From positions 56,124 to 120,123 of the forward strand of contig JAHFCF010000006.1 of assembly GCA_023249645.1 (NCBI GenBank): a DNA stretch of 64,000 bases, given 5' to 3'. The position numbers were made by a program, and so were the translations under genes. This DNA is from Elusimicrobiota bacterium (GTDB lineage: Bacteria > Elusimicrobiota > Elusimicrobia > UBA1565 > UBA9628). Position 1 is the stretch's first letter. Every line of letters begins with the position of its first letter. Below are positions 1-64,000 of the stretch, piece after piece. The notes below the pieces were generated by a model. It was not told the origin of the DNA. It saw only the letters and a list, made by a program, of their open reading frames with translations, and did no database searches.

Positions 1-344
1 GGCATCGGCCCCAGGATCCCGCAGGGCCTGGCTGGAGAGCCAGTTCTGGCAGAAGCGGCAGGAGAAGTTGCAGCCGAGCATGCCGAAGGAAAGGGCGCTC
101 TCTCCCGGCAGGACATGGAAGAAGGGTTTTTTCTCGATGGGATCGGCCTGCAGGCCGCAGACATAGCCGTCCGGGACCATGAGCTTGCCCTTCCGGTTGA
201 AGCGCACGCGGCAGATGCCGGTCTTGCCTTCCAGGATGCGGCATTCATGGCCGCAGGCCCAGCAGTGCAGCCGCCCATCGGGCTCCTTTTCGTAGAGTTC
301 GCCCTCTTGGGCAAGCTTCTGTACGGCTTCTTCCACGGAGGTCA
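1..344 (-). CDS. amrS: AmmeMemoRadiSam system radical SAM enzyme, N-terminal part only (gene runs past the window edge)
   Basis: Reverse complement of 1..344 translates as MTSVEEAVQKLAQEGELYEKEPDGRLHCWACGHECRILEGKTGICRVRF...SFGMLGCNFSCRFCQNWLSSQALRDPGADA, with the CxxxCxxC radical-SAM motif. Its ATG at 344 overlaps the stop of the upstream MEMO/AMMECR1 gene. It is missing from the ORF track only because the window edge truncates it. The + ORF 115..405 is its antisense shadow. Confidence 0.75.
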
Positions 345-1757
345 TTGTTCCTCGAAGGTCGAGACCCTGAAGATGGAGAGTGCGGCGTCGGGTCGCTTCC
401 AATAATCTGCGGGCAGGCCCGCCTTGTCCTGGCACAAAGACGACATGAACTCCTCTCGATCAGGGAGTTTTTCCCAAACCTGGGGCAAATAGAGTCCTTG
501 GCGGCCGCTTCTGCCGACGATCACGCCCAGGCCGGACGCGATCTCGTCGGGTTGGGCAGGCTGCGGCTCTGAGAGGATCGAGATCTCGGCGCGCAGATGG
601 GAGAGTTCTTCGTCATCGACAGAGGGGAAACGAGGATCTTCGAAAGCGCTGACCTGGGCATATCGGGCAACCGCGTTGGCTAAAGTATCCTGAGGAACGG
701 TTGTGCCGATGCAGCCGCGCAGTCCGCCATTCTTCGTCCAGGTGACGAAGACGGCGGCCGGGAGATTGAAACGGGGCCTGTCAAAGAGTCTGTGGGTGGA
801 TTTCCTTCCTTTCAAGCGGTCTCGCACGCTTTCGCGCGCCAAGGCCAAAAGCTCGGCTTTCTCCTTAGGCGTCAAGTCCTGTGTGGGCCAGGGCCGTCTT
901 TGACCGCGCTTCAGCAGAAGAGCGGCTCCGTAGCCCACGGTCCGCGACTCATCGCCCGCGAGGTCCGCCGAGTTCATGCAGGCCAGGGGCTCTCCCCAAT
1001 CAGAGCCGAGAGCGACGGCGGCGCTTTGGACGGCGGCGGCAGCCGACGAGCCGCACCAAGCGCAATGCAGGTCCGGGACCTGGAGCTTCATGAGGAATTC
1101 CTCCGTCTTGAAGAGGAACTTCGGGTCCAGGGTCAGGAAGCTCTCCAACGAGGCCGGGTCCACCTGCCGGGCGACGGAGAGCGGGGGATAGTGTGAAAGA
1201 TCGCTGGCCGCGAGGATGAGGGCCTTCTTGCCTTTGAGCGCCGCGGCCAAGGCCTGCCCGAAGCGTTGGGCTTCTGGAAGGCTCTGGCTGTTGGCCGCGA
1301 CGGGAATCAGCGAGAATCTTTTCTTGAAGGTTTTTTGGAGGAAGGGGAGCACGACCTCGATGGAGTGCTCCTCTTCATGGGCTTGGGCGGACAGCTGGGC
1401 TCCAGCCTTGAGGAGTTCGGCGTTTTCCGTTTGGGAGACCGGCACCTCGCCCAAAGGCGTGCGAAAAGCCGCGTGATCATCCAAAAAGAAGCCCTGGCTG
1501 GAGGCAAAATGCGCGGTGCCCACGATGGCGATGATGTCGGGTTCCAGGCCGGAGAGCGCGCGGCAGAGCCTGGCCGTGGCCGGGCCGGAGAATTCATGGC
1601 CCGCGTGGGGCGAGAGTCCGGCGATGATGCGGCCTTCGACGCGCTGCGCAGGCGCGTCATCGAGCATGCGTTGGACCATGGCGGAGAGCCGGGCAGGGTC
1701 TGCGGGATAGAACCGGCCGGCAGCGGCAGGGGGGCGTGCGCGGGGTTCAGCCATCAA
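342..1757 (-). CDS. Fusion protein: AmmeMemoRadiSam system protein B (MEMO1-like, N-terminal) plus AMMECR1 domain (AmrA, C-terminal)
   Basis: The N-terminus (RFYPADPARL...IAGLSPHAGHEFSG...LSHYPP) matches the MEMO1 family. The C-terminus (LPAAVFVTWTKNGGLRGCIGTTVP...FEDPRFPSVDDEEL...ISILSEP) matches the AMMECR1 signature LRGCIG. Linked radical SAM gene lies immediately downstream. Confidence 0.8.
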   Translation of the reverse strand: MMAEPRARPPAAAGRFYPADPARLSAMVQRMLDDAPAQRVEGRIIAGLSPHAGHEFSGPATARLCRALSGLEPDIIAIVGTAHFASSQGFFLDDHAAFRTPLGEVPVSQTENAELLKAGAQLSAQAHEEEHSIEVVLPFLQKTFKKRFSLIPVAANSQSLPEAQRFGQALAAALKGKKALILAASDLSHYPPLSVARQVDPASLESFLTLDPKFLFKTEEFLMKLQVPDLHCAWCGSSAAAAVQSAAVALGSDWGEPLACMNSADLAGDESRTVGYGAALLLKRGQRRPWPTQDLTPKEKAELLALARESVRDRLKGRKSTHRLFDRPRFNLPAAVFVTWTKNGGLRGCIGTTVPQDTLANAVARYAQVSAFEDPRFPSVDDEELSHLRAEISILSEPQPAQPDEIASGLGVIVGRSGRQGLYLPQVWEKLPDREEFMSSLCQDKAGLPADYWKRPDAALSIFRVSTFEEQ

Positions 1758-1832
1758 AGAAGAATATCAGGAGTTTGGTTTTGCGTCAAGAGACTCATTG
1801 TTCTCGCGCGCCAAGCAGGAAAAAATTATATG

Positions 1833-1887
1833 ACTGTGTCCGGACACAGTTGTTGGGCGCCAGTGGCCTACTGTGGTCGCCCACAGT
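1833..1887. repeat. Bipartite palindromic element: ACTGTGTCCGGACACAGT (1833-1850), 19-nt spacer, ACTGTGGTCGCCCACAGT (1870-1887); copy 1 of 5
   Basis: Two perfect or near-perfect 18-bp palindromes of the form CTGT-N8-ACAG. They sit between the amrB/A start and the end of gene 1914. The same pair recurs at 17089, 30383 and 60138, and a related single palindrome at 25153. Confidence 0.8.
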
Positions 1888-1913
1888 TCCATCGCTTGGC
1901 GTGCGGGTGGAAA

Positions 1914-2486
1914 TCAAGTACGGGTCTTCAAGCGCAGGGACTTGAGCACAGACTCGAAAGCCGGCAGATCGTCCTTGTAATCCTGGCCCGCGGCCTTGAA
2001 TGCGAGCACGAGGAATCCTTGTTTCAAGGGCAGGATGACGCGGTCCTCGGTGATCAGCGCGTCGAAGGGGGGGAAGGCCGTGCCCGTGGGGATGTCCAGG
2101 GGTTCGATGCGGTGCTTGCGGGAGCTGACGATCCTCGTCGCCGCCCGGCCCGCGATCGTGATCATTCTGGGCTTGGAGACGCGCCAGGCCTTGTCCTGGC
2201 CCAATCGTGCCTGCAGCGTCAGGAGGTAGTCTTGCGCCCCGCTTTGATGGGGCAGGCGCGTGGGGCTGTATTCGTCTTCCGGATGCGTCTCGATGTGGAT
2301 GCCCGGCCGAAAGCCCCGGGTCTTTCCCGGACCCAGGAGACTGGCGAGGCCCTCTTCGACCGGCCCGACGATCCATGGGGCCGGCACGTCATAGGAATAG
2401 GGTGCGCCCTTCGGGCTCACGACAGCGGCCTGAGCCGCTCCGGCGAGGATCAGGACGGCCAGCCTAACGGATGCGGCAGGCAGCAT
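1914..2486 (-). CDS. Hypothetical secreted protein (N-terminal signal peptide)
   Basis: 190-aa ORF with a hydrophobic N-terminus (LAVLILAGAAQAAVV). It overlaps the stop of the upstream paralog gene by 23 nt. No recognisable domain. Confidence 0.45.
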   Translation of the reverse strand: MLPAASVRLAVLILAGAAQAAVVSPKGAPYSYDVPAPWIVGPVEEGLASLLGPGKTRGFRPGIHIETHPEDEYSPTRLPHQSGAQDYLLTLQARLGQDKAWRVSKPRMITIAGRAATRIVSSRKHRIEPLDIPTGTAFPPFDALITEDRVILPLKQGFLVLAFKAAGQDYKDDLPAFESVLKSLRLKTRT

Positions 2487-4197
2487 ATTCCCAGGTTAAA
2501 GGAGATTCCATCAGCATCTCGACCATGATCCTGTTTTTTTTGGCTTCATTGAGCTTGGGAGCCGCCAGCCGCATGGAGAGCTCATCATACTTGAGGCGCA
2601 TGTTCTGGATGCTTGGATCGCTTTTTTTGAGGGCTTCGCACTCCGCGTGTTTGGCGGACCGCCATTCATCATTGAGGTGGCGCGCCTCTTGGTCAAAGCG
2701 CTCATCGACGGCCAATTGCGCAAGCTTCTCCTCGTCCTTGTCTTGCCGAGCTGATTGCTTTTGCTGATCCAGCGTCACTTGGCCAGCCTGTATTTCCTTC
2801 TTTGGATCAGCGCCATAATACCTGGAAATGAGATCTGCTCGGAAATCAGCAGAGGAGTCTTGAAACTTGTGGAAAATGTCCATCTCTCCATCGGGAAGAA
2901 GGTGGCCGCGTTTTTCCTTGAGTGCGTCGATGGCTTTGCGGTCAGTCTCGATCTGCGAGGGTGCAAGAGGGGTTCCTGAACTCTGAAGATCCTCTTCGAG
3001 TGCTTGGATCTTTTCGTTTAATTCCTGCATTTTATTGGAATAATAACGGTACTCCATCATCCAGGCATAGGTTTCATTGGCGTATTCATTGGTTTTGGGG
3101 TATACATTGTTTCCTCCGCCATGGGATCTGACATGGACGTGGCCCGCTTCATGGAGGAATGTGGCCGCCAAACATTCAATGGAAAAACGTTCCTTGGAGA
3201 TGGCCTCGATCGGCCGGATGATGATTTTGTAGCGGACGGTGTAGTCTGCATTTCGGAGAAGCTGTCCGTTCTGGTCCTTGGCTGTCGTCGTGATCGCGAA
3301 GTTGGGCGATGCGGGGTCCCATTGGATGATGGTGTGATTGCTCGCTACGGCTTCGATGGCTCGCCGCGCATCGGCCAGGGCGATGAGGTCCGTGTGCGGC
3401 GGCCGGCCTGAATCCACGGGCACGGCATGGACGGCCTCCCGCATCAGGGCGAGGATGGAGGCGTCGTAGACCGTGGACAGGGAGTCGACCTGCTGGAGGA
3501 GTTGGGCCTTGATCTGGGCGGGCGTCTGGACTTCGAAAGGCGCATGATCGGATAGGAAGCTGGACTTAATCACCGGCCAGTCAACCGTGTTTTTTCGATC
3601 GGCGCCGTCGAAGTGCGCGGAGAGCAGATAGAAGGCATTCATGCTGGAGGCTTTGTCAATGCCGAGGGGTTGGGACATCCAGGCAGATTGAGCCAGATGC
3701 AGTCCGAATCTTTTGAGCGCCGCGTGCGCGCGCGCCAGGCGTTTCTGCAGGCGCTCTCTTTTGGCCCGGACCGGGAGGGCGGTCGCATCCGCGGCGTCGA
3801 TGATGAATCGCGCGGTCTGGGCCAGGGTGAGCTGCTCTTCGGGCTGGGACATGATGAACGCGACGCGCTTCATCCTCAGGTATTCTTCCGGCGAAAGGCC
3901 CGAGAGCGCTTGCTCGCAGGCGCGGCTCCAGTCTTTGTCCGTGAGGCCGATCGCCGGCGCTTCCTGCCGGTCATAGCGTTCCCGGCATTTTTCCTGCGCC
4001 ACGGCTAGGATGTCCGTGGAGAGCATGGTCCGGCATTGCCAGTCCCAGTCGGCTCGGGTCAGGCCGTAGGGGGCTTCGTAGGATTTCTTGTATCGGCTCG
4101 AGCATCCGGCGGGGTCGAACGGCTGCGCCCGCAGCGATGGCGCGGCCCAGAAGACTGCGAGAAGAAGAAAAAAGCGTTTAACGGATCCGGCAGGCAT
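2464..4197 (-). CDS. Secreted HExxH-motif protein, putative zinc metallopeptidase-like (paralog A of a tandem pair)
   Basis: 577 aa with signal peptide MPAGSVKRFFLLLAVFWAAPSLRAQ. Carries a duplicated N-terminal motif C..RY..x..Y.L.R..WD..C, an FLHEAGHVHV motif and a C-terminal EYAACRIR tail. Collinear with paralog B at HTDLIAL, NHTII, YYGADPKKE and ACRIR. Confidence 0.55.
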   Translation of the reverse strand: MPAGSVKRFFLLLAVFWAAPSLRAQPFDPAGCSSRYKKSYEAPYGLTRADWDWQCRTMLSTDILAVAQEKCRERYDRQEAPAIGLTDKDWSRACEQALSGLSPEEYLRMKRVAFIMSQPEEQLTLAQTARFIIDAADATALPVRAKRERLQKRLARAHAALKRFGLHLAQSAWMSQPLGIDKASSMNAFYLLSAHFDGADRKNTVDWPVIKSSFLSDHAPFEVQTPAQIKAQLLQQVDSLSTVYDASILALMREAVHAVPVDSGRPPHTDLIALADARRAIEAVASNHTIIQWDPASPNFAITTTAKDQNGQLLRNADYTVRYKIIIRPIEAISKERFSIECLAATFLHEAGHVHVRSHGGGNNVYPKTNEYANETYAWMMEYRYYSNKMQELNEKIQALEEDLQSSGTPLAPSQIETDRKAIDALKEKRGHLLPDGEMDIFHKFQDSSADFRADLISRYYGADPKKEIQAGQVTLDQQKQSARQDKDEEKLAQLAVDERFDQEARHLNDEWRSAKHAECEALKKSDPSIQNMRLKYDELSMRLAAPKLNEAKKNRIMVEMLMESPLTWEYAACRIR

Positions 4198-5959
4198 CGT
4201 AGCTCTCCATTAACTTGTTATAGGCGAGATTCAGTTGTGCCCCTCGTCGGTTGAGCGCGTTTTTTTGGGATTCCGATAGTCCGGGTTCATGGGTTCGGAT
4301 GACAATGATGTTGATCTTTTTTCTCAAGTCATTGACGACAGGATCGTTGATGAGCAGGGATCGGCATTCCTCTTTTTTGGCAGTGCGCCATTCTTGGTCG
4401 CGTTGGCGTGTTTCAGCTTCGAAGTCCTCATCCGTGGCCAGTTCTTTGAGCACGGCTGCGCTTTTGATGTCCAGCGCCCATTTTTTTTGCTGCAGGATCG
4501 TCACCTGGCCGGGAAAGATTTCATCTTCTTTGGGGTCAGTGCCATAGTAATCACGGATCATCTCTTCGCGAAACTCAGCAGGCGAGCTCTGGAATGTTTC
4601 CAGGCCGAGCATTTCGGTCTCTGGCATGAAATGGTCCCGCAGGCGTGTGAGCGCTGCAATGGTTTTTGTGAGGTGTTTGCGATCGACCCAAGTCAGAGGG
4701 CTTGGCGAATGGTCGAGATTTTGAGTCAGTCTTTTTATTTGTTCGTTGAACCTCTGGCGCTTGTTCGAGAAATAACGCGCTTCCATTTGATGGGCGTGTA
4801 TTTCATCCGTGTAATTGTTTTTTCCTCCTCCTTGAGCATTGAGATGCACATGGCCGCCGACTTCATGCAAAAGAACTCCAGCTAAAAATTCCAGCGGGTA
4901 ACGGCTCGTTGTGCAAGGCTCTCCGGGTTTGATGGATACTTGATAGCGCCAGGTGCCATCCGCGTTTTTTATCGCTGGGCGGGGTAGAGCTTTCTCTGGT
5001 TTATCTGATTCGGTGAACGTTGTGGCGTAGCTTTTTGATTTGCGGTTTAAAACGATGATGGTATGGTTTAAAATGATGGTTTCAATGGTGTCTTGGACAT
5101 CGGATAGGGCGATGAAGTCCGTGTGCGGCAGCAGCCCTGAGTTGATGGGCACGGAATCGACGAGTTCGCGCATCATGGCGATGATCAGGGGATCATAGGT
5201 CCGTCGGCCCTTTTCGTCTTTGAGCGTGTTCAGGGAGGATATTTGGGCCAGGAGACGAGTCTTGACTTGGAACGGGTCCGGGCGCGTCGGTGCGGCCAGG
5301 CGCGGGGCCGGGCGTTTGGACGCGAGAAAAATGGGGGAAAGCCTGGAGGGCGTCAGGCCGGCGTTGTCAAAGAAATGCGCTGCTTTCCGGTGGAATTCCT
5401 CCGAGGTCTTGGCTTGACCCATCTCGACGGGGAGCGCTCTCAAGTCCGACTCGGCCAAGGAATGTGAGAATCTTTGCCTGGCGGCTTCGGCTTGTTTGAG
5501 GCGGATATGCCACCGTGCCCTTTGTATCAGAATTTTTGGATCCTTCGAATCACTCGTGTCGAACATGAAATCGAAGACATCAGCCACGGTGATCTTATTG
5601 TCCGGCTTTGAGAGGAAACCCCGGATGCGCTGAGCCCGCAGGTATTGTTCCGGGGACACGAATTCCTTCTGCGCTTGATCGCAGTAATCGCGCTCCCACA
5701 TCTCCCTGGTCAGACCGATGTTCTTGCCCTCGTCAGGGTCGTATTTCGCCTTGCATATCTCCTGGGCGATGATCCGGATGTCCGCGGGGACCATCCCCTC
5801 TTCGCATTTGGAATCCCACTCCTCTCGGTTTAAGGAATAAGTCCGATAGGTGTCTTTATACCGTCGTTTGCAATCTTCGATATAGACGGGCGTGACCCCC
5901 CAGGCGCGCGGGGCCATGAGGATCGCGAGAAGGATCAAATAGCGCGCGTGGTTGTGCAT
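4178..5959 (-). CDS. Secreted HExxH-like-motif protein, paralog B of the tandem pair
   Basis: The ORF track gives 4178..6007. The start is more likely the ATG at 5959 (MHNHARYLILLAILMAPRAWG signal peptide, with an AGAGG RBS 10 nt upstream). Motifs: LLHEVGGHVHL, HTDFIAL, NHTII, YYGTDPKED, C-terminal SYDACRIR. Shares the N-terminal Cys-repeat module with paralog A. Confidence 0.55.
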   Translation of the reverse strand: MHNHARYLILLAILMAPRAWGVTPVYIEDCKRRYKDTYRTYSLNREEWDSKCEEGMVPADIRIIAQEICKAKYDPDEGKNIGLTREMWERDYCDQAQKEFVSPEQYLRAQRIRGFLSKPDNKITVADVFDFMFDTSDSKDPKILIQRARWHIRLKQAEAARQRFSHSLAESDLRALPVEMGQAKTSEEFHRKAAHFFDNAGLTPSRLSPIFLASKRPAPRLAAPTRPDPFQVKTRLLAQISSLNTLKDEKGRRTYDPLIIAMMRELVDSVPINSGLLPHTDFIALSDVQDTIETIILNHTIIVLNRKSKSYATTFTESDKPEKALPRPAIKNADGTWRYQVSIKPGEPCTTSRYPLEFLAGVLLHEVGGHVHLNAQGGGKNNYTDEIHAHQMEARYFSNKRQRFNEQIKRLTQNLDHSPSPLTWVDRKHLTKTIAALTRLRDHFMPETEMLGLETFQSSPAEFREEMIRDYYGTDPKEDEIFPGQVTILQQKKWALDIKSAAVLKELATDEDFEAETRQRDQEWRTAKKEECRSLLINDPVVNDLRKKINIIVIRTHEPGLSESQKNALNRRGAQLNLAYNKLMESYDACRIR

Positions 5960-6012
5960 GGAGAAGCCTCTATAAGGAAAGATAACAGAAGCAGTCACAT
6001 CGCGCATGAGCC

Positions 6013-6098
6013 AAAAGACCTAATTAGGTCTAGGTCCTTTTCCAGCCGCTTTCTAGGTCTAAAGCTCCAGAGAGATTGGAGGTCCGCTGAGCTATGAT
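6013..6098 (+). promoter_or_regulatory. Promoter region of gene 6134 with a CTAGGTC(C/T) motif array and a -10-like TATGAT (6093-6098)
   Basis: Contains aaaagacctaattaggtctaggtcctttt (including the perfect 16-nt palindrome agacctaattaggtct), ctttctaggtctaaagc and ggaggtccgc, followed by gctATGATgt and an RBS ggagcaagcc ahead of ATG 6134. Confidence 0.35.
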
Positions 6099-6133
6099 GT
6101 AGGCATGTTTGAAAACCGGCGCAGGAGCAAGCC

Positions 6134-7801
6134 ATGAAACGCTTCCTGGCCTTGGCTCTGAGCTTGACGCTATCCGGGATGCCTGTACGCGCCTTTGCCG
6201 TCGTGGTGCCTTCAGGGGTTGGCTCCACGCCGAGGCCATTCATCCTCGCCGGCCTTCGCGCTGATCTGACTGAGCCGCAGAAGCTCATCGCGCGGCAAGT
6301 GGACGCTGCCGTGGCTTCTCTCACGGCTGAGCAGCTCCGCGCGGCTCCGAGCTTGGCAAGATATCGGGGGATCGATTGGGGAGATCCGGGCTACAAGGCG
6401 ATGGCGCGCTACCTGGAATTCTCCATCCTGCCCCAGGATTCCAAACCGGAGGTCCTGGCCGTACGGCTGGAGGAAGCCCGCGCCGGGGCTGGCCAGGCGA
6501 TCCAGGAGCAGATCCGCAAGGCCTTGGAAGATCGGCTGGCGAACATGACTTTGGGGAATCAGGAAGAGGCCGCGGCAGTGCTCGCTGAGTTGGACCGGGA
6601 GATCGCGGAGTTAAAGCTTCGCCAGACGTTCCCGCAGGAGGTCTCTCTGGGCTTTTCACACGCCGCCCTTCGTGTCAATGAGATGCTGCTTCAGATCACC
6701 GCATCCCAGGCTGTGGAGGAGGTCGTCGCGGCGCCGATGCCGCAGGCTGAAGAACGGAGCCTGCTGTCGCTGCCGAAAGGTCCCGCCCCCGAGGTCGTGG
6801 AAGCTGAGATCGTTTCTCCACAGGATGAGTACAGGATCTTCGATAAAGTGCTTTCAGGCCGCAACATCAGCAGGCCTGCCAGCGACCAAGCCAAAGAGCG
6901 GGGCGTCTTTATTCAGAAAAATTATCACGGCGGTGTGGGACAAATCAAGCTCCCTGAGGAAGCCCGGTATGTCGTCTGGTCCGGGGACGGGGAAGAGGGA
7001 ATCTGGCGCAGAAAAGACGACGGTCGCTATGAGAAATTGTCCGCCACGACCATTGCTGATCTGGCGTTGTTGACAAGAAACTTCGCGAGTCAGAAGGCGT
7101 CTGCCCAAGATCAGGCGTTTAATGAAAGGATGTATACCTCAGACCTGGATCTTAGAAAAACAAAGTTCTTGGATGTTCGTGGCCAGGAAATCGAATACGC
7201 CCCATTCTTCATCGTTAAAACTGGTTTATGGAGGGTCAATGCGGCTGCTTACCAGCCACCGAAGCTGCTGAGACCGCTTACTCTCAAAAATCATCTGGCC
7301 GGTGGTTGGTTGAGCCTTACGCTGGCGGCATGGCCTGGTTTTTTCCTTAACCCGGACCTCTTCACCTTGGCCACGCAGGATTTTACGGTCCTTGGATTGC
7401 TTATTGCATCTGGTTGGGCAGGCACAATAATTGTTGGTTTCGTCTTGAAAAAAAGACTGACAAACGATGAACAAGAAAAATTGATTAAGGATAGCCTTCC
7501 AGCTGCTTTCAAGGCATGGGCTTGCACGGATGAGGGGCGGATCCGGGTTTTGCTAACGGCTGCCATGCTCCCATGGTTGGCCCCCGCTGTTGTTTTTGGA
7601 GCCGGTGCTTTTGCTTTATGGTTTCTGCCGCATATGTTGACGGCTTCTCTGGGGACCGGTGTGTATGCCGCTTATTGCGCGCTGCGCGCCGGCCGGAGCT
7701 ATCGGGAAATGACCCAACGCCTTACGGATTGGAAAAAGGCCCAGCTGGGATTTCAGCCGAACGCCAAGGGACTTCCTTATTCAAGGAGCAAGAAGTCATG
7801 A
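6134..7801 (+). CDS. Hypothetical signal-peptide protein with Gln/Glu-rich coiled-coil region and C-terminal transmembrane helices
   Basis: 555 aa with signal peptide MKRFLALALSLTLSGMPVRAFA. The C-terminal 150 aa are hydrophobic (LTLAAWPGFFL..., LGLLIASGWAGTIIVGFVL, LPWLAPAVVFGAGAFALWFL). Its stop overlaps the start of the M28 gene (ATGA). Confidence 0.5.
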   Translation: MKRFLALALSLTLSGMPVRAFAVVVPSGVGSTPRPFILAGLRADLTEPQKLIARQVDAAVASLTAEQLRAAPSLARYRGIDWGDPGYKAMARYLEFSILPQDSKPEVLAVRLEEARAGAGQAIQEQIRKALEDRLANMTLGNQEEAAAVLAELDREIAELKLRQTFPQEVSLGFSHAALRVNEMLLQITASQAVEEVVAAPMPQAEERSLLSLPKGPAPEVVEAEIVSPQDEYRIFDKVLSGRNISRPASDQAKERGVFIQKNYHGGVGQIKLPEEARYVVWSGDGEEGIWRRKDDGRYEKLSATTIADLALLTRNFASQKASAQDQAFNERMYTSDLDLRKTKFLDVRGQEIEYAPFFIVKTGLWRVNAAAYQPPKLLRPLTLKNHLAGGWLSLTLAAWPGFFLNPDLFTLATQDFTVLGLLIASGWAGTIIVGFVLKKRLTNDEQEKLIKDSLPAAFKAWACTDEGRIRVLLTAAMLPWLAPAVVFGAGAFALWFLPHMLTASLGTGVYAAYCALRAGRSYREMTQRLTDWKKAQLGFQPNAKGLPYSRSKKS

Positions 7802-9033
7802 GAATCTCCCTTAGTCTTCTCATCCTCTGTTCCGGGATCGCGTCTGCTGCTTCAGTTCCCGGAGAGAATTTCAAAAAGCCTCCGGTCGGCGCCGAGTTCC
7901 ATGGCAGCGGCGTGCCCGTGCCGCCCGTCCCGATAGCCCCGGCCACGCTCAAATCCGACGCGCCGGGAGCGCCTGCCCCCGACCAAGTCCCCGGTCCCTT
8001 GCCCGCGCCGGCAGTGCCGGCCCCGGTTCCTGTTCCCGTCCCTGAGAAAAAGCCGGTCGCCCCTCATTCTGGCTTGGCCTCGGTCGTTCCTCCGACGATC
8101 AATGCCCAGGACGTGCAGAAGGTCCAGGCCGATCTCACCGCCCTTTACGACAAGGGCCGCCTGACAGATGCCTCCATCGAGAGCTTCGTCGCATCCGTTC
8201 AGGGGACCCTCTCCCGGCACGGCCGCCCGGCGGTCCTGCGGCCCGAAGGCATGCCCACGGACGACCAGGTGGATCAGAATATGAGGAGCGCGCCCATGCG
8301 CTACGAAGACCGCCTGGCCATGGTCGCCGAGATCTTGACAAAGAATGCCGGGGTCAAGCCCGAAGAGCTCGTCTACCAGGACGTGGACGGACAGAAGAAC
8401 ATCTACTGGGTCAAGAAGGGGAGCACGGATCGGGTCATCGTCATCGGTTCGCACCACGACAAGGTGGATGGGCCGAGCCACGGCACCATCGACAATTGGA
8501 CGGGGAGCATGATCATGGCCCATCTCTCTCAGGTCATGCGGGAGTTGGACACGGAGGCCACCTATATCTTCGCCAGCTTCGCGCGCGAGGAGGATGGGCT
8601 GCTGGGCTCGGCCCAGTTCGTGCGGTCGCTGGCGCAGGATGCGAAGCAGAAGATCAATGCCATGCTCAACTTCGACACCTTGGCCGTGGACGGCACCTAC
8701 ACTTTGAAGAACACTCCTCCCTGGAGGATCTATTCCTCACAGCTTCTGCTTGACCTTTTCAGGAAGGTCGCGGAGGCTGAGAAGCTGCCTCTCGAAGAGG
8801 TGGAGCTCGAAGGCGGGGACGCGGACTCAAGCTCGTTTAAGGAATTCACCCACGCCATCACCGTCTTGGGCGCCAGGCCGCCGGGGATCTTCGACAAGAT
8901 CCATTCGGCGGCGGACAACATGTCGGAGTTCTCCCTGCCGCACTACATCAACGCCCTCAAGCTGGGCGTGGCTGTGCTGATGTACTTGAATCACCATGCC
9001 CTTCCGCCTTTCGAGGCCGCTGCCAGGAGTTGA
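7797..9033 (+). CDS. M28 family zinc aminopeptidase, secreted, with Pro/Ala-rich linker
   Basis: The ORF-track start at 7573 is an upstream extension. The likely start is ATG 7797 (MRISLSLLILCSGIASAASVP). M28 ligand motifs are present: GSHHDKVDG (HxD), DNWTG, AREEDGLLGS (EE), NFD, and a C-terminal His. Confidence 0.7.
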
Positions 9034-9683
9034 TCATGCCCGCCATCCCCCGCATCCGATCCATCGATTTCCTCTCGCCGCAACCGGCCGACCCCAGTTC
9101 CGGAGAAGCCGAGATCAGGGTCACCCTGGAGGATGGAAGCTCGTCGGCTTTCGGCATCCTCACTCCCGACCGGGTGGCGCTGGGCATGGCTGAGGCGGGC
9201 AAGGATTACTCCTTCGGCTCGCCGACGCTTTTCCTCAAACGCTTGGACCAGGACTGCCTGGGCAAGGCGGCCGAGGCCATGGCCGGCCGCATGGGAGGGT
9301 TCTGGCTGAGGTATTACAACTCCAAGCCTCTGGCGGCCGGGCAGGTCAAGAAGCTGCGCGTGGGCTCCGTCGAGCTTTCCGACATCGAGCCGAAGAAGGG
9401 TCCGACCCATGGCAGCGCCGCGGTCCAGGTGAAGCTCTCGGATGAAAGGCAATTCTCCATCCTCGCGGCCACTCCCGGTTGGTTCGTGGAGGCCTTGGAT
9501 AAGCTCGGGCTGGAGTTCTATTTCGGCCCCTGCGTCCTTTTTCTGAGCTCCCTGCAGGCCGACCTGGCGCGTGCGGCCGTCGCCCAGATGATCAAGGGCG
9601 GCGACCAGCGCCTGTGCCGCTACGACACGCCGCGCCTGACCCTGCCGCAGGTCCTCGCCGACTTCAAGGCGAAGTCCGCCTAG
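9030..9683 (+). CDS. Hypothetical protein, third gene of the M28 operon
   Basis: 217-aa ORF whose TTG/ATG start overlaps the stop of the M28 gene. GC3-rich coding. No recognisable domain. Confidence 0.45.
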   Translation: MIMPAIPRIRSIDFLSPQPADPSSGEAEIRVTLEDGSSSAFGILTPDRVALGMAEAGKDYSFGSPTLFLKRLDQDCLGKAAEAMAGRMGGFWLRYYNSKPLAAGQVKKLRVGSVELSDIEPKKGPTHGSAAVQVKLSDERQFSILAATPGWFVEALDKLGLEFYFGPCVLFLSSLQADLARAAVAQMIKGGDQRLCRYDTPRLTLPQVLADFKAKSA

Positions 9684-9783
9684 GTCCTCGGTCCGCCAAA
9701 GGGCCTATTTCAAGCTAGGTCCAAAGACGGCTCTTTTCTGGGTCCAAAGGTCCAAGGCGGCTGGGAGGCCTTGTCGATATAAT
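9680..9783 (+). promoter_or_regulatory. Promoter region of the M48 protease gene: repeated (C/G)TAGGTCC and GGTCCAAAG motifs and a TATAAT -10 (9778-9783)
   Basis: Sequence ctaggtcctcggtccgccaaagggcctatttcaagctaggtccaaagacgg...gggtccaaaggtccaagg...gtcgaTATAATgg. ATG 9796 lies 13 nt after the -10, so the leader is short or absent. Confidence 0.4.
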
Positions 9784-9795
9784 GGTCTCATTATT

Positions 9796-12660
9796 ATGAT
9801 GAAGAAATTTCTCGCTTCCTTTATTGCCGCCGTCCTCATCGTGACCGCTCCCGGCCTTTCCTCGTATGCCGCGGCGGCAGGTGTTTTTGGGAAGTCATGG
9901 CCCATCGGTCCGGGAGGCAGGATCATCGGCCCGGTAGGCGGGCACATAGCCGTGTCTGCCCCTCAGAAGGATTTCCGTATTTTTTCTCTGGAGGCCGAGA
10001 GCCAGTATTCTCCAGCGCCTGGTTGGACTGATCAGGCGGCTTTTACGGGTCGACCTCTCCCAGCTGATCAGCCTTCTCATGAGCCGTTGAAGCGGATATT
10101 GTCAGGCCAGGTGACGCTCGCTACCCCTGATGCGCACAGGCCTGTGGCTGGACTGCGGACCTGGGCCGCTGATGCGATGGACCGCCTCTTAGGCCTGGCC
10201 CCGCAGCGCTCTGCGCCAGACGAGACCCGGGCGCTTGCTGATTCCCAGGAGCCGGCTCCAGCGGCTTCTGCCAAGTTGGGGAGATCATCTTCCCTTACCC
10301 CTGAACAAGCCCCTGAGCTTGCTCAGGTGCCTGCGCCGGTCTTTGAGTCCCGCACCATGATCGTGGTCCGCATCGGTGTCGTCGCCGGGGCCGTGGTCGG
10401 TCTGCAGGCCTTGCTGCCCGCGGCTTTGGGCGCGGTCTCCGTGGCCGCGGTCTGGGCCGTGAGCCCGGGGATATTCCTGTTGCCCGTCGCCCTTTACGCC
10501 CGCCATCGCCTCGCTGCGCGCGACTCGCCGCGCCTGAGCAGCGTCAAGCGGCTGATGGATGGAGCCGTCGGCGCGTTCATCGGCGCCGCCATCGTCGCCG
10601 GCGTCTTCGCTTCCCCGAGCCTAGGACTCCTCTTGGCCGTCAAGCAGCTCGCCTTTGCCGGCCTGCCTTTGGCCTCCCTGGCCGTGGGCCGCGCTCTGTC
10701 CAACGTGACGACCCTGCCTGATTCCGCCGGGACCTACGCGATTTTGGCCATCCTGCCGGGCCTCCTGGGCGCGACAGCGGCCGGTCCCATCGGCCTGGTG
10801 CCCGTGCTGGGAATGCTGGCGCTCGCCGCCATGACGACCATCTCCTTCTGCCTTGGCCGCATCATTGCCGCGGCTGAGTCGGGCAGGCCGTTCTCGGTCC
10901 CCGGCTCCATACAGAAGATGCGTTTCCCTGTCAGCCAGTGGGTCATGCTCGGTGTGATCTTCGCCACTTGGTCCGGGCTCAAGGAGGTCTATGCCAATCA
11001 GGTTTTTTGGGCGTGGCAGATCCTCGGGTCGAGGACCTTCGCGTGGCAGAAGGACGCTCCGCTCTGGAAGAACCTTGTCTACAATCTGGCCAACTTCAAC
11101 GTCCTCTATGCGGGGCTCCTGGCTTTCGTGATCGTGACATTTTTCATGGCCGGGGCTTTGAGCCCCCTGACCTTCCTGGCCTTGGCCTTCGCGCCTGAGC
11201 GAGCGGCTCTAGCGGCGGAGGCGCTCTTGGGCAAGCTTCTGCCCAAGTCCGAACCGGCGCCATCGACGGGCGTCGAGCCAGTGGCTGATCCCTCCACGAC
11301 GGCTGATGAGCCCGTGAAGCGGCCTCAGTTCCATTATTGGCTCAAGACCCTCTCGGCTGTCGCCTCCATCGCCGTCCTGGGCCTGTGCCTGGGGACTTGG
11401 GCGTATACCTGGAAGAACTTCGCCAAGACTTTCGGCATGGCTTCTCTGATGGCCATCGGGCAGTTTTTCGGCTCCAAATATCTCATCAAGCGCCTCATGA
11501 ACACGACTCCGGCCGATGAGAAGAATAAGGATGATCAGAAGGTCTTCGCTGTCCGCAACGATCTGATGCGGCGCATCAACGACGGCCGCGTGCGCAGGGG
11601 CAAGAAGCCCATCGACGACGCTCACCGGCCCGAGCTCGTGGATGATCCCAACCTTCTTCCCAACGCCTATGCCACGGGCTGGGGTCCTTCCCATGCTCTG
11701 ATCGGCGTGACCAAGGGCATCAAGCTGATGCTCTTGGATCCGGAGAATCTGCGCCAGGGGCTTTTGCGGCTCATGGCTTCCTGCGACGCGGAGACCAAGG
11801 CCTTCAAGCTCTTCCGGGCCGCCATCGCCGGCTCGCTGGGCAAGGACCGGATCCCGCCGGAGGCCTCGCCCTCGCAGGTGGCCGAGGCTGTCCAAAGCGC
11901 TCCTGCTGAGGCTCTCGATCTCCTGGGCGTGCGCGTCCTGCGCGGGGTGATGGCTCACGAGCTCAACCATGTGATGGATTGGCACATGGCGATCGGCGCG
12001 GCCGCCGGGGCTTTCACCTCGGCTCTGTCCATGGCGAGCTGGTCGGCCATGTGGCTCGTGGGAAAGTTCAAAGACCTGCCAAAAAAGCTGGAGGCTTGGG
12101 CCGCGGAGCCCCGGCCGTTCACTCCCATCGACCGGGTCAAGACCTGGGGGCTGCAGAGCGCCCAAGCCGTGGCTGAGCCCGTGTCCGTGGTCGTGGTCGG
12201 CGGGGCGATCGCGGTACTGGCCGTGATCAAGGCCTTCGCCATCGTCTGGGGGCCCCTGGCCGCCATTCTTTTGCAGATGGCTTCTTCGCGGGCTGATGAG
12301 GGCATGGCTGATGAGGACGGGGCCAAGCTGTCCGGTGATCCAGAAGCCCTGGGCCTGGGCTTGGGTCTGCTGATGACCTGGCAGCCGCCGAAAGGCTTTC
12401 AGGTGGATAACTTGGCGGTCATCGCGCTCAATGCGCACCGCTACACGGTCAATCCTCTCGAGCAGATGCGCAACGCCGGGGTCTTGCCCCGCTTAAGCCG
12501 CCTGGCCGAAGCGCTCGCGGGCGGCAGCGACGACTTCTTCTTCAACCTCTTCGTCACGCATCCGGACACTCTGCTGCGCATCATGCGGCTGCGCGACATG
12601 ATGTCGCGCATCGACAGGCTTTCCGGAAAGTCCGTCGATGCGGGGCGGCTCAAGCCATGA
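9796..12660 (+). CDS. M48-family (HtpX/Ste24-like) zinc metalloprotease with ~550-aa polytopic N-terminal membrane domain
   Basis: 954 aa with a signal peptide, then about 10 hydrophobic segments. The C-terminal half carries M48 motifs in canonical order: NAYATGWG (NAFATG-like), VMAHELNHVMDWH (HExxH) and FVTHPDTLLRI (HPxxxxRI). Confidence 0.65.
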   Translation: MMKKFLASFIAAVLIVTAPGLSSYAAAAGVFGKSWPIGPGGRIIGPVGGHIAVSAPQKDFRIFSLEAESQYSPAPGWTDQAAFTGRPLPADQPSHEPLKRILSGQVTLATPDAHRPVAGLRTWAADAMDRLLGLAPQRSAPDETRALADSQEPAPAASAKLGRSSSLTPEQAPELAQVPAPVFESRTMIVVRIGVVAGAVVGLQALLPAALGAVSVAAVWAVSPGIFLLPVALYARHRLAARDSPRLSSVKRLMDGAVGAFIGAAIVAGVFASPSLGLLLAVKQLAFAGLPLASLAVGRALSNVTTLPDSAGTYAILAILPGLLGATAAGPIGLVPVLGMLALAAMTTISFCLGRIIAAAESGRPFSVPGSIQKMRFPVSQWVMLGVIFATWSGLKEVYANQVFWAWQILGSRTFAWQKDAPLWKNLVYNLANFNVLYAGLLAFVIVTFFMAGALSPLTFLALAFAPERAALAAEALLGKLLPKSEPAPSTGVEPVADPSTTADEPVKRPQFHYWLKTLSAVASIAVLGLCLGTWAYTWKNFAKTFGMASLMAIGQFFGSKYLIKRLMNTTPADEKNKDDQKVFAVRNDLMRRINDGRVRRGKKPIDDAHRPELVDDPNLLPNAYATGWGPSHALIGVTKGIKLMLLDPENLRQGLLRLMASCDAETKAFKLFRAAIAGSLGKDRIPPEASPSQVAEAVQSAPAEALDLLGVRVLRGVMAHELNHVMDWHMAIGAAAGAFTSALSMASWSAMWLVGKFKDLPKKLEAWAAEPRPFTPIDRVKTWGLQSAQAVAEPVSVVVVGGAIAVLAVIKAFAIVWGPLAAILLQMASSRADEGMADEDGAKLSGDPEALGLGLGLLMTWQPPKGFQVDNLAVIALNAHRYTVNPLEQMRNAGVLPRLSRLAEALAGGSDDFFFNLFVTHPDTLLRIMRLRDMMSRIDRLSGKSVDAGRLKP

Positions 12661-12670
12661 CAACGCATTG

Positions 12671-12805
12671 CCCTTTGGTCCTAGGTTCAGGGGGGTCTTT
12701 TGGCCCATCGAGGGCCCGCCAAAGGTCCCAGATGTCCTGGGTCCAATGCCAGGGCCGTCCTAGGTCCTTGGACCTGTACGCTTTCAGGACGCCGGACGCT
12801 ATAAT
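12671..12805 (+). promoter_or_regulatory. Promoter region of the receiver gene: CTAGGTCC/AAAGGTCC motif array and a TATAAT -10 (12800-12805)
   Basis: Sequence ccctttggtcctaggttcag...gccaaaggtcccagatgtcctgggtccaatgcc...cgtcctaggtccttggacctg...gcTATAATag. Includes the GGTCC-TT-GGACC inverted repeat. Confidence 0.4.
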
Positions 12806-12825
12806 AGATGCGGAAGGTTGATACG

Positions 12826-13233
12826 ATGGATCCAAAAAACGAGATGTTCATTTTTATCGTCGAAGACGACTCTCATTTCCGGGAGACTTTCTCGGACGTG
12901 ATGTCTTTGCGCGGGGTCAAGGTCAGCGGCGCCGGCACGGCCGAGGAAGCCCTGAAGGCCTTGAAGACCCAGACGCCCAGCGTCATCGTCGTGGATGTGC
13001 GTCTGCCGGACATGCATGGCTTCGACCTGTGCCGGCGGCTGCGTCGCATGCCGGGCCTGCAGAAGACGCCCGTCATGCTCCTCTCCGGGGTTTCGCGCTA
13101 CAACGATCCGCGCGACCGCGTGGAAGGACTTTTATCCGGCGCGGCCGCGTTCCTCGTCAAGCCCATCACCATCGAGGACCTCTGGGCCCAGATCTGCGCT
13201 GTTCTCGGCCGGCCGGCGACTGAATTCGCTTGA
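12826..13233 (+). CDS. Stand-alone response regulator receiver (CheY-like) protein
   Basis: Sequence MDPKNEMFIFIVEDDSHFRETF...VIVVDVRLPDMHGFDLCRRLR...LLSG...FLVKP has the receiver acidic pocket and no output domain. The ORF track starts at ATG 12808. ATG 12826 is preferred because it follows a GGAAGG RBS. Confidence 0.65.
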   Translation: MDPKNEMFIFIVEDDSHFRETFSDVMSLRGVKVSGAGTAEEALKALKTQTPSVIVVDVRLPDMHGFDLCRRLRRMPGLQKTPVMLLSGVSRYNDPRDRVEGLLSGAAAFLVKPITIEDLWAQICAVLGRPATEFA

Positions 13234-13258
13234 CTTAGATTGTCGCGCCTGCTATCAT
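13229..13258 (+). promoter_or_regulatory. Sigma70-like promoter for trxA (-35 CTTGAC, 18-nt spacer, -10 TATCAT)
   Basis: Sequence cTTGACttagattgtcgcgcctgcTATCATaag lies 45 nt upstream of the trxA ATG. Confidence 0.4.
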
Positions 13259-13302
13259 AAGACGACGTTGGACGCAACATTCCTTCCTTAATAAATCCCC
13301 GA

Positions 13303-13629
13303 ATGGCTGAGATCGAGGCGACGGATAAGAACTTCCAGACAGAGGTTGTCGGGAGTCCCTTGCCGGTGCTGGTCGATTTCTGGGCTCCCTGGTGCGGACC
13401 CTGCCGGATGATCGCTCCATCTATCGCCGAACTGGCCATTGAATATAAGGACCGCGTGCGCGTGGCCAAGCTCAACATCGACGACAATCCCAACACGGCG
13501 ACGGCCTACCGCGTCATGTCCATCCCGACGCTCCTTTTCTTCAAGGGCGGCAAGCCCGTCGATCAGATCGTGGGCGCCCACTCGAAGGCGGAGATCAAGA
13601 AGCTCCTCGAATCCCTTCTGGCCGCGTAG
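13303..13629 (+). CDS. trxA: Thioredoxin
   Basis: 108 aa with the WCGPC active site ([18 protein letters not shown]). Confidence 0.9.
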
Positions 13630-13668
13630 ATCCAATTTGAGCCGTCCCTGAAAAAAACAAACGACCTC

Positions 13669-16245
13669 ATGAAACCCAGGCTCTACCTGGTCGATGCGCA
13701 TGCCTTTCTCCACAGGGCCTATCATGCCCTGCCGCCCTTGACCAATTCCAAGGGCGAGCCCGTGGGCGCTCTCTATGGGTTTGCCCGGATGCTCCTGCAG
13801 CTATTGAAAAAAGACAAGCCGGAACGCATGGCCGTGTGCTTCGATTCGCCCGGGCCCACCTTCCGGCATAAGATCTTCGCGGACTACAAGGCGACCCGCA
13901 AGGCCATCGATGAAGACCTCGTTTTCCAGCTCAAGCTCGCCCGAGAGATGACCGAGGCCATGGGATTTCCCTGCGTGGGAAAGCCAGGCTTCGAGGCCGA
14001 CGACCTCATGGCCACCTTGGCTGTCCAGGCGAAGAAAGCGGGCTATGAGGCGGTGCTGATCACCGGCGACAAGGACGTCCTTCAGATGGTGGGGCCGGAT
14101 ATCCGGGTCTTCAATCCTTCCAAGCAGGCCTGGATGGGAGCCTCTGAGGTGGAAGCCCGGCTCGGGGTCGGTCCTGAGTCCGTGGTGGATTACCTGGCCC
14201 TGATCGGCGACACCTCGGACAATGTCCCGGGAGTGCGCGGCATCGGCCCTGTGGGAGCGGTCAAGCTCCTTAAACAATTTAAGACGCTGGAGAAAGCGAT
14301 TGCCGCGGCCAAGGCGCATGACCCGGCGATTGCGCCCAAGACGGCCCAGGCGCTCACCGATGGAGAGCAGGACGCCCAGCGCGCCATCGCGCTGATCAGG
14401 CTCGACACCCAGGCTCCGGTGGATAAAAAGTCAGCCGAGATCGGAGCGCCTGAGCCCCAGGCCGAGAAGCTCAAGGCTGTCTTTGGCCGCCTGGAGTTCG
14501 CCAAGCTCCTCCAAGAGATCCTTCCGCGCAGCGGCGACGCCGCCTTGGCTGCCTCAGAGCCCGCCAGCGCGGTGAAGATATCGATCCGGGAAGTGCCTTT
14601 TGATGAATTGCGCCAGGAGTTCTCTCGTGCCAAGACGATCGCGGTGACGGCTCGGCTCAATGCCAAGCCGGACCTGACCGAGGGCGCGGTGCTGGCCGTC
14701 CTGGGTCTGCCGGATGGAAGGGCGGCACTTTTGAATGAGCCGTTCTTGCGCCAGGAAGCCGGGCTTCTTACCCAACTCCTTTCGAGCCCGGCTTTGAAGG
14801 TGGGCTATGACTTGAAAGAGACCCGAGCGGCTCTGCAGACCGTCGGGGTTCGCGCTTCAGGCAGGTTCTTCGACACCATGCTCGCCGCCTATTGCCTCAA
14901 TCCGGCTGATTCAGGCCGAAGCACGGTGGCCAAGGATATCCGACTCTCGGTGCTGCAAGCCGCAGTCAAGGCCCTGGAGCATCAGGTCCTCATCGAGGGC
15001 ATGCAGAGCGCCGGAGTCCTGAAGCTTTTCGAGGATATCGAGATGCCTCTCTGCGAGATTTTGCGCGCCATGGAGGCCGAGGGCGTGGCCGTGGACCAGG
15101 CCTACCTCGAATCTCTTCTGGAGGAGTTCGAGTCCGACATCGCCGCCTTGAACAAGGAGATCGGCGCTCTGGCGGGGGCCGAGGTCAATGTCAATTCGCC
15201 CAAGCAGCTGGGGGTCCTCCTCTACGACACCTTGAAGCTTCCCGTGCCGCATGAGACGGCCAAGGGCGGCCGCTCGACGGATGAGGAGGCTCTGCAGGCC
15301 CTGGCCAAGCTCCATCCCATCGCGGCCAAGATCCTCGATCATCGGGAACTCTCCAAGCTCAAGTCCACCTATGTCGTCGGACTTTTGGAGCGGCTCGACC
15401 CCAAGACCTCTCGCGTGCACACGCATTTCGACCAGACCGGTACGGCCACGGGGCGGCTTTCGAGCCTCGACCCCAATCTTCAGAACATCCCCGTGCGCTC
15501 CGCCTCAGGCCAGAGGATCCGTCGCGCCTTCATCGCTCCCAAGGGGTGCGTGTTGGTCTCCGCGGATTATTCGCAGATCGACCTGCGCGTCTTGGCCCAT
15601 GTCTCGGGAGATGAGACCCTCACGGCGTCCTTTGCCAAGAACGAGGATGTCCACACCCGCACGGCCAGCGAGGTCTTCCACGTGTCCCTCGATGAGGTCA
15701 CGACCGAGATGCGCCGCCGCGCCAAGACCATCAATTTCGGCATCGTCTATGGCCAGACCCCCTTCGGCCTGGCCTCGGAATTGGGCATCCCGCAGTCCGA
15801 GGCCAGCCAAGCCATCAAGGACTATTTCGCCCGCTATCCGGGCATCCAGACCTGGGTCGCGCGCAATCTGGAGGCGGCCCGCAAGGAGGGCTGCGTGCGC
15901 ACACTGGCCGGCAGAGTCCGGCATCTCCCGGAGCTGCATGCCAAGAACACGGCCCTGCGCCAGTTCGCCGAGCGCGCGGCGCGCAACACGCCGATCCAGG
16001 GAGGCTCGGCGGACATCATCAAACTGGCCATGATCGAGGTGGCCAAGGGTCTGCCTTCTCTGGGCAAGGTCAAGATGATCCTGCAGATCCATGACGAGCT
16101 CCTCTTCGAGGTCCCGAAGGCCGAGATGGAGCGTGTGGCTGCTTGGGCCAAGAAGACCATGGAGCATGCGATCGTCTTGAAGGTGCCTTTGGTCGTGGAT
16201 GTGAAGGCCGGCCTCAATTGGCAGGAGATGGAGGCGGTGAAATGA
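13669..16245 (+). CDS. polA: DNA polymerase I
   Basis: 858 aa. N-terminal 5'-3' exonuclease region (LYLVDAHAFLHRAYHA), then the pol A palm motifs (RRAKTINFGIVYG, QIHDELLFE). Confidence 0.95.
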   Translation: MKPRLYLVDAHAFLHRAYHALPPLTNSKGEPVGALYGFARMLLQLLKKDKPERMAVCFDSPGPTFRHKIFADYKATRKAIDEDLVFQLKLAREMTEAMGFPCVGKPGFEADDLMATLAVQAKKAGYEAVLITGDKDVLQMVGPDIRVFNPSKQAWMGASEVEARLGVGPESVVDYLALIGDTSDNVPGVRGIGPVGAVKLLKQFKTLEKAIAAAKAHDPAIAPKTAQALTDGEQDAQRAIALIRLDTQAPVDKKSAEIGAPEPQAEKLKAVFGRLEFAKLLQEILPRSGDAALAASEPASAVKISIREVPFDELRQEFSRAKTIAVTARLNAKPDLTEGAVLAVLGLPDGRAALLNEPFLRQEAGLLTQLLSSPALKVGYDLKETRAALQTVGVRASGRFFDTMLAAYCLNPADSGRSTVAKDIRLSVLQAAVKALEHQVLIEGMQSAGVLKLFEDIEMPLCEILRAMEAEGVAVDQAYLESLLEEFESDIAALNKEIGALAGAEVNVNSPKQLGVLLYDTLKLPVPHETAKGGRSTDEEALQALAKLHPIAAKILDHRELSKLKSTYVVGLLERLDPKTSRVHTHFDQTGTATGRLSSLDPNLQNIPVRSASGQRIRRAFIAPKGCVLVSADYSQIDLRVLAHVSGDETLTASFAKNEDVHTRTASEVFHVSLDEVTTEMRRRAKTINFGIVYGQTPFGLASELGIPQSEASQAIKDYFARYPGIQTWVARNLEAARKEGCVRTLAGRVRHLPELHAKNTALRQFAERAARNTPIQGGSADIIKLAMIEVAKGLPSLGKVKMILQIHDELLFEVPKAEMERVAAWAKKTMEHAIVLKVPLVVDVKAGLNWQEMEAVK

Positions 16246-17054
16246 CCCGGTTCTTCGGCCATGAGCCCATGAGCTTGCGGCGTATGCTGCCCGGGGTCAA
16301 GGCCCTGGTCGTCGCCAATGTCGCCGTCTTTCTTCTGAGCCTTCTGGCGGGGCCGGAGTTCTATCGGCATTTCGGCCTGGTGCCGCGCTTGGTGCTCCAG
16401 GAGCGCTGGGTCTGGCAGGTCTTCACCTATATGTTCGTGCATGGCGGCTTCCTTCACCTCTTCTTCAACCTCTTCATGCTCTGGATGTTCGGCATGGCCG
16501 TGGAGGGGCAGTGGGGGACGCGCGAGTTCGTCAAGTTCTATTTCATCTGCGGCCTGGGCGTGGCCGCGGTTGCTCTCCTCATCGGTCCCAATTCCCCGAT
16601 CCCCTTGATCGGAGCCTCGGGAGCCATCTACGGGCTCTTGGTCGCCTTCGCCATGCTCTATCCCGACGCGGTCGTCTACCTCTATTTCTTCCTCCCGGTC
16701 AAGGCCGCTCACATGGCGATCCTCTGCGGCGTGGTGGAATTCGTCGCCATGGCGACGGACGCGACGCCGGGGGTGGCGCGCTTCGCGCATCTGGCGGGCA
16801 TGATCATCGCCTATGTCTACATCCGCTGGTGGTGGGTGCTGAGGCTCAGGCTTAAATCGGCTTTCCAGCGGCCCCCGTTCGTTGCTCAGGAGAGGCCGGT
16901 CCGACGGGCCAAGCCCCAGGCGGAGCGGCCGATCGCGGCCAGCATGGAAGACGTGGACCGCATCCTCGACAAGATCCTGGCCAGCGGCCTGGAGTCTCTG
17001 ACCGATGCGGAGCGCGCGGTCATGAAGATCTATTCGGACAGGATGCAGCATTGA
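16242..17054 (+). CDS. Rhomboid family intramembrane serine protease
   Basis: ATG 16242 overlaps the polA stop. Multi-TM protein with GASGAIYGLL (catalytic Ser) and AHLAGM (catalytic His). Confidence 0.8.
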   Translation: MTRFFGHEPMSLRRMLPGVKALVVANVAVFLLSLLAGPEFYRHFGLVPRLVLQERWVWQVFTYMFVHGGFLHLFFNLFMLWMFGMAVEGQWGTREFVKFYFICGLGVAAVALLIGPNSPIPLIGASGAIYGLLVAFAMLYPDAVVYLYFFLPVKAAHMAILCGVVEFVAMATDATPGVARFAHLAGMIIAYVYIRWWWVLRLRLKSAFQRPPFVAQERPVRRAKPQAERPIAASMEDVDRILDKILASGLESLTDAERAVMKIYSDRMQH

Positions 17055-17088
17055 AGGCCTCATGAAAAAGAGAAGAATTTCTGCGGCA

Positions 17089-17118
17089 ACTGTGTCCGGA
17101 CACAGTTCGACCCACAGG
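17089..17118. repeat. Palindromic element copy 2: ACTGTGTCCGGACACAGT fused to the right half (tcgacccacagg) of the second palindrome
   Basis: 17089-17106 is identical to the 18-bp palindrome at 1833, 30383 and 60139. It lies between the rhomboid stop and the probable coaE start (TTG 17122). Confidence 0.75.
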
Positions 17119-17121
17119 TCT

Positions 17122-17715
17122 TTGTGCGTTGCTCTGACGGGCACGATGGGTTGCGGCAAGTCCGAGGCGCTGAAGGTTTTTCGCCGTCTGGGTGCCGCGG
17201 CCCTTTGCCTCGACGAAACGGCGCACCGGGTTCTGTCCAAGGGCGGCTCCGCGTATCAGCCGGTCCTCCGGAGTTTTGGGCCAGCCATTCTTGACCGACG
17301 CGGGCAGATCGACCGGCGGACTCTGGGCCGAATCGTCTTCGCGAAACCGGCTCTGCGCCGCAGGCTGGAGCGATTGACTCATCCGGCCATCCTGTCAGAG
17401 ATGCGTTCTTGGATGCGTTCGCGTGGTCGCGGGCTCGCGGTCATTGACGTTCCGCTTCTCTTTGAAAAAGGCTTGGAAAAGGAATTCGATTTGACGATGG
17501 TCGTGGCGGCTAAAAAAACGCTTTGTTTTAAACGACTTTTACGGCGAGACGGACTGAAACTCCGAGAACTGCGTCGTCGTTGCGCGGCTCAGATGCCCTT
17601 GCCTGAGAAGATGAGCCGCGCGGATGTGGTCGTGCGCAATGAAGGTTCTTTAAAGGATTTGGCAAAAAAAATCCAAGAATATGGCAGGGCGTTCCAGCTG
17701 ATACATGGAGGATAA
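17122..17715 (+). CDS. coaE: Dephospho-CoA kinase
   Basis: Sequence (L)[19 protein letters not shown] aligns with the CoaE N-terminus (IVALTGGIGSGKS P-loop). The ORF-track start at 17062 would translate through the palindromic repeat, so it is probably wrong. Start codon uncertain (TTG 17122 or ATG 17146). Confidence 0.75.
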
Positions 17716-19099
17716 ACCCGTGGAGAACACCAGCGTCAATGCGGAAGAGAACAAGGCCGCCCCGGCCGCCGGTCCCGCTTCCAACGGCGGCGAAGCAGCG
17801 GCGCCCAGGCCTTCCGCGCCGCTCACCCAGTTGGACGTCACCCAGCTTTCCAAGATGACCATCGCGCAGCTCAATGAGATCGCCAAGAATCTCAAGCTCG
17901 AAGGCATCTCGGGCCTGCGCAAGCAGGAGATGATCGCCAAGATCCTCGAGGGCCAGCTCAAGGCCAACGGCATGATCTACGACGAGGGCGTCCTGGAGAT
18001 CCTGCCCGACGGCTTCGGTTTCCTGCGCTCGCAGGAGTACAACTACCTCTCCGGCCCGGACGACATCTACATCTCGCCGTCGCAGGTCAAGAGGTTCGGC
18101 TTGCGCAAGGGCGACACGGTCGCTGGCTTCGTGCGCCCGCCCCGGGAGGGAGAGCGCTTCTTCGCTCTGCTGCAGGTCAAGAAGATCAACGGCATCGATT
18201 CCGAGCTCTTGAGGGACCGACCCTTCTTTGACAACTTGACGCCTCTGCATCCCGACGAGCGCTTCACCCTCGAGGTCGAGCGCAACGAGCTCACCACGAG
18301 GCTGATGGACCTCTTCTGCCCCATCGGCAAGGGCCAGCGCGGGCTCATCGTGGCCGCGCCCAAGACGGGCAAGACCATCATCCTGCAGAAGATCGCCAAC
18401 GCGGTCGCCGCCAACCATCCGGGCGTGACGGTCATGGTGCTTTTGATCGACGAGCGGCCCGAGGAAGTGACGGACATGAAGCGCAACATCAAGGGAGAGG
18501 TCATCTCCTCGACCTTCGACGAGCCGGCGGACCGGCACGTGCAGGTGGCCGAGATGGTCCTGGAGCGGGCCAAGCGCTTGGTCGAGATGGGGCGCGACGT
18601 GGTGATCCTGTTGGATTCGATCACGCGGCTGGCGCGGGCCTTCAACACGATCTGTCCCTCCACGGGCCGGGTGCTCTCCGGGGGCCTCGAGGCGACCTCG
18701 CTGCAGAGGCCCAAGCGGTTCTTGGGCGCGGCGCGCAACATCGAGGAGGGGGGCAGCCTCACCATCATGGGCACGGCCCTGGTGGACACGGGCTCTCGCA
18801 TGGACGAGGTCATCTTCGAGGAGTTCAAGGGCACGGGCAATTCCGAGATGTGCCTGGACCGCAAGCTCGCGGATAGGCGCATGTTCCCGGCCATCGACAT
18901 CAACCGCTCCGGCACGCGCAAGGAAGAGCTCCTCATGTCCGAGGATGAACTCAACAAGATGTGGATCCTGCGCAAGGTCCTCGCACCCTTGGGATCGGTG
19001 GAGGCCATGGACCTGCTGCGCGACAAGCTCCTCTCAACAAAGAGCAACAAGGACTTCCTGAGGTCCATGGAACTCTCCAATCTCTCGGAGTCTGAATGA
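17705..19099 (+). CDS. rho: Transcription termination factor Rho
   Basis: 464 aa with an N-terminal extension, an RNA-binding OB domain and the ATPase core ([15 protein letters not shown], Walker A; DSITRLARA). Confidence 0.9.
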
Positions 19100-20037
19100 G
19101 TCTGGAACAGCGCCGCTGGAGGGAATTCTTGGCCTTGTGCTGCGCCTTGTTATTCCTTTCCGTGTATGCGCGTTCCACGCTGGCCCCGCAGGTCCCGGAC
19201 CAGGCTGATTGGGAGCGCTACTCGGTCCTGACGCCGGCCGGTCCCGAGGAGCCCCGCCCCGAGGTCTTCCATAAGATCAAGCGCCTTCTGTGGACCGAGC
19301 ACAAGGTGGGCCGAAACGAGTACCGGGAATCTCTGGCCAAGCTTTACCGCACGACGGTCCCGAGCCTGCAGACCACCAACAACGACGAGCTCTACATCTG
19401 CGGGACCGGCCGCAAGCTGATCGTGCACAACCAGGACGGCAGGCTCTACGAGGTCCGCAAGGATTCGGAGACCTTGGGCCATGTCTTGGCGCGCTTCGAG
19501 AGCGATGCGAAGCGGCGTCAACAGCTTCGGGGATGGGTGGTGAAGGCCAATGCCTTGCCGGGATCGTCTCTCATCGAGACTTATTATCTGGAAAAGGGGC
19601 AGCGCATCCTCCTGCCCGCGGGGCAGCCGAAATTCGACACCTTCCATTATCCGGTCTCGAGCGTCACGCGCTTAAGCTCCCGCTTCGGTCTGCGCCGCCA
19701 TCCCATCTACGGCGATCGGCGCATGCACGCGGGCATCGACATCCCCAAGCCCTACGGCACGCCGGTCTATCCGGCGCGCAGCGGGATCGTGATCGAGACC
19801 GGTTGGAAAGAGGGCTACGGGCTCCTGGTCATCGTCCGCCATTCCGACGGCTGGACGACCCGCTACGGCCATCTCTCCAAGATCGAGGCCCATGTCGGCC
19901 AGGAGGTCCAGCGCGGCAAGACCCTGCTCGGCAAGGTGGGAGCCACCGGCCACGCCACGGGACCGCACCTCCACTTCGAGGTCCGCGACCGCAGCGGCAA
20001 GCCCGTCAATCCCTCCGCCAAAATCGGCCGCCGCTAA
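19096..20037 (+). CDS. M23 family (LytM-domain) peptidoglycan endopeptidase
   Basis: C-terminal HAGIDI...[22 protein letters not shown]...[15 protein letters not shown] matches the M23 HxxxD / HxH signature. Confidence 0.8.
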
Positions 20038-20038
20038 T

Positions 20039-20093
20039 GGGGTCAGGTCTTGACTTTTGACTAAGCTTCAGTCAAAAGTCAAGACCTGACCCC
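20039..20093. repeat. Perfect inverted repeat: 24-bp arms (GGGGTCAGGTCTTGACTTTTGACT / AGTCAAAAGTCAAGACCTGACCCC), 7-nt spacer
   Basis: Seen directly 1 nt after the lytM-like stop and ahead of the rpmE promoter. The right arm recurs at 56891-56917. Confidence 0.8.
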
Positions 20094-20100
20094 CTTATGC

Positions 20101-20106
20101 TATAAT
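20101..20106 (+). promoter_or_regulatory. -10-like TATAAT upstream of rpmE
   Basis: Sequence gcTATAATtgatttATG. It is 7 nt from ATG 20113, so the leader would be very short. Tentative. Confidence 0.3.
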
Positions 20107-20112
20107 TGATTT

Positions 20113-20469
20113 ATGAAACCAGGAATACATCCCCTCTACAACAACGCCAAGGTGGTCTGCGCCTGCGGCACGACCTTTGCGACACGCTCCACCAAGGAGC
20201 TCATCAAGCTGGAGATCTGCTCGGGCTGCCATCCTTTCTTCACCGGCCAGCAGAAGCTCATCGACACGGCGGGCCGCGTCGAGCGCTTCCGCAAGCGCTT
20301 CGAGTCGACCGGCGGCAAGACCGTGGTGCGCGCGCCGATCAAGAGCGCAGTCAAGAGTCTCGAGCAGGTCGGCTCAGCGGCCAAGCGCAAGGTCCTGACC
20401 ACCGCTCCGACCAAGGAGACCAAGCTCAAGGCTCCGGCAGCCAAGAAGCCGGCCAAAAAGGAAGCTTAG
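20113..20469 (+). CDS. rpmE: 50S ribosomal protein L31 with Lys/Ala-rich C-terminal extension
   Basis: Sequence [27 protein letters not shown]...[10 protein letters not shown] matches L31, including the Zn-ribbon cysteines. Confidence 0.85.
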
Positions 20470-20485
20470 ACTCCCGACACGCGTC

Positions 20486-20511
20486 GACCCCGGCCTTTCG
20501 AGGCCGGGGTC
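20486..20511 (+). terminator. Stem-loop between rpmE and prfA (GACCCCGGCC tttcga GGCCGGGGTC); possible terminator or attenuator
   Basis: 10-bp GC stem with a 6-nt loop, followed by gttcatttc (weak U tract). Confidence 0.35.
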
Positions 20512-20520
20512 GTTCATTTC

Positions 20521-21582
20521 ATGGACTCTCAACTCAAGAAGTTGGAAGCCGAGTTCAAGGCTTTGGAGGATCGTCTCTCCCGTGGGGATGTCGCGCCCGC
20601 GGAGATGAAGGACCTTTCCCGCCGGCATGCCCAGCTCGCGCCTCTCTCGGCGCGGGTCCGCGAACTCGATCGCCTGGAAGCCGAGATCCGGGATCTCGAA
20701 ACCCTCCTGGATGGCACGGATCCCGAGATGAGGGAGATGGCCGCCTATGAGAAGCCCGAAGTCGCGCGCCGGGCCAAGGCTTTGGAGGATGCGCTGCGTT
20801 TGGAATTGGTGCCCAAGGATCCCAACGAGGGCAAGAACGTCTTCCTCGAGATCCGCTCGGGCGCCGGCGGCGACGAGGCGGCGCTCTTCGCCGCCGAGCT
20901 CTTGCGCCTTTACACGCGATTCGCCGAGAACCAGGGCTGGAGGGCGGAGCTCGTGGACATGAACTCCACGGGCTTGAAGGGCGTCAAGCAGGCCATCCTC
21001 TACATCCAAGGCAAGGAGGTCTACTCCTGGCTGCGCCACGAGGGGGGAGTCCACCGCGTGCAGCGCGTGCCCGTGACCGAGGGCTCCGGTCGCATCCATA
21101 CTTCGACCGTGACCGTGGCGGTCATGCCCGAGGCCGACGAGGTCGAGGTGGCCATCAAGACCGATGAGCTCAAGATCGATACCTACCGCGCCGGCGGCGC
21201 GGGCGGCCAGAACGTCAACAAGGTCGAGACAGCGATCCGCATCACGCATCTGCCCACGGGAGTCGTGGTGCAGTGCCAGGACGAGCGCTCACAGCTCAAG
21301 AACAAGATGAAGGCCATGAAGGTCCTGGCCGCCAAGCTCGCCGACATCCAAAGAGAAAAGGCCGTGGCCGAGAACGTGTCGGCACGGCGCCTTCAGGTCG
21401 GCACCGGCGACCGCTCCGAAAAGATCCGCACCTACAATTTTCCCCAGAACCGCGTGACCGACCACAGACTCGAACAATCCTGGTATAACCTTCCAGCAGT
21501 CATGGAAGGCGAGATCGCGCCGATCTTCCAAGCCCTGCGCGACGAAGCCCGGCGCAAGGCCCTGGAAGGTTCCCCGTCTTGA
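20521..21582 (+). CDS. prfA: Peptide chain release factor 1
   Basis: Has the GGQ motif ([16 protein letters not shown]) and the PxT-region architecture of RF1. Confidence 0.95.
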
Positions 21583-22409
21583 CCTTGGCCGACGCCGCCG
21601 CTTTTCTTTCCGAACATGGCGTGGATGAGGCGCAGGCCAACGCGGAGATCATCCTGGCCGCTGTCCTGAAGACCGGCCGCAATGAGGCAAAGCTCAGGGC
21701 TTCTGAGCCCTTGAGCGATGAGCAAACAAATGTTTTTCGGCGTTATGTGGAGGAACGGGCCAGCCGCCGGCCCTTGGCTTATGTCCTGGGCTCTCAGAGC
21801 TTCATGGGTCTCGACATGGCCGTCGATCCGCGCGTCCTGATCCCGCGGCCGGAGACCGAGGAACTGGTGGTCGAGGCTGAGAAATGCCTGCGTTCGTTGA
21901 ATGCGCCCAAGCCGCATATCCTGGAGATCGGGACCGGCTCAGGCTGCATCGCCATCGCCTTGGCCAAGAGTTTCCCGTCCGCCGAGGTCCGCGCCACGGA
22001 CATCAGCCTCGAGGCTCTCGCCGTGGCTGCACGCAACGCGCGCACCCACGGCGTGGAGCGCCGCGTCCGTTTGATCCAGGAGGATCTTTTTCAGCCTTCG
22101 GATCTGCCCGCAGGCTGGGCGCATCTCGTCGTCTCCAATCCTCCCTACATCCCCCAAGACGCGATCGAGGGGCTTGATCCCGAGGTCTGTCAGGAACCGC
22201 ATGAGGCCTTGGATGGCGGTCCGGACGGCTTGGACGCCCTGCGCGTTTTGGCGCAGAAGGCGCAGCGTTGGCTGGGCTTTGATGGTTTTTTTGTGTTCGA
22301 GTTCGGAGCCGGCCAGGGTCCGGCAGTCTCTTCCATGGTTTTTTTCCGCGAGATTAGGCTGCTCAAGGATGCGCAGGGCCTAGAGCGCATCGCTGTGGCG
22401 CGTTTCTAG
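21579..22409 (+). CDS. prmC: Release factor glutamine N5-methyltransferase
   Basis: Has the SAM-binding motif ([13 protein letters not shown]) and the NPPY motif (VSNPPYI). Overlaps the prfA stop. Confidence 0.85.
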
Positions 22410-22461
22410 GTTTTTTCGGGTCTGACGGTTGAGTGTTTATGTATAATTCACGAACCTAAAT

Positions 22462-23715
22462 ATGGACCGCTTTATCATTGATGGCGGAAAATCCTTGCGC
22501 GGGACCTTGCGCGTGAGTGGTTCCAAGAATGCCGCGCTGCCCATCCTCATCGCCACGCTCTTGACGGACGAGCCCTGCCTCATCGAGAACGTGCCCACGC
22601 GTCTGCGCGACATCCGGCTCACCTTCCGCGTGCTGGAAGCCATCGGCAAGCGTGTGGAGGTCTCAGGGACCAATGTCACGGTCGTCGATGACAAGCCCCT
22701 GAAGACCCGCGCGCCCTACGAGCTCGTCAAGCAGATGAGGGCCTCGGTCCTCGTGGCCGGGCCGCTCTTGGCGCGCTTTGGCTGGGTGCGCGTTCCTATC
22801 CCGGGGGGCTGTGCCATCGGGGTGCGGCCCATCGACATCCATCTCAAGGGCTTCGAGGACCTGGGAGCTCGGCGCACCTTCGAGGCCGGAGACATCATCC
22901 TGGATTCGCCCCTGCGCCCGGGGACGATCCGCTTCAAATTCCCCAGCGTGGGCGCGACCGAGAACCTCATGCTGGCGGCCGCGGCGCTGCCGGGAATGAC
23001 GATCCTGCGCAACGCCGCGCGCGAGCCGGAGATCGGGGATCTGGGCCGCTTCTTGACCGCCATGGGAGCGCGCGTGACCGGGGCCGGCACCTCGACCATC
23101 ACCGTGCGAGGCGCGCGCCATTTGCATGGCGCTCGCCACGCCGTCATCGCGGACCGCATCGAGGCGGGCACCTTGATGCTCGCGGCCGCGGCTGCTCAGG
23201 GCAGCCTGAGGCTCCTGGCCGTGGAGCCGAAGCATCTTAAGGCCCTGACGGGGAAGATGCGTTGCGCCGGGGCTGTCGTCCGCGAGGAAAAAGACGGGAT
23301 CTTCATGTCCATGAAGGGCCGGCCTAGGCCTGTCTCGATTGCGACTGCGCCCTATCCGGGATTTCCCACGGACCTGCAGGCGCCGTGGATGGCCTGGATG
23401 TGCCTGGCCCGCGGCCGATGCCGCGTGCAGGAGACGGTGTTCGAGAACCGCTTCCTCCATGCCGCCGAGCTCTCGCGCATGGGGGGCCGAGTCTCTCTGT
23501 CCGGGAAGACGGCGGCGGTCGAGGGCGTGCCGCAGCTTTGCGGCGCTCCGGTCATGGCCTCGGATCTGCGCGCCGGAGCGGCGCTCGTGGTCGCGGCGCT
23601 CGCGGCCCGCGGCAGGACCATGGTGCAGCGCGTCTACCACATCGATCGGGGCTATGAGCGCCTGGAGATCCGGCTCAGAGTCTTGGGCGCGAAGATCAGG
23701 CGCGTGCATCGATGA
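22462..23715 (+). CDS. murA: UDP-N-acetylglucosamine 1-carboxyvinyltransferase
   Basis: 417 aa. MDRFIIDGGKSLRGTLRVSGSKNAALPIL is the typical MurA N-terminus. Confidence 0.95.
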   Translation: MDRFIIDGGKSLRGTLRVSGSKNAALPILIATLLTDEPCLIENVPTRLRDIRLTFRVLEAIGKRVEVSGTNVTVVDDKPLKTRAPYELVKQMRASVLVAGPLLARFGWVRVPIPGGCAIGVRPIDIHLKGFEDLGARRTFEAGDIILDSPLRPGTIRFKFPSVGATENLMLAAAALPGMTILRNAAREPEIGDLGRFLTAMGARVTGAGTSTITVRGARHLHGARHAVIADRIEAGTLMLAAAAAQGSLRLLAVEPKHLKALTGKMRCAGAVVREEKDGIFMSMKGRPRPVSIATAPYPGFPTDLQAPWMAWMCLARGRCRVQETVFENRFLHAAELSRMGGRVSLSGKTAAVEGVPQLCGAPVMASDLRAGAALVVAALAARGRTMVQRVYHIDRGYERLEIRLRVLGAKIRRVHR

Positions 23716-25001
23716 CCTTCCCGTCAGCGCTGCGCCGGCTCGAGCAACGCCAGGAAGAGCGCGTGAGGCTCGGTCTTTTGCGCGTGCGCCGCGTGTTGAA
23801 GCGCCTGGGCGATCCCCAGCAGGACCTTTCCTGCCTCCATGTGGCCGGCACCAATGGCAAGGGCTCTGTCTGCGCGATCCTGGAATCAGTCCTGCGTGCG
23901 GCGGGACGCAAGACCGGGCTCTACATCTCTCCGCATCTTCAGTCCGTGCGTGAGCGCATCCAGGTCGGAGGCCGGCCGATCTCTGCGTTCGATTTTTCTC
24001 GGCTTTTCAGTGCCGTCTGGAAAGCGGACGATCGTCAGGAGCTGAGCTATTTCGAGCTTCTGACCTGCGTCGCTTTTCTCCACTTCCGCCAGACCCGGAC
24101 GGAGATCGTCGTCTTGGAAACCGGCCTGGGAGGCCGTCTGGATGCGACGAATGTCGTGCCCCAACCCCTGGCCAGCGTCATCACCTCCGTGGATTACGAC
24201 CATCAAGAGTGGTTGGGCTCGACCTTGTCTCTGATCGCGGCTGAAAAAGCTGGGATCATCAAGCCGGGCTGCCCGGTCTTCTGCCCGAGACTGCCTGACG
24301 CGGCTCTGCGTCCGATCCAGCGTCGGGCTCGCGCATGTCGAGCGTCCCTGAGCGTCTTGCGCCGGCCCTGGGACACGATCTCCGTGGATTGGCGCCGCAA
24401 TCGTCAGGTCGTGAGCGATGGCCGACGGAGATACGTCCTGTCCCTTCTCGGTTCGTCGCAGGGCGGCAACGCCGCCCTGGCTCGGATGGTCCTGGACCGC
24501 GTCTTTCCCGTGCCTGAATCCGCTTGGCGCGCGGGTCTCTCCCAGGTGCATTGGCCCGGCCGCTTCGAGGTCATCCCCATCAACGGAAAGACAGCGATCG
24601 TGGACGGCGGCCATAATCCCGAGGCTCTCCGGGCTCTGGAGAGGACTCTGGCGCAATCGCCCTGGCAGCATCGCTCTCTGCGCTGGATCATGGGCCTGAT
24701 GCGCGAGAAGGACCGCCGATCCGTTGTGGGCGCGTTGGCCCGGCGACTCAAAGACGTGGTGGTGACCCAGCCGCGTTCTCCCCGGGCCCTGGCGGCGGCG
24801 GAGCTGGCCCGTGAGATCCAGCGGCAAGCGCCCGCGGCAATGGTGCGGGAGACTGCGGATGTGCGCCAAGCCATGCGCGAGTGGCTTGCCGATCCGCAGA
24901 CGCCCAAGACCGCGATGATCTGCGGCTCGTTTTATCTGGCTGCTCAGGCTCGTTGTGTTCTGGCGATGAAGAGGAGAGGCTTCCGTGAATCCGTTTTGTG
25001 A
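23712..25001 (+). CDS. folC: Folylpolyglutamate synthase / dihydrofolate synthase
   Basis: Mur-ligase-family P-loop HVAGTNGKGS. 429 aa. Confidence 0.85.
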   Translation: MTFPSALRRLEQRQEERVRLGLLRVRRVLKRLGDPQQDLSCLHVAGTNGKGSVCAILESVLRAAGRKTGLYISPHLQSVRERIQVGGRPISAFDFSRLFSAVWKADDRQELSYFELLTCVAFLHFRQTRTEIVVLETGLGGRLDATNVVPQPLASVITSVDYDHQEWLGSTLSLIAAEKAGIIKPGCPVFCPRLPDAALRPIQRRARACRASLSVLRRPWDTISVDWRRNRQVVSDGRRRYVLSLLGSSQGGNAALARMVLDRVFPVPESAWRAGLSQVHWPGRFEVIPINGKTAIVDGGHNPEALRALERTLAQSPWQHRSLRWIMGLMREKDRRSVVGALARRLKDVVVTQPRSPRALAAAELAREIQRQAPAAMVRETADVRQAMREWLADPQTPKTAMICGSFYLAAQARCVLAMKRRGFRESVL

Positions 25002-25048
25002 TGGCGGCATGGTGAAAAAAAGAGATTATTTTTTAAGCACTTCTTTAG

Positions 25049-25074
25049 TTTTACCTCCACCGGTGGAGGTAAAA
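25049..25074. repeat. Perfect palindrome TTTTACCTCCACCGGTGGAGGTAAAA in an AT-rich spacer
   Basis: 26-nt perfect inverted repeat centred on CCGG, 48 nt after the folC stop. It is flanked by T4/A4, so it is not a canonical terminator on either strand. Confidence 0.7.
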
Positions 25075-25152
25075 CGGAAAAAGGCCAATGATTTAAATTT
25101 GAATTTCATCTCAAGCTACCATCTTTTTTGCGACATTGATAATTTTTTCAAG

Positions 25153-25174
25153 CAACTGTTGCCGGCAACAGTTG
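25153..25174. repeat. Palindrome CAACTGTTGCCGGCAACAGTTG (CTGT-N8-ACAG type) upstream of the ROK kinase gene
   Basis: Same CTGT-N8-ACAG architecture with a CCGG core as the 18-bp element at 1833, 17089, 30383 and 60139. Lies 43 nt upstream of ATG 25217. Confidence 0.7.
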
Positions 25175-25216
25175 GTCGACGTTCTTGGGGATGCGTCGAA
25201 AGTTTTGGAGGTCACA

Positions 25217-26173
25217 ATGCCTGAATCAGCTTTCGGCGTGGACGCGGGGGGGACTTTCACCAAGATCGCGGCGGTCTCAGGCCGGGGCAAGGTTCTTCGT
25301 TTGGAGGAATTTCCAACGGACCCGGCGGCGGGTCCCGGGGATTTTCTGGAGCGGGTCATCCGCGTCCTGGAACTCTGGCGCCGGCATGGCATCAAGGCTT
25401 CCAGCTTCGGACTGGGCCTAGCCGGGGATGTGGACCATGAGCGCGGCACGCTCAGGCTCACCCCCAACCTGCCCGGCTGGCAGGGATATCCTTTCGCCAA
25501 AGAATTCCACCAGCGGCTCCGCCTGCCCATGGTCGTCGAGAACGACGCCAACGCGGCGGTCTGGGGCGCCTATGTCACGCAGCTTGAGCGCCGGCCGCGC
25601 TCTGTCGTCGGCGTGACCCTGGGCACGGGCGTGGGCGGTGGCCTCATCATCGACGGCCGGCTTTACCGGGGGGCCACGGGCACCGCGGGAGAGATCGGAC
25701 ACACGCGGGTGGCGGCGTCCGGGGAGCCGTGCCATTGCGGGGCGCGGGGATGCCTGGAGGCCTATGTGGGCAACTACGGCATCGTGCGCACGGCCCGCAA
25801 GCTGCTGCGCGCCCGTCCGGGAAGCGGCCGCATCCTGCGCCGCTTGGTCCCGGATCTTAAGACTCTCACGCCCAAGCATCTTAAGGTTGCGGCGCAACGG
25901 GGGGATGCTCTTTCGCGCGAGGTGTGGGAGCGCACGGGAGAGATGCTGGGCCTGGGCCTTGCCAATGTGGTCATGGCGCTCAACCCGGACACGGTCGTGC
26001 TTTTAGGGGGCGTTTCCCGCGCCGGCCATTGGCTGCTCGATCCCGTGAAGCGCGTCTTCCTCGAACACCCTTTCCAAACCGCCCTGCGCCATGTCTCGCT
26101 GGGCCGAGCGGACAATCCGAATGCCGGCTGTGTGGGCGCGGCGCTCTTGGCCCGGGAGGGAGCGGGGCGTTGA
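25217..26173 (+). CDS. ROK family sugar kinase (glucokinase-like, no HTH domain)
   Basis: Sequence MPESAFGVDAGGTFTKIAAV carries the ROK/ASKHA N-terminal motif. The Zn motif CHCGARGCLE is present. GGAGGT RBS. The ORF-track start at 25136 is an upstream extension through the AT-rich spacer. Confidence 0.8.
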   Translation: MPESAFGVDAGGTFTKIAAVSGRGKVLRLEEFPTDPAAGPGDFLERVIRVLELWRRHGIKASSFGLGLAGDVDHERGTLRLTPNLPGWQGYPFAKEFHQRLRLPMVVENDANAAVWGAYVTQLERRPRSVVGVTLGTGVGGGLIIDGRLYRGATGTAGEIGHTRVAASGEPCHCGARGCLEAYVGNYGIVRTARKLLRARPGSGRILRRLVPDLKTLTPKHLKVAAQRGDALSREVWERTGEMLGLGLANVVMALNPDTVVLLGGVSRAGHWLLDPVKRVFLEHPFQTALRHVSLGRADNPNAGCVGAALLAREGAGR

Positions 26174-28263
26174 TCTTTCATTTTCTGCTGACGTTTTTTT
26201 TGGCGGCGCCCAGGCTCTGGGCCGCGGACAATGTCCTGCCGCCGCCGCCCGCGGCGCCTCATCTGGATTTCGTCGCCGACCATCTGGACTATGACCGTTC
26301 CGCTTCGATGCTTCACCTCAAGGGGGCGGTCGTTGTGCATGAGAGCACCTGGACTCTGAAGGGCGACGAGGTCTGGATCAACACGACGCAGAAGCGCGGC
26401 CGCTCCGAAGGCCACCTGTTCGTGGACAACGGCTTGAGCGCTGTCTCGGGGCAGGCGGGGGAGTTCGATTTTTCGGACCATTCCGGCGTCCTTTACAACG
26501 CTTCGGCCGGCTACGGTGAGTGGCGCGTGCACGCCAAGAGCATGGCCCTGGATCCGACCAAGCACCTCTATTATGCGGACGCGAATTTCACGAGCTGCTA
26601 CTATGTGCCGCCCCACTATCATTTCCACGCCACCCACATGACCGTGCTTCCTGGCGATTATTTTACGGCTCGCAATGTCCTCTTCTATATCGGGCCCGTC
26701 CCGGTGTTCTACCTGCCGTATCTCTACAAATCCATCAGCGCTTCCCATCTGTTACGCTTTAAATTCCAGCCCGGCTATGACCATCGCAACGGGGCCTTCC
26801 TCAAGGGGACCCTGACCACACAGCACTCTCCGACGTGGCGCAGCAAGATCTTTTTGGATTATTTCAGCAACCAGGGGGTCGGGGCCGGCGGAGAGATCAG
26901 CCATCGCGCGGGAATGGACTCGCGCGGCATCCTCTCCGGCTACCGCATCAAGGAGGACCAGACTTCCCTGCAGCGCTGGTCCGTGACCGGGGACCTCTAT
27001 CAGGGCTTTTTGAGTTCCTTCGCGGTCCAGGGGCGCCTGCAGGCCATGTCCGATCCGAACTTCAACAATGACTACGCGCGGGCCAGCCCCTTCCCCGTGA
27101 CGACGAATCTTCTCAACAGCGGCGCGCTGGTCTGGCGGCTGCCGCAGGTCACCAGCCGCCTCAGCTATTCGCGCGAGGACGACGCCGTTTCCACGAGCAC
27201 GTTCAAGAAAACCAGCGAGAGTTCGCCTCGGCTGGACGTCAACTCGGCCTCGCTGAAGTTTTTCGGGCTGCCCTGGCTCAATAACCTGTCGGGTTTCGCT
27301 GAAAACAACTTCAGCAACGGCCGCGACTACTTCCAAAAGACCGTGGGAGGCACTTGGCAGGCCATTCAGACCATCCCCCTGACGCAGAGCTTGAAGCTCA
27401 CCCCCTCGGCGCAATACGGTCGGACCCTCTATGACAAGCTGGATACGACTTCGGGTTCCGGGCCGACCTCGAGATTCAATAATGCCCAAGTCGGTCGCTA
27501 CACGCTCGCTGCCAACATGCGCTGGAGCAGTGTTCTGGGAAACCTCGATCTGGCACAGACCTACGGGGTGCGTGAAAAGGTGGATTCTTTCACCGACGAT
27601 TCGGGTGCCGTGGATCATGGGGTGGAAACCAACATGCTTACGGCCCTGCATGCCTACCGGCCGTATCGCACCGTTCTCATGCGTTTTAATTCCGGCTATG
27701 ATTTCCGGGTCTTTCGGGACCATGAGGTGGGTTTTCGCGACCGGGTCCAGCCCATCGTCGGCGACGTCTACTACACGCCCGCCCCTAATTTCAGCCTGAC
27801 CTTGCGGGATTATTATCAGCTGCACGGCGGCAACCAGAACTGCATCCTCAACGCCACCTGGGGCGACGAGCTGGGGACTTTCCTGACGACCGGCGTGGGC
27901 TACAACCTCTCCACCGCGGATATCTACTACCTCAATACCGAGTTCGGGATATCCGACTCCACGGGGATCGGCTCCAAGGGGACCTGGCATCTGAATGCTG
28001 CCTTGCGCTCCTTGGTCGTTTCCGATGGAAGCATCGGGAATCTTCACCGTTTCCAGATTTTCGAGAAAGAGGTGGCCTTGATCAAGAACTGGCACGACTT
28101 CTTCGGCCGCGTGGGCGTGCGTTTCAGGCCCGGCAACGTCAAGGAGTTCACCGTGCGCGCGGAGATGAAATTCGGGAGTTTCGACCAGGACCGCAAGATC
28201 ATCCATGACTGGGAGTCGGAGTGGTTCCCGGAGCGCGTCCATGGCAGAGAGGACAGGCCGTAA
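26170..28263 (+). CDS. lptD: LPS-assembly outer-membrane protein LptD
   Basis: TTG start at 26170 gives a signal peptide (LIFHFLLTFFLAAPRLWAADN). OstA-like N-terminal domain, then a large beta-barrel. The ORF-track 5' extension to 25924 overlaps the ROK gene and is rejected. Confidence 0.8.
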   Translation: MIFHFLLTFFLAAPRLWAADNVLPPPPAAPHLDFVADHLDYDRSASMLHLKGAVVVHESTWTLKGDEVWINTTQKRGRSEGHLFVDNGLSAVSGQAGEFDFSDHSGVLYNASAGYGEWRVHAKSMALDPTKHLYYADANFTSCYYVPPHYHFHATHMTVLPGDYFTARNVLFYIGPVPVFYLPYLYKSISASHLLRFKFQPGYDHRNGAFLKGTLTTQHSPTWRSKIFLDYFSNQGVGAGGEISHRAGMDSRGILSGYRIKEDQTSLQRWSVTGDLYQGFLSSFAVQGRLQAMSDPNFNNDYARASPFPVTTNLLNSGALVWRLPQVTSRLSYSREDDAVSTSTFKKTSESSPRLDVNSASLKFFGLPWLNNLSGFAENNFSNGRDYFQKTVGGTWQAIQTIPLTQSLKLTPSAQYGRTLYDKLDTTSGSGPTSRFNNAQVGRYTLAANMRWSSVLGNLDLAQTYGVREKVDSFTDDSGAVDHGVETNMLTALHAYRPYRTVLMRFNSGYDFRVFRDHEVGFRDRVQPIVGDVYYTPAPNFSLTLRDYYQLHGGNQNCILNATWGDELGTFLTTGVGYNLSTADIYYLNTEFGISDSTGIGSKGTWHLNAALRSLVVSDGSIGNLHRFQIFEKEVALIKNWHDFFGRVGVRFRPGNVKEFTVRAEMKFGSFDQDRKIIHDWESEWFPERVHGREDRP

Positions 28264-28284
28264 AATGGTAAAATCCAAACGCGC

Positions 28285-29376
28285 ATGAACAAGACCCAGA
28301 GAGTCCCCATGAAGGCCCTGGTCCTCTCCGGCGGCAAGGGCAGCCGCCTGCGGCCCATCACCCACACCTCGGCCAAGCAGCTCATCCCCATCGCCAACAA
28401 GCCCATCCTTTTCTACGGTCTGGAGGCCATCGCCCGGGCCGGCATCCGGGAGGTGGGCATCATCGTGGGCGACACGGCCGCCGAGATCCGCGCGGCCGTG
28501 GGCGACGGCTCGGCCTTCGGATTCAAGGCCACCTACATCCCTCAAGAGGCGCCTCTGGGCCTGGCCCATGCGGTCAAGATCTCCAAAGAGTTCATGGGGG
28601 AGTCGCCCTTCCTGATGTTCTTGGGGGACAACCTGCTCAAGGGGGAGCTTTCGCCCTTGGTCGAGGATTTTCTCCAGACCAAACCCAATTCCCAGATCCT
28701 GGTGGCCCAGGTGCCCAATCCGTCCTCCTTCGGCGTGGTGGAACTCAAGGATGGCAAGGTCTCCCGGCTGGTGGAAAAACCCAAGGAGCCCAAGAGCGAC
28801 CTGGCCCTGGTCGGGGTCTACCTCTTCGACAAGAACATCTTCACGGCCATCGATCACATCCAGCCCTCGGCGCGCGGGGAACTCGAGATCACGGATGCCA
28901 TCCAGTGGCTGGTGGACCAGAAGTTCACCGTCGTGTGCAAGCGCACGCAGGGCTGGTGGAAGGACACGGGAAAACTGGCGGACCTTTTGGAGGCCAATCG
29001 TCTCATCCACGAGACCCTCGAGCCCTCCATCCACAAGGACGCCCATGTGGATGCCGGTTCTCGACTGGAGGGTCGGGTGACGCTCGAGGCCGGGGCCATC
29101 ATTGAGTCCTCCATCATCCGGGGCCCGGCCGTGATCGGCGCTCGTTCGCGCATCATCCATTCCTACGTCGGCCCGTACAGTTCCATCTACTACGACACCC
29201 TCATCGAGAACAGCGAGATCGAACATTCGATCGTGCTCGAACACGCCAAGATCCGTGACATCAAGCGCATCCAGGACTCGCTCATCGGGCAGAGGGTGGA
29301 ACTGCTGCGCTCGGGAGCCAAACCCCAGGCCTACCGCATCATGGTGGGCGACTCCAGCCGCATCGAGATCCCGTAA
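28285..29376 (+). CDS. rfbA: Glucose-1-phosphate thymidylyltransferase, long form with C-terminal left-handed beta-helix
   Basis: Sequence MKALVLSGGKGSRLRPITHTSAKQLIPIANKPILFYGLEAIARAGIREVGIIVG is RmlA-like. The C-terminal repeats are hexapeptide-like. Start is either 28285 or 28309. Confidence 0.7.
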   Translation: MNKTQRVPMKALVLSGGKGSRLRPITHTSAKQLIPIANKPILFYGLEAIARAGIREVGIIVGDTAAEIRAAVGDGSAFGFKATYIPQEAPLGLAHAVKISKEFMGESPFLMFLGDNLLKGELSPLVEDFLQTKPNSQILVAQVPNPSSFGVVELKDGKVSRLVEKPKEPKSDLALVGVYLFDKNIFTAIDHIQPSARGELEITDAIQWLVDQKFTVVCKRTQGWWKDTGKLADLLEANRLIHETLEPSIHKDAHVDAGSRLEGRVTLEAGAIIESSIIRGPAVIGARSRIIHSYVGPYSSIYYDTLIENSEIEHSIVLEHAKIRDIKRIQDSLIGQRVELLRSGAKPQAYRIMVGDSSRIEIP

Positions 29377-29392
29377 ATCCCCAGGAGTGGGC

Positions 29393-30364
29393 ATGCGAAA
29401 AAAAGAGAGTCTTTGGCTGGTGACGGGCGGGGCGGGCTTCATCGGCTCCAACATCGTGGCCGAGCTCGTGCGCCGCAAGAAGCGCGTGCGGGTCCTCGAC
29501 AATCTCTGCACGGGAAAGCCGGAGCACATGGCCTCCTTCCGCGGCCAGATCGAGTTCGTGCGCGGCGACATCCGCGAACCGCGCGACTGCCGCCGCGCGG
29601 CCCAGGGCGCGGATGTCGTCATCCATCAGGCCGCCCTGCGCTCCGTGCCGAAATCCGTGGACAACCCCGGCGGTTCGCATGATTCCAATGCGACGGGGAC
29701 CTTGAACATGCTCATCGCCGCGCGCGAGGCCAAGGCGAAACGCTTCGTGTACGCTTCGTCGAGCTCGGTTTATGGGGATACTCAGTTGTTTCCGCAACGG
29801 GAGGACCATCTGCCCCGGCCCGTGTCGCCTTACGCGGCCCAGAAGCTCGCGGGCGAGCACTACGCCATGCTGTTCACCAAGACCTACGGCCTGGAGACCG
29901 TGAGCCTGCGCTATTTCAATGTTTTCGGCCCGCGCCAGGATCCCGAGTCCCTCTATTCCGCGGTCATCCCGAAATTCATGGAGGCCGCCTACCTGGGAAA
30001 GACCCTGGAGGTCCACTGGGATGGGCGGCAGTCCCGGGATTTCACTCATGTGGCCAATGTGGTCGAGGCCAATCTCCTGGCTGCCGTGACCAAGACCGGT
30101 ATCGGCGAGAACTTCAACATCGCCAACGGCCGCAACTACTCTCTTCTGGACATCATCCGCGTCATCGAGGATATCGTGGGACGCCGGCTCAAGCGCCACC
30201 ATACCCCCATGCGCCAGGGCGACGTGCGAAAGACTTACGCGGACATCTCCAAGGCCAAGCGCCTCTTGGGCTACCGTCCCTGCATGGGCTTGGAGGAGGG
30301 CCTCCGGGATACCTGGAGCTATTTTGAGGCTGTTTATTTCCGGCATAAAAATAAGAACTCATGA
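29393..30364 (+). CDS. NAD-dependent nucleotide-sugar epimerase/dehydratase (UDP-sugar 4-epimerase-like)
   Basis: Sequence VTGGAGFIGSN (Rossmann) with YASSSSVYG and YAAQK (the SDR catalytic YxxxK). AGGAG RBS upstream of ATG 29393. Confidence 0.75.
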   Translation: MRKKESLWLVTGGAGFIGSNIVAELVRRKKRVRVLDNLCTGKPEHMASFRGQIEFVRGDIREPRDCRRAAQGADVVIHQAALRSVPKSVDNPGGSHDSNATGTLNMLIAAREAKAKRFVYASSSSVYGDTQLFPQREDHLPRPVSPYAAQKLAGEHYAMLFTKTYGLETVSLRYFNVFGPRQDPESLYSAVIPKFMEAAYLGKTLEVHWDGRQSRDFTHVANVVEANLLAAVTKTGIGENFNIANGRNYSLLDIIRVIEDIVGRRLKRHHTPMRQGDVRKTYADISKAKRLLGYRPCMGLEEGLRDTWSYFEAVYFRHKNKNS

Positions 30365-30382
30365 CAAAAAGCGTGAATTGGA

Positions 30383-30432
30383 ACTGTGTCCGGACACAGT
30401 ATCTTCGCGAGGGAACTGTGGGCGCCCACAGT
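30383..30432. repeat. Bipartite palindromic element copy 3: ACTGTGTCCGGACACAGT (30383-30400), 14-nt spacer, ACTGTGGGCGCCCACAGT (30415-30432)
   Basis: Both halves are perfect 18-bp palindromes. Lies between the epimerase stop and the rfbB start. Confidence 0.8.
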
Positions 30433-30443
30433 GGGCCGCCTAG

Positions 30444-31457
30444 ATGAAACTTTTGGTGACTGGCGGCTTGGGTTTCATTGGCTCGAATTTCATAAGGCAT
30501 CTGCTTGCCACGCAACGTAATACTCGCGTCACCAACCTCGACCTGCGCACCTACGCGGGCAATCCGGCCAACTTGAAGGAGTTCGCCCGCGATGCGCGCT
30601 ATCGCTGGGTGAAGGGAGACATCGCCGATCCTCGCGTGGTGGACCGCTGCATGACGGATGTCGACGCGGTGGTCCATTTCGCGGCGGAGACCCACGTGGA
30701 CCGCTCCATCCTCGACGCCGCGGTCTTCTTGCGGACCAATGTGATCGGGACCCAGGTCCTCCTCGACGCGGCCCTGCGCCGCAAGATCGGCCGGTTCGTC
30801 CATGTCTCGACGGACGAGGTCTACGGCAGCGTGGCCAAGGGATTCTCCACCGAGGGCGATCGTCTGTGGCCCAACAGCCCCTACGCGGCCTCCAAGGCGG
30901 CCTCTGACCTCTTGGTGCGCTCCTATGTGGTCACGCACAAGTTGCCGGCCATCGTGACGCGCGCTTCCAATAATTTCGGTCCCTATCAGTATCCGGAGAA
31001 GGCTCTGCCTCTCATGATCACCAATTGGATGGATGGCGAGCCCTTCCCGCTCTACGGGGACGGCCGCAATGTCCGCGACTGGCTTTTCGTCCTGGACCAC
31101 GCCCGGGCCATCGCGCAGGTCCTTCGCCGCGGTCAGGACGGCGAGATCTACAACATCGGCGGGACTTATTCCTGCGACAATCGCGAACTCGTCGCGCGTG
31201 TCAGGACTCTCATGGGCGTGGGATCAGAGCTCGTGCGCCCGGTGCCGGACAGGCTGGGCCATGACCGGCGCTATGCCTTGGATTGCGGCAAGCTCAAGGG
31301 GCTGGGATTTAAGCATGCCTATCGGTTCGAGGAGGCTTTGCGCTTGACGGTGGAGTGGTACCGCGCCCATGAGTCCTGGTGGCGCCCCTTGAAAAAAGGG
31401 GAGGGATACCGCCAGTATTACCGCGGCCAATATTCCTCTCGTTTGAAAAGGAGCTGA
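30444..31457 (+). CDS. rfbB: dTDP-glucose 4,6-dehydratase
   Basis: Sequence MKLLVTGGLGFIGSNFIRHLL with YAASKAASD (YxxxK). 337 aa. Confidence 0.85.
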   Translation: MKLLVTGGLGFIGSNFIRHLLATQRNTRVTNLDLRTYAGNPANLKEFARDARYRWVKGDIADPRVVDRCMTDVDAVVHFAAETHVDRSILDAAVFLRTNVIGTQVLLDAALRRKIGRFVHVSTDEVYGSVAKGFSTEGDRLWPNSPYAASKAASDLLVRSYVVTHKLPAIVTRASNNFGPYQYPEKALPLMITNWMDGEPFPLYGDGRNVRDWLFVLDHARAIAQVLRRGQDGEIYNIGGTYSCDNRELVARVRTLMGVGSELVRPVPDRLGHDRRYALDCGKLKGLGFKHAYRFEEALRLTVEWYRAHESWWRPLKKGEGYRQYYRGQYSSRLKRS

Positions 31458-32056
31458 TGGCGATGAAACGGAGATTGCAGAGCGGTAGTCACCCGGTCGC
31501 GCCGATCCATTGGGGGCCCACGGGGGGCTGGATCGAGGTCGTGGTGGGCTCCATGTTCTCAGGCAAGACGCAGGAACTCATCCGACGCCTGCGCCTGGCC
31601 ACCATCGCGCGCCAGAAGGTGCAGGTCTTCAACCACGGTCTGGACACTCGCTACTCCAAGGACCATATCGTCTCGCATGACCTGACCAAGGTCCCTGCCC
31701 GGTCGGTGGCCAGGGCTCACGACATCCTGGGCTTGGTCAAGCCCGATACCCAGATCGTCGGCATCGACGAGGTCCAGTTCTTCGACGAGGACATCGTCGA
31801 GGTCTGCGAGACCCTGGCGGACCAGGGCCGGCGCGTCATCGTGGCGGGCCTCGATCAGGACTACAGAGGAGTCCCCTTTCCCGTGACCTGCCGCATCATG
31901 GGCGTGGCGGAGTTCGTGACGAAGAATCTGGCCGTTTGTTCCGTGTGCGGCAACCCGGCCAACCGCTCCCAGCGCCTCTCCTCCACCAAGAAGCTCATCG
32001 AGGTCGGGACCGCCGACAAGTACGAGGCTCGCTGTCGCGCGTGTTTTAAGCGGTGA
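31457..32056 (+). CDS. tdk: Thymidine kinase
   Basis: ATG 31457 overlaps the rfbB stop (TGATG). P-loop VVVGSMFSGKTQELIRR. C-terminal Zn-ribbon CxxC...CxxC. Confidence 0.85.
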   Translation: MAMKRRLQSGSHPVAPIHWGPTGGWIEVVVGSMFSGKTQELIRRLRLATIARQKVQVFNHGLDTRYSKDHIVSHDLTKVPARSVARAHDILGLVKPDTQIVGIDEVQFFDEDIVEVCETLADQGRRVIVAGLDQDYRGVPFPVTCRIMGVAEFVTKNLAVCSVCGNPANRSQRLSSTKKLIEVGTADKYEARCRACFKR

Positions 32057-32068
32057 TCCTCGACGTCC

Positions 32069-32515
32069 TTACTGAGGCAGCCAGTTGGTGCAGGTGATCC
32101 CAGCTCCGCCGGCGTTGCAGGCGTAGGTGGGTGATCCTCCGGCCGCAGCGATGGTCATGGCCACGGAATAACCTGCCGATATGCTGGATGGGACGGACGT
32201 GGCATTCCGGGTCAATGTGATGGTATAGCCGGCGCCGGCCACCGCCACGACCGGGGCGTTGAAATATTTGAGAGCAGGCGGGGCGATGTCCAGGTTGGCC
32301 AATACCCCGGTGTACGCGCTGCCCTGCAGGTAGTATCTTTCCTCCGCTCCCCTCATGACACCGAGGCAATTGAGGGCCTCTGCGAAATGGGCTTTTTCAA
32401 TGACTTGAAAGAACTGGGGCATGGCGATCGCGGCCAGGATGCCGATGATAAGAACGACCACGAGCAACTCGATGAGGGTGAAGCCCTTTTTGGCCTTCTT
32501 GAGCATTTTTTTCAT
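32069..32515 (-). CDS. Type IV pilin / pseudopilin-like protein (prepilin N-terminal cleavage/methylation domain)
   Basis: Sequence MKKMLKKAKKGFTLIELLVVVLIIGILAAIAMPQ. GGGAGG RBS. The ORF-track start at 32584 is an upstream extension. Confidence 0.7.
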   Translation of the reverse strand: MKKMLKKAKKGFTLIELLVVVLIIGILAAIAMPQFFQVIEKAHFAEALNCLGVMRGAEERYYLQGSAYTGVLANLDIAPPALKYFNAPVVAVAGAGYTITLTRNATSVPSSISAGYSVAMTIAAAGGSPTYACNAGGAGITCTNWLPQ

Positions 32516-32565
32516 GACAGCCTCCCGGCGGCTCTCATAGTATAGCCGTTGGGAGTGAATTTTGC

Positions 32566-32605
32566 ATGGCAAAATTGTGTGCAAATTGTGAATTGTTGCT
32601 ATAAT
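32566..32605. promoter_or_regulatory. Divergent promoter region between the pilin gene and the two-component system, with AAATTGTG direct repeats and a TATAAT (32600-32605)
   Basis: Sequence ggcAAAATTGTGtgcAAATTGTGaattgttgcTATAATgg. The -10 is only 11 nt from the RR ATG at 32617. Confidence 0.3.
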
Positions 32606-32616
32606 GGCGGACAGCC

Positions 32617-33303
32617 ATGCCGAAGATCCTTATCATCGAGGACGATCCTCATATCGTGGAGGCTGTGGAAAAAATCCTGAGTTTAGAGGAGGGCTTCAGC
32701 CTGGAACATGTCGCGGTCCCGGACAAAGCCCTCGCCGAGGCGGTGCGCCTGAAACCGGACCTCATCCTTCTCGACGTCCGTCTGCCCGGCGGCGATGGGC
32801 GTTCGATCCTCAAGTCCCTCAAACAGAACGCTGCGACCGGCGCCATCCCGGTGATCTTCCTCACGGGCCTGGCCGGCGAGGCGGACAAAGTCTTGGGCCT
32901 GAATCTCGGCGCGGACGACTATGTGGCCAAGCCTTTCGGCGCGCTGGAGCTTCTGGCGCGCATCCAGAGCGTGCTGCGGCGCTGTCAGCCGCAGGGTCCT
33001 GCCGGCGGGAGCATCGAGCTGCCCGGCCTGCGCCTGGATGGGGAGAACCGCGACGCTTTCGTCAACGGCAAGCCTTTGGGGCTGCAGCCCCGGGAATTCG
33101 AAGTGCTCTCCCTTCTTGCCTCCCGCCCGGGGCGGGCCTTGAGCCGCCGCTATCTCATCGAGAATACCTCCTCCTATGGGCGCGAGGTGTTCAGCCGGAG
33201 TCTGGACACCCACATCAAAAACATCCGCAAAAAGCTGGGGCCGAAGGCCGACTTAATCGAGACCGTCTCCAAGCTGGGATACCGTTTGAATCCCCATGCC
33301 TGA
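32617..33303 (+). CDS. OmpR-family response regulator (receiver + winged-helix DNA-binding domain)
   Basis: Sequence MPKILIIEDDPHIVE...LILLDVRLPGGDG...YVAKPF, then a winged helix (EFEVLSLLASRPGRALSR...VSKLGYRL). Confidence 0.85.
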   Translation: MPKILIIEDDPHIVEAVEKILSLEEGFSLEHVAVPDKALAEAVRLKPDLILLDVRLPGGDGRSILKSLKQNAATGAIPVIFLTGLAGEADKVLGLNLGADDYVAKPFGALELLARIQSVLRRCQPQGPAGGSIELPGLRLDGENRDAFVNGKPLGLQPREFEVLSLLASRPGRALSRRYLIENTSSYGREVFSRSLDTHIKNIRKKLGPKADLIETVSKLGYRLNPHA

Positions 33304-34516
33304 CCGCCGCGGTTCCTATTTCGCCTTCCAGGGCCTCTTGATGGCGGTGCTTTGCCTCATCTTCGTCTATCAGTGCCGCGATGTCTCTGAATGGGCGGCG
33401 CGCCTCTCGTTCTTGACCATCGTTTTCGGATCCTCGCTGGTCTTCATCAAGATGGCTCCGATCGGGATCCTTTCGCGCTGGTATTTCCAAGCCGGACTCT
33501 TCGTGGGCGACGCCCTCCTGGCTTCCATCATCCTGCATTGGACCAATTCAGACTCGGAGCTCTATCTCATCTATTTCTTGATCATTTTCGGCACGGCTTT
33601 GACCCGGAGCTGGCTGCAGAGCTTTTTGGTGGCGTTGATCACCTCGGGGCTCTACCTGCTCTCGGCCTGGCGGCCGGTGCAGGGACTGCCGCACGAGACC
33701 GCCTTCTGGCTCCGGATGCATTTCCTATGGATCAGTTCGGTGCTGATGGCGATTCTCTCGCATGACACCCGCCGCACGCAGACAGAGGCCGAGCGCCGCT
33801 ACCAGGACCGCCTGGTGCAGTTCGAAAGGCTCGCCGCCTTGGGCCAGATGGCCGGCGAGGTGGCGCACCGCATCAAGGGGCCTCTCACGACCATCATGGT
33901 CAATGCCGAGGTCCTGGCCCGGCGCGCCCTGAATTTCCCGGAGGCGCAGAAGGACCTCGACCAGATCCGCGACGAGGTGGGGCATTGCCGAGAGATCCTC
34001 AAAAGACTCCTGGATCTAGGCCGCATCGAGGAGATGGATGATGTGCGATTCGATCTTCGCGAGCCCATCCAACTGGCCTTGGCGGCCATGGAGCCGATCG
34101 CCCGACAGCGTGCCATCCGGCTGGAGGCCGCGGTCCTGTCTCAGTCGCTGCCCGCGCGAGGGGACCCTTCCCTCATGCAGGAGGCCATCGTCGCCGTGCT
34201 TTATAACGCGCTTGACGCGGTCAAGGACCGCGGCTGTGTTCGACTCAAGGCGCTGGCTGCCGCGGGGCCTTGGCGCCACTTTTTTTCCAGTCCTCGCGTC
34301 TGGCAGATCATCGTCGAGGATGACGGCCGGGGGATCGAGGCTCAGAACTTGGATCGAATCTTCCATCCCTTCTTCACGACCAAGGGCGAGGCCGGCAGCG
34401 GCTTGGGTCTTTCCGCGGCTCTGCGCATCTTCCAGAAGCACCGCGGCGGCATCGAAGCTTTCAGCGACGGCCCCGGACGGGGCGCGCGCTTCGTCCTGAC
34501 GATCCCGCGGCGCTAA
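33296..34516 (+). CDS. Sensor histidine kinase with membrane-embedded multi-TM sensor region
   Basis: About 5 N-terminal TM helices. H-box VAHRIKGPLTTI. HATPase motifs (IVEDDGRGI, GSGLGLS). Overlaps the RR stop. Confidence 0.8.
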   Translation: MPDRRGSYFAFQGLLMAVLCLIFVYQCRDVSEWAARLSFLTIVFGSSLVFIKMAPIGILSRWYFQAGLFVGDALLASIILHWTNSDSELYLIYFLIIFGTALTRSWLQSFLVALITSGLYLLSAWRPVQGLPHETAFWLRMHFLWISSVLMAILSHDTRRTQTEAERRYQDRLVQFERLAALGQMAGEVAHRIKGPLTTIMVNAEVLARRALNFPEAQKDLDQIRDEVGHCREILKRLLDLGRIEEMDDVRFDLREPIQLALAAMEPIARQRAIRLEAAVLSQSLPARGDPSLMQEAIVAVLYNALDAVKDRGCVRLKALAAAGPWRHFFSSPRVWQIIVEDDGRGIEAQNLDRIFHPFFTTKGEAGSGLGLSAALRIFQKHRGGIEAFSDGPGRGARFVLTIPRR

Positions 34517-35799
34517 TTCGACCAGGCCGGCGTGATCGTGTTGCCCGGGATCTCGGAGAGCCGATGGGGGGCCGAGCCATCCGCGTCCATGACGAAGAGC
34601 TCCGAGCGTTCGTGGCGCGTCGTGATGAAGGCGAGAAAGCGCCCATCCGGGGACCAGACAGGGTTTTCGTTGGCCCCTTCGCCGTGGGTGAGCTGGCGCA
34701 CCTGGTTGCCGGTGACGTCCACGAGGAAGATATCGAGCCTGTCCGCGCGATGGACGCGGCCTGAGAAGGCGATCCATTCCCCGGTCGGCGACCAAGAGGG
34801 GGAGTCGCACCAGTTGAGGTCGGTGAGGCGCTTGACGCGCTGGGTGGCCAGGGCGAGGAGGTAGATCTGCGGGTTGCCGGCGCGGTCCGAGACGAAGGCC
34901 GCCTGCCCTCCGTCGGGAGAGAAGGTGGCGGAGCTGTCCGCTCCGAAGTGGTGGGTGAGCCGGGATGTGGAGCCGTCGACGAGATTCTTGAGATAGAGGT
35001 TGGGGCTCTTCTGGCGCGAGAGGGTCATGAGGAGTTGCGTGCCGTCGGGAGAGAAGCCGCCGGCTACGTTGAGTCCCTGATCGGCTGAGAGTGTACGCGA
35101 GCGGCCGGTGGCGAGGTCCAGAAGAAAGAGATCCGGGTTTTCCTCCTTGTAGCTGGTGTAAGCCAGGGATCTTCCATCCGGGGAGAAGCGCGGCAGAAGA
35201 GCGATGGAGCCGTCGTCCGTCAGGGCCCGGAGGTTGGCCCCGTCATAGTCCATGACGGAGATCTCCTTGCGGCCCGTGCGGTCATTGGCGAAGGCGATCC
35301 GGCTGTGGGCGATACCGTTCTTCCCCGTAAGGGCCAGGACGATGTCATCGGAGACCCGGTGGGCGATCGCCCGGGAGGATGACGCTTCGGACCTGTAGGT
35401 GCGCTCGAAGGCGGTTTCTCCGGAGCCGGCGTCCAGGAGCCAGACTTTCAGGGAGAGACGGTCCGTGAGGTCCGTCTGGGCAGCCAGCAGCCAGCCCGCC
35501 AGACGCGTCTTCCAGGCGGGGAGGATGTCGTTGATGTTGGCGCCGTTGAAGACAGGGCCGTCCTCCAGCAGGGTGAAGCGGCGCGAGAAGAGGAGATCGT
35601 CGCGCACGATGTCATGGAGCTCCTTGGCCAGGAGCGCGTCTGGCTTGTTCCGGGGATCGGCGGCGATGAACGGCGGCAGGCCGAGCGCCAGGGTCCGGGC
35701 CTCTCCCGTATGCCCGGCCAGGGCGATGTAGACATCCGGGGCCTGGCCGGCTTGGAGAGACAGAGTCAGGAGCGCCAGGCCGAGGAAAAGCGAGGTCAC
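34513..35799 (-). CDS. tolB: Tol-Pal system beta-propeller protein TolB
   Basis: GTG start at 35799 overlaps the cpoB stop (GTGA). Signal peptide VTSLFLGLALLTLSLQAGQA. C-terminal beta-propeller repeats (FSPDGRSLAY, FSPDGTQLLM, WSPDGRFLAF). The 761-aa ORF-track call 34513..36798 runs into the cpoB region in another frame and is rejected. Confidence 0.85.
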   Translation of the reverse strand: MTSLFLGLALLTLSLQAGQAPDVYIALAGHTGEARTLALGLPPFIAADPRNKPDALLAKELHDIVRDDLLFSRRFTLLEDGPVFNGANINDILPAWKTRLAGWLLAAQTDLTDRLSLKVWLLDAGSGETAFERTYRSEASSSRAIAHRVSDDIVLALTGKNGIAHSRIAFANDRTGRKEISVMDYDGANLRALTDDGSIALLPRFSPDGRSLAYTSYKEENPDLFLLDLATGRSRTLSADQGLNVAGGFSPDGTQLLMTLSRQKSPNLYLKNLVDGSTSRLTHHFGADSSATFSPDGGQAAFVSDRAGNPQIYLLALATQRVKRLTDLNWCDSPSWSPTGEWIAFSGRVHRADRLDIFLVDVTGNQVRQLTHGEGANENPVWSPDGRFLAFITTRHERSELFVMDADGSAPHRLSEIPGNTITPAWSN

Positions 35800-36530
35800 T
35801 TTTTGTGGAGCTTCTTGATCTCGAGGGCCGCGGCCTTGGCTTCGGGGCTTGCGGGGAAATCGGCGATCACGGAATCCAGATATTGCCTCGCCTCGGCGAT
35901 GTCCTTCTTCATGTGGATGAGGCAGAGCGCGTACATGAGCCGGGCCGCCGGGGTCAGGCCGGTCTTCGGATATTTTTCCAGGTAAAGGGCGTATTGCCGG
36001 CCGGCCGGCTCCCATTTCTTGAGGCCGTAATAGGACTCCGCCAGATTGTAGACGGCGGCATCCGCGAGCGCCCCTTTGGGGAAGCGGGCGAGGTAATCCG
36101 CAAAGCCCTTGGCGGCCAGGTCGTAGGATTTCATGGCGAGCCGCACCTCGGCCGTTTGGAAGAGTTCGGTGGGCACACCCTGCTGGAGATCCTTGGCCAG
36201 GGCCGCTTTCTGCGCTTCGAGGCTCTTGGCTTGGGTCGCGGTCAGGTCCATGCCGATGGATGAGACCTTGGCGGTGACGACGGCGGTGAGATCGTCGATC
36301 TTGGAGGAGAGGCGGCTGAGATCGTCCTGGGATTGCTTGCGGGCCTCCATGAAGGCGGCCAGGTCTTCGTGGACCTGCTTGAATTGGGCCAGGAGGTCCG
36401 CCTGATTGGCCTGCAGCGAGGAGATGGTCCCCTTGAGCTCCGACATCTGGTTCTGCATGTCGAGGACGTCGTTCTGGGTGGCCACGCAGCCGGCCAAGGC
36501 GCAGGCGCCTAGAAGCAGCAGGATTCTCAT
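35796..36530 (-). CDS. cpoB: Tol-Pal system protein CpoB/YbgF (coiled-coil + TPR)
   Basis: Sequence MRILLLLGACALAGC with a signal/lipobox. Gln-rich coiled coil. C-terminal TPR-like region (YNLAESYYGLKKWEPAGRQYALYLEKYP). Confidence 0.75.
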   Translation of the reverse strand: MRILLLLGACALAGCVATQNDVLDMQNQMSELKGTISSLQANQADLLAQFKQVHEDLAAFMEARKQSQDDLSRLSSKIDDLTAVVTAKVSSIGMDLTATQAKSLEAQKAALAKDLQQGVPTELFQTAEVRLAMKSYDLAAKGFADYLARFPKGALADAAVYNLAESYYGLKKWEPAGRQYALYLEKYPKTGLTPAARLMYALCLIHMKKDIAEARQYLDSVIADFPASPEAKAAALEIKKLHKK

Positions 36531-37051
36531 GGAGCGGTTTTTCGCGAACGGGCTTTCGTATCCGCGCGGCGATTCTGGCGCCAGCATTCCTCCGTGGGCT
36601 GCGTGCAGATGGGATCTTCCTTGCCGTAGGAGATGGTGGCCACGGCGGTGCCTGGGAGGCCGAGACGGATGTAGTATTCGCGCACCTCTTTGGCGCGCTT
36701 TTGACCCAGAGCCAGGTTGTACTCGACGGTGCCCCTCTCGTCGCAGAAGCCGGCGGCCAGGATCTCCAGGCCGGGATGCTCCTTGAGGAAGGAGGCATTG
36801 GCTTTCAGCGTGCCCAGGGCCTCGTCGCTCAGGCTGGCGCTGTCATAGTCGAAGGTGATGCTTTGGAGGCCCTCGGCGCTTTGGAACTTCTCGCCGCGCA
36901 GGCTCGCCTCGATCACGTCGATGGGGGCGGTGGCCGTGTCGGTTGATTTTTCCACGGGCGGCGGGGTGGGCTTGGTTCGCGCGCCCGCGCAGGCGCCCAA
37001 CAGCCAAGCGCCCGCCAGAGCCGCGATGGGGAGGATCAGTCTCGTTCGCAT
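36527..37051 (-). CDS. pal: Peptidoglycan-associated lipoprotein Pal (OmpA-like domain)
   Basis: Sequence MRTRLILPIAALAGAWLLGACAG has a lipobox. OmpA-family motif: FDYDSASL...LKANASFLKEHP...ILAAGFCDERGTVEYNLALGQKRA. Confidence 0.85.
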   Translation of the reverse strand: MRTRLILPIAALAGAWLLGACAGARTKPTPPPVEKSTDTATAPIDVIEASLRGEKFQSAEGLQSITFDYDSASLSDEALGTLKANASFLKEHPGLEILAAGFCDERGTVEYNLALGQKRAKEVREYYIRLGLPGTAVATISYGKEDPICTQPTEECWRQNRRADTKARSRKTAP

Positions 37052-37055
37052 GGGG

Positions 37056-37454
37056 TTACCTTGACTCAGGATGTGCGGGATGGGTTTCGGAGACCAGGAG
37101 TTTGGCGATGGCCTTACGGAAATCCTGCAGGTGGATGGGCTTGGCCAGGAAGCTGGCGCCGGCCGGATCGGAGATCTCGTTGAGGATGTCATCGGCAGAG
37201 GCTTCTCCGCTCATGAAGAGGACCGGCGTCTGATGGGTCGCCTGGTTGCGCCGCAGGGATTCATAGAGATGGGCGCCGGACATGCCCGGCATATGATAAT
37301 CGAGGATGACGAGGTCCGGCTTGGCGGTGCGCGCCTTCTGCATGCCTTCCACGGCCTCGTTGGCGGCAGTCACCTCGTGGCCGTCATGCGTCAGGATGTC
37401 TGTGAGCAGTTCGACGATGGAAAAATCGTCGTCGATGATGAGGATCTTCGCCAT
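37056..37454 (-). CDS. Single-domain response regulator (CheY-like)
   Basis: Sequence MAKILIIDDDFSIVELL...LVILDYHMPGMSG...FLAKP. Confidence 0.8.
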   Translation of the reverse strand: MAKILIIDDDFSIVELLTDILTHDGHEVTAANEAVEGMQKARTAKPDLVILDYHMPGMSGAHLYESLRRNQATHQTPVLFMSGEASADDILNEISDPAGASFLAKPIHLQDFRKAIAKLLVSETHPAHPESR

Positions 37455-37503
37455 GGGAACTGCCGAGATTATACCTCTCCCTGGGGCGCGGCGTCCAGGA
37501 TGC

Positions 37504-38421
37504 TTACGCGCGGTGCTTGTGCGCCGCTTTCATGGTGAACATGCGGCGGTCGGCCAGGCGCAGGAGTTCCGTTGCCGTGCCGACGTTGGCCGTCAGCGTC
37601 GCGGCGCCCCAACTGAAATGCGTCCGTTCGGTCTGTCGACGATGGGCCGCGGCTTCGATGCGCGCGGCCACATCGCGGGCGCGCTTCAAGCCCAGGCCGG
37701 GCAGGAGGATGACGAACTCGTCGCCCCCGTAGCGATAGGCCGAGTCCACCTCCTTGCGGATGCTGGCGTGCAGGAGGGAGGAGAACTCCCTGAGGATCTT
37801 GTCTCCGGCCGGATGGCCGAGACGGTCGTTGAAGGTCTTGAAGGCGTCGAGATCGATGAGGAGCAGCGAGAACTTCTGGCGCAAGCGGCGGGCGCGGCTG
37901 ACTTCCTGGGTGAGGCGCTCATGGAAATGCCTTTTGTTGTAGAGTCCGGTCAGATCGTCCGTGATGGCCAGGTCGCGCAGTCGGGTCTCGAGTTCCACGC
38001 GCCGGGTGATGTCCTTGGCGATGCCGAGAGTGCCGATGACGTGGCCGGCCCGGTCCTTGAGCAGCGAGGCGGACATGCTGACGTGGATGGCGCGGCCGTC
38101 CTTGGAGGTGAAGACCATCTCGTGGTCCTGGATGCGGCCCTCGCGCCGCAGCCGGCCCATGATGCGCAGGGCCTGCTCGCGGCCTCCCTGGTAGAGCTCG
38201 TGGACCGGCTTGCCGCAGGCCCCCAGGCTCGAGAGGCCCAGCATGGCTTCGGCTCCGGGGCTGAAATAGATGATGCGCCCGGCGGCGTTGGCGGCGACGA
38301 TGGCGTCCGTGGTCGAGGTGATGATGGCCTCGAAATACTCCTGGGCGCGCAGATAGTCGCTGGCCAGCCGGACGACTGGCCAGACCGTGGCGCCAGGTCT
38401 GAGGATGAGATCATGCGACAT
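37504..38421 (-). CDS. PAS-domain diguanylate cyclase (GGDEF)
   Basis: N-terminal PAS-like region. C-terminal DDLTGLYNKRHF...FSLLLIDLDAFKTFND...AYRYGGDEFVILL. Confidence 0.8.
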   Translation of the reverse strand: MSHDLILRPGATVWPVVRLASDYLRAQEYFEAIITSTTDAIVAANAAGRIIYFSPGAEAMLGLSSLGACGKPVHELYQGGREQALRIMGRLRREGRIQDHEMVFTSKDGRAIHVSMSASLLKDRAGHVIGTLGIAKDITRRVELETRLRDLAITDDLTGLYNKRHFHERLTQEVSRARRLRQKFSLLLIDLDAFKTFNDRLGHPAGDKILREFSSLLHASIRKEVDSAYRYGGDEFVILLPGLGLKRARDVAARIEAAAHRRQTERTHFSWGAATLTANVGTATELLRLADRRMFTMKAAHKHRA

Positions 38422-38454
38422 ACACCTACAGGTTAATGGTTTCTTTAAAATACG

Positions 38455-38500
38455 ACCAGGGACTTTAGACCTGCTCGAGGATGGGTCAAAGGGCCTAGGC
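38455..38500 (-). promoter_or_regulatory. CTAGG/AGACCT/CAAAGG motif cluster upstream of the GGDEF gene
   Basis: Sequence ctttagacctgctcgaggatgggtcaaagggcctagg. Same motif family as at 6013, 9680, 12671 and 49770. Lies between the doxX stop and the GGDEF start. Confidence 0.25.
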
Positions 38501-38962
38501 GGATTGCGGCCGTTGACGGCACCAAAGGTCCAGACTGAGGAGTCGTTCTCCCCGGCGCCAGGCCTGCAGAGTCACGATGATGAGCAGCGTGTCCAGCATG
38601 AGGGCATGGGAAGGCGTGGGATGGAACCCGAAGCCGAAGCAGCCGCAGTTGGGAAGCTCCAGGCCGCGCAGCTTGGTCGAGCCGATGGCCGCGATGAAGC
38701 CCAGGAGCATGGCGCCGGCCGCTGTCGCCGCGGGCCGCGTCAAGAATCCGAAGATCAAGGCATATCCGATGATGACTTCCAACCACGGCAGGAATGCCGC
38801 CACGAACAGGATGACTTCGGTGGAGGGGATGATCCGGTAGTATTCGATGACCAGGGCGAACTCCTCCGGCGCAGCCGCAGCCTTGAGCGTGCCGGAGGCG
38901 ACGAAAACGAGGCCGACGAGGATGCGCGCGGCAAGGCCCAGCGAGGAATCAGTTTTTTCCAT
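38495..38962 (-). CDS. DoxX/MauE-family membrane protein
   Basis: 4-TM protein with a CGCFGFG motif, as in MauE. Downstream of, and overlapping, the DsbA-like gene. Confidence 0.65.
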   Translation of the reverse strand: MEKTDSSLGLAARILVGLVFVASGTLKAAAAPEEFALVIEYYRIIPSTEVILFVAAFLPWLEVIIGYALIFGFLTRPAATAAGAMLLGFIAAIGSTKLRGLELPNCGCFGFGFHPTPSHALMLDTLLIIVTLQAWRRGERLLSLDLWCRQRPQSA

Positions 38963-39581
38963 GTCGGTTCTTGAGGAGCTTATCGATCCAGATCACGCCG
39001 CGGTCCGTGAGCTGGCGCGCGCCTGCAAAGCGTCTGCTGTTGATGAAGAAGGTGGGCGTGGACACGACCCACCGATCATCGCCTTCCTTCATGTCGCGTT
39101 CGATGGCCGCGGAGGTAGACGGGTCTTTGAGACAGGCGGCGAAGGCAGTCTGGTCGAGTTTTAGTTCGCGGGCATAGTCCTCGAGGTTTTGTCCATTGTC
39201 CTTGGTCCAGTCGGCCTGATGGCCGTAGAGCGTGTCATGAAATTCCCAGAAACGGCCCTGTCGGCCGGCGCATTCCGCGGCGATGGCCGCGGCTTTGGCC
39301 TTGGGATGCATGCGCGTGAGAGGGTAGTGCTTGAAGATCACTCTCAGGTCCTGGGCATAAAGGGATTGCAGCCCCTTCATGGGTTCGACGGCGAACCGGC
39401 AGGCCGGGCATTGGAAGTCCGAAAATTCGACGACGGTGATGGAGGCGTTGGCGGGTCCCTTCTGCCTGTAGGCCGGCGCGTCCGGAGCGTATGGCTTTAA
39501 AATCCTGCGAACGAATAAAAGTGCAACCGTAGCCCCTGAGAGTGCGAGGATCCCCACAGCACAAGTGATGCGGCGCATCAT
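38949..39581 (-). CDS. DsbA-family thiol:disulfide oxidoreductase
   Basis: Signal/TM N-terminus, then VVEFSDFQCPACRF (CPAC active site) and a thioredoxin fold. Confidence 0.7.
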   Translation of the reverse strand: MMRRITCAVGILALSGATVALLFVRRILKPYAPDAPAYRQKGPANASITVVEFSDFQCPACRFAVEPMKGLQSLYAQDLRVIFKHYPLTRMHPKAKAAAIAAECAGRQGRFWEFHDTLYGHQADWTKDNGQNLEDYARELKLDQTAFAACLKDPSTSAAIERDMKEGDDRWVVSTPTFFINSRRFAGARQLTDRGVIWIDKLLKNRHGKN

Positions 39582-39599
39582 GGGCTTACTTTAGCATTT

Positions 39600-40271
39600 C
39601 TAAAAAAACGAGAGGAATTTATCCTCGTACTCGTCGAAGAGCCCGTATTCCCGCAGCTTGCGCCCCAGGGCCTCCAGGACCGATCGGTCTTTTCTCGCCG
39701 CGGCGAAAAGTTCCTCGATCTCTCGCCGACGGCGGCCGGCTTGCCTGCCCGTCGGATCGAAGAGTCCGCGGCGCTCGAGGTCGCGGACATGCACGGGGAA
39801 AGACCGCGCCGTGTGGTCCAGGGTGAATTTCATGAGGGCCAGGCCCCAGGCCGAGTCCGGGCAGCGGATGATGGCTTCACTCTGAGCCTCGCGTTTGCCT
39901 AGGTCAGCCTGGATGCGCTCAGCCACGTCTTGAGGAGACGCCGTGATGACACGGGTCGTGAGATCTTGGTTCTTGAAGCTGTATTCCAAAGCCCTCAGGA
40001 GGTCCCGGTAGGCGGGGGTGAGGAGTTCGGCGAATTCAGAGGCCTTGCGGCCGAAGCCCTGGAAGCGTTCCTTCAGCGCGTCGGGAGTGAGTATCTTCGG
40101 CTTTTGGGAGACGACCGTTCCGCGGCGCAGGCGCGTGCGGTCCGGGAGCTTGTCGATGGGAGAGAGCAGGTGATAGGCCAGATTCGTGGCGCCGAAGGTG
40201 GCCAGGGCATGGGAGGGCGCGTGGACGACCTCGATCTGGCGCAGGAGCTTCTGGAAGGCGGCGGTGTCCAT
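39600..40271 (-). CDS. Hypothetical protein
   Basis: 223-aa ORF with GC3-rich codon use. No recognisable domain. Confidence 0.4.
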   Translation of the reverse strand: MDTAAFQKLLRQIEVVHAPSHALATFGATNLAYHLLSPIDKLPDRTRLRRGTVVSQKPKILTPDALKERFQGFGRKASEFAELLTPAYRDLLRALEYSFKNQDLTTRVITASPQDVAERIQADLGKREAQSEAIIRCPDSAWGLALMKFTLDHTARSFPVHVRDLERRGLFDPTGRQAGRRRREIEELFAAARKDRSVLEALGRKLREYGLFDEYEDKFLSFF

Positions 40272-40354
40272 TTTGGGACCTTGATTATACCAGAGAGTTT
40301 GGCAAAGCGTCTTGAAAATAACCTAGAATACGCCTCTCCGGAGGAGGAAGACCG

Positions 40355-41686
40355 ATGACCCTGCGCAGAAAAAATCTTTGTGCCGTCATTCTGGCATGCT
40401 CCCTGACCGGGTGCGCGACACCCAAGCCCGCGGTGACTGTCTTCGAACTTGTTTCCAGGGCACCGGCGCAGCTGACGGCCCGTGAGGAATGCGTGGTCAA
40501 GAGCGTGATGCCGGGTTCGCCGGCCGCCCAGGGAGGGATCAGGGCGGGGGATGCCCTCACGGGGTTGAACCGGGACACCGCGCCTGCCGGGGATTTGAAT
40601 TTCGAGGCGTTCCTCTCCAGCCGCACGGGGCCGTTCCAAGTCGAACTCACGCGTCAGGGAAAGCCGCTGCAGCTGGATATCATGCACACGGAAGATCTTC
40701 ATCCTTTCGGGGTGACCTGCGATTTTGGCGACATCGAGGCCAGCCAGGACGAGGCGTTTGTGGCCATCAAGGGCTCGCTCGAGCTTCTGGTGCGCGCGGA
40801 AGTGATCGGTCCGGCGAGCTTCATCTGGGTCCGCCTTCAGAACCGCTCCACCAAGCCGCTCAAGGTCTCTCCGGATATGTTTTCGGCCTCGTCGGCGGAT
40901 TGGACGATCTTGAACCCCATCCGCTTCTCCGACATGGTCTCCTCTCTGCAGGCGATGGAGGTCTCGGGCCGCTTCGCGGGCAAGGGGGCTGAGTCAGCGA
41001 GCTATACCTTCGGCGTGGGCGACGCCCTCAGTCAGATCCCCAACATCATCCCCATCCCGGGAGCCGGCATGGGCGCCAACTTTCTTTTGAAGAACACGGG
41101 CCTGACGGACATGGTGAATGCTCAAACATCCTCCGTGACTTCCCTGCCCTTGGGAGAGGAGAACGGGCTCGGGCCGAGGTTCCGGGGCGCCAGCAAAGGA
41201 TTGGCGGCCACCTGGATCCCATCGAGCGGCAACGTGGACAGCGACCTGGCCGTGGCGGCCAACGAGATCATCCGCAGAAAACCCTTCCGGGAGACGGTGC
41301 TGACTCCGGGCTACGCCCAGGAAGGCTATCTGTATTTCGAGCAGCCGGACAAGCTGCCCTTGCGCCTGAGCCTAGATGCCGGCGAAGAGCATCTGGCGCT
41401 CCTCTTCGACGAGAAAAAATTCACGATGACCCCGCGGGAGCTGGCAGTCTACGCCCGGGGCGTCCCCGAGTTTTCGCACAAACAGGCGGTCCTGGCCGAC
41501 GGCCAGTTCTTCGAAGGGGAGATCGGCGCCTGGGATCGCATGGCGCACGGATTCAAGACCCGGATCCGCAAGAACGGCCAGGAAGTGAAAAGCAAACTGC
41601 TTCTTAAGGACATCCGGATCCTGAAGGTCGCGGGCCGCAACACCATCTTGGTGGCGGAGCCGCCCAAACCGGCGAAGCCTCAGTAG
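40355..41686 (+). CDS. Lipoprotein with PDZ domain
   Basis: Lipobox LTGCATP. PDZ-like VVKSVMPGSPAAQGGIRAGDALTGLN. The rest is unassigned. Confidence 0.6.
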   Translation: MTLRRKNLCAVILACSLTGCATPKPAVTVFELVSRAPAQLTAREECVVKSVMPGSPAAQGGIRAGDALTGLNRDTAPAGDLNFEAFLSSRTGPFQVELTRQGKPLQLDIMHTEDLHPFGVTCDFGDIEASQDEAFVAIKGSLELLVRAEVIGPASFIWVRLQNRSTKPLKVSPDMFSASSADWTILNPIRFSDMVSSLQAMEVSGRFAGKGAESASYTFGVGDALSQIPNIIPIPGAGMGANFLLKNTGLTDMVNAQTSSVTSLPLGEENGLGPRFRGASKGLAATWIPSSGNVDSDLAVAANEIIRRKPFRETVLTPGYAQEGYLYFEQPDKLPLRLSLDAGEEHLALLFDEKKFTMTPRELAVYARGVPEFSHKQAVLADGQFFEGEIGAWDRMAHGFKTRIRKNGQEVKSKLLLKDIRILKVAGRNTILVAEPPKPAKPQ

Positions 41687-41717
41687 CGGTAGTTGTCCGG
41701 CTTGTAGGGCCCATCGG
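41680..41717. repeat. Direct repeat, left copy: 38-nt duplicate of the ahcY 3' end (TCAGTAGCGGTAGTTGTCCGGCTTGTAGGGCCCATCGG)
   Basis: Identical to 42032-42069. It supplies the TAG stop of the PDZ lipoprotein gene. Confidence 0.85.
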
Positions 41718-42031
41718 CTGGCAGCATCCAACAGAGCTTTCAATGCGGTGCTGATCGCGCCGCATTGAAAGCAGCGCGTCCCCTTTCCGATGGGACGCGC
41801 AACAACGCAAAGGTCTTTAGAAATTCGACGCGAGTGAGGAATAGCTCTCGCGTCGGGCTTTCAGCCCCATGGAAAGCCATGGGACTGAAAGCTTTGGGAC
41901 AGAATCGTGTTCGGAGGATAGTTATCCACAAACTCTTCGCGCGAAGAGTCAGCGGAGGAACTTGGTACGCACCGAGTTGGTGGCAGTCACTCGCGCTTAA
42001 CTCGCCGCGCGGCGAGTCGGTGGATAAGTCT
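41718..42031. other. 314-bp hairpin-dense insert between the duplicated ahcY 3' ends; candidate structured ncRNA or miniature mobile-element remnant
   Basis: At least six consecutive non-identical stem-loops: gctttcaatgcgg/ccgcattgaaagc, gcgcgtccc/gggacgcgc, cgacgcgag/ctcgcgtcg, gctttcag..ccccatgg aaag ccatggg..ctgaaagc, ctcttcg/cgaagag, ctcgccg/cggcgag. No ORF. No tmRNA, RNase P or SRP signature. Confidence 0.4.
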
Positions 42032-42069
42032 TCAGTAGCGGTAGTTGTCCGGCTTGTAGGGCCCATCGG
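42032..42069. repeat. Direct repeat, right copy: the authentic 3' end of ahcY
   Basis: Identical 38 nt to 41680-41717. Encodes the conserved SAHH C-terminus ...[11 protein letters not shown]. Confidence 0.85.
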
Positions 42070-43354
42070 TCGGAATGCCTAGGTATTCCGACTGCTCTCG
42101 AGTCAGGCGCGTGAGCTGGGCGCCGAGCTTTCCCAGATGCAGGCGAGCCACCTTCTCATCCAGGAGCTTGGGCAGGGTGTAGACCTGGTTCTTGTATTTG
42201 CCCTTGCCGCGGTTGGTCCACAGCTCGATTTGAGCCATGGTCTGGTTGGTGAAGGAGGCGCTCATGACGAAGCTGGGGTGGCCCGAGGCGCAGCCGAGGT
42301 TGACCAGGCGCCCCTCGGCCAGCAGGGTCAGTCTCTTGCCGTTGGGCCAGACGAACTGGTCCACCTGCGGCTTGATGTTGACCCTCTGCAGCTTCGAATC
42401 GCTGGTCAGAGAGGCCACGTCGATCTCCAAGTCGAAATGACCGATGTTGCAGACGATGGCCTGGTCCTTCATGGCGTCCAAGTGCTTGCGGGTGATGATG
42501 TCCCGGCAGCCCGTGGCCGTGATGAAGATGTCGCCCAGGGCGGCGGCCTCGTCCATGAGCACGACCTGGTAGCCTTCCATGCAGGCCTGAAGAGCGTTGA
42601 TAGGGTCGATCTCGGTCACGAGCACGCGTGCCCCCATGCCGCGCAAAGACTGGCAGCAGCCCTTGCCCACGTCGCCGTAGCCGGCCACGACACAGGTCTT
42701 GCCCGCGATCATGACGTCGGTGGCGCGCTTGATGCCGTCCAAAAGCGATTCCCGGCAGCCGTAGAGGTTGTCGAACTTCGACTTGGTGGTCGAATCATTC
42801 ACGTTGATGGCCGGGCACTTCAAGGTGCCGGCGGCCTGGCGCTGATAGAGCCGGTGCACGCCCGTGGTCGTCTCCTCGGAGAGGCCGATGATGTCCTTGA
42901 AGAGCTCGGGCTTCTGGTCATGGATCATGTTGGTCAGATCCCCGCCGTCGTCCAAAAGCAGCGTGGGGCCCAGGCCCTTGGGCCAAACGAGGGTCTGCTC
43001 GATGCACCAGTCGTATTCCTTTAAAGTCTCGCCCTTCCAGGCGAAGACAGGGACTCCGGCCTTGGCCACGGCGGCCGCCGCGTGGTCCTGGGTCGAGAAG
43101 ATGTTGCAGGAGCTCCAGCGCACGGAGGCTCCGAGCTCGACGAGGGTCTCGATCAAGACCGCGGTCTCGATGGTCATGTGCAGGCAGCCGGCGATGCGGG
43201 CGCCTTCCAGCGGCTTTTTGCCGCGGTATTCCTCGCGCAGGGCGCTTAAGCCCGGCATCTCGTATTGCGCGATGGTGATCTCTTTGCGGCCCCAATCGGC
43301 GAGACTGATGTCTTTGACTTTATAATCCATGGTGGAGGTGGTCATGTGCCTCAT
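42032..43354 (-). CDS. ahcY: Adenosylhomocysteinase (S-adenosyl-L-homocysteine hydrolase)
   Basis: NAD-binding motif ([15 protein letters not shown]). Conserved C-terminal KPDNYRY. 440 aa. Confidence 0.95.
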
Positions 43355-43383
43355 TATACTTTAATTTGTTATCATCATCGACG

Positions 43384-44415
43384 ATGCTCAGCCAAGAATT
43401 CCTAGGCAATCCCCTGGGTTCCTATCTGCTCTCCCTGGCCGCTTTCCTGGCCGTGCTCGGGGCCTGCGTTTTCGCGCGCCGGGACATGGTCGCGCGTTTG
43501 AGGAGCCTGGCCCAAGCCGCGGCCACGGACTTGGACGAACTCGTCGGCGACATCCTGGGGAAGATCCGCCTGCCGGAACTTCTTCTTCTCGCCTTCTGGG
43601 CGGCGACCAGGCATCTGCACCTGCCTGCCATCGTCAATCGCCTGCTTCACGCGCTTCTGCTGATGGTGTTGACCTACCGGTTCGTGACCATGCTCCAAGT
43701 GGCGGCGAACTACTCTCTGCGCCGTATGCTGGTCGCTGAGGAGGGGGTGGCGCGCAGCTTCTCGTATCTCGTCAGCGGGCTCCTGTGGTTCTTGGCAGCC
43801 CTCTTCGTCCTGAGCAACCTGGGCTTCAATGTCAGTTCCATGCTCGCGGGATTGGGCATCGGCGGCGTAGCCGTGGCCCTGGCGGCCCAGGCCATCCTGG
43901 GAGACCTTTTCAGCGCGTTCGCCATCTATCTCGACCGGCCGTTCGTGGTCGGCGACTTCATCGTCGTGGACACGCTGATGGGCACGGTGGAACACATCGG
44001 CATCAAGACGACGCGCGTTCGGGCTCTCTCGGGAGAGATGCTCATCATCGCCAATTCCAAGCTGACCTCCTCGCAGATTCAGAATTTCCGCCACCTCCAT
44101 GAGCGCCGCATCGCGCTCTCCATCGGCGTTCCTTATGAACTGACCGAGGCCAAGGTGAAAAAGGTCCCGGAGATCCTGCGCCACGCGGTGACCTCGACGG
44201 CCAAGGCGCGCTTCGACCGGGCGCACCTCAAAGCCTTCAGTGAGACTTGTTTTTCCTTCGAGCTGATCTACTATGTCGTGGATTCGAGCTATGCCGTGTA
44301 CATGGACGTCAATGAAGCCATCCACCTCGCCATACTCGAGGCTTTCCGCCGCGAAGGCATCGATTTCGCTCTGCCCACGCGCACGCTGCATCATCGCACG
44401 CCTCCACCCTCGTGA
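43384..44415 (+). CDS. Small-conductance mechanosensitive channel (MscS family)
   Basis: N-terminal TM helices, then the MscS beta-domain. Start is ATG 43384 (MLSQEFLGN) or the upstream TTG 43366. Confidence 0.75.
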   Translation: MLSQEFLGNPLGSYLLSLAAFLAVLGACVFARRDMVARLRSLAQAAATDLDELVGDILGKIRLPELLLLAFWAATRHLHLPAIVNRLLHALLLMVLTYRFVTMLQVAANYSLRRMLVAEEGVARSFSYLVSGLLWFLAALFVLSNLGFNVSSMLAGLGIGGVAVALAAQAILGDLFSAFAIYLDRPFVVGDFIVVDTLMGTVEHIGIKTTRVRALSGEMLIIANSKLTSSQIQNFRHLHERRIALSIGVPYELTEAKVKKVPEILRHAVTSTAKARFDRAHLKAFSETCFSFELIYYVVDSSYAVYMDVNEAIHLAILEAFRREGIDFALPTRTLHHRTPPPS

Positions 44416-45017
44416 GTCGGCTCTCAGCAGGCTTTCTTCTGGTCGCGCTTCTCGGCGGCTGCCGTCATGCTGAGCCTCTGGTCGATTTTTCCAAACTGCA
44501 TCCGGCGGCGGTCTTGGACATCCGCTACGCCACGTCGAATAATTTCACGCATCAGCAGGTCTATCCCGTGGCGCGCTGCCTGCTTCGGCGTTCAGCCGCT
44601 GGCCGCCTGGCAGAGGCGGTAGCGGAATTCGAGTCCAGGGGCCTGCGGCTCAAGGTCTTCGACTGCTATCGGCCTTTGTCAGTCCAGAAGAAATTCTGGG
44701 CGCTCGTGCCTGATGAGCGCTATGTGGCCGATCCGGCCAAGGGTTCGCGCCATAATCGCGGCGCGGCCGTGGATGTTACCTTGACGGACGCGAGCGGACA
44801 CGAATTGGAGATGCCCACGGGCTATGATGATTTCACGGAGCATGCCCATCGCGATTGGGCTGGGGCTTCGGCTGCGGCGGCCAAGGATCGCGCACTTTTA
44901 GAGCAGGTCATGGCCCGGCACGGTTTTGTCGGGCTTGCCACAGAATGGTGGCACTTCGATGCGGCGGGCTGGGAGAGATATCCGGTCGAGGATGTCCCTT
45001 TCGACTCTGTTCCCTAG
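44412..45017 (+). CDS. D-alanyl-D-alanine dipeptidase (VanX/DdpX-like, M15 family) lipoprotein
   Basis: Sequence LDIRYATSNNFT...FDCYRP...SRHNRGAAVDVTL...EWWHFD matches VanX-family motifs. Lipobox LLGGC. Confidence 0.75.
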   Translation: MSRLSAGFLLVALLGGCRHAEPLVDFSKLHPAAVLDIRYATSNNFTHQQVYPVARCLLRRSAAGRLAEAVAEFESRGLRLKVFDCYRPLSVQKKFWALVPDERYVADPAKGSRHNRGAAVDVTLTDASGHELEMPTGYDDFTEHAHRDWAGASAAAAKDRALLEQVMARHGFVGLATEWWHFDAAGWERYPVEDVPFDSVP

Positions 45018-45538
45018 AAGCGTTTCAAGTCCGCGATGAAGGGGTGTTCGTTGATGACCAGGTTGAGGGAGAGGCCGCCGGCTTCGCCGTAGACCTCGGT
45101 CTTCTCCTCCACGCAGGCCAGCCAGTCCTTGAACAGCCCGCCGGGCCAGGCCATGATCTCGACGCGTTGGGGCCGGTCGAGCTGAGCCTCGACATCTTCC
45201 CGCAGCCTTTGGGCGTCGCGCTCGAGCTCCTTGATCACGACGATGCGTCCCTGGGGCAGTCGCCGGGTGAGTTTGGTGAGCTTGTTCATGGTCGTGGAGC
45301 CGCATTCGACCCACAGCTTGATGGTTCCGCTCTCATCGAGGCACATCAAGTCCGGCAGAAAATCGAAGTCAGCCAGGGCGGGGTTCTTGGCCCCGACGCC
45401 CATGATCGGGTCCTCGGACCAGAAGAGGAGATAGGCCGCGAGCTTGAGCGCCAGATGCGAGGCGGGTTCGTTGGGGCCGGCCACGAGGATGAGCTTGCGC
45501 GCGGCGTTATGGACGTGCAGGTCGCAGCGGATTTTCAC
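45014..45538 (-). CDS. YaeQ family protein (putative)
   Basis: Sequences LVAGPNEPASHLALKLAAYLLFW and IKLWVECG align with E. coli YaeQ [22 protein letters not shown] and IDLWIELG. Confidence 0.55.
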   Translation of the reverse strand: MKIRCDLHVHNAARKLILVAGPNEPASHLALKLAAYLLFWSEDPIMGVGAKNPALADFDFLPDLMCLDESGTIKLWVECGSTTMNKLTKLTRRLPQGRIVVIKELERDAQRLREDVEAQLDRPQRVEIMAWPGGLFKDWLACVEEKTEVYGEAGGLSLNLVINEHPFIADLKRF

Positions 45539-45565
45539 GGAGCGATATTATAGTATAGTCGGGCG

Positions 45566-46126
45566 ATGACGACCGGGGCGCAAGCGTATCTTTTGGCTGC
45601 CGGCATGGGCCGGCGCGCCGGCGGGCCCAAGGCGTGGCGCACTTTTGATGGCCAGCCGCTTTTGGCTCGTCAGATCGAGTTTTTGCGTGGGATATTCCCT
45701 GCGGAGCGCATCGCGGTCTCCATCCAGCCAGGGTGGGAGGAGCGCTGCCGGCTTTTGGATCCAGGAATTTGTTGGACAGCCGTGGATCCCCAGGCTCCGG
45801 CGCTGGCTTCTGTCCTGGCCTTGGCACGAACCTTGCCTTTGGATCGTTGGACCTTCCTTTATCATGTGGACATGCGGGTCTGGGAACCGGAGCTTTGGCG
45901 GTTTTTAGCTGACCGTGTTGTGGAGGCGGACAAGGACGGCTTCGAGGCCTTGGCGCCCTGTTTTCAGGGCGCCAAAGGCCATCCGATCTTGCTTTCTCCG
46001 AGGATCAAGGACGCTCTTTCGGTCTTGGATCCGGCCAAGGACCGATTGGACCATTGGCTCAGCTCCCGCAGGGTCTCCGTCGTGGAGGTCCCGTTTGCCT
46101 GCATCCGCGACAATTGGAATGAATAA
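45566..46126 (+). CDS. MobA-like nucleotidyltransferase, probably molybdenum cofactor cytidylyltransferase (MocA-like)
   Basis: Sequence YLLAAGMGRRAGGPKAW matches the N-terminal NTP-transferase motif. Adjacent to an XDH-family molybdoenzyme operon. Confidence 0.6.
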   Translation: MTTGAQAYLLAAGMGRRAGGPKAWRTFDGQPLLARQIEFLRGIFPAERIAVSIQPGWEERCRLLDPGICWTAVDPQAPALASVLALARTLPLDRWTFLYHVDMRVWEPELWRFLADRVVEADKDGFEALAPCFQGAKGHPILLSPRIKDALSVLDPAKDRLDHWLSSRRVSVVEVPFACIRDNWNE

Positions 46127-46195
46127 ATTCGCCGCAGGTCTCCTTTAAATTAGTGTTGCACTTCGAGGTTGAACTCGCACTCGGGAACTTTTGCT

Positions 46196-47068
46196 TTAAC
46201 GTTGGGGAACGTGCCCCAGCAGGAAGGCTTCCAAAAGATTCTGGGACACGCGCAGGCGATACTCGATCGTGGAGCGCCAGTCGTCGATGGGGGAGACGTC
46301 CTTTTTGAGGAGTTCGAGCGCCTCGGAGACGATTTCAGGCGTCAACTTCTTTCCTTTCACGAACTTCTCCGCGGCTCTCAAACGCCGGACCGTGGGCGCC
46401 ATGCTGCCCAAAGCGAAGCGCAGTTCTTTGACCGCGCCATCAGGCTTGAGCCAGAGAAGCCCGGCTGCCGCGGTTTTGGAGATGGTCATGGCCGCGCGTC
46501 CGCCCACTTTGCGGAAGAGCTGGCGGTCGGGGTTTTGCTTGAGAAAGGGAAGTTCGATGGAGGCGATGAGCTCGCCGGGACCCAGCGTCGTCTTCTTGAC
46601 GCCGGCGAAGACCTCGCGCACGGGAATCGACCTGGGGCCATGCGGCGAGACGGTGTGGACCACGGCTTCGTAGACGACCAGGGGTGGGAAGGTGTCGCCG
46701 GCCGGCGAGGCATTGGCGATGTTGCCTGCCAGGGTGGCGCGGTTCTGGATCTGCCAGGCGCCCACGATCGAGGCTGCCTGGACCAAAAGGGGGAACTTCT
46801 CAAAGATGACAGGGTCTTTTTGAAGCTCTGAAAGCGGGAGCAAGGAGCCGATCAGCACTCCTGTCTCGGTCTTTGCGATGGCGCGCCATTCGCGGACAGC
46901 GGAGAGGTCCAGGATGGTCTTGTGGTTGAGAGTTCCTCTGTTCCAGGCGACCATGAGGTCTGTCCCGCCGGCCAGGGGGATGGCCTGAGGATTTTTTTCA
47001 TAGAGCGCGACGGCCTCCGAGCCCGTCCGCGGGCCGAGTACCGTCATGCTCCCGGGATCGCCTCTCAT
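46196..47068 (-). CDS. Xanthine dehydrogenase-family FAD-binding (medium) subunit
   Basis: Starts at ATG 47068, overlapping the stop of the Fe-S subunit gene (ATGA). Sequence AIPLAGGTDLMV is a FAD-binding motif. The ORF-track 5' extension to 47371 overlaps the upstream gene and is rejected. Confidence 0.8.
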   Translation of the reverse strand: MRGDPGSMTVLGPRTGSEAVALYEKNPQAIPLAGGTDLMVAWNRGTLNHKTILDLSAVREWRAIAKTETGVLIGSLLPLSELQKDPVIFEKFPLLVQAASIVGAWQIQNRATLAGNIANASPAGDTFPPLVVYEAVVHTVSPHGPRSIPVREVFAGVKKTTLGPGELIASIELPFLKQNPDRQLFRKVGGRAAMTISKTAAAGLLWLKPDGAVKELRFALGSMAPTVRRLRAAEKFVKGKKLTPEIVSEALELLKKDVSPIDDWRSTIEYRLRVSQNLLEAFLLGHVPQR

Positions 47069-47496
47069 TTGTTCCTTATGGAGTCCACGATCTGCTGGTA
47101 GCCCGTGCAGCGGCACAGATGCCCGGCCATGGCCTTTCGGATGCCGCTGTGTTTTTTTGTTTGCAGGCGCGAGGCACTCATGAGGATTCCCGGCGTGCAG
47201 AAACCGCATTGGGAGCCGCCGTGCTTGAGGAAGGACTTCTGCAGGGGGTGGAGCTTGTCCGGCCGGCCGAGGTTTTCGACGGTCTCGATGGCGCGGCCCT
47301 GCATCTGCCCGATGGGGATCAGACAGCTGGTCGCCGGCAGGTCGTCGACGAGCACGGTGCAGGCCCCGCATTCGCCCTCCCCGCAGCCTTCCTTGGTCCC
47401 CGTGAGAGCGAAGTCCTCGCGCAACACGTCGATGAGCCTCTTGAAGGCAAGGCCCTTGTAGGTCCGCTTCTTGCCGTTGATCGTGAAAGTGATCAT
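47065..47496 (-). CDS. (2Fe-2S)-binding small subunit of the XDH-family oxidoreductase
   Basis: Sequences GCGEGECGACTVLVDD and CGFCTPG. Confidence 0.85.
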   Translation of the reverse strand: MITFTINGKKRTYKGLAFKRLIDVLREDFALTGTKEGCGEGECGACTVLVDDLPATSCLIPIGQMQGRAIETVENLGRPDKLHPLQKSFLKHGGSQCGFCTPGILMSASRLQTKKHSGIRKAMAGHLCRCTGYQQIVDSIRNK

Positions 47497-49724
47497 GGAG
47501 ACTTCCTCAGGAGCTCATGGCAGATCTTCTCGGGTAGGACCGGGATCTGGGAGAACCAGTGGCCGGTCGCATCCGCGATGGCCGCGACCACGGCCGGGGC
47601 CGGCAGGTCCATGGGCATCTCTCCCAAGCCTTTGGCGCCGTGGGGGCCGCGCGCATAGGGCTCCTCGACGATGGTCACGTCCATGGGCGGCGTGTCCTCG
47701 AAGGTGGGGATGAGATAGTTGGTGAGCTGGGAGTTCCTCATCCAGCCGCCCCGGAAGTCCGCATGCTCCCAAAGGGCCCACCCCAGGGCCTGGGCCGTGC
47801 CGCCCATGATCTGGCCTTTGGCGAGCCGCGGGTTGATGGCCTTGCCGATGTCCTGGGCGGTCGTGACCTGGCGCACGCGCGCCTCATAGGTGAGTTTGTC
47901 CACCTCCACCTCCACGGCCACGGCCGCGTAGGAGTAGACGCCGTAGGCCTCGCCGCGGAAGAGCTGGTCGTCCCAGGTGATGTCCGCGGGCTTCTCGAAT
48001 TGGACCTCGTAGCGTTTGACGGGTTCTCCGTCGCAGAGTACTTTAGCGGCCCGCTTGAGCGCCGCTTGCGTTCTGGGCAGCGTCCGGGAGGCCTTGAGGA
48101 GATCGGCTTTCAAGTCGTGAGCCGCGCGCTCGATGAGGCCCCCGATGACCATGGTGGTACGACTCGCCACGGTAGGCCCGCTGTTAGGAACCATCGCCGT
48201 GTCCGGGGTCTCGATGCGGATGAGGCTCGTAGGCAGGCCCAAGGCCTGGGCCGCGATCTGGGCGAAGATGGTCGATGTCCCCTGGCCCAGGTCGGTCGAG
48301 GCGGCCAGGATGGTGATGAGGCCGTCCTGAGAGAGAGAGACGCCGGCCCGGCTGGCCAGGGTGACCTCGCCGCTGCCGGTGAATCCCGCGCCGTGATGGC
48401 ACAGGGAGAATCCGATCCCGCGCCAGGTCGGGTTCGATCTTTTGGAGTTCCAGCGCGCGTATTCGCGCCGTTTCTGGGCATAGCGGCTTTTGGCGGCGCA
48501 GATCGAGAGGCACTTCAGGGCGCCCACGCTGTCCTTGAGATGCTGCCCCGTGGCCGTGAGGGTCCCGGGCCGCCAGGCGTTCTTGCGCCGCAGCTCCAGG
48601 GAGTCGATGCCCACGGCCAGGGCGACTTTCTCCATCTGGAGCTCGGCGGCGAATATGGCTTGCGGCACTCCGAAGCCGCGGAAGGCTCCGTTGGGCGGCG
48701 CGTTGGTCGCTACTGCGGTCGAGCGCACGCGGACGTGCAGGCATTCGTAGGCGCCGGTCGCGTGTAGGGTGGCGCGCGAGAGCACCACGGGAGAGCAGGT
48801 GGCGAAGGCCCCGCCGTCGATGGTGATCTCGATGTCCTGGGCCACGAGCCGGCCTTCCTTGGTGACCCCGGTCTTATGCCGGATGACCGCGGGATGGCGC
48901 TTGGTCGTGGAGGCCATGTCCTCCTCTCGGTCGTAGATGATCTTGACGGGTTTGCCGGCCTTGAGCGCGAGGAGCGCCGCGTGGCCCGCGATGATCGAGG
49001 GATAATCCTCCTTGCCGCCGAAGGCGCCTCCGGTCGCGGCCTGGATGATGCGGATCTTGTCCACGGGCTTGGCGAAGATCTTGACCAGGGCCTTGTGCAC
49101 GTAGTAGGGGCACTGCAGGGAGCCCAGGACCGTGATCGTGCCGTCCTTCTCGACCCAGGCGGCCACGCCTTGGTTTTCGAGGTAGGCCTGTTCCTGGTGG
49201 CCGACGCGGTATTCTCCCTGGATGACGAAGTCGGCCATGGCGAAGCCTTCCTCGATGTCGCCTTTCTCGACGAGGCAGGTCTTGAGCACGTTGTCCTCGC
49301 CGCGGATGACGTGCTTCCGGGCGAGGGAATCCTCGATGGAAAGGACGGGTTCCCACTCGTCGTATTCGACCTGGATGTGCTTGAGCGCCTCGGCGGCCTT
49401 GACTCTTTGCGCGTGGGCGACGAGGAGGATAGCCTGCTGGGGATGCATGACCAGGTCCTCGGTCAAAAGAGGCTGGTCGTGTTCGATGAAGAGGACGTTG
49501 TTGGCGCCGGGGATGTCCGTGCTGCGGGCGATGACGCACTCATCCCAGGGGAAGGATGCGTCGAAGGAGATCTTGGTGATGCGGCCGCGGGCGATCGTGG
49601 TGCGCAGGGTCGCGCCGAAGAGTCCGCCTGGGAACTGATAGTCATCGATGAACTTGGCCGTGCCGCAGAGTTTCTGCGGCGCATCCAGCCTTTCGACGCT
49701 GACCCCCACCTGGGCGGAGCTCAT
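47493..49724 (-). CDS. Molybdopterin-binding large subunit of the XDH-family oxidoreductase (xanthine dehydrogenase/aldehyde oxidoreductase type)
   Basis: 743 aa. Aldehyde-oxidase/xanthine-dehydrogenase a/b hammerhead and MoCo-binding regions (GGAFGGKE, AFRGFG). Confidence 0.85.
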   Translation of the reverse strand: MSSAQVGVSVERLDAPQKLCGTAKFIDDYQFPGGLFGATLRTTIARGRITKISFDASFPWDECVIARSTDIPGANNVLFIEHDQPLLTEDLVMHPQQAILLVAHAQRVKAAEALKHIQVEYDEWEPVLSIEDSLARKHVIRGEDNVLKTCLVEKGDIEEGFAMADFVIQGEYRVGHQEQAYLENQGVAAWVEKDGTITVLGSLQCPYYVHKALVKIFAKPVDKIRIIQAATGGAFGGKEDYPSIIAGHAALLALKAGKPVKIIYDREEDMASTTKRHPAVIRHKTGVTKEGRLVAQDIEITIDGGAFATCSPVVLSRATLHATGAYECLHVRVRSTAVATNAPPNGAFRGFGVPQAIFAAELQMEKVALAVGIDSLELRRKNAWRPGTLTATGQHLKDSVGALKCLSICAAKSRYAQKRREYARWNSKRSNPTWRGIGFSLCHHGAGFTGSGEVTLASRAGVSLSQDGLITILAASTDLGQGTSTIFAQIAAQALGLPTSLIRIETPDTAMVPNSGPTVASRTTMVIGGLIERAAHDLKADLLKASRTLPRTQAALKRAAKVLCDGEPVKRYEVQFEKPADITWDDQLFRGEAYGVYSYAAVAVEVEVDKLTYEARVRQVTTAQDIGKAINPRLAKGQIMGGTAQALGWALWEHADFRGGWMRNSQLTNYLIPTFEDTPPMDVTIVEEPYARGPHGAKGLGEMPMDLPAPAVVAAIADATGHWFSQIPVLPEKICHELLRKSP

Positions 49725-49769
49725 GACCGGGGTATTCTAGCAAAGACTGGCGGATGCCGTAGAGTAATC

Positions 49770-49833
49770 ATCAGGGTCGGGAGCCTAGGTCAAGAGACCT
49801 AGGAGGCGTAGGTCTTATGCGGGATTTTTTTTA
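49770..49833 (+). promoter_or_regulatory. CCTAGGTC inverted repeat (cctaggtc aaga gacctagg), additional TAGGTCT and palindrome GGCCCTTTGGCCC upstream of gene 49877
   Basis: Seen directly. Same CTAGGTC motif family as the other promoter arrays. Confidence 0.35.
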
Positions 49834-49876
49834 GGCCCTTTGGCCCTTACGGTTTTTCGGAGGAGGGGCTATCCTT

Positions 49877-50491
49877 ATGCGTATGAGAGGAACTCCTATG
49901 AAAAAGATCCGAGCCAGACTTGTTGCCATCGCGCTCTTGGCTAGTCCCGCGCCGCTTCTAGCGAAAGACGGGGGAGGCCTGGCTGCCGTCAAGAATAAGG
50001 CGGCCCGATTCTTCCAAGGAGCGGATGCCACCGCCAAGGAGACGTTCCAGAAAGCGGCTGAGGAACAAGCCCGCAGCGGCGCTCAGGATCAGGCGGCGAT
50101 CGCGGCGAGCGACGAGGCGCAAGACATGCTCAATCTGCGAAGGCGTGCTCTGGCCCAGTTGGCGTCTCGGCATGTGGATGCTGGTGAGCTGACCAAGGGG
50201 CCTGACATGGACGAGATGCAGATCATCTACGGCAACAGCCCGCCGGTGGCCGCTCCTGCGGATTCCAGGCTCAATAAGTTATTCGTCGCGGAGATGGCAG
50301 GCCGCCGCCGAGTGAACATGTCCGAGAACCGGGCGACGTGTTTTTATGCTGAGACCAAGGATCACGCCTACAAGATCGTCCTGAACGATTTATTGGAGAG
50401 GAATTGGCAGGCGGCTTCAGATGCTCTTGTGAGGATTTCTCATTCAGACACCGTGGAGCGTGTGTCGCTGACCAAAAAGGTCGCGCCCTAG
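49877..50491 (+). CDS. Hypothetical secreted protein
   Basis: 204 aa. GGAGG RBS. Signal peptide (MKKIRARLVAIALLASPAPLLA from the internal ATG 49898). Its TAG stop lies inside the duplicated purQ 3'-end copy. Confidence 0.45.
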   Translation: MRMRGTPMKKIRARLVAIALLASPAPLLAKDGGGLAAVKNKAARFFQGADATAKETFQKAAEEQARSGAQDQAAIAASDEAQDMLNLRRRALAQLASRHVDAGELTKGPDMDEMQIIYGNSPPVAAPADSRLNKLFVAEMAGRRRVNMSENRATCFYAETKDHAYKIVLNDLLERNWQAASDALVRISHSDTVERVSLTKKVAP

Positions 50492-50513
50492 CTCCGGCAG
50501 TATTCCACCGCGT
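50489..50513. repeat. Direct repeat, left copy: duplicate of the purQ 3' end (TAGCTCCGGCAGTATTCCACCGCGT)
   Basis: 24 of 25 nt identical to 50670-50694. A 156-bp insert (50514-50669) with a ttcgga/tccgaa stem-loop lies between the copies. Confidence 0.8.
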
Positions 50514-50668
50514 CCGGGTTGGGCTTTATGATCATTGAAGGTCGTGGCGCAGCTGAGCCAGGGGGATGGCCTCGACGTAACTTCCCAGTGGATATCCTTT
50601 TGTGCCGCATGAAATTTCGGATTAATACTCCGAATTTTCATTGAGAAGGCAAGCGGGTCTTTGAGGCC

Positions 50669-51445
50669 TTAGCCCCGGCAGTATTCCACCGCGTTGCGCA
50701 GCATCTCCAGGCCCACGGCCTGCTTGGCGAAAGTCTGGCGCGTCCAGTTGGGATGCTGGAAGGGCGTCGTGTAGCGCTCCGGATGCGGCATCATGCCCAG
50801 GCAGTTGCCCTCGGGATTGGAGAGGGCCGCGATGTTGAAGACCGAGCCGTCGGGATTGGCCGGATAGTCCGCCAGCTTGCCGTCGTCCGAGACGTACTGC
50901 ATGGCGATGGACTTGTTCTTCTTGAGCTCCTCGAGTTGGCGGGGGGATTTCAAGACCAGCTTGCCCTCGCCGTGCGCGACCGGCAGCTCGATCATCTCGG
51001 GCAGGCCCTTGAAGAAGAGGCACGAGCTCTGCGTGTTGAGCCTCAAGTGCACCCAGCGCGTCTCGAAGCGCCCGGAGTCGTTGGCCGTGAAGGATGCCGT
51101 CTGCTCGCCGGAATGCATGAGGGGCAGCGCCCCGGTCTTGACCAGGGCCTGGAAGCCGTTGGAGATGCCCAGCACCGGGCGGCTCAAGCGCACGAACTGG
51201 CGCAGCTCCTTGACGTAGAGCTTGAGCTGGTTGGCCAGGATCTTTCCCGCGGCCACGTCGTCGCCGTAGGAGAAGCCGCCCGGCAGGACCAGGATGTCGT
51301 AGTCCAACAGATGAACCTTGCCCGCTTTAAGGAGATTGATGTGCACGCGCTCGGGCGCGCCGCCAACGGATGAGAAGGCCTCGGCGGTCTCCGCGTCGCA
51401 ATTCGTTCCCGGAGCGCGCAGGACGAGGACCTTGGGCCTCTTCAT
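50669..51445 (-). CDS. purQ: Phosphoribosylformylglycinamidine synthase subunit PurQ (glutaminase)
   Basis: Class I glutamine amidotransferase: LPGGFSYGDD, catalytic SNGFQAL, HPER. ATG 51445 overlaps the purL stop. Confidence 0.9.
   Translation of the reverse strand: MKRPKVLVLRAPGTNCDAETAEAFSSVGGAPERVHINLLKAGKVHLLDYDILVLPGGFSYGDDVAAGKILANQLKLYVKELRQFVRLSRPVLGISNGFQALVKTGALPLMHSGEQTASFTANDSGRFETRWVHLRLNTQSSCLFFKGLPEMIELPVAHGEGKLVLKSPRQLEELKKNKSIAMQYVSDDGKLADYPANPDGSVFNIAALSNPEGNCLGMMPHPERYTTPFQHPNWTRQTFAKQAVGLEMLRNAVEYCRG
50670..50694. repeat. Direct repeat, right copy: the authentic purQ 3' end
   Basis: Encodes ...NAVEYCRG* of PurQ on the minus strand. Confidence 0.8.
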
Positions 51446-53601
51446 CCCAGCCTCCGCGGCAGGACTTCCTGCCAGGCGGTCTTCAATTCTGCGAGGTCTG
51501 CTTCCATGCACACGCAGCCGTCCAGGCCCATGACCTTGAGCACCGGGTTGGCCACGGTGGTGCCCACGCGCTTGACCGCCGCGCCGCGCAGGGCCTTGAG
51601 GAAGGCCGCCTCGCGCTCCGGCGCGACCTCGAGGAGCAGGCGGCTGGCGCTCTCCGAGAAGAGAAGGACCTCGTCCGAGTAGATGGGCGCGCGGCGCGGG
51701 ACCTTGTCCAGATCGAGGATGGCGCCGAATTCTCCGGAGAATCCCATCTGGGCGGCGCAGACCCCGAGGCCTCCGGCGGCCAGATCGTGAGCGGAGAGGA
51801 CCAGGCCTTTGGTCATAGCTGCGTATACGGCTTTGAACGCAGCTATGGCCGAGCGCGGATCGACGGACGGGACGCTGCAGCTCCAGCAGCGTCCGCAGAT
51901 CTCGTGGAAAAGAGAGGCGCCGAGCTCCTCCGCGGTTGAACCCACGAGGTAGAGGGCGTTGCCCGGGCCTTTGATATCCATGGTCAGGGCCTTTCGCGCG
52001 TCGGCGACAGGAGCCAACGCGCTCACGAGCAGGGTGTCAGGGCTTTGGGTTCGGAGGCTGAGCTTCGCTGACAACAGCGGCACGCCGTATCCCTGGGCGG
52101 CGCTGCGCAGGCCGAGCGCCGCGCTGACCAAGGCGCCGAGCCTGGCCGGATTGTCGCTGCTGCCGACGAGGTTGGCGCAGAAGGCCGCGCGCGAGACGTC
52201 CGCGCCGACGCAGAGGAGGTTGCGCAGGGCTTCATCCGCGCAGGCCATGGCCATGCGGCCGGGGTGGGACTTGCCATAGGCCGGGTTGAGGCCGTGGCTC
52301 GCCGCGAAGCCGCGCCAATCCTTGGGATCTGCGGCCGGCCGGACCACGCAGGCGTCTCCCGGGCCGTCATGGCGCACGCCTTGCAGCGGCTTGATGAGGA
52401 CGCCCGCCTGCGCCTCGTGATCGTACTGGCGGATGATCCATTCGCGGCTGCAGACGCTCGCATGGGTGAGGCACTCTTTGAGGATGTGGGCGAGGGTCTT
52501 CTTGTGGCCGGGTGCTTTGGCGGGCGCTGGTTTGGCGGTTTGCCAGACCGCCCTCTGTTCAATGGCGGGGCGGCCTTCGAGCAAGAAGCGCATGTCGAGG
52601 CTGATCGCGGGCTCATGATCGAAGAAAGCCTCCAGTCGGCCGGTGGACGTGATCTCTCCTAGGACAGCCGTTTCGCAATCCTCGGAGGCGAAGAGCTCCT
52701 CGAAGGCCCTGCGCTTGGGCGCCGGCACCACGAAGACCATGCGCTCTCCTCCCTCGGAAAGCCAGATCTCCCAGGGCTTCATGTCCGCGGAGAGCTGCGG
52801 GACCTTTCCAAGGTCGATCTTGGCTCCCCGGCCGCTGGCCAGGCGCAGGATGGCCGATGCCAAGCCGCCCGTGGAGCAGAAGACCTGTCCGCGGTGGAGT
52901 TTTTTGTCGCGGGCCGCCAGCAGAGCGTCTAAGAGCTTTTTGGTGTTGAGAGGATGCGAGAGCTTGACCTCGGGGTCCGAGGCATCTCGGTCCGTGCGGC
53001 TGCCGGCGACCAGGAGGAGGTCTCCCGGTTTGGCCTTCTCTGCGGATCTGCCCGAGGGCAAGAAGCCCACGGTGCCGCAGAGGATGAGGGGGTCCTGGCG
53101 ATGCGCTTCGTCGAGCCACAGGGCCCCCGAGGCCATGGGCACGCCGAGACGGTTGGTGTAGTCCCGCGCGCCCAAGACCGATTCCTGCAGGATGCGGCGC
53201 GAGGGAAGGTCGTCTGGCGGGGCGCAGAAGAAAGCGGTGGTGGCGAGCACGGGCTTGGCTCCCAGGTCCGTGGAGAGGGCTTGGCCGATGGCCGAGCCCA
53301 TCGCGGCTTGGGCCGCGCCGTAAGGCTCGACCGCACAGGGAGATTGGCAAGCCTCGACCGCAAAGGTCAGCGACCCGCGGCCGAAAGGCAGGAAGCCTTC
53401 GGCCGGTTCGAAGAGATCCTTGATCAGGATGGTCTTTTTTCCGTCGTTGTAGCGGATGGGGCCCAGAGCGTCGCGGCGCTTCTGCGACCAGACTTGTGAG
53501 ATGGTTTTGAGCTCGGCCAAGGTCGGCGCGCGTTTCAAGGCCTTGAAATGCGCCTGGATGGCGGCGAGTTCTTCCGTGGTCGGGGCGGTCGTCTCGGACA
53601 T
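51442..53601 (-). CDS. purL: Phosphoribosylformylglycinamidine synthase subunit PurL
   Basis: 719 aa with duplicated AIRS-like domains of the PurL/PurM superfamily. Confidence 0.9.
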   Translation of the reverse strand: MSETTAPTTEELAAIQAHFKALKRAPTLAELKTISQVWSQKRRDALGPIRYNDGKKTILIKDLFEPAEGFLPFGRGSLTFAVEACQSPCAVEPYGAAQAAMGSAIGQALSTDLGAKPVLATTAFFCAPPDDLPSRRILQESVLGARDYTNRLGVPMASGALWLDEAHRQDPLILCGTVGFLPSGRSAEKAKPGDLLLVAGSRTDRDASDPEVKLSHPLNTKKLLDALLAARDKKLHRGQVFCSTGGLASAILRLASGRGAKIDLGKVPQLSADMKPWEIWLSEGGERMVFVVPAPKRRAFEELFASEDCETAVLGEITSTGRLEAFFDHEPAISLDMRFLLEGRPAIEQRAVWQTAKPAPAKAPGHKKTLAHILKECLTHASVCSREWIIRQYDHEAQAGVLIKPLQGVRHDGPGDACVVRPAADPKDWRGFAASHGLNPAYGKSHPGRMAMACADEALRNLLCVGADVSRAAFCANLVGSSDNPARLGALVSAALGLRSAAQGYGVPLLSAKLSLRTQSPDTLLVSALAPVADARKALTMDIKGPGNALYLVGSTAEELGASLFHEICGRCWSCSVPSVDPRSAIAAFKAVYAAMTKGLVLSAHDLAAGGLGVCAAQMGFSGEFGAILDLDKVPRRAPIYSDEVLLFSESASRLLLEVAPEREAAFLKALRGAAVKRVGTTVANPVLKVMGLDGCVCMEADLAELKTAWQEVLPRRLG

Positions 53602-53603
53602 CC

Positions 53604-54065
53604 TCAGGAATCCTCGCGGACGCTGAAGCTGTGGAGGGCGGGATTGGCCAGCAGGCGGTTGACGGCTTTCTCAAGCTGGACGCATCCGCACCGGCCCGAG
53701 ATGTGGTAGGCCAGGCCGCAGCGCACGGCGAGGGGCTGGGGGACGCCGAGCTCCAGAAGGGCATGAGCGGCGCTTTCTCCCCGCGAGTCCGCGAGAGTGG
53801 ATTTGAGCCAGACCTCCACGCGCCAGGCGTTGCCGCCGTTGGAAGACGGCGCGGCGGAGCTCAGGATGCGGAAGTCCTGCGTCACGCAGTCGCACAAGAG
53901 CTCGCGCGCCGCGGTCTGGGCGTGGCTCAGATTGAGCGCGCCGCGGAGCTCATAGAGCTTGCCCACGCGCACGCGATGCGCGGTGAAGACGCCCGCCGCG
54001 CGCAGCAGTTCCAAGGCCCGGGCCCCGTCGACGTCGGGCAGTTCGGGCTTCAAGGTCGCTTCCAC
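53604..54065 (-). CDS. purS: PurS, tandem duplicated PurS domains (start codon uncertain)
   Basis: Two consecutive PurS-like modules (YVVEATLKPELPDVDG...VRVGKLYEL and WRVEVWLKSTL...LANPALHSFSVRE). The ORF-track start at 54284 would put a Ser/Pro/Arg-rich N-terminus over the tRNA-Gln promoter and gene. GTG 54065 is taken as a provisional start. Confidence 0.55.
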   Translation of the reverse strand: MEATLKPELPDVDGARALELLRAAGVFTAHRVRVGKLYELRGALNLSHAQTAARELLCDCVTQDFRILSSAAPSSNGGNAWRVEVWLKSTLADSRGESAAHALLELGVPQPLAVRCGLAYHISGRCGCVQLEKAVNRLLANPALHSFSVREDS

Positions 54066-54282
54066 GACGTATCTCCCGTTGGCGAGAGCGGGGCGGCGGG
54101 TGATTTCAGGAAGGGGGGAAGGGAGGACGGCGGGGTCGGAGCTGGGGCTCTTTCGGTCTCGGCTTGCGATGGGCGACACGCTGCACCTCCCGGGCCGGCT
54201 CGGCGATTTGCGAATGGATAATTTATCAATTTTGGAGTGGACTGGCAAGGACGGCCGGGCTTCTGCTAAGATATTTGCGCTC

Positions 54283-54356
54283 ACCGATCGATTGCGGGAT
54301 GGTGAAATGGTATCACGGGTGGCTCTGAACCACTTATTCTAGGTTCGAATCCTAGT
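54283..54356 (+). tRNA. tRNA-Gln (anticodon CUG)
   Basis: Folded by hand. Acceptor TGCGGGA/TCCCGCA with U1-A72 and G73 (Gln identity). D-arm GTGA/TCAC. Anticodon stem GGTGG/CCACT with loop CTCTGAA. T-arm CTAGG-TTCGAAT-CCTAG. CCA encoded. Confidence 0.85.
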
Positions 54357-54386
54357 CCCGCAGCCACTTTAGTCGTTATAAGGACT

Positions 54387-54413
54387 GCTGAACAAAAAGC
54401 CCTCCGAAAGGAG
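54387..54413 (+). terminator. Rho-independent terminator after tRNA-Gln
   Basis: Sequence AGCCCTCC gaaa GGAGGGCT followed by TTTTTTG. Confidence 0.8.
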
Positions 54414-54434
54414 GGCTTTTTTGTATCATTATTC

Positions 54435-55697
54435 ATGTTTCGGTTCGCGTTGGGCCTCGCGCTTCTCTTCCCGTTGATCGGCTGCTCCGGCACGCAGCTA
54501 CGGGAGGAGGAACGCCAACCTGTCCGCCTCGATATCGGGCTCATGCCCCTCCTCAGCAGCGGCGCTCCCGTTGAGCCGAAAGACACCGACACCCTCATCG
54601 CGCGGCTCCAAGCCATGAGCATCTTCGATTCGGTCCGCTCGGTCGACTCGTCACACTCTCCCGATGTCGATCTGGTTCTTGCGCTGGAGGCGCACCTGGC
54701 CTCGGTGTCTCTGCGCATCTATGGAGCGGCTTCCCAGGAACAACTCTACGTCGGGAAGCTCCGGATGGACTGGAACGCCGATTACGGCATCAATGCCGTC
54801 TATGTGGCGCGGGAAATCATCGGGAAGTTCGGCCCCGGAACGCCGGAATTCAAAAAACTCATCGCCGCCCGCGCGACGCGTCCCGCGCGGCAAGCGCCCG
54901 GTCTCGAAACCCCCCATCTGTTCCAATCGGACATCGACCGGCCGGGCTACCGCATGGCCGAACACCCCGACGATTTCGCCCTTGTCGTGGGGGTCGAGAA
55001 GTATTCGGACCTGCCGGAGGCCCGGTTCGCTGGACGTGACGCTGAGGCGGCCAAGGACCACTTGCTGGCTCTTGGCTTCCCGAGCCGGAACATCGTCCAA
55101 TTGAGCGACGACAAGGCCGGCTACAAGAGCATCGAAAAATATCTGGAAACCTGGCTGCCCCGGAACAGCAACGAGAACAGCCGCGTCTTCTTCTACTTCT
55201 CGGGCCATGGCGCCCCGGATGTGCGGACTGGGCAGGCATATCTTCTCCCCTGGGACGGAGACCCGGGCTTCCTGGAGACAACCGGCTATCCGGTCAAGCG
55301 TCTCTATGAGAAATTGTCCACGCTCAAGGCCAAAGAGGTCATCGTGGCTTTAGACGCCTGCTTCTCGGGGGCGGGCGGACGGTCGGTCCTGGCCAAAGGG
55401 GCTCGGCCTTTGGTTATGAAGGTGGACACCGCGACAGCGCCTCAAAACCTGACCGTGTTCGCAGCGGCCTCGGGCGAACAAATCACCAGCACGCTCGAAG
55501 ACCAGGGGCACGGGACCTTCACCTACTACTTCCTGAAAGGCTTGAGTGGTGGAGCCAAGGACGCCTCCGGACGGGTCACGACGCAGGCCCTTTACGACTA
55601 CCTCAAGCCCAAGGTGCAGGACGCGGCCCGGCGGCAGAACCGAGACCAGGAGCCGGTCCTGCACGGCCAAGGCGACCGGGAACTCGTTCGGTTCTGA
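54435..55697 (+). CDS. Caspase-like (peptidase C14 family) lipoprotein
   Basis: Lipobox LIGCSG. C14 catalytic dyad context: FFYFSGHGAPD (His) and VALDACFSGAGG (Cys). 420 aa. Confidence 0.65.
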   Translation: MFRFALGLALLFPLIGCSGTQLREEERQPVRLDIGLMPLLSSGAPVEPKDTDTLIARLQAMSIFDSVRSVDSSHSPDVDLVLALEAHLASVSLRIYGAASQEQLYVGKLRMDWNADYGINAVYVAREIIGKFGPGTPEFKKLIAARATRPARQAPGLETPHLFQSDIDRPGYRMAEHPDDFALVVGVEKYSDLPEARFAGRDAEAAKDHLLALGFPSRNIVQLSDDKAGYKSIEKYLETWLPRNSNENSRVFFYFSGHGAPDVRTGQAYLLPWDGDPGFLETTGYPVKRLYEKLSTLKAKEVIVALDACFSGAGGRSVLAKGARPLVMKVDTATAPQNLTVFAAASGEQITSTLEDQGHGTFTYYFLKGLSGGAKDASGRVTTQALYDYLKPKVQDAARRQNRDQEPVLHGQGDRELVRF

Positions 55698-55758
55698 TAG
55701 CGTCCTATTCGGGTTGCGGACAACTCGGCAGAATTTTAAGTCGCTTCTTCTCGCCTGA

Positions 55759-56007
55759 CTAGATGAAGTCTCCGCCGCCGTTGATCGTGCCGCGGATGGA
55801 TGAGTGCTCGGAGCTGGCGCTGAATTTCTTGACGATCTCCGGCGGCCAGCCTCCGGACTTCGGGAAGTTCAGCACGTGTCCGGGCTGGAAGGCGTCGTTG
55901 ATGTCCTCCGTTTGGATCGCGAGGAAGATCGTGTTGATGTCGTCGATGGAGAAGCCGGTCTTATGCGCCAGTTCCCCCACGAGGGCGCCGTACCTGGGGT
56001 CGTTCAA
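55759..56007 (-). CDS. Small hypothetical protein (82 aa, TTG start)
   Basis: GC3-rich codon usage on the minus strand, consistent with real coding. No recognisable domain. Start codon non-ATG. Confidence 0.3.
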   Translation of the reverse strand: MNDPRYGALVGELAHKTGFSIDDINTIFLAIQTEDINDAFQPGHVLNFPKSGGWPPEIVKKFSASSEHSSIRGTINGGGDFI

Positions 56008-56089
56008 AAAAACCGGCAGTTCATTGATCGCTCCATGGCATTGTCAGGTCTGAGATTTGCTGTAATCTCCTTCTTCCAGGAGGAAACGA

Positions 56090-56856
56090 TCATGCCGATC
56101 AAGGGCGCTGAGCTGGCGTTGGGCCTGACCCTTCTGTTGTGCGCGCACGGTGCGTGGGCCGAGCCGGCGCATGCCAAGTACGGGCTCTCAGCCGTCCCCT
56201 TGGCCCAGGAGCATTCCTATCTCCAGGATCCCAAGCAGCCGGCGCCGGATTTCTGGAACTTGAACGCCTACTATGTGTCGCAGCCCGATGAGAGCGCCTG
56301 CTCGGCGGCCGCGGTCTCCATGGTCCTCAACGCCTTGCTCAACGCCGAGCGGCCGCGCGGCGATCAGGAACGCAACATCACGCCGGCGGGGCTCCTGAAG
56401 AAGATCCAGGGGGATTGGAAGCCGCGGCTCGCGCCGAAGGGTTTGGACGGCCGCCACGGCGTCACTCTGGGACAGCTCGAGATCTTCCTCAAGGCGGGCC
56501 TCAGCGAATACTCCCGATTCCCATTCATTGTGGAAAGGCATGAGGTCGCGGCAGTCGATGCCCAGGGGCTTGAGCGCCTGCGCGAGGCCCTGCGCGAGAA
56601 CGAGAGGAATGCGCACGACTTCATTCTGCTCCATTTCGTCCAGGACGAACTGACCGGGGCGCCGGGCGGACCGTTCCCCCATGTCTCCCCGGTCGGGGCC
56701 TATGACGCGGTCCGGCGGAAGGTCCTGATCTTCGACGTGGATCGAGATTGGTACGAGCCTTATTGGGTCTCGGATGAGGATCTGCTCCGGGCGCTGGCGC
56801 ATCCCACCAAGGCTTTCGGCCGCGGCGGCGTCCTTCGGGTCGGACGCGCTCCGTGA
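56090..56856 (+). CDS. Secreted phytochelatin-synthase-like protein (peptidase C83 / papain-fold)
   Basis: ATG 56090 with signal peptide (MPIKGAELALGLTLLLCAHGAWA). Sequence YVSQPDESACSAAAVSMVLNAL resembles the PCS catalytic-Cys motif (Q..YCGLASLSMVLNAL). Sequence PHVSPVGAYDAVRRKVLIFDVDRDWYEPYWVS resembles the PCS His/Asp region (HFSPIGGYH..LILDVARFKYPPHWV). The ORF-track 5' extension to 55804 is rejected. Confidence 0.5.
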
Positions 56857-56890
56857 ATATTTTGTATAAGAATATTGATTTCCAGGAAAG

Positions 56891-56917
56891 TTCAGTCAAA
56901 AGTCAAGACCTGACCCC
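56891..56917. repeat. Single-arm copy (TTCAGTCAAAAGTCAAGACCTGACCCC) of the 20039-20093 inverted repeat
   Basis: 27/27 nt identical to 20067-20093. Immediately followed by the AAGGAGG RBS and the ATG of the ferritin-like gene. Confidence 0.8.
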
Positions 56918-56928
56918 AAGGAGGGGCG

Positions 56929-57432
56929 ATGAAACAATCCGCGTTGCCTGAAGTTTTCCAGTTTGCGTTGAAGATGGAAGCCGACGGAGAGAGGCTGTAT
57001 CGGGCTATGGCCGCCAAGACGGCGGATGCCGGGGTGAAGAGCATCTTGAACGGCCTGGCCGACGACGAGATCAAGCATGCGCGCATCATCCGCGAGATGG
57101 CCCAGGGCGCCGTCCCTGAGATGGCGCAGACCCATATCCTGCAGGACGCCAAGAACGTGTTCTCAGGCTTGGACGTGAAAAAAGGCTTTGAAGCCGCGGG
57201 GGCCGATCAGGTCGCGCTCTACCGGCAGGCGCTGGATGTGGAGACCAAGTCGCGGGACTACTACAAGGCCCAGGCGGCGCAGGCCCAGGAGAAGGGCGCC
57301 CGGGATCTCTTCGAGAGGCTTTCCGCAGAAGAGGCGCGGCACATGTTCCTCGTGGACAACATGCTGCAATTCATCCAGCGGCCCAAGATGTGGCTCGAGA
57401 ACGCGGAGTTCAACCACCTCGAAGAGTATTAG
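56929..57432 (+). CDS. Ferritin-like diiron protein (rubrerythrin family, no rubredoxin domain)
   Basis: Two ExxH diiron motifs (DDEIKHARII and EEARHMFLVD). 167 aa. Confidence 0.7.
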   Translation: MKQSALPEVFQFALKMEADGERLYRAMAAKTADAGVKSILNGLADDEIKHARIIREMAQGAVPEMAQTHILQDAKNVFSGLDVKKGFEAAGADQVALYRQALDVETKSRDYYKAQAAQAQEKGARDLFERLSAEEARHMFLVDNMLQFIQRPKMWLENAEFNHLEEY

Positions 57433-58611
57433 TCACAGCACTCGGCACCAAATGACCTTGAGGTACTCTCCTTCCGGAGAGTCGACCGCTACGGGATGAT
57501 CCGGTCCGGCGCCGCTTTTGCGCAGGATCTCCACGCGCCGGCGCGCTGAGCCGGCCGCGGTGCGCAGGGCCTGCAGGAAATCCTCCCAGCCGAGAAGACC
57601 GCTGCAGGAGGCTGTCACGAGGAAGCCGCCTTCCTTAATAACGGAGAGAGCCAGACGGTTTAAATCAACGTATTTCTGCCTTCCGAGCGTATAGCCCTCC
57701 CGCGAGGCGATCATCTTGTAGGGGTCGAGCACGACCACGTCGTAGGTCTGATGGTTGGCCGCCATCTGGCGCAGGTAGGGGAAGGCGTCCACGCAGACGG
57801 TCTCGATGTCGACCTTGTTGAGCCGGGCGTTCTTCTTGCAGAGCTCGCAGGCTTCGGGGTCGAGCTCCACGGCCGTGACCTCCTGGGCGCCTCCCAGCTT
57901 CTTGGCATAGAGCCCGAAACCGCCGGTGTAGCTGCACACATCGAGCACCTTGCGTCCTGGACAAAAGGGCACAAGGGCGCTGCGGTTGTCGCGCTGATCG
58001 CAGAAGAAGCCCGTCTTGTGCCCTGTCGCGAGGTTGACCTCGAAATCCACCCCGTTTTCCGTGACGCGGGTGAAGCTCGGACCGCTGGGCTTGAGCCGGA
58101 AGCCTTCCATGCTCTCGGTATGGCTGCTGGCCCGGTGGAGGAATTTCGCGTTGGGATAAAGAGAGGCCAAGGCTCTCTCGATGCGGGCCGCCTGCTTGAA
58201 CATCCCCAGGGAATAGAACTCGAGCACGAGGAAGTCCCCATAGCGGTCCACGATGAGGCCGGGCAGGCCGTCGCCCAGGTCATGGACGATGCGGTAGGCA
58301 TCGGTCGCGGCGTCGAGCTTGAGGATGTCGCGGCGCAGCTCGACTGCGCGGCTGATGCGCCGGCTGAAGAAGGCCTCAGCGTCGAAGTGCGCTAAATCGC
58401 GGTCCACCAGCCTCAGGGTGATGAGGCTTTTGGGATTGTAGAGGGCCACGCCGTAGGGCGCGTCCGCCTTGTCGTAGACCGCGACCAGGTCGCCCGCCTT
58501 GGCCTTGGGATCGGTCTCGTCGATCATGCGCTTGAAGATGTTGGCCGAGGCCGAGGCGGAGCGCAGCTTGACCCACGGCAGGGGAGAGATGTGTCCGGCG
58601 GGCGCGGGCAT
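57433..58611 (-). CDS. rlmI: Class I SAM-dependent rRNA methyltransferase, RlmI/RlmK-like (PUA + MTase)
   Basis: Sequences VLDVCSYTGGFGLYA (SAM motif I), VVLDPYK, and an N-terminal PUA-like region. Confidence 0.7.
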   Translation of the reverse strand: MPAPAGHISPLPWVKLRSASASANIFKRMIDETDPKAKAGDLVAVYDKADAPYGVALYNPKSLITLRLVDRDLAHFDAEAFFSRRISRAVELRRDILKLDAATDAYRIVHDLGDGLPGLIVDRYGDFLVLEFYSLGMFKQAARIERALASLYPNAKFLHRASSHTESMEGFRLKPSGPSFTRVTENGVDFEVNLATGHKTGFFCDQRDNRSALVPFCPGRKVLDVCSYTGGFGLYAKKLGGAQEVTAVELDPEACELCKKNARLNKVDIETVCVDAFPYLRQMAANHQTYDVVVLDPYKMIASREGYTLGRQKYVDLNRLALSVIKEGGFLVTASCSGLLGWEDFLQALRTAAGSARRRVEILRKSGAGPDHPVAVDSPEGEYLKVIWCRVL

Positions 58612-58613
58612 GG

Positions 58614-60104
58614 TCAGCTCAGGGCGAAGAGGCGGCGGATGCGGGAGAGCAGGTCTCCGCGCGCGTCTTCGAGCCGTCGGCGGCCGGCGTCTTCCTGCAG
58701 GGCCGCGCGCGCGGTCTTCAGCTCCCCTTGGCGCTGGGCCAGGGTCGCCGAGATGCTCACCGCGATCTCCGGCCGCTTTTTAAGGATGTCTTTGAAGTCC
58801 TCGCGCTCGAGCCTGTAGGCGAGCACGTCGCTCAAGGCCACGATGGTCGCCGAGCGCGGCTCGCCGGTCATCAGAGACATCTCGCCCGCGAAGTCGCCGG
58901 GCTTCAGGCGCGCCACGCTGCGCGAGCGTCCGCCTTCCTCCAAACGCACCTCGGCCTCGCCTTCCTGGATGAGGAAGAACCAGTCCGCCGAGCCGCCCTG
59001 GCGGGCGATGGCTTCCGTGCGGGCGAAGGGCGCGGGCTTCAATCGTTGGGCCAGGGTCTCGATCTCCTCGTCGCTCAGGGCCTTGAAGATGTCCACGCCG
59101 CGCAGGGCCTGGCTGCGGCGCTGGAGTTCCGCATCCAGGGAAACGGCCTGCGGCGCGACTGTGAGGCAGCGCGCCGGGACGGCTAGGGAGATGCCGGCGC
59201 GGGTCAGGGCGAAGAAGGCGCGCAGCCGGACCTCGGAGGCGACTTCCTCGGACCGCGCCAGATCGCTCAGCCAGAAGCGGGCTCTATAGGACGCGTGGCT
59301 TGCCGTCAGCGCATTGAGGAGGCAATCCGGCGGCGGGTCAGCGGCCACGCCCGGGGGCGGGTCCTCGCGCAGGGCGGACTCCACGACGCCGATGACCTGG
59401 GTGGGGAGCCGGCCGGCATCAGCCTCGAAGTCGACTTTCATGAGACGAGGAGAGACTCGTCCCTGCCGGCGGCCCAGGACCATGACCACGCTCTTGATGA
59501 GGGTCCCGTTGGGGATGATGACCGTATCTCCGCCATCCGTCTCGATCGTGGTCTGGCGCCAGCGGATCTCGCGGACCACGCCCTCATCGACTCCCATGCG
59601 GATGCGGTCTCCGGGGGAGAGGGAATTTTCCAGGTGCAGGACCATGCCGCCCAGGATGTTGCCCAGCGTGTCCTGCAAAGAGAAGGCGATGACGGCCGTC
59701 ACGACCGCCGAGGTCGCCAGGATCCCGGTGAGGTTGGCTCCCTCGTGAGAGAGCACGGTCAGGGTGATGGCGACATAGGCCCCGGCCAGGATGAGGTCTT
59801 GGATGAGAGCCGCCAGGGTCAGCCGCAGTCCCAGGAGGATGAGGTCGAAGGCGACGGCCGCCGAGGTGTTGACCAGGGCGAGAGCCAGCAGGATGTGAGA
59901 GAGGCCGCGTACGATGCGGCAGAGGCCCGAATCCAGCGGAAGGCCCATGCGGCTGAAGATCGCGGCTGCGAAAAGTCCCGCAGCGGAAATCAGCGCGAGC
60001 AGAGCCGCCGCGGCGACGCGCCGGCGGGTGGCCGGCGCCAGGAGGTAGAGGAATCCCAGCGCGACCAGAAAGAGAGGGATGAACCAGAGATGGAGGAAGT
60101 TCAT
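58614..60104 (-). CDS. MscS-like mechanosensitive channel fused to a C-terminal cyclic-nucleotide-binding domain
   Basis: N-terminal TM helices plus the MscS beta-domain (DRIRMGVDEGVVREI...TVIIPN). C-terminal cNMP-binding motif (GDFAGEMSLMTGEPRSATIVA). Confidence 0.7.
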   Translation of the reverse strand: MNFLHLWFIPLFLVALGFLYLLAPATRRRVAAAALLALISAAGLFAAAIFSRMGLPLDSGLCRIVRGLSHILLALALVNTSAAVAFDLILLGLRLTLAALIQDLILAGAYVAITLTVLSHEGANLTGILATSAVVTAVIAFSLQDTLGNILGGMVLHLENSLSPGDRIRMGVDEGVVREIRWRQTTIETDGGDTVIIPNGTLIKSVVMVLGRRQGRVSPRLMKVDFEADAGRLPTQVIGVVESALREDPPPGVAADPPPDCLLNALTASHASYRARFWLSDLARSEEVASEVRLRAFFALTRAGISLAVPARCLTVAPQAVSLDAELQRRSQALRGVDIFKALSDEEIETLAQRLKPAPFARTEAIARQGGSADWFFLIQEGEAEVRLEEGGRSRSVARLKPGDFAGEMSLMTGEPRSATIVALSDVLAYRLEREDFKDILKKRPEIAVSISATLAQRQGELKTARAALQEDAGRRRLEDARGDLLSRIRRLFALS

Positions 60105-60137
60105 AAGTATATTCTAGCTAAAAGTCCCTAGCCTTGT

Positions 60138-60193
60138 GACTGTGTCCGGACACAGTCACTGATTTTTTGAACCGACTGTGGTCGACCACAGTC
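60138..60193. repeat. Bipartite palindromic element copy 4: GACTGTGTCCGGACACAGTC (60138-60157), 16-nt spacer, GACTGTGGTCGACCACAGTC (60174-60193)
   Basis: The second palindrome lies within the last codons (…LWSTTVG…) of the EndoQ-like gene. The first straddles its stop codon. Confidence 0.8.
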
Positions 60194-61451
60194 CATGGAT
60201 CTTAAAGTCTTCCTCATTCAGCAGGGAGACGGTCCCGAATTCTCCGTCAAAGCCAGGCTGGACTGAGACCTGGCCTGCGCGCATGCGTTTCAAAGCGAGC
60301 GCGAGCAGTGGGTGTCCTTCCTCATCTATTCGGTCGACTGGGAGCTCTCGCAGGATGGAGAATTCGTTGCCGAAACGCTCCAGAAGCTTGTGATAGAGCG
60401 CGTCCACCTTGACGCTTTGCACGCCCACGCGTAGGACCTGGCCCAGGACCTCTTTTAAAGGAAGGAGATGCTCAAAACCCGTACCGCCTCCCGGCTGGGC
60501 GCCTGGACTCCTGTCAGCAAGCTTCATGACGCGGCTCAGGACGCCGACGGTCACCGGCTTCTTGCAGGAGGGGCAAAGGCCGCCTTGCCGCAGGGTCTCC
60601 GCTGGCTCGAGCCGCGCGCCGCACGCACGATGCCCGTCCATATGGTATTTGCCTTCTTCCGGGAAGAACTCGAGGGTCTTTAGGAATCTCTTGGGATCGC
60701 GGCTGCGGATGGAGGAGAAGATATCGGCATAGGAGAGTCCGCAGTCGAAAAGGTTGGCCTCCCGGCCGAGTTTCTCCGGCGAGTGCGCGTCCGAGTTGGA
60801 GATGAGCGCGATGCGGTCCAAGGCTGAGAGCCGCCGATTCATGGGAGGGTCGGAGGAAAGCCCGGTCTCGATGGCGAAGATCTCCTTGGTCAGATCTCCG
60901 AAGCATTCTTCCAGCGTGTCGAAGCCGGATTGCGAACCGAAGACCGCGAAATGAGGCGTCCAGGCGTGAGCCGGGATGAGATAGGCCTCGGACGATGTCT
61001 CGCGGACCAGGGCCAGGAGTTTTTGGGAGTCGAGGCCCAGGATAGGGCGGCCGTCGGACTTGAGATTGCCGATCTTGGCCAGCTTCGCATTGATCTTCTC
61101 GACGACCTGGAAGGAAGGGGCATAGACGAGGTTGTGGACCTTGCGTGTGCGTCCGGCCCTCTTGTAGATGGTCGAGATCTCGGTCTGCAGGAGAAAGCGC
61201 ACCGGAGCCCGGCAGGATGGGGGGACCTTCTGCGCCTTGGCCAGGCCGGGTTTCAAGGAATAGAGTCCAGGCTCCGCCTCCACCAACTTGGACTTGAGTT
61301 CCGCGAGCCATTCTGGATGGGTGAAATCAGCGGTGCCGAGGATCGAGATCCCCTTGAGCTGGCACCAGCGGTGCAGGTTCTCTGGATTCAGCGAGGGGCT
61401 GCAGGCCCGCGAGTAGCGCGAATGGACGTGGAGGTCGGCGATGAGGCGCAT
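60156..61451 (-). CDS. PHP-domain protein with C-terminal zinc ribbon, endonuclease Q-like (TIGR00375 family), tentative
   Basis: Sequence MRLIADLHVHSRYSRA is a PHP metal-binding motif. The length (431 aa) and the C-terminal C-x17-CPSC ribbon resemble archaeal/Bacillus EndoQ. Confidence 0.45.
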   Translation of the reverse strand: MRLIADLHVHSRYSRACSPSLNPENLHRWCQLKGISILGTADFTHPEWLAELKSKLVEAEPGLYSLKPGLAKAQKVPPSCRAPVRFLLQTEISTIYKRAGRTRKVHNLVYAPSFQVVEKINAKLAKIGNLKSDGRPILGLDSQKLLALVRETSSEAYLIPAHAWTPHFAVFGSQSGFDTLEECFGDLTKEIFAIETGLSSDPPMNRRLSALDRIALISNSDAHSPEKLGREANLFDCGLSYADIFSSIRSRDPKRFLKTLEFFPEEGKYHMDGHRACGARLEPAETLRQGGLCPSCKKPVTVGVLSRVMKLADRSPGAQPGGGTGFEHLLPLKEVLGQVLRVGVQSVKVDALYHKLLERFGNEFSILRELPVDRIDEEGHPLLALALKRMRAGQVSVQPGFDGEFGTVSLLNEEDFKIHGLWSTTVGSKNQ

Positions 61452-61455
61452 GGCC

Positions 61456-62646
61456 TCAAGGGTACAGCAGGTATTTTTCGCGGGTCTGGGCGAATCGCCG
61501 CCAGCTTATCTCGTATTCCGACAGGAGGTCTTGCGGGGTTTTTTTAGAGTTGAAAGCGGCCTGGAAGATATTGGCTCCCACCACGTTGGTGGAGCCTGTT
61601 TCCCGCATGTCAAAGCCTTTTTGATGGCGCAGGGCGTAGACAGCATGGACGAATACGTCGAGACTGCGCACCTGGCGGCGGTCGCGGACTTTGAGCGCCA
61701 CCCCGCGGCAGGCGTGGCCGGCATAGGGTTCCTCGCTGGGGGTCCGCTTTTCAACCGCGAAATCCATGCCGGCGATCTTAGCGGCCTTCAAGGCCTTGAC
61801 CACTTTCTTGGCATCCATCCAAGGCGCGCCGAACCAGAGGAAGGGCGAGTCGGTCCCCCGGCCCACGGAGATGTTGGTGGCTTCAAAGCAGCCGATGCCG
61901 GGATAGACGATCGCTGCGTCCAGATCTTTGATGTTGGGAGACGGCGCGATCCAATCGTAGCCGGTCTGGTCGAAGAGCATCTCCCGGTTCCAACCTTGCA
62001 AAGCGATGATCGTCGGCTTCTGGAGTCCTTTCACATCGGCGTTGAGCCGGGCCATCTCCGCCGGTGTGAGGCCGTGGCGCGTCGGCACTGGGAAATAGCC
62101 GGTCGGGTCCTTGGGATCGGGATCCTCCAGGACATGGCCTTCCATCACCGTGCCGCCGATGGGATTGGGGCGGTCCAGGACCACGAATCCTATATGGCGC
62201 TTGGAGGCTTCTTCTTGGGCCATGGCCATGGTGGCGAGATACGTGTAGAAGCGAGTTCCCACGTCCTGGATGTCGAAGACCAGAGTGTCTATCCCGCGCA
62301 GCATCTCATCCGTGGGCTGTTTGGTCTTTCCGTAGAGGCTGTAGATGGGCAACCCGGTCTTTTTATCCTTAGAGTCATCCACCGGCGCGCCGGCTGGTTG
62401 ATCGGCGCGCAGGCCGTGCTCCGGACCGAAGAGCGCGACGAGAGTGAGCTGGTCTGAAGCGAAGAGAACATCGATCGCGCTCCTGCCGGAGCGGTCCACG
62501 GCGGTCTTGTTGGTGATGAGCCCGACCCTCTTGCCCTTGAGCTGCTGGAAGTGGTCGCGCTCAAGGACGTCGAGGCCGCTCATGAAGCCCGAGGCCGGCT
62601 GCGCCGCGCAGAGCGCCAACGAAAGCAGAGGGAGGAAGAGCTTCAT
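61456..62646 (-). CDS. DUF1343 family protein (exo-beta-N-acetylmuramidase NamZ-like), secreted
   Basis: Signal peptide, then GKRVGLITN...LFGPEHG...[17 protein letters not shown], characteristic of DUF1343. Confidence 0.6.
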
Positions 62647-62702
62647 GCGTGCGTTTGATTCTACAAAATTCGTATCATCTCCCCAGGCACTCAGGAGAGA
62701 CC

Positions 62703-63632
62703 ATGAAAATTGCCGATGACATCACCCAATTGACGGGCCGCACGCCGCTGGTGCGCTTGAAGCGCCTGGCCGCGGGCCTGCCGGCCGAAGTGGCGGTCAA
62801 GCTCGAATCTTTCAACCCCTGTTCCTCGGTCAAGGACCGCATCGGCGTGTCCATGATCGACGCCGCCCAGCAAAAAGGGCTCATCCAGCCGGGGACCGTC
62901 CTCATCGAACCCACCAGCGGCAACACCGGCATCGCTCTGGCCTTCGTGTGCGCGGCGCGCGGCTTAAAGCTCATCTTGACCATGCCGGACACCATGAGCG
63001 TGGAGCGCCGCAAGCTGCTCAAATTCTTCGGCGCCGAGCTCGTGCTCACCCCGGGAGCCGAGGGGATGAATGGGGCCATCAAGAAAGCCAAGGAACTCGT
63101 GGCCGCTGATCCGCGGGCGCTGATGCTTCAGCAGTTCGAGAATCCGGCCAATCCCGACATCCACCGCCGCACCACGGCCGTCGAGATCTGGGACGACACG
63201 GACGGCAAGGTGGACATCGTCATCTCCGGCATCGGCACGGGCGGGACCATCACGGGGGTCGGCCAGGTCTTGAAGAAAAAGAAGCCCTCGGTGCGCATGG
63301 TGGCCGTGGAGCCTGAGGCTTCGCCGGTGCTCTCCGGCGGCAAGGCCGGTCCACACAAGATCCAGGGCATCGGCGCGGGCTTCGTGCCCCAGGTGCTCGA
63401 CTGCGGCGTCATCGACGAGATCGTGAAGGTCTCCAACGAGAACGCGGGCAAGTCCGCCCGCGAGCTCGCCCGCCAGGAGGGGATCCTGGTCGGCATCTCC
63501 TCGGGCGCCGCCCTGTGGGCGGCTTTGGAAGTCGCCAAGCGGCCCGAGAACAAGGGCAAGCTCATCATCGCCATCCTGCCGGACACGGGCGAGCGCTACG
63601 CCAGCACCTGGCTTTTCGAGGAGGCGGCATGA
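62703..63632 (+). CDS. cysK: Cysteine synthase A (O-acetylserine sulfhydrylase)
   Basis: PLP-lysine motif SSVKDR and the glycine-rich loop [10 protein letters not shown]. Start at ATG 62703 (AGGAGAG RBS). The ORF-track start at 62649 is an upstream extension. Confidence 0.9.
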
Positions 63633-64000
63633 CGGAGAACAACTTTTCCGGAATCGTGGAAGGGCTTTCCGCCCACATCAGCGATCCGACCAGCCCCTTG
63701 CAGAGGCGCCACGCGGAGATCCCCTTGCCCAGCCGCGAGGAGGTCAGCCGCGTGGTCGAGATGCTCCGCTCGGCGCTCTTCCCCGGCTACTCCGGCGCGC
63801 CGCAATTCCCGGCGCAGAACACCTCCTACTACATGGGCGCGACGCTCGACGCCGCGGCCAAGCTCTTGGCCGAGCAGGTGGAAAGGAGCTTCTGCTTCTT
63901 CTGCGAGTCGGGCAGCTGCGCTGAATGCCGCACAAAGACCTCGGAGATCATCGTCGCTTTCTTGAAGACCCTGCCCGAAGTGCAGAGGCTGCTCATGACC
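63629..64000 (+). CDS. Probable serine O-acetyltransferase, N-terminal fragment (gene continues past the window end)
   Basis: ATG overlaps the cysK stop. The N-terminal helical region is consistent with the SAT N-terminal domain. The hexapeptide domain is outside the window, so the call is tentative and rests mainly on cysK linkage. Confidence 0.3.

What the first reader, a model, noticed from the sequence alone, without database searches (positions are those of the whole stretch)
50489..50694. Second instance of the same architecture: purQ 3' end duplicated around a 156-bp insert
The last 25 nt of purQ (24/25 identical, with stop) are repeated 181 nt away. The distal copy again starts exactly at the stop codon (TAG) of the convergent upstream gene (49877-50491). 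The insert contains a ttcgga/tccgaa stem-loop. The layout is: convergent + gene, stop inside the duplicate, short insert, authentic 3' end of a conserved minus-strand gene. Two independent occurrences of this layout argue for a mechanism (3'-end-targeting integration, or a template-switch duplication process) rather than coincidence.
Basis: seen in the sequence. Interest (0 to 1): 0.6.

Follow-up and report, generated by a model that had tools for sequence, protein, structure and literature searches.

The report
Insertion scar at purQ gene end
The last 25 bases of the purine-synthesis gene purQ really are duplicated: it is the footprint of foreign DNA inserted at the very end of the gene without breaking it, a known kind of event that here hits the same gene in several Elusimicrobia.

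Summary
The repeat is real: 27/29 identical, 50485-50513 and 50666-50694. It is one of only two such repeats in the window; simulated sequence gave none. The right copy is the working end of purQ. The left copy is a non-coding scar.

The closest relatives (L086, L006) have purQ followed after 13 or 7 nt by the xanthine-dehydrogenase gene. So the whole 944-nt stretch 49725-50668 is lineage-specific. That includes the convergent ORF, which found no homologue in 5.8 billion proteins.

The sister case at ahcY has its predicted empty site in a 91%-identical relative, with the same 7-nt gene overlap.

Three other Elusimicrobia genomes carry independent purQ-end duplications of 34, 44 and about 63 nt. 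They flank 0.6-2.9 kb of unrelated cargo: an ORF6N defence-candidate gene, secreted proteins and an MBL-fold protein.

Every repeat ends 0-8 nt past the stop codon (not defined for L038). No insert carries a recombinase, terminal inverted repeats or a second copy.

Best reading: attL/attR-like duplication from integration into the 3' end of a conserved gene. The enzyme is unresolved. The rivals are homology-anchored illegitimate recombination and template switching.

This is a known kind of event at new target genes. Interest is moderate to low.

The parts
50669..51445 (-). purQ (FGAM synthase glutaminase subunit), intact, 258 aa
   Evidence: ORF. Its exact protein is on record with Pfam GATase_5. 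Relatives are 70-90% identical.
50666..50694 (-). Proximal copy of the repeat: the last 8 codons of purQ, the TAA stop and 3 nt beyond. This is the functional gene end.
50514..50665 (.). 152-nt non-coding spacer between the two copies, GC 0.51. It has one A/T-rich hairpin (50609-50641), no known RNA family and no second copy.
50485..50513 (-). Distal copy of the purQ end (27/29). A non-functional scar that would read AVEYCRS-stop. It supplies the TAG stop of ORF204 on the + strand.
49877..50491 (+). ORF204: predicted secreted protein with no homologue found. It has a coding-like but atypical composition (GC3 0.68, against 0.83-0.91 in neighbouring core genes). It is part of the lineage-specific stretch.
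49725..50668 (.). The whole 944-nt stretch that is absent from the nearest relatives. There purQ and xdhL are 13 nt (L086) or 7 nt (L006) apart, in the same direction.
47493..49724 (-). xdhL (molybdopterin xanthine-dehydrogenase-family large subunit). It is the ancestral downstream neighbour of purQ.
   Evidence: Pfam domains. Synteny in L006 and L086.
42032..42069 (-). Sister case, proximal copy: the last 35 nt and TGA stop of ahcY (ahcY is 42032-43354, minus strand).
41718..42031 (.). Sister case: 314-nt insert, GC 0.56, made of nested palindromes (RNA fold z = -7.5 and -9.1 on the two strands). No Rfam family matches.
41680..41717 (-). Sister case, distal copy (38/38). It holds the TAG stop (41684-41686) of the PDZ lipoprotein gene 40355-41686. 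That reproduces the 7-nt gene overlap seen in the uninterrupted relative.

Best explanation
SHOWN
- The repeat is a true duplication of the purQ terminus. The copy next to the gene keeps purQ complete. The other copy is a dead scar.
- Both copies lie in 944 nt of lower-GC DNA that the closest relatives lack.

INFERRED
- Foreign DNA entered at the very end of purQ by a single cross-over (Campbell-type) integration. The incoming DNA carried, or the reaction regenerated, a copy of the gene's last 25 nt or so plus the stop codon. The insert therefore ends up flanked by attL/attR-like direct repeats and the essential gene is never truncated.
- This is the logic that integrative elements use at attachment sites inside the 3' ends of tRNA genes and conserved protein genes.
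- Two successive integrations at the regenerated site would give the present order: purQ - repeat - spacer - repeat - ORF204 - xdhL. The ORF204 segment would have come first and the 152-nt segment second. The outermost third copy would since have been lost.
- The catalyst is not encoded in the inserts. It would be a recombinase acting in trans or since deleted, or the host's own homologous recombination acting on a circle that carried the short repeat.
- The ahcY case in the same window and the purQ cases in L033, L038 and L094 are further products of the same kind of event.

CONFIDENCE
- That this is an insertion scar of this type: about 0.9.
- That the topology is att-type or Campbell-type rather than one of the rivals: about 0.45.
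For: - Empty sites. L086 (purQ 90% aa identical) has purQ stop, 13 nt, then the xdhL ATG. L006 has a 7-nt gap. The contig carrying P0003 (ahcY 91% aa identical) has ahcY at 88-1401 and a convergent gene at 1395-2540. That is the 7-nt overlap predicted by removing the 314-nt insert and one repeat.
- Recurrence at the same gene end with unrelated cargo. L033 has 34/34 around 631 nt. L094 has 44/44 around 1826 nt. L038 has 56/63 around 2.9 kb. That is 3 of about 160 purQ loci. No other gene end among roughly 1300 flanking genes shows it.
- In all four sharp-edged events the repeat ends 0, 2, 3 or 8 nt past the stop codon of the conserved gene, while its start varies from 25 to 44 nt upstream. That is what an element-borne or regenerated 'surrogate 3' end' predicts. 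A randomly placed staggered cut does not predict it.
- In L038 the distal copy is an 89%-identical, indel-free alternative purQ C-terminus with its own stop.
- The inserted DNA looks foreign. GC is 0.51-0.59 against 0.62 for the window. ORF204 has GC3 0.68 against 0.83-0.91 in core genes. ORF204 has no homologue in 5.8e9 proteins.
- Tandem arrays separated by partial target-gene copies, recombinase-less remnants and attP-borne gene fragments are documented for integrative elements (PMC7192596; bioRxiv 10.1101/2020.12.28.424599).
Against: - None of the five inserts encodes a recombinase (Pfam).
- A box-II tyrosine-recombinase motif scan of the window and about 170 loci found nothing credible.
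- The inserts, at 152 nt to 2.9 kb, are far smaller than typical integrative elements. L033 looks like a neat single-gene cassette rather than a deletion remnant.
- Four of the five repeat pairs are identical or nearly so and include lineage-specific variants: GAA for Glu in the window, and Ala in AVAYCRG in L094. This fits an in-situ duplication or a conspecific donor better than a widely travelling element with its own attP.
- No viral contig carries these gene-end sequences or a purQ relative.
- The third repeat copy that the tandem model needs next to xdhL is not detectable.
- Most islets at the purQ-purF junction have no repeats at all.
Confidence: 0.45

Rival explanations
1. Homology-facilitated illegitimate recombination. 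A linear fragment from a related strain (purQ end plus that strain's different downstream DNA) recombined homologously inside purQ. Its far end joined illegitimately 25-70 nt upstream of the recipient's stop codon. That duplicates the recipient's gene end. No dedicated recombinase is needed.
For: - The repeat ends where homology between strains would end, just after the stop.
- The 5' edge varies.
- No recombinase gene, no shared insert ends and unrelated cargo.
- Both purQ and ahcY are conserved genes that border synteny breakpoints with very different downstream neighbours in relatives.
- Lineage-specific variants shared by both copies fit a conspecific donor.
- The diverged L038 copy fits a more distant donor.
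Against: - All five events duplicate a 3' end and none a 5' end. An anchor in the downstream gene should be equally possible. The numbers are small, roughly p = 0.03.
- No donor with the spacer as native purQ-downstream sequence was found among about 160 loci.
- Microhomology at the joint cannot be seen once the repeat is defined by identity.
Confidence: 0.25
2. Replication template switching. A fork stalled at the gene end, the nascent strand copied another template, then returned 25-45 nt behind the stall point and re-copied the gene end.
For: - Sharp repeat edges, with no extended flanking similarity.
- Exact in-situ copies with lineage-specific variants.
- One edge fixed near the stop codon and the other variable.
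- Genes here abut or overlap at convergent ends, where collisions are plausible.
- The ahcY insert is built of palindromes.
Against: - The inserts are foreign-looking, carry gene cargo and have no source copy in the window or loci.
- The L038 copies are 11% diverged yet indel-free.
- Recurrence at one particular gene across lineages is not predicted.
Confidence: 0.12
3. Transposition with an unusually long target-site duplication (staggered cuts 29-44 nt apart), by MITE-like or cassette-like elements mobilised in trans.
For: - Exact flanking duplications of 34, 38 and 44 nt.
- Part of the ahcY insert (41922-42027) has 28-nt imperfect inverted arms. One arm matches L047 at 24/25.
- Long, variable duplications are known for a few IS (IS1634 and IS1549 groups; from my own knowledge).
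Against: - No terminal inverted repeats at the ends of any whole insert.
- No shared ends, no second copies and no transposase.
- The duplication length is not constant.
- The repeat lies almost wholly on the conserved gene's side of the junction in every case.
Confidence: 0.1
4. Chance similarity or an assembly or binning artefact.
For: All the sequences are from metagenome assemblies.
Against: - Zero comparable repeats in 20 simulated windows.
- Identical structure in independent assemblies from different runs.
- Analogous structures in unrelated studies: L033, L038 and L094.
Confidence: 0.02

Closest known systems
Integrative genetic elements that use an attB inside the 3' end of a conserved protein gene. 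Examples from my own knowledge are phage 21 and e14 at icd, and ICESt1/ICESt3 at fda with 27-bp repeats. The general rule is in PMC7192596.
   Same: - Direct repeats flank the insert and one of them completes the target gene.
- The repeat block runs to the end of the gene.
- Uninterrupted sites exist in relatives.
- The same gene is hit repeatedly.
- Tandem arrays are possible.
   Different: - No integrase in or beside any insert.
- The inserts are 0.15-2.9 kb instead of several kb or more.
- No free element or attP was found.
- purQ and ahcY are not among the targets listed in that paper's text or held supplements.
CIMEs (cis-mobilisable elements), and the partial-tRNA-flanked remnants in Prochlorococcus islands described with tycheposons (bioRxiv 10.1101/2020.12.28.424599).
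   Same: - Recombinase-less cargo flanked by att-type partial copies of the target gene.
- Successive integrations push older material outward.
   Different: - Those remnants sit next to recognisable autonomous elements in the same taxon. None is known here.
- The target here is a protein gene, not a tRNA gene.
- The spacers here can be non-coding and as short as 152 nt.
Homology-facilitated illegitimate recombination in naturally transformable bacteria (de Vries and Wackernagel 2002; from my own knowledge).
   Same: - A conserved gene serves as the one-sided anchor.
- The cargo is arbitrary foreign DNA.
- No dedicated enzyme is needed.
   Different: - Described events mostly delete recipient DNA rather than duplicate it.
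- No donor or microhomology could be shown here.
IS elements with long, variable target duplications (IS1634 and IS1549 groups; from my own knowledge).
   Same: Flanking direct repeats of tens of bases, with variable length.
   Different: Those repeats flank a recognisable IS with a transposase and inverted ends. These inserts have neither.

Membership tests
Integrative genetic element att duplication at a CDS 3' end | Direct repeats flank the insert, and the gene-proximal copy restores the target gene | tested here: met
   27/29 repeat at 50485-50513 and 50666-50694. purQ is intact through its stop. The same holds at ahcY, 38/38.
Integrative genetic element att duplication at a CDS 3' end | An uninterrupted target (empty site) exists in related genomes | tested here: met
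   L086 and L006 have purQ then xdhL 13 and 7 nt apart. The P0003 contig has ahcY and a convergent gene overlapping by 7 nt (gene coordinates only, no DNA).
Integrative genetic element att duplication at a CDS 3' end | An integrase (tyrosine or serine recombinase) is encoded in the element | tested here: not met
   No recombinase domain in any insert protein (Pfam). The motif scan of the window and about 170 loci was negative. Serine recombinases were checked only by the Pfam scan of insert ORFs.
Integrative genetic element att duplication at a CDS 3' end | The same target gene is used in independent genomes | tested here: met
   purQ-end duplications in L033, L038 and L094 with different repeat lengths and cargo. 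No other gene end in 1.35 Mb of flanks shows it.
Integrative genetic element att duplication at a CDS 3' end | A free or excised form carrying attP with the gene fragment | tested here: inconclusive
   No match to the purQ or ahcY end sequences, and no purQ relative, in IMG/VR contigs. Plasmids and reads could not be searched.
CIME-like recombinase-less remnant | Flanked by att sites and devoid of recombination genes, with a cognate autonomous element in the same taxon | tested here: inconclusive
   The first two features are met. No cognate autonomous element was found in any locus examined.
Transposon or MITE with target-site duplication | Terminal inverted repeats at the insert ends | tested here: not met
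   No inverted repeat pairs the termini of 50514-50665 or of 41718-42031. Only internal palindromes are present.
Transposon or MITE with target-site duplication | Multiple copies, and a constant duplication length | tested here: not met
   No second copy in the window or in about 170 loci. Duplications are 29, 34, 38, 44 and about 63 nt.
Diversity-generating retroelement (template and variable repeat at a gene's 3' end) | A reverse transcriptase gene nearby, and mismatches confined to adenines of the template copy | tested here: not met
   The called genes around both sites match core metabolic or other non-RT proteins, but only ORF204 and the PDZ lipoprotein were scanned against Pfam. The two mismatches are G/A and A/G in opposite directions. 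The repeats are 29-38 nt, not about 100 nt or more.
Homology-facilitated illegitimate recombination product | A conserved anchor gene next to a strain-variable region, and inserted DNA of foreign composition | tested here: met
   Downstream neighbours of purQ and ahcY differ widely among relatives. Insert GC is 0.51-0.59 against 0.62.
Homology-facilitated illegitimate recombination product | Microhomology at the illegitimate joint, and an identifiable donor arrangement | not testable with these tools
   Any microhomology is absorbed into the repeat. No donor was found among the loci fetched.

The most novel reading that the evidence does not exclude
Elusimicrobia may have a recombinase-independent or trans-acting cassette-insertion process. 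It would place small cargo between tightly packed genes by targeting the last 25-45 nt of conserved genes and duplicating that segment exactly. The cargo would be single defence-candidate genes such as ORF6N/PDC-S05, secreted orphan proteins or hairpin spacers. This would be a way of building micro-islets distinct from classical integrase-bearing elements.
Probability: 0.15. Interest if true: 0.7.

Novelty: new member of a known kind. Interest (0 to 1): 0.35.

Why it matters
It marks the purQ 3' end, and probably the ahcY 3' end, as a recurrent entry point for accessory DNA in an uncultured phylum. It gives exact insertion boundaries with empty sites for comparison. It also shows that very small, recombinase-less inserts can carry the same gene-end duplication as large integrative elements.

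If the enzyme could be found, or shown not to be needed, that would explain how compact genomes with overlapping genes take up new genes without damaging essential ones. As it stands, this is a tidy example of a known phenomenon at new target genes.

Tried and rejected
- **Known RNA families.** Rfam at gathering and permissive thresholds found nothing in either insert.
- **A third, decayed purQ-end copy next to xdhL,** which the tandem model needs. The best alignment is no better than shuffles or control windows.
- **A longer, decayed duplication upstream of the distal copy** (50543-50572 against 50692-50721, 70%). It is marginal, p about 0.02-0.12 depending on the test, so I did not rely on it. 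No extended flank similarity exists in the ahcY, L033 or L094 events either.
- **Shared features between the two window inserts, or with the L033, L038 and L094 inserts.** None by blastn or tblastx.
- **ORF6N genes as self-mobile units with flanking repeats.** The other four ORF6N copies (two in L033, one each in L060 and L062) have no flanking repeats.
- **Recombinases.** The Pfam scan of insert proteins and the motif scan were negative.
- **A viral source or attP.** Four IMG/VR pattern scans and one protein scan were negative.
- **More of the same genome.** One look-up failed on a wrong start codon. The other added only about 2 kb beyond the window.
- **The P0186 lipoprotein homologue's contig.** It is too short to show ahcY.
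- **ahcY-end duplications in six relatives' loci.** None found.

Full report
**1. The observation**

The sequence is as described. 50489-50513 and 50670-50694 match at 24 of 25 positions. The match extends to 27 of 29 over 50485-50513 and 50666-50694, with spacing 181.

The right copy is the last eight codons of purQ (minus strand, 50669-51445), its TAA stop and three further bases. The left copy contains the TAG stop (50489-50491) of the + strand ORF 49877-50491. The hairpin at 50609-50641 is present. The 152-156-nt spacer as a whole does not fold better than shuffled sequence (z = -0.53), and it matches no Rfam family.

A scan of the whole window for direct repeats of 25 nt or more with at most one mismatch within 3 kb returns only two. 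One is this repeat. The other is the 38/38 repeat at the end of ahcY (41680-41717 and 42032-42069). Twenty Markov simulations returned none.

Independent Logan contigs from two other sequencing runs are 100% identical across the structure. So it is neither chance nor an assembly artefact.

**2. What the relatives show at purQ**

The window comes from an uncultured Elusimicrobia bacterium.

The closest purQ found is L086, 90% identical in protein. There the purQ stop is followed after 13 nt by the start of the xanthine-dehydrogenase large-subunit gene, in the same direction. L006 has the same arrangement with a 7-nt gap. More distant relatives have purF or purD downstream instead.

In the window the two genes are 944 nt apart (49725-50668). 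That stretch holds, in order from purQ:
- the 152-nt spacer;
- the distal repeat copy;
- ORF204 on the opposite strand;
- another 152 nt.

ORF204 finds only itself among 5.8 billion proteins and has no Pfam, PHROG or PADLOC match. Its codon-position GC looks like coding sequence, but its GC3 is 0.68 against 0.83-0.91 for the neighbouring core genes.

So the 'convergent upstream gene' is itself part of the inserted material. The ancestral state at purQ was not a convergent gene pair.

**3. The sister case at ahcY**

Here the ancestral state was a convergent overlap. In the contig that carries the closest ahcY (P0003, 91% identical), ahcY occupies 88-1401 and a convergent gene occupies 1395-2540. 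That is a 7-nt overlap. No DNA is available for this contig, only gene coordinates.

Removing the 314-nt insert and one repeat copy from the window recreates the same 7-nt overlap (TCAGTAG, 41680-41686). The convergent gene in the window is a PDZ-domain lipoprotein with a 59-60% identical homologue elsewhere.

The 314-nt insert is a stack of nested palindromes. It folds far better than shuffles on both strands (z = -7.5 and -9.1). It shares nothing with the purQ spacer.

**4. Recurrence at purQ**

I fetched about 160 purQ-centred loci from species-representative genomes and from metagenomes. I searched downstream of each for copies of its own purQ end. Three more cases appeared, each in a different lineage and with different cargo.

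| Locus | Repeat | Insert | Cargo |
|---|---|---|---|
| L033 | 34/34 | 631 nt | one ORF6N gene (Pfam 5.7e-30; PADLOC defence candidate PDC-S05, 1.6e-53) |
| L094 | 44/44 | 1826 nt | two secreted-protein genes |
| L038 | 56/63 | 2.9 kb, AT-richer | three or four genes, one an MBL-fold protein resembling defence effectors |

In L033 a convergent gene takes its stop from the distal copy. In L038 the distal copy reads as an alternative purQ C-terminus with its own stop.

An unbiased repeat scan of all loci (1.35 Mb) found no comparable duplication at any other gene end. The purQ-purF junction is also a general hot spot. It is adjacent in 38 loci. In 21 loci it is filled with 0.2-3.7 kb of unrelated genes, mostly without repeats. 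The neighbours downstream of ahcY also differ widely among relatives.

**5. Anatomy common to the events**

- Every repeat includes the stop codon of the conserved gene (in L038 the proximal repeat stops short of the stop and the distal copy has its own). In the four sharp-edged events (both in the window, L033 and L094) it ends 0, 2, 3 or 8 nt after that stop, while its start lies 25 to 44 nt upstream. In L038 similarity starts about 70 nt upstream and no sharp end can be defined.
- The edges are sharp. There is no significant further similarity on either side.
- Four of the five repeat pairs are identical or nearly so. They contain lineage-specific states: GAA for Glu in the window, and the Ala of AVAYCRG in L094.
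- No insert has terminal inverted repeats, a second copy, a transposase or a recombinase.
- A motif scan for tyrosine recombinases over the window and all loci was negative.
- IMG/VR viral contigs contain neither these gene-end sequences nor a purQ relative.

**6. Mechanism**

Shown:
- DNA was inserted at the extreme 3' end of a conserved gene.
- The gene's terminal segment was duplicated, so the gene stays intact.
- The same has happened repeatedly at purQ.

Inferred: the process. The stop-codon-anchored edge, the recurrent target and the L038 'alternative C-terminus' fit the attachment-site logic of integrative elements. There the repeats are attL and attR, and repeated use of the regenerated site builds tandem arrays separated by partial gene copies (PMC7192596; bioRxiv 10.1101/2020.12.28.424599). 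Two successive integrations would give the present order at purQ, though the expected third copy next to xdhL cannot be detected.

Against this reading:
- no recombinase is found in or beside any insert;
- the inserts are tiny;
- the repeats are exact and host-specific.

Those points favour either a conspecific donor with host recombination or an in-situ duplication.

My estimates:

| Mechanism | Probability |
|---|---|
| att-type or Campbell-type integration, catalyst unresolved | about 0.45 |
| Homology-anchored illegitimate recombination | about 0.25 |
| Replication template switching | about 0.12 |
| Long-duplication transposition | about 0.10 |
| Artefact or chance | about 0.02 |

**7. 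Comparison with what is known, and novelty**

The nearest known systems are:
- integrative elements targeting the 3' ends of protein genes (icd, fda);
- their recombinase-less remnants (CIMEs, and the partial-tRNA-flanked island remnants in Prochlorococcus).

Membership in the first family fails on the integrase criterion, so I do not file this as an integrative element. It works like one, topologically. purQ and ahcY are not among the targets named in the TIGER survey's text or held supplements.

I rate it a new member of a known kind, with moderate to low interest (0.35). The most novel reading not excluded is a recombinase-independent or trans-acting cassette-insertion process aimed at stop-codon-proximal sequence in Elusimicrobia. 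I give that about 0.15.

Noticed in passing
window 41718-42031: The ahcY insert consists of two composite palindromes. The first is 41732-41896, with four hairpins; the outer two both start GCTTTCA and end TGAAAGC. The second is 41922-42027, whose 28-nt imperfect arms begin TTATCCACA, the DnaA-box consensus. It folds exceptionally well on both strands (z = -7.5 and -9.1) and matches no Rfam family.
   Followed up: partly
window 41920-41944 and L047:3460-3484: There is a 24/25 match between the left arm of the 106-nt palindrome and an intergenic or ORF-start region in a distant Elusimicrobia MAG. The rest of the insert has no similarity there. It may be a shared repeat-element end. The L047 contig ends 100 nt later.
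   Followed up: partly
L033:4783-5413: A single ORF6N gene (PADLOC defence candidate PDC-S05; PHROG anti-repressor) sits as a compact one-gene insert. It lies exactly between 34-nt copies of the purQ end. Two further ORF6N paralogues lie 2-3 kb away without flanking repeats.
   Followed up: partly
L038:3348-6233: A 2.9-kb AT-richer islet lies between diverged purQ-end copies. It encodes two proteins with no family match, a 389-aa MBL-fold protein that matches defence-system effectors (LmuA 1.4e-15, DRT-associated MBL, Avs1a) and a 135-aa ORF with a weak cytochrome b561 match. It may be an undescribed defence system.
   Followed up: no
purQ-purF junction in L017-L050 and L100-L115: This junction is a general variable hot spot in Elusimicrobia. 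It holds 0.2-3.7 kb of unrelated cargo, including VapBC-like pairs (L027, L034), IS5-like transposase N-termini (L022, L103) and a recurrent membrane protein of about 190 aa (L036, L037, L039, L115).
   Followed up: partly
window 45014-45017, 57432/57433, 32056/32069: Other convergent gene pairs in this genome overlap by 4 nt, abut with no gap, or are 12 nt apart. Any insertion between such genes must duplicate or damage a gene end.
   Followed up: no
window 3369-3469 and 5098-5198: A 101-nt direct repeat at 76% identity, 1.7 kb apart, lies in a poorly resolved gene region (about 2464-7573). It probably reflects paralogous genes.
   Followed up: no
L170:4815-4982: The 168-nt spacer downstream of ahcY in an 87%-identical relative also carries long perfect hairpins, for example CCCCTACAGGCCACGC...GCGTGGCCTGTAGGGG. 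They are similar in style to the window's 314-nt insert but not in sequence.
   Followed up: no

Follow-up and report, generated by a model that had tools for sequence, protein, structure and literature searches.

Bacterial proteins related to phytochelatin synthase (PCS) are usually treated as glutathione/metal enzymes. A described member is Alr0975 (NsPCS) of Nostoc sp. PCC 7120, a 'primitive' half-molecule with a papain-like fold, in which Gln64, Arg173, Lys206 and Tyr207 are strictly conserved (PMC3855540). Arg173 and Lys206 correspond to Arg152 and Lys185 of AtPCS1, which are essential and have been proposed to line a second-substrate cavity; the AtPCS1 variants R152K and K185R keep at most 0.6% of the activity (PMC3855540). 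Prokaryotic caspase homologues (PF00656) combine (F/Y)SGHG and D-x-C-x-SG motifs and a caspase-hemoglobinase fold with modular architectures. Many of them carry a hydrophobic stretch at the N-terminus, probably a signal peptide, and zero were scored in Elusimicrobia in the survey of Asplund-Samuelsson et al. 2012 (PMC3501461). Finally, tRNA-anchored islands carry non-housekeeping genes directly 3' of a tRNA. In the element of the Elusimicrobia genome GCA_016212885.1 (L033), two tRNA-Ser(CGA) copies, identical over their 3' approximately 57 nt and different in their 5' halves, bracket primase and helicase genes.

The locus analyzed here, in a 64-kb stretch of an Elusimicrobiota contig (the window), resembles the tRNA-anchored islands in having non-housekeeping genes directly 3' of a tRNA-Gln, and the original prediction took it for a possible small accessory island. 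We consider instead, with a probability of about 0.7, that the stretch is ordinary Elusimicrobia chromosome in which the caspase-like and PCS-like genes were made neighbours by local rearrangement or deletion and not by insertion of a mobile element. The left context consists of the purine-biosynthesis genes purQ-purL-purS (50669..54284, minus strand), which were recognized by Pfam and by tblastn to locus L002 and are divergent from the tRNA-Gln. The tRNA-Gln (anticodon CUG, plus strand) was confirmed by ARAGORN and Rfam (RF00005, 63.7 bits, E = 1.3e-12), although the gene itself occupies 54293..54366 and thus begins 10 nt 3' of position 54283, where the tRNA segment had been predicted to start. 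The strong terminator attributed to this tRNA is also present (54394..54426, plus strand): a perfect 12-bp inverted repeat (54394-54405/54410-54421) encloses a 4-nt GAAA loop and is followed by a T-run, and the hairpin folds with -22.6 kcal/mol (z = -5.4 versus shuffled sequences). It ends 9 nt before the ATG of the caspase gene. Because an A-run precedes the stem and a T-run follows it, the terminator is potentially bidirectional. A simple terminator scan did not pick up this hairpin, probably because the A/T-extended stem absorbed the T-run.

The gene downstream of the terminator (54435..55697, plus strand) encodes a protein of 420 aa, predicted to be a C14 caspase-like lipoprotein with a His/Cys dyad. 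This assignment was upheld by Pfam, the sequence motifs, an AlphaFold model and a fold search. Positions 3-224 of the 233 in the Peptidase_C14 profile (PF00656) match residues 181-410 (E = 5.9e-13; 49.5 bits, cut-off 21.4), and an NCBIfam caspase-domain model scores 86 bits, under its subfamily cut-off of 140. The domain contains His258 in FYFSGHG and Cys309 in LDACFSG, and in an alignment of 20 homologues Cys309 is invariant and His258 is at least 90% conserved; Asp307, two residues N-terminal of the catalytic Cys, is invariant as well. The model (pLDDT 81.6) matches MALT1, GSU0716 (3BIJ), metacaspases and caspases in Foldseek (E from 3e-10 to 1e-7), and the protein as modelled has the caspase-hemoglobinase fold of the prokaryotic homologues, whereas at the sequence level it resembles solved metacaspases only marginally (E about 0.06). 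The motifs and the modular architecture are also shared with these homologues. The protein studied here differs from those surveyed in being a predicted lipoprotein with an unusually conserved protease domain. Judged by direct reading for an N-terminal signal peptide ending in [LVI][ASTVI][GAS]C, its leader MFRFALGLALLFPLIGC17 ends in the lipobox L-I-G-C17 (Cys17 codon at 54483-54485), and an LxGC consensus lies near the N-terminus of the family alignment and is found in 5 of 7 inspected homologues.

In contrast to the zero count of the 2012 survey, Elusimicrobia metagenome-assembled genomes (MAGs) now show thousands of caspase homologues: this family returned 3024 matches in MAG data, and the named ones are nearly all from Elusimicrobia. 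Its members join a conserved C14 domain to interchangeable N-terminal modules, which in the protein described here is a variable alpha/beta module (about residues 30-150) and in other members ankyrin, Sel1 or PDZ; the protease domain is 80-84% identical between proteins with differing N-terminal modules. From these features, the protein would be exported by the Sec pathway and lipidated at Cys17, which would tether it to a membrane facing the periplasm, where it may cut envelope proteins by means of the His258/Cys309 dyad. Metacaspases and MALT1 likewise have an Asp two positions N-terminal of the catalytic Cys, and from what is established about their S1 pockets Asp307 predicts a preference for cutting after Arg or Lys; it is the only hint to such a P1 specificity in the caspase-like protein. 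Autoprocessing or activation probably takes place in the loop at residues 311-330, which is invariant, predicted to be disordered and carries Arg316, Lys321 and Arg324. A caspase-based anti-phage defence system was also considered. Its partner genes are missing here: PADLOC returned only a domain-level match of this protein to a generic 'caspase' model (3.1e-17) and no match for the neighbouring proteins; the predicted periplasmic lipoprotein topology argues against a cytoplasmic defence role too.

The second exported protein is encoded at 56092..56856 (plus strand; 254 aa). The open reading frame exists as predicted, with its start at 56092 and not at 56090, from where the frame meets stop codons; an AGGAGG Shine-Dalgarno (SD) sequence lies upstream. 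That it is a secreted, papain-fold protein of the PCS type (PF05023, MEROPS C83-type) with a Cys/His/Asp triad was supported by Pfam (Phytochelatin, E = 6.3e-20; 71.7 bits, cut-off 24.9), by alignment with Nostoc Alr0975 (phmmer against Alr0975 chains, E = 8.5e-12), and by structure prediction (pLDDT 91) followed by Foldseek, where 6TH5, 2BU3 and 2BTW were the top matches (E = 7.6e-14, TM 0.8). A signal peptide spans residues 1-23 with cleavage at AWA|EP, and all 14 aligned homologues have an N-terminal hydrophobic leader. By phmmer and MAFFT, the oxyanion residue Gln64 and the triad Cys70, His197 and Asp215 (codons at 56299-56301, 56680-56682 and 56734-56736) align with Gln64, Cys70, His183 and Asp201 of NsPCS, and these 4 residues are invariant in 54 homologues. 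Like NsPCS, the protein is single-domain (both about 220-250 aa), lacks a C-terminal Cys-rich domain and begins with a leader that the 'mature' crystallized form of NsPCS does not have ('mature' appears in the NsPCS PDB titles, and relative to 2BTW the 6TH5 chain is shortened N-terminally by about 35 residues). However, the two proteins are only about 21-31% identical, and the one studied here carries an insertion of 3 residues ahead of the catalytic His and extends further at the C-terminus by about 20 residues, which end in a conserved FGxGG motif.

Another difference concerns the second-substrate cavity. At the positions of NsPCS Arg173 and Lys206, the Elusimicrobia PCS-like clade has Gln184 (invariant) and Trp220 (at least 90% conserved), and no basic residue was found in the segment DFILLHFVQDELTGAPGGPFPH. 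Replacement of the two essential basic residues suggests that the protein is probably an exported hydrolase and not a phytochelatin polymerase; it is a member of the fold and family, not demonstrably a phytochelatin synthase. After export with a cleavable signal peptide, it would form an acyl-enzyme with a small peptide that would then be hydrolyzed, in a hydrolase- or deglycylase-type reaction rather than polymerized to phytochelatin, the direction of the reaction being deduced. Downstream of this gene, a rubrerythrin/ferritin-like protein of 167 aa (56929..57432; Pfam Rubrerythrin, 1.8e-13) is encoded on the same strand, 72 bp 3' of the PCS-like gene and with its own SD sequence. Its codon score is 0.256 and it lies outside any island. 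The right anchor of the locus is a gene for an RlmI-like 23S rRNA m5C methyltransferase (57433..58611, minus strand; Pfam, NCBIfam).

Between the caspase-like and PCS-like genes, an ORF of 82 codons with a TTG start is present on the minus strand (55759..56007), as predicted; public gene calls give a 73-aa version that starts from the GTG at 55980. An in-frame stop lies 12 codons upstream of the TTG. A phmmer search of 1.84 billion representatives yielded 31 matches and revealed that the ORF corresponds to the C-terminal ~70 residues of a family of secreted Cys-rich proteins of 320-343 aa ending in SSEHSSIRGTINGGGDFI. The other matches are at least 309 aa long, and in the relatives that match the whole fragment the match sits at their C-terminal end. 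The SSEHSSIRGTINGGGDFI motif occurs also as internal repeats in a Micrarchaeota protein. As a weaker addition to the tentative proposal made below on periplasmic cysteine peptidases, this C-terminal motif may act as a recognition or processing signal. The N-terminal part of such a gene is absent throughout the 64-kb window. The ORF is thus probably a gene relic, the orphaned 3' end of a gene for a ~340-aa secreted Cys-rich protein, and such a cut-off end would mark where the DNA was rearranged or deleted, with the breakpoint at about 56000-56045, some 50-90 bp 5' of the PCS start. The junction at this ORF would then separate a left block (purQLS, tRNA-Gln, caspase and truncated gene) from a right block (PCS, rubrerythrin-like gene and rlmI).

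The right block has counterparts elsewhere. The host RlmI is 73-75% identical to its orthologues in Elusimicrobia MAGs (tblastn), and in GCA_026388095.1 (L024/L025) and GCA_016212885.1 a PCS homologue lies 4.5 kb from rlmI. These two genomes are diverged from each other (83% identity for RlmI and 72% for the PCS homologue), and for one genome of a few Mb, the probability that the two genes fall within 5 kb of each other by chance would be roughly 0.3%. Since a PCS homologue is found this close to rlmI in both genomes, the position of the PCS-like gene looks inherited, although its orientation relative to rlmI is inverted in the window compared with both. The closest PCS homologue (P0002, 75% identity) is found in a different neighbourhood without rlmI. 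For the tRNA-Gln side, comparisons covered near-identical contigs (L001 and one ENA contig) and distant relatives. Three metagenome contigs with an identical tRNA-Gln have no neighbours in common with the window on either side, the 5' neighbour of the tRNA differs among contigs bearing the identical tRNA, and a purL genome scan gave one distant Elusimicrobia genome, in which no tRNA-Gln lies closer than 10 kb to purS.

The composition of the locus is in line with that of its surroundings. Of the 39 window genes, with codon scores from -0.08 to 0.42, the caspase gene ranks 11th (0.222; GC 0.628, GC3 0.78) and the PCS gene 22nd (0.292; GC 0.656, GC3 0.82), so that the check for atypical composition found both normal for the window (GC 0.62); the GC profile is 0.58-0.65 across the region and 0.56-0.70 in the flanks. 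Between the tRNA-Gln and rlmI lie only the C14 gene, the small ORF fragment, the PCS-like gene and the rubrerythrin-like gene, and the ORFs on either side, between 40 and 63.6 kb, are housekeeping genes or have no domain match. No recombinase or transposase domain was found by Pfam in the ORFs of that same range. The original prediction had already found no downstream repeat of the tRNA 3' end, and we obtained the same result: no direct repeat of this end lies in the 4.5 kb of 54200-58700, and the 25-nt and 19-nt 3' ends of the tRNA-Gln have no second match in the 64-kb window when up to 3 mismatches are allowed. A foreign phylogenetic affinity of the caspase and PCS cargo was not observed either, the named PCS homologues also being nearly all from Elusimicrobia, the host phylum. 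With no integrase, no 3'-end repeat, mid-range GC content and codon usage and homologues in the host phylum, a small accessory island at the tRNA-Gln is not supported.

An older version of the island idea holds that a small islet entered at the tRNA-Gln 3' end and brought in the caspase gene, perhaps together with the ~340-aa gene and the PCS gene, after which the integrase and att sites decayed. The caspase gene does lie directly 3' of a tRNA, the truncated gene shows that the locus has been rearranged, and the occurrence of caspase homologues in five different neighbourhoods suggests a positionally mobile family. In addition, on one metagenome contig (L028) a gene for a large serine recombinase directly adjoins the 3' end of the identical tRNA-Gln, so that this tRNA can serve as a site of integration in the lineage. 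The absence of a recombinase and of a repeat, the normal composition and the overwhelmingly host-phylum homologues of both proteins nevertheless make this history improbable. The PCS-rlmI linkage common to two other genomes argues that at least the PCS end is no insertion, and the missing synteny on the 3' side of the tRNA is uninformative because the 5'-side neighbourhoods are equally unconserved. Unlike the elements of L033 and L028, the window shows no repeat, recombinase or compositional shift, and since real elements in these related loci do show repeats or recombinases, they provide a calibration for calls based on a tRNA plus odd genes.

Two other explanations give the neighbouring genes a present function. 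The caspase lipoprotein and the PCS-like protein, predicted to be a peptidase pair, might work as one unit in the envelope, acting together or on each other, with the small ORF as a possible substrate or regulator. Both are predicted to be exported and are cysteine hydrolases by family, their genes are on the same strand 394 bp apart, and the conserved end of the ORF family (...SSIR-GTINGGGDFI) includes an Arg, in principle a possible cleavage site for a caspase-type enzyme specific for Arg. Yet the two families are never adjacent in nine homologue neighbourhoods, neither in the four of PCS (P0002, P0010, P0017, P0027) nor in the five of caspase (P0133, P0135, P0165, P0218 and the L033 paralogue). 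They come closest in L033, with a caspase-domain gene of different architecture about 8 kb away from the PCS homologue. In the window, the opposite-strand ORF stands between the caspase and PCS genes, the PCS gene has its own SD sequence, the full-length members of the ORF family that we examined have neither a caspase nor a PCS gene nearby, and the ORF lacks the signal peptide of its family. Such a module is therefore very improbable. Less remote, yet still rather unlikely, is that the 82/73-aa ORF has been kept as a small protein in its own right, a separate copy of the C-terminal module of the ~340-aa family. Its reading frame is intact, its GC3 is 0.89, few window genes have a higher codon score, it is 64% identical to residues 272-340 of a full-length homologue (P0242) over 70 residues including the terminal motif, and public pipelines call it as a gene. 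Against this, it is the sole short form among the 31 matches and lacks both the signal peptide and the Cys-rich N-terminal 270 residues present in every other member. A recognizable SD sequence is found at neither candidate start, a weak point given that many genuine genes here also lack one.

From the truncation, the neighbourhoods, the composition and the taxonomy of the homologues, we infer the rearrangement history of an ordinary Elusimicrobia chromosome segment, in which the caspase-like and PCS-like genes are unrelated, lineage-typical genes for exported cysteine-peptidase-family proteins. As an 'island' the locus matters little, the outcome being a negative result that strikes one candidate mobile element off. 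More modest points concern the proteins. The lipoprotein caspase homologues of Elusimicrobia form a large family in which the protease domain is highly conserved and the N-terminal modules can be exchanged. We also propose, tentatively and as a possibility that we rate below even odds, that the Elusimicrobia-wide PCS-fold clade is a distinct exported cysteine hydrolase whose substrate is other than glutathione; another small peptide of the envelope or the environment would be an example. An exported, phylum-level clade in which the two essential basic residues are missing suggests another use of the PCS fold in the envelope. If this is true, the clade would constitute, together with the module-swapping caspase lipoproteins, an uncharacterized, phylum-typical repertoire of periplasmic cysteine peptidases in these groundwater bacteria.

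The only tRNA gene that ARAGORN detected in the 64-kb window is a tRNA-Gln(CUG) gene (54293-54366, + strand), which was confirmed by Rfam with 63.7 bits. A perfect 12-bp inverted repeat with a GAAA loop (54394-54405/54410-54421) starts 28 bases 3' of this gene, with an A-run before it and a T-run after it, and the hairpin folds as RNA at -22.6 kcal/mol (z = -5.4 vs dinucleotide shuffles). The inverted repeat, the T-run and the fold bear out the strong terminator of its own that had been ascribed to the tRNA gene, an obvious hairpin that a simple consensus terminator scan overlooked. An Rfam scan of 53.5-58.7 kb returned nothing beyond the tRNA, and two sub-threshold Phe_leader matches were discarded as a mere reflection of the terminator hairpin. 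The caspase gene that follows has a TATCAT box that ends 5 nt before its ATG and overlaps the end of the terminator.

The original prediction took this tRNA gene for the possible anchor of a small accessory island containing a caspase-like lipoprotein gene (54435-55697, +), a small ORF on the opposite strand (ORF82, 55759-56007, -), and a gene for an exported phytochelatin-synthase (PCS)-like protein (56092-56856, +). No recombinase or transposase domain was found between tRNA-Gln and rlmI (57433-58611, -), nor in any of the scanned ORFs between 40 and 63.6 kb. The surroundings comprise purQ/L/S and genes for S-adenosylhomocysteinase, MscS-type channels, a molybdoenzyme, NamZ, a PLP enzyme, and RlmI. 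A repeat of the tRNA 3' end, already reported as missing downstream, was indeed absent from the next 4.5 kb and, at up to 3 mismatches, from the whole window. The GC content was 0.58 to 0.65 across the region vs 0.56 to 0.70 in the flanks. In a score of each gene's synonymous codon choice relative to the rest of the window genes, the caspase gene (0.222) ranked 11th and the PCS-like gene (0.292) 22nd of 39 genes, in a range of -0.08 to 0.42; their GC3 values were 0.78 and 0.82, respectively. Both genes are thus within the window range and show no deviation in composition. The host is an Elusimicrobia bacterium, with an rlmI 73-75% identical to that of Elusimicrobia MAGs. Homologue searches gave 3024 matches for the caspase-like protein and 347 for the PCS-like protein (the listed ones at 45-76% identity), and the named matches were almost all from Elusimicrobia in both cases.

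The linkage between PCS and rlmI recurs in other genomes. In GCA_026388095.1 (L024; L025 is from another sample) and in GCA_016212885.1 (L033), 4.5 kb separate an upstream rlmI orthologue from a PCS homologue that is 57-61% identical to the window protein, and in L024 and L033 the interval holds a Y1-transposase-like gene, a Ser/Thr kinase gene, and an ion-channel gene. In the window, the PCS-like gene ends 0.6 kb from rlmI and the arrangement is inverted. L024 and L033 have diverged (83% identity in rlmI, 72% in PCS), and we estimate the chance of a single co-location within 5 kb at roughly 0.3%, assuming a genome of a few Mb. Because PCS divergence scales with rlmI divergence and the linkage is recurrent, the PCS end of the putative island would most simply be inherited. 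In both of them (L024, 7276-8768; L033, 9252-10720), there is a 4-nt overlap between the PCS homologue and the stop codon of the Ion_trans gene upstream, and small unknown genes that are conserved come next (205 aa, DUF4404, and a Cys-rich protein); the cluster looks like an operon missing from the window.

With no recombinase, no att repeat, in-range composition, Elusimicrobia homologues, and PCS-rlmI linkage elsewhere, every testable island hallmark fails at the locus, and the accessory island is not supported. We regard an old insertion at tRNA-Gln that has since ameliorated as improbable. tRNA genes in two other contigs do have mobile-element features beside them. On the metagenome contig Ga0268283_1007479, the end of a gene for a 495-aa large serine recombinase (76-1622; Resolvase + Recombinase + Zn_ribbon_recom) overlaps the 3' end of a tRNA-Gln identical to that of the window, and this tRNA gene may be where a mobile element integrates in a related organism. 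In L033 (JACRDO010000083.1, 12512-20185), two tRNA-Ser(CGA) copies with an identical 3' ~57 nt and different 5' halves flank ~7.5 kb with genes for, among others, an AEP-type primase and DEAD and RecQ helicases. The stretch, which follows the PCS homologue at a distance of 1.8 kb downstream, is a textbook example of an integrated element anchored at a tRNA gene; L024 has a single tRNA-Ser only.

Synteny was analyzed with a PurL-anchored genome scan (L002-L023), in which one distant Elusimicrobia genome (44% identity) had purS-L-Q and no tRNA-Gln within 10 kb. The other genome matches were nearly all archaeal PurL proteins of about 27-34% identity. This archaeal excess is perhaps a sampling effect of the peptide-pattern search, and the window PurL (51442-53601, -) could be of an archaeal-like type. 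The neighbouring 'PurS' ORF (53604-54284, -) encodes 226 aa (191 aa according to public gene calls) vs the 77 positions of the Pfam PurS profile, and its two PurS-like stretches and N-terminal extension indicate a duplicated or fused form. A search of metagenome contigs for exact copies of the 74-nt tRNA-Gln yielded three short contigs, two of them with <330 bp 3' of the tRNA, and none has a neighbour in common with the window on either side. Since these contigs are unlike the window on both sides, lack of synteny is general at this evolutionary distance and carries no specific information on the 3' side. A molybdenum-cofactor neighbourhood common to the window and the locus L037 was looked for by tblastn and not found.

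The caspase-like and PCS-like proteins had also been described as a pair. Their genes were never adjacent in the neighbourhoods of the PCS homologues P0002 (the closest, 75% identity), P0010, P0017, and P0027, and the caspase homologues P0165, P0218, P0133, and P0135 provided four further unrelated neighbourhoods with no adjoining PCS gene. The sole proximity was in L033, where a caspase-domain paralogue of different architecture lies about 8 kb from the PCS gene. With adjacency seen in none of these neighbourhoods, a functional pairing of the two proteins is very improbable. A defence-system reading of the locus was rejected because no partner genes of such systems are present around the caspase gene.

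ORF82 exists as described, with a TTG start and 82 aa (73 aa in public gene calls). A word-indexed homologue search with it retrieved only itself. Exhaustive phmmer against 1.84 billion cluster representatives gave 31 matches, all of at least 309 aa apart from the window's own 73-aa product. Matches spanning the full fragment use their extreme C-terminus, residues 13-82 of ORF82 being 64% identical to residues 272-340 of the homologue P0242. These relatives are 320-343 aa long, start with a signal peptide, are Cys-rich in their N-terminal half, match no Pfam domain, and share the C-terminal end ...SSEHSSIRGTINGGGDFI. P0242-P0248 and P0257 belong to this uncharacterised secreted family and all terminate in ...SSEHSSIRGTINGGGDFI-COOH; in P0244 and P0245, the latter from a Micrarchaeota archaeon MAG, the same ~19-residue motif occurs three times internally. 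The motif may be a sorting signal, a processing site, or a binding repeat. tblastn of five full-length family members against the window recovered the C-terminal piece only, and homology ends within the first ~10 codons of ORF82, with an in-frame stop 12 codons upstream of the TTG. Since only the C-terminal piece is present and its homology ends near the start, we consider ORF82 to be the orphaned 3' remnant of a longer gene; the breakpoint would thus lie at about 56000-56045, 50-90 bp before the PCS start codon. The coding statistics of ORF82 are excellent (GC3 0.89, codon score 0.41), which suggests that the truncation is recent or that the piece has been retained; we think retention rather unlikely. 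Elsewhere, no caspase or PCS gene lies near the full-length members of the family. In the simplest history, a rearrangement or deletion would have joined a left block (purQLS, tRNA-Gln, caspase, and the ~340-aa gene) to a right block (PCS, rubrerythrin-like gene, and rlmI), cutting the ~340-aa gene.

Shine-Dalgarno (SD) analysis of ORF82 is uninformative on its translation because many genuine window genes also lack an SD. Many of them have a TAnAAT-like box that precedes the start codon by only about 7-20 nt (examples: 9796, 12808, 20113, 22462, 39600-40271(-), 45566, 47493-49724(-), 58614-60104(-), and 61456-62646(-)), which suggests that leaderless or very short-leader mRNAs may be frequent in the host organism. 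A minority have a perfect AGGAGG, including the genes at 40355 and 49877, the PCS-like gene, and the rubrerythrin-like gene (56929-57432, +). At 57432/57433, where the rubrerythrin-like gene meets the convergent rlmI, there are zero intergenic bases between the listed ORF ends, leaving no room for terminators.

The 420-aa caspase-like protein matches Pfam Peptidase_C14 over residues 181-410 (E = 5.9e-13, 49.5 bits vs cut-off 21.4), and its N-terminus (MFRFALGLALLFPLIGC) consists of a signal peptide and a canonical lipobox. The catalytic residues are His258 (FYFSGHG) and Cys309 (LDACFSG). Across 20 aligned homologues, Cys309 and Asp307, two positions before it, are invariant, and at least 90% keep His258; the homologue P0202 has a Tyr at the His position. 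phmmer against PDB sequences found no match, and the 20-sequence profile found only marginal metacaspase matches (E about 0.06), besides a Mediator subunit 15 match rejected as a low-complexity false match. The AlphaFold model (pLDDT 81.6) matched MALT1 paracaspase, Geobacter GSU0716, metacaspases, and caspases in a fold search (E 3e-10 to 1e-7). The C14 caspase-like lipoprotein assignment is therefore confirmed by Pfam, lipobox, His/Cys dyad, and fold. The model contains an alpha/beta module (about residues 30-150), predicted with confidence, and, directly after the catalytic Cys, a loop (311-330) that is predicted with low confidence yet hardly varies in sequence (SGAGGRSVLAKGARPLV). Between proteins whose N-terminal modules are wholly different (ankyrin repeats, Sel1, PDZ, unknown), the caspase domain has 80-84% identity, whereas homologues with the same module as the window protein are only about 50% identical overall, a pattern that reflects either very strong constraint or protease-domain exchange among paralogues. 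Several homologues (P0122-P0240) share a contig, such as P0129 with P0138 and P0126 with P0223. In metacaspases and MALT1, the S1 pocket specific for Arg/Lys is formed in part by an acidic residue that precedes the catalytic Cys by two positions. The window protein would be a membrane-tethered, periplasm-facing endopeptidase with specificity for basic residues, steered to its targets by the N-terminal module, for which paralogues have ankyrin, Sel1, or PDZ instead; the disordered invariant loop with Arg316, Lys321, and Arg324 may be an autoprocessing or activation site. A 2012 survey of prokaryotic caspase homologues listed none in Elusimicrobia (PMC3501461), a result since overtaken by MAG data.

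The PCS-like ORF encodes a signal-peptide protein as predicted, of 254 aa, although its true ATG, preceded by its own AGGAGG, is at 56092 and not at 56090; translation from the predicted coordinates runs into stop codons. It matches Pfam Phytochelatin (E = 6.3e-20, 71.7 bits vs cut-off 24.9) and aligns with Nostoc Alr0975 (NsPCS; 2BTW, 6TH5) at E about 1e-11. Alr0975 structures were also the top fold-search matches of its model (pLDDT 91) by a wide margin (E = 7.6e-14, TM 0.8; next fold E = 2.6e-5). Gln64, Cys70, His197, and Asp215 align with NsPCS Gln64, Cys70, His183, and Asp201 and are all invariant in 54 homologues, so that the PCS/C83-type call with its Cys and His/Asp triad stands. The N-terminus is a signal peptide (MPIKGAELALGLTLLLCAHGAWA, followed by EP), and all aligned homologues have hydrophobic leaders. 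Export is not unusual for the family, because the Nostoc prototype was crystallised as a 'mature' form without about 35 N-terminal residues. NsPCS Arg173/Lys206 (AtPCS1 Arg152/Lys185) are basic, line a proposed second-substrate cavity, and are described as strictly conserved in PCSs, and the AtPCS1 R152K and K185R mutants retain no more than 0.6% activity (PMC3855540). In the window clade, HMMER and MAFFT agree in placing an invariant Gln184 and an at least 90% conserved Trp220 at these positions, and the whole pre-His segment contains no basic residue. Because of this replacement, we file the protein as a PCS/C83 fold-family member and not as a phytochelatin synthase. Most likely, it would hydrolyse a small periplasmic peptide by way of an acyl-enzyme on Cys70; that the exported clade with its remodelled pocket has a distinct enzymology is a tentative prediction, which we consider somewhat unlikely.

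Automatic annotation already labels related MAG proteins 'caspase family protein' and 'phytochelatin synthase family protein', and the two window proteins are members of known families, new as members only. The locus is no system, but a junction of unrelated genes.
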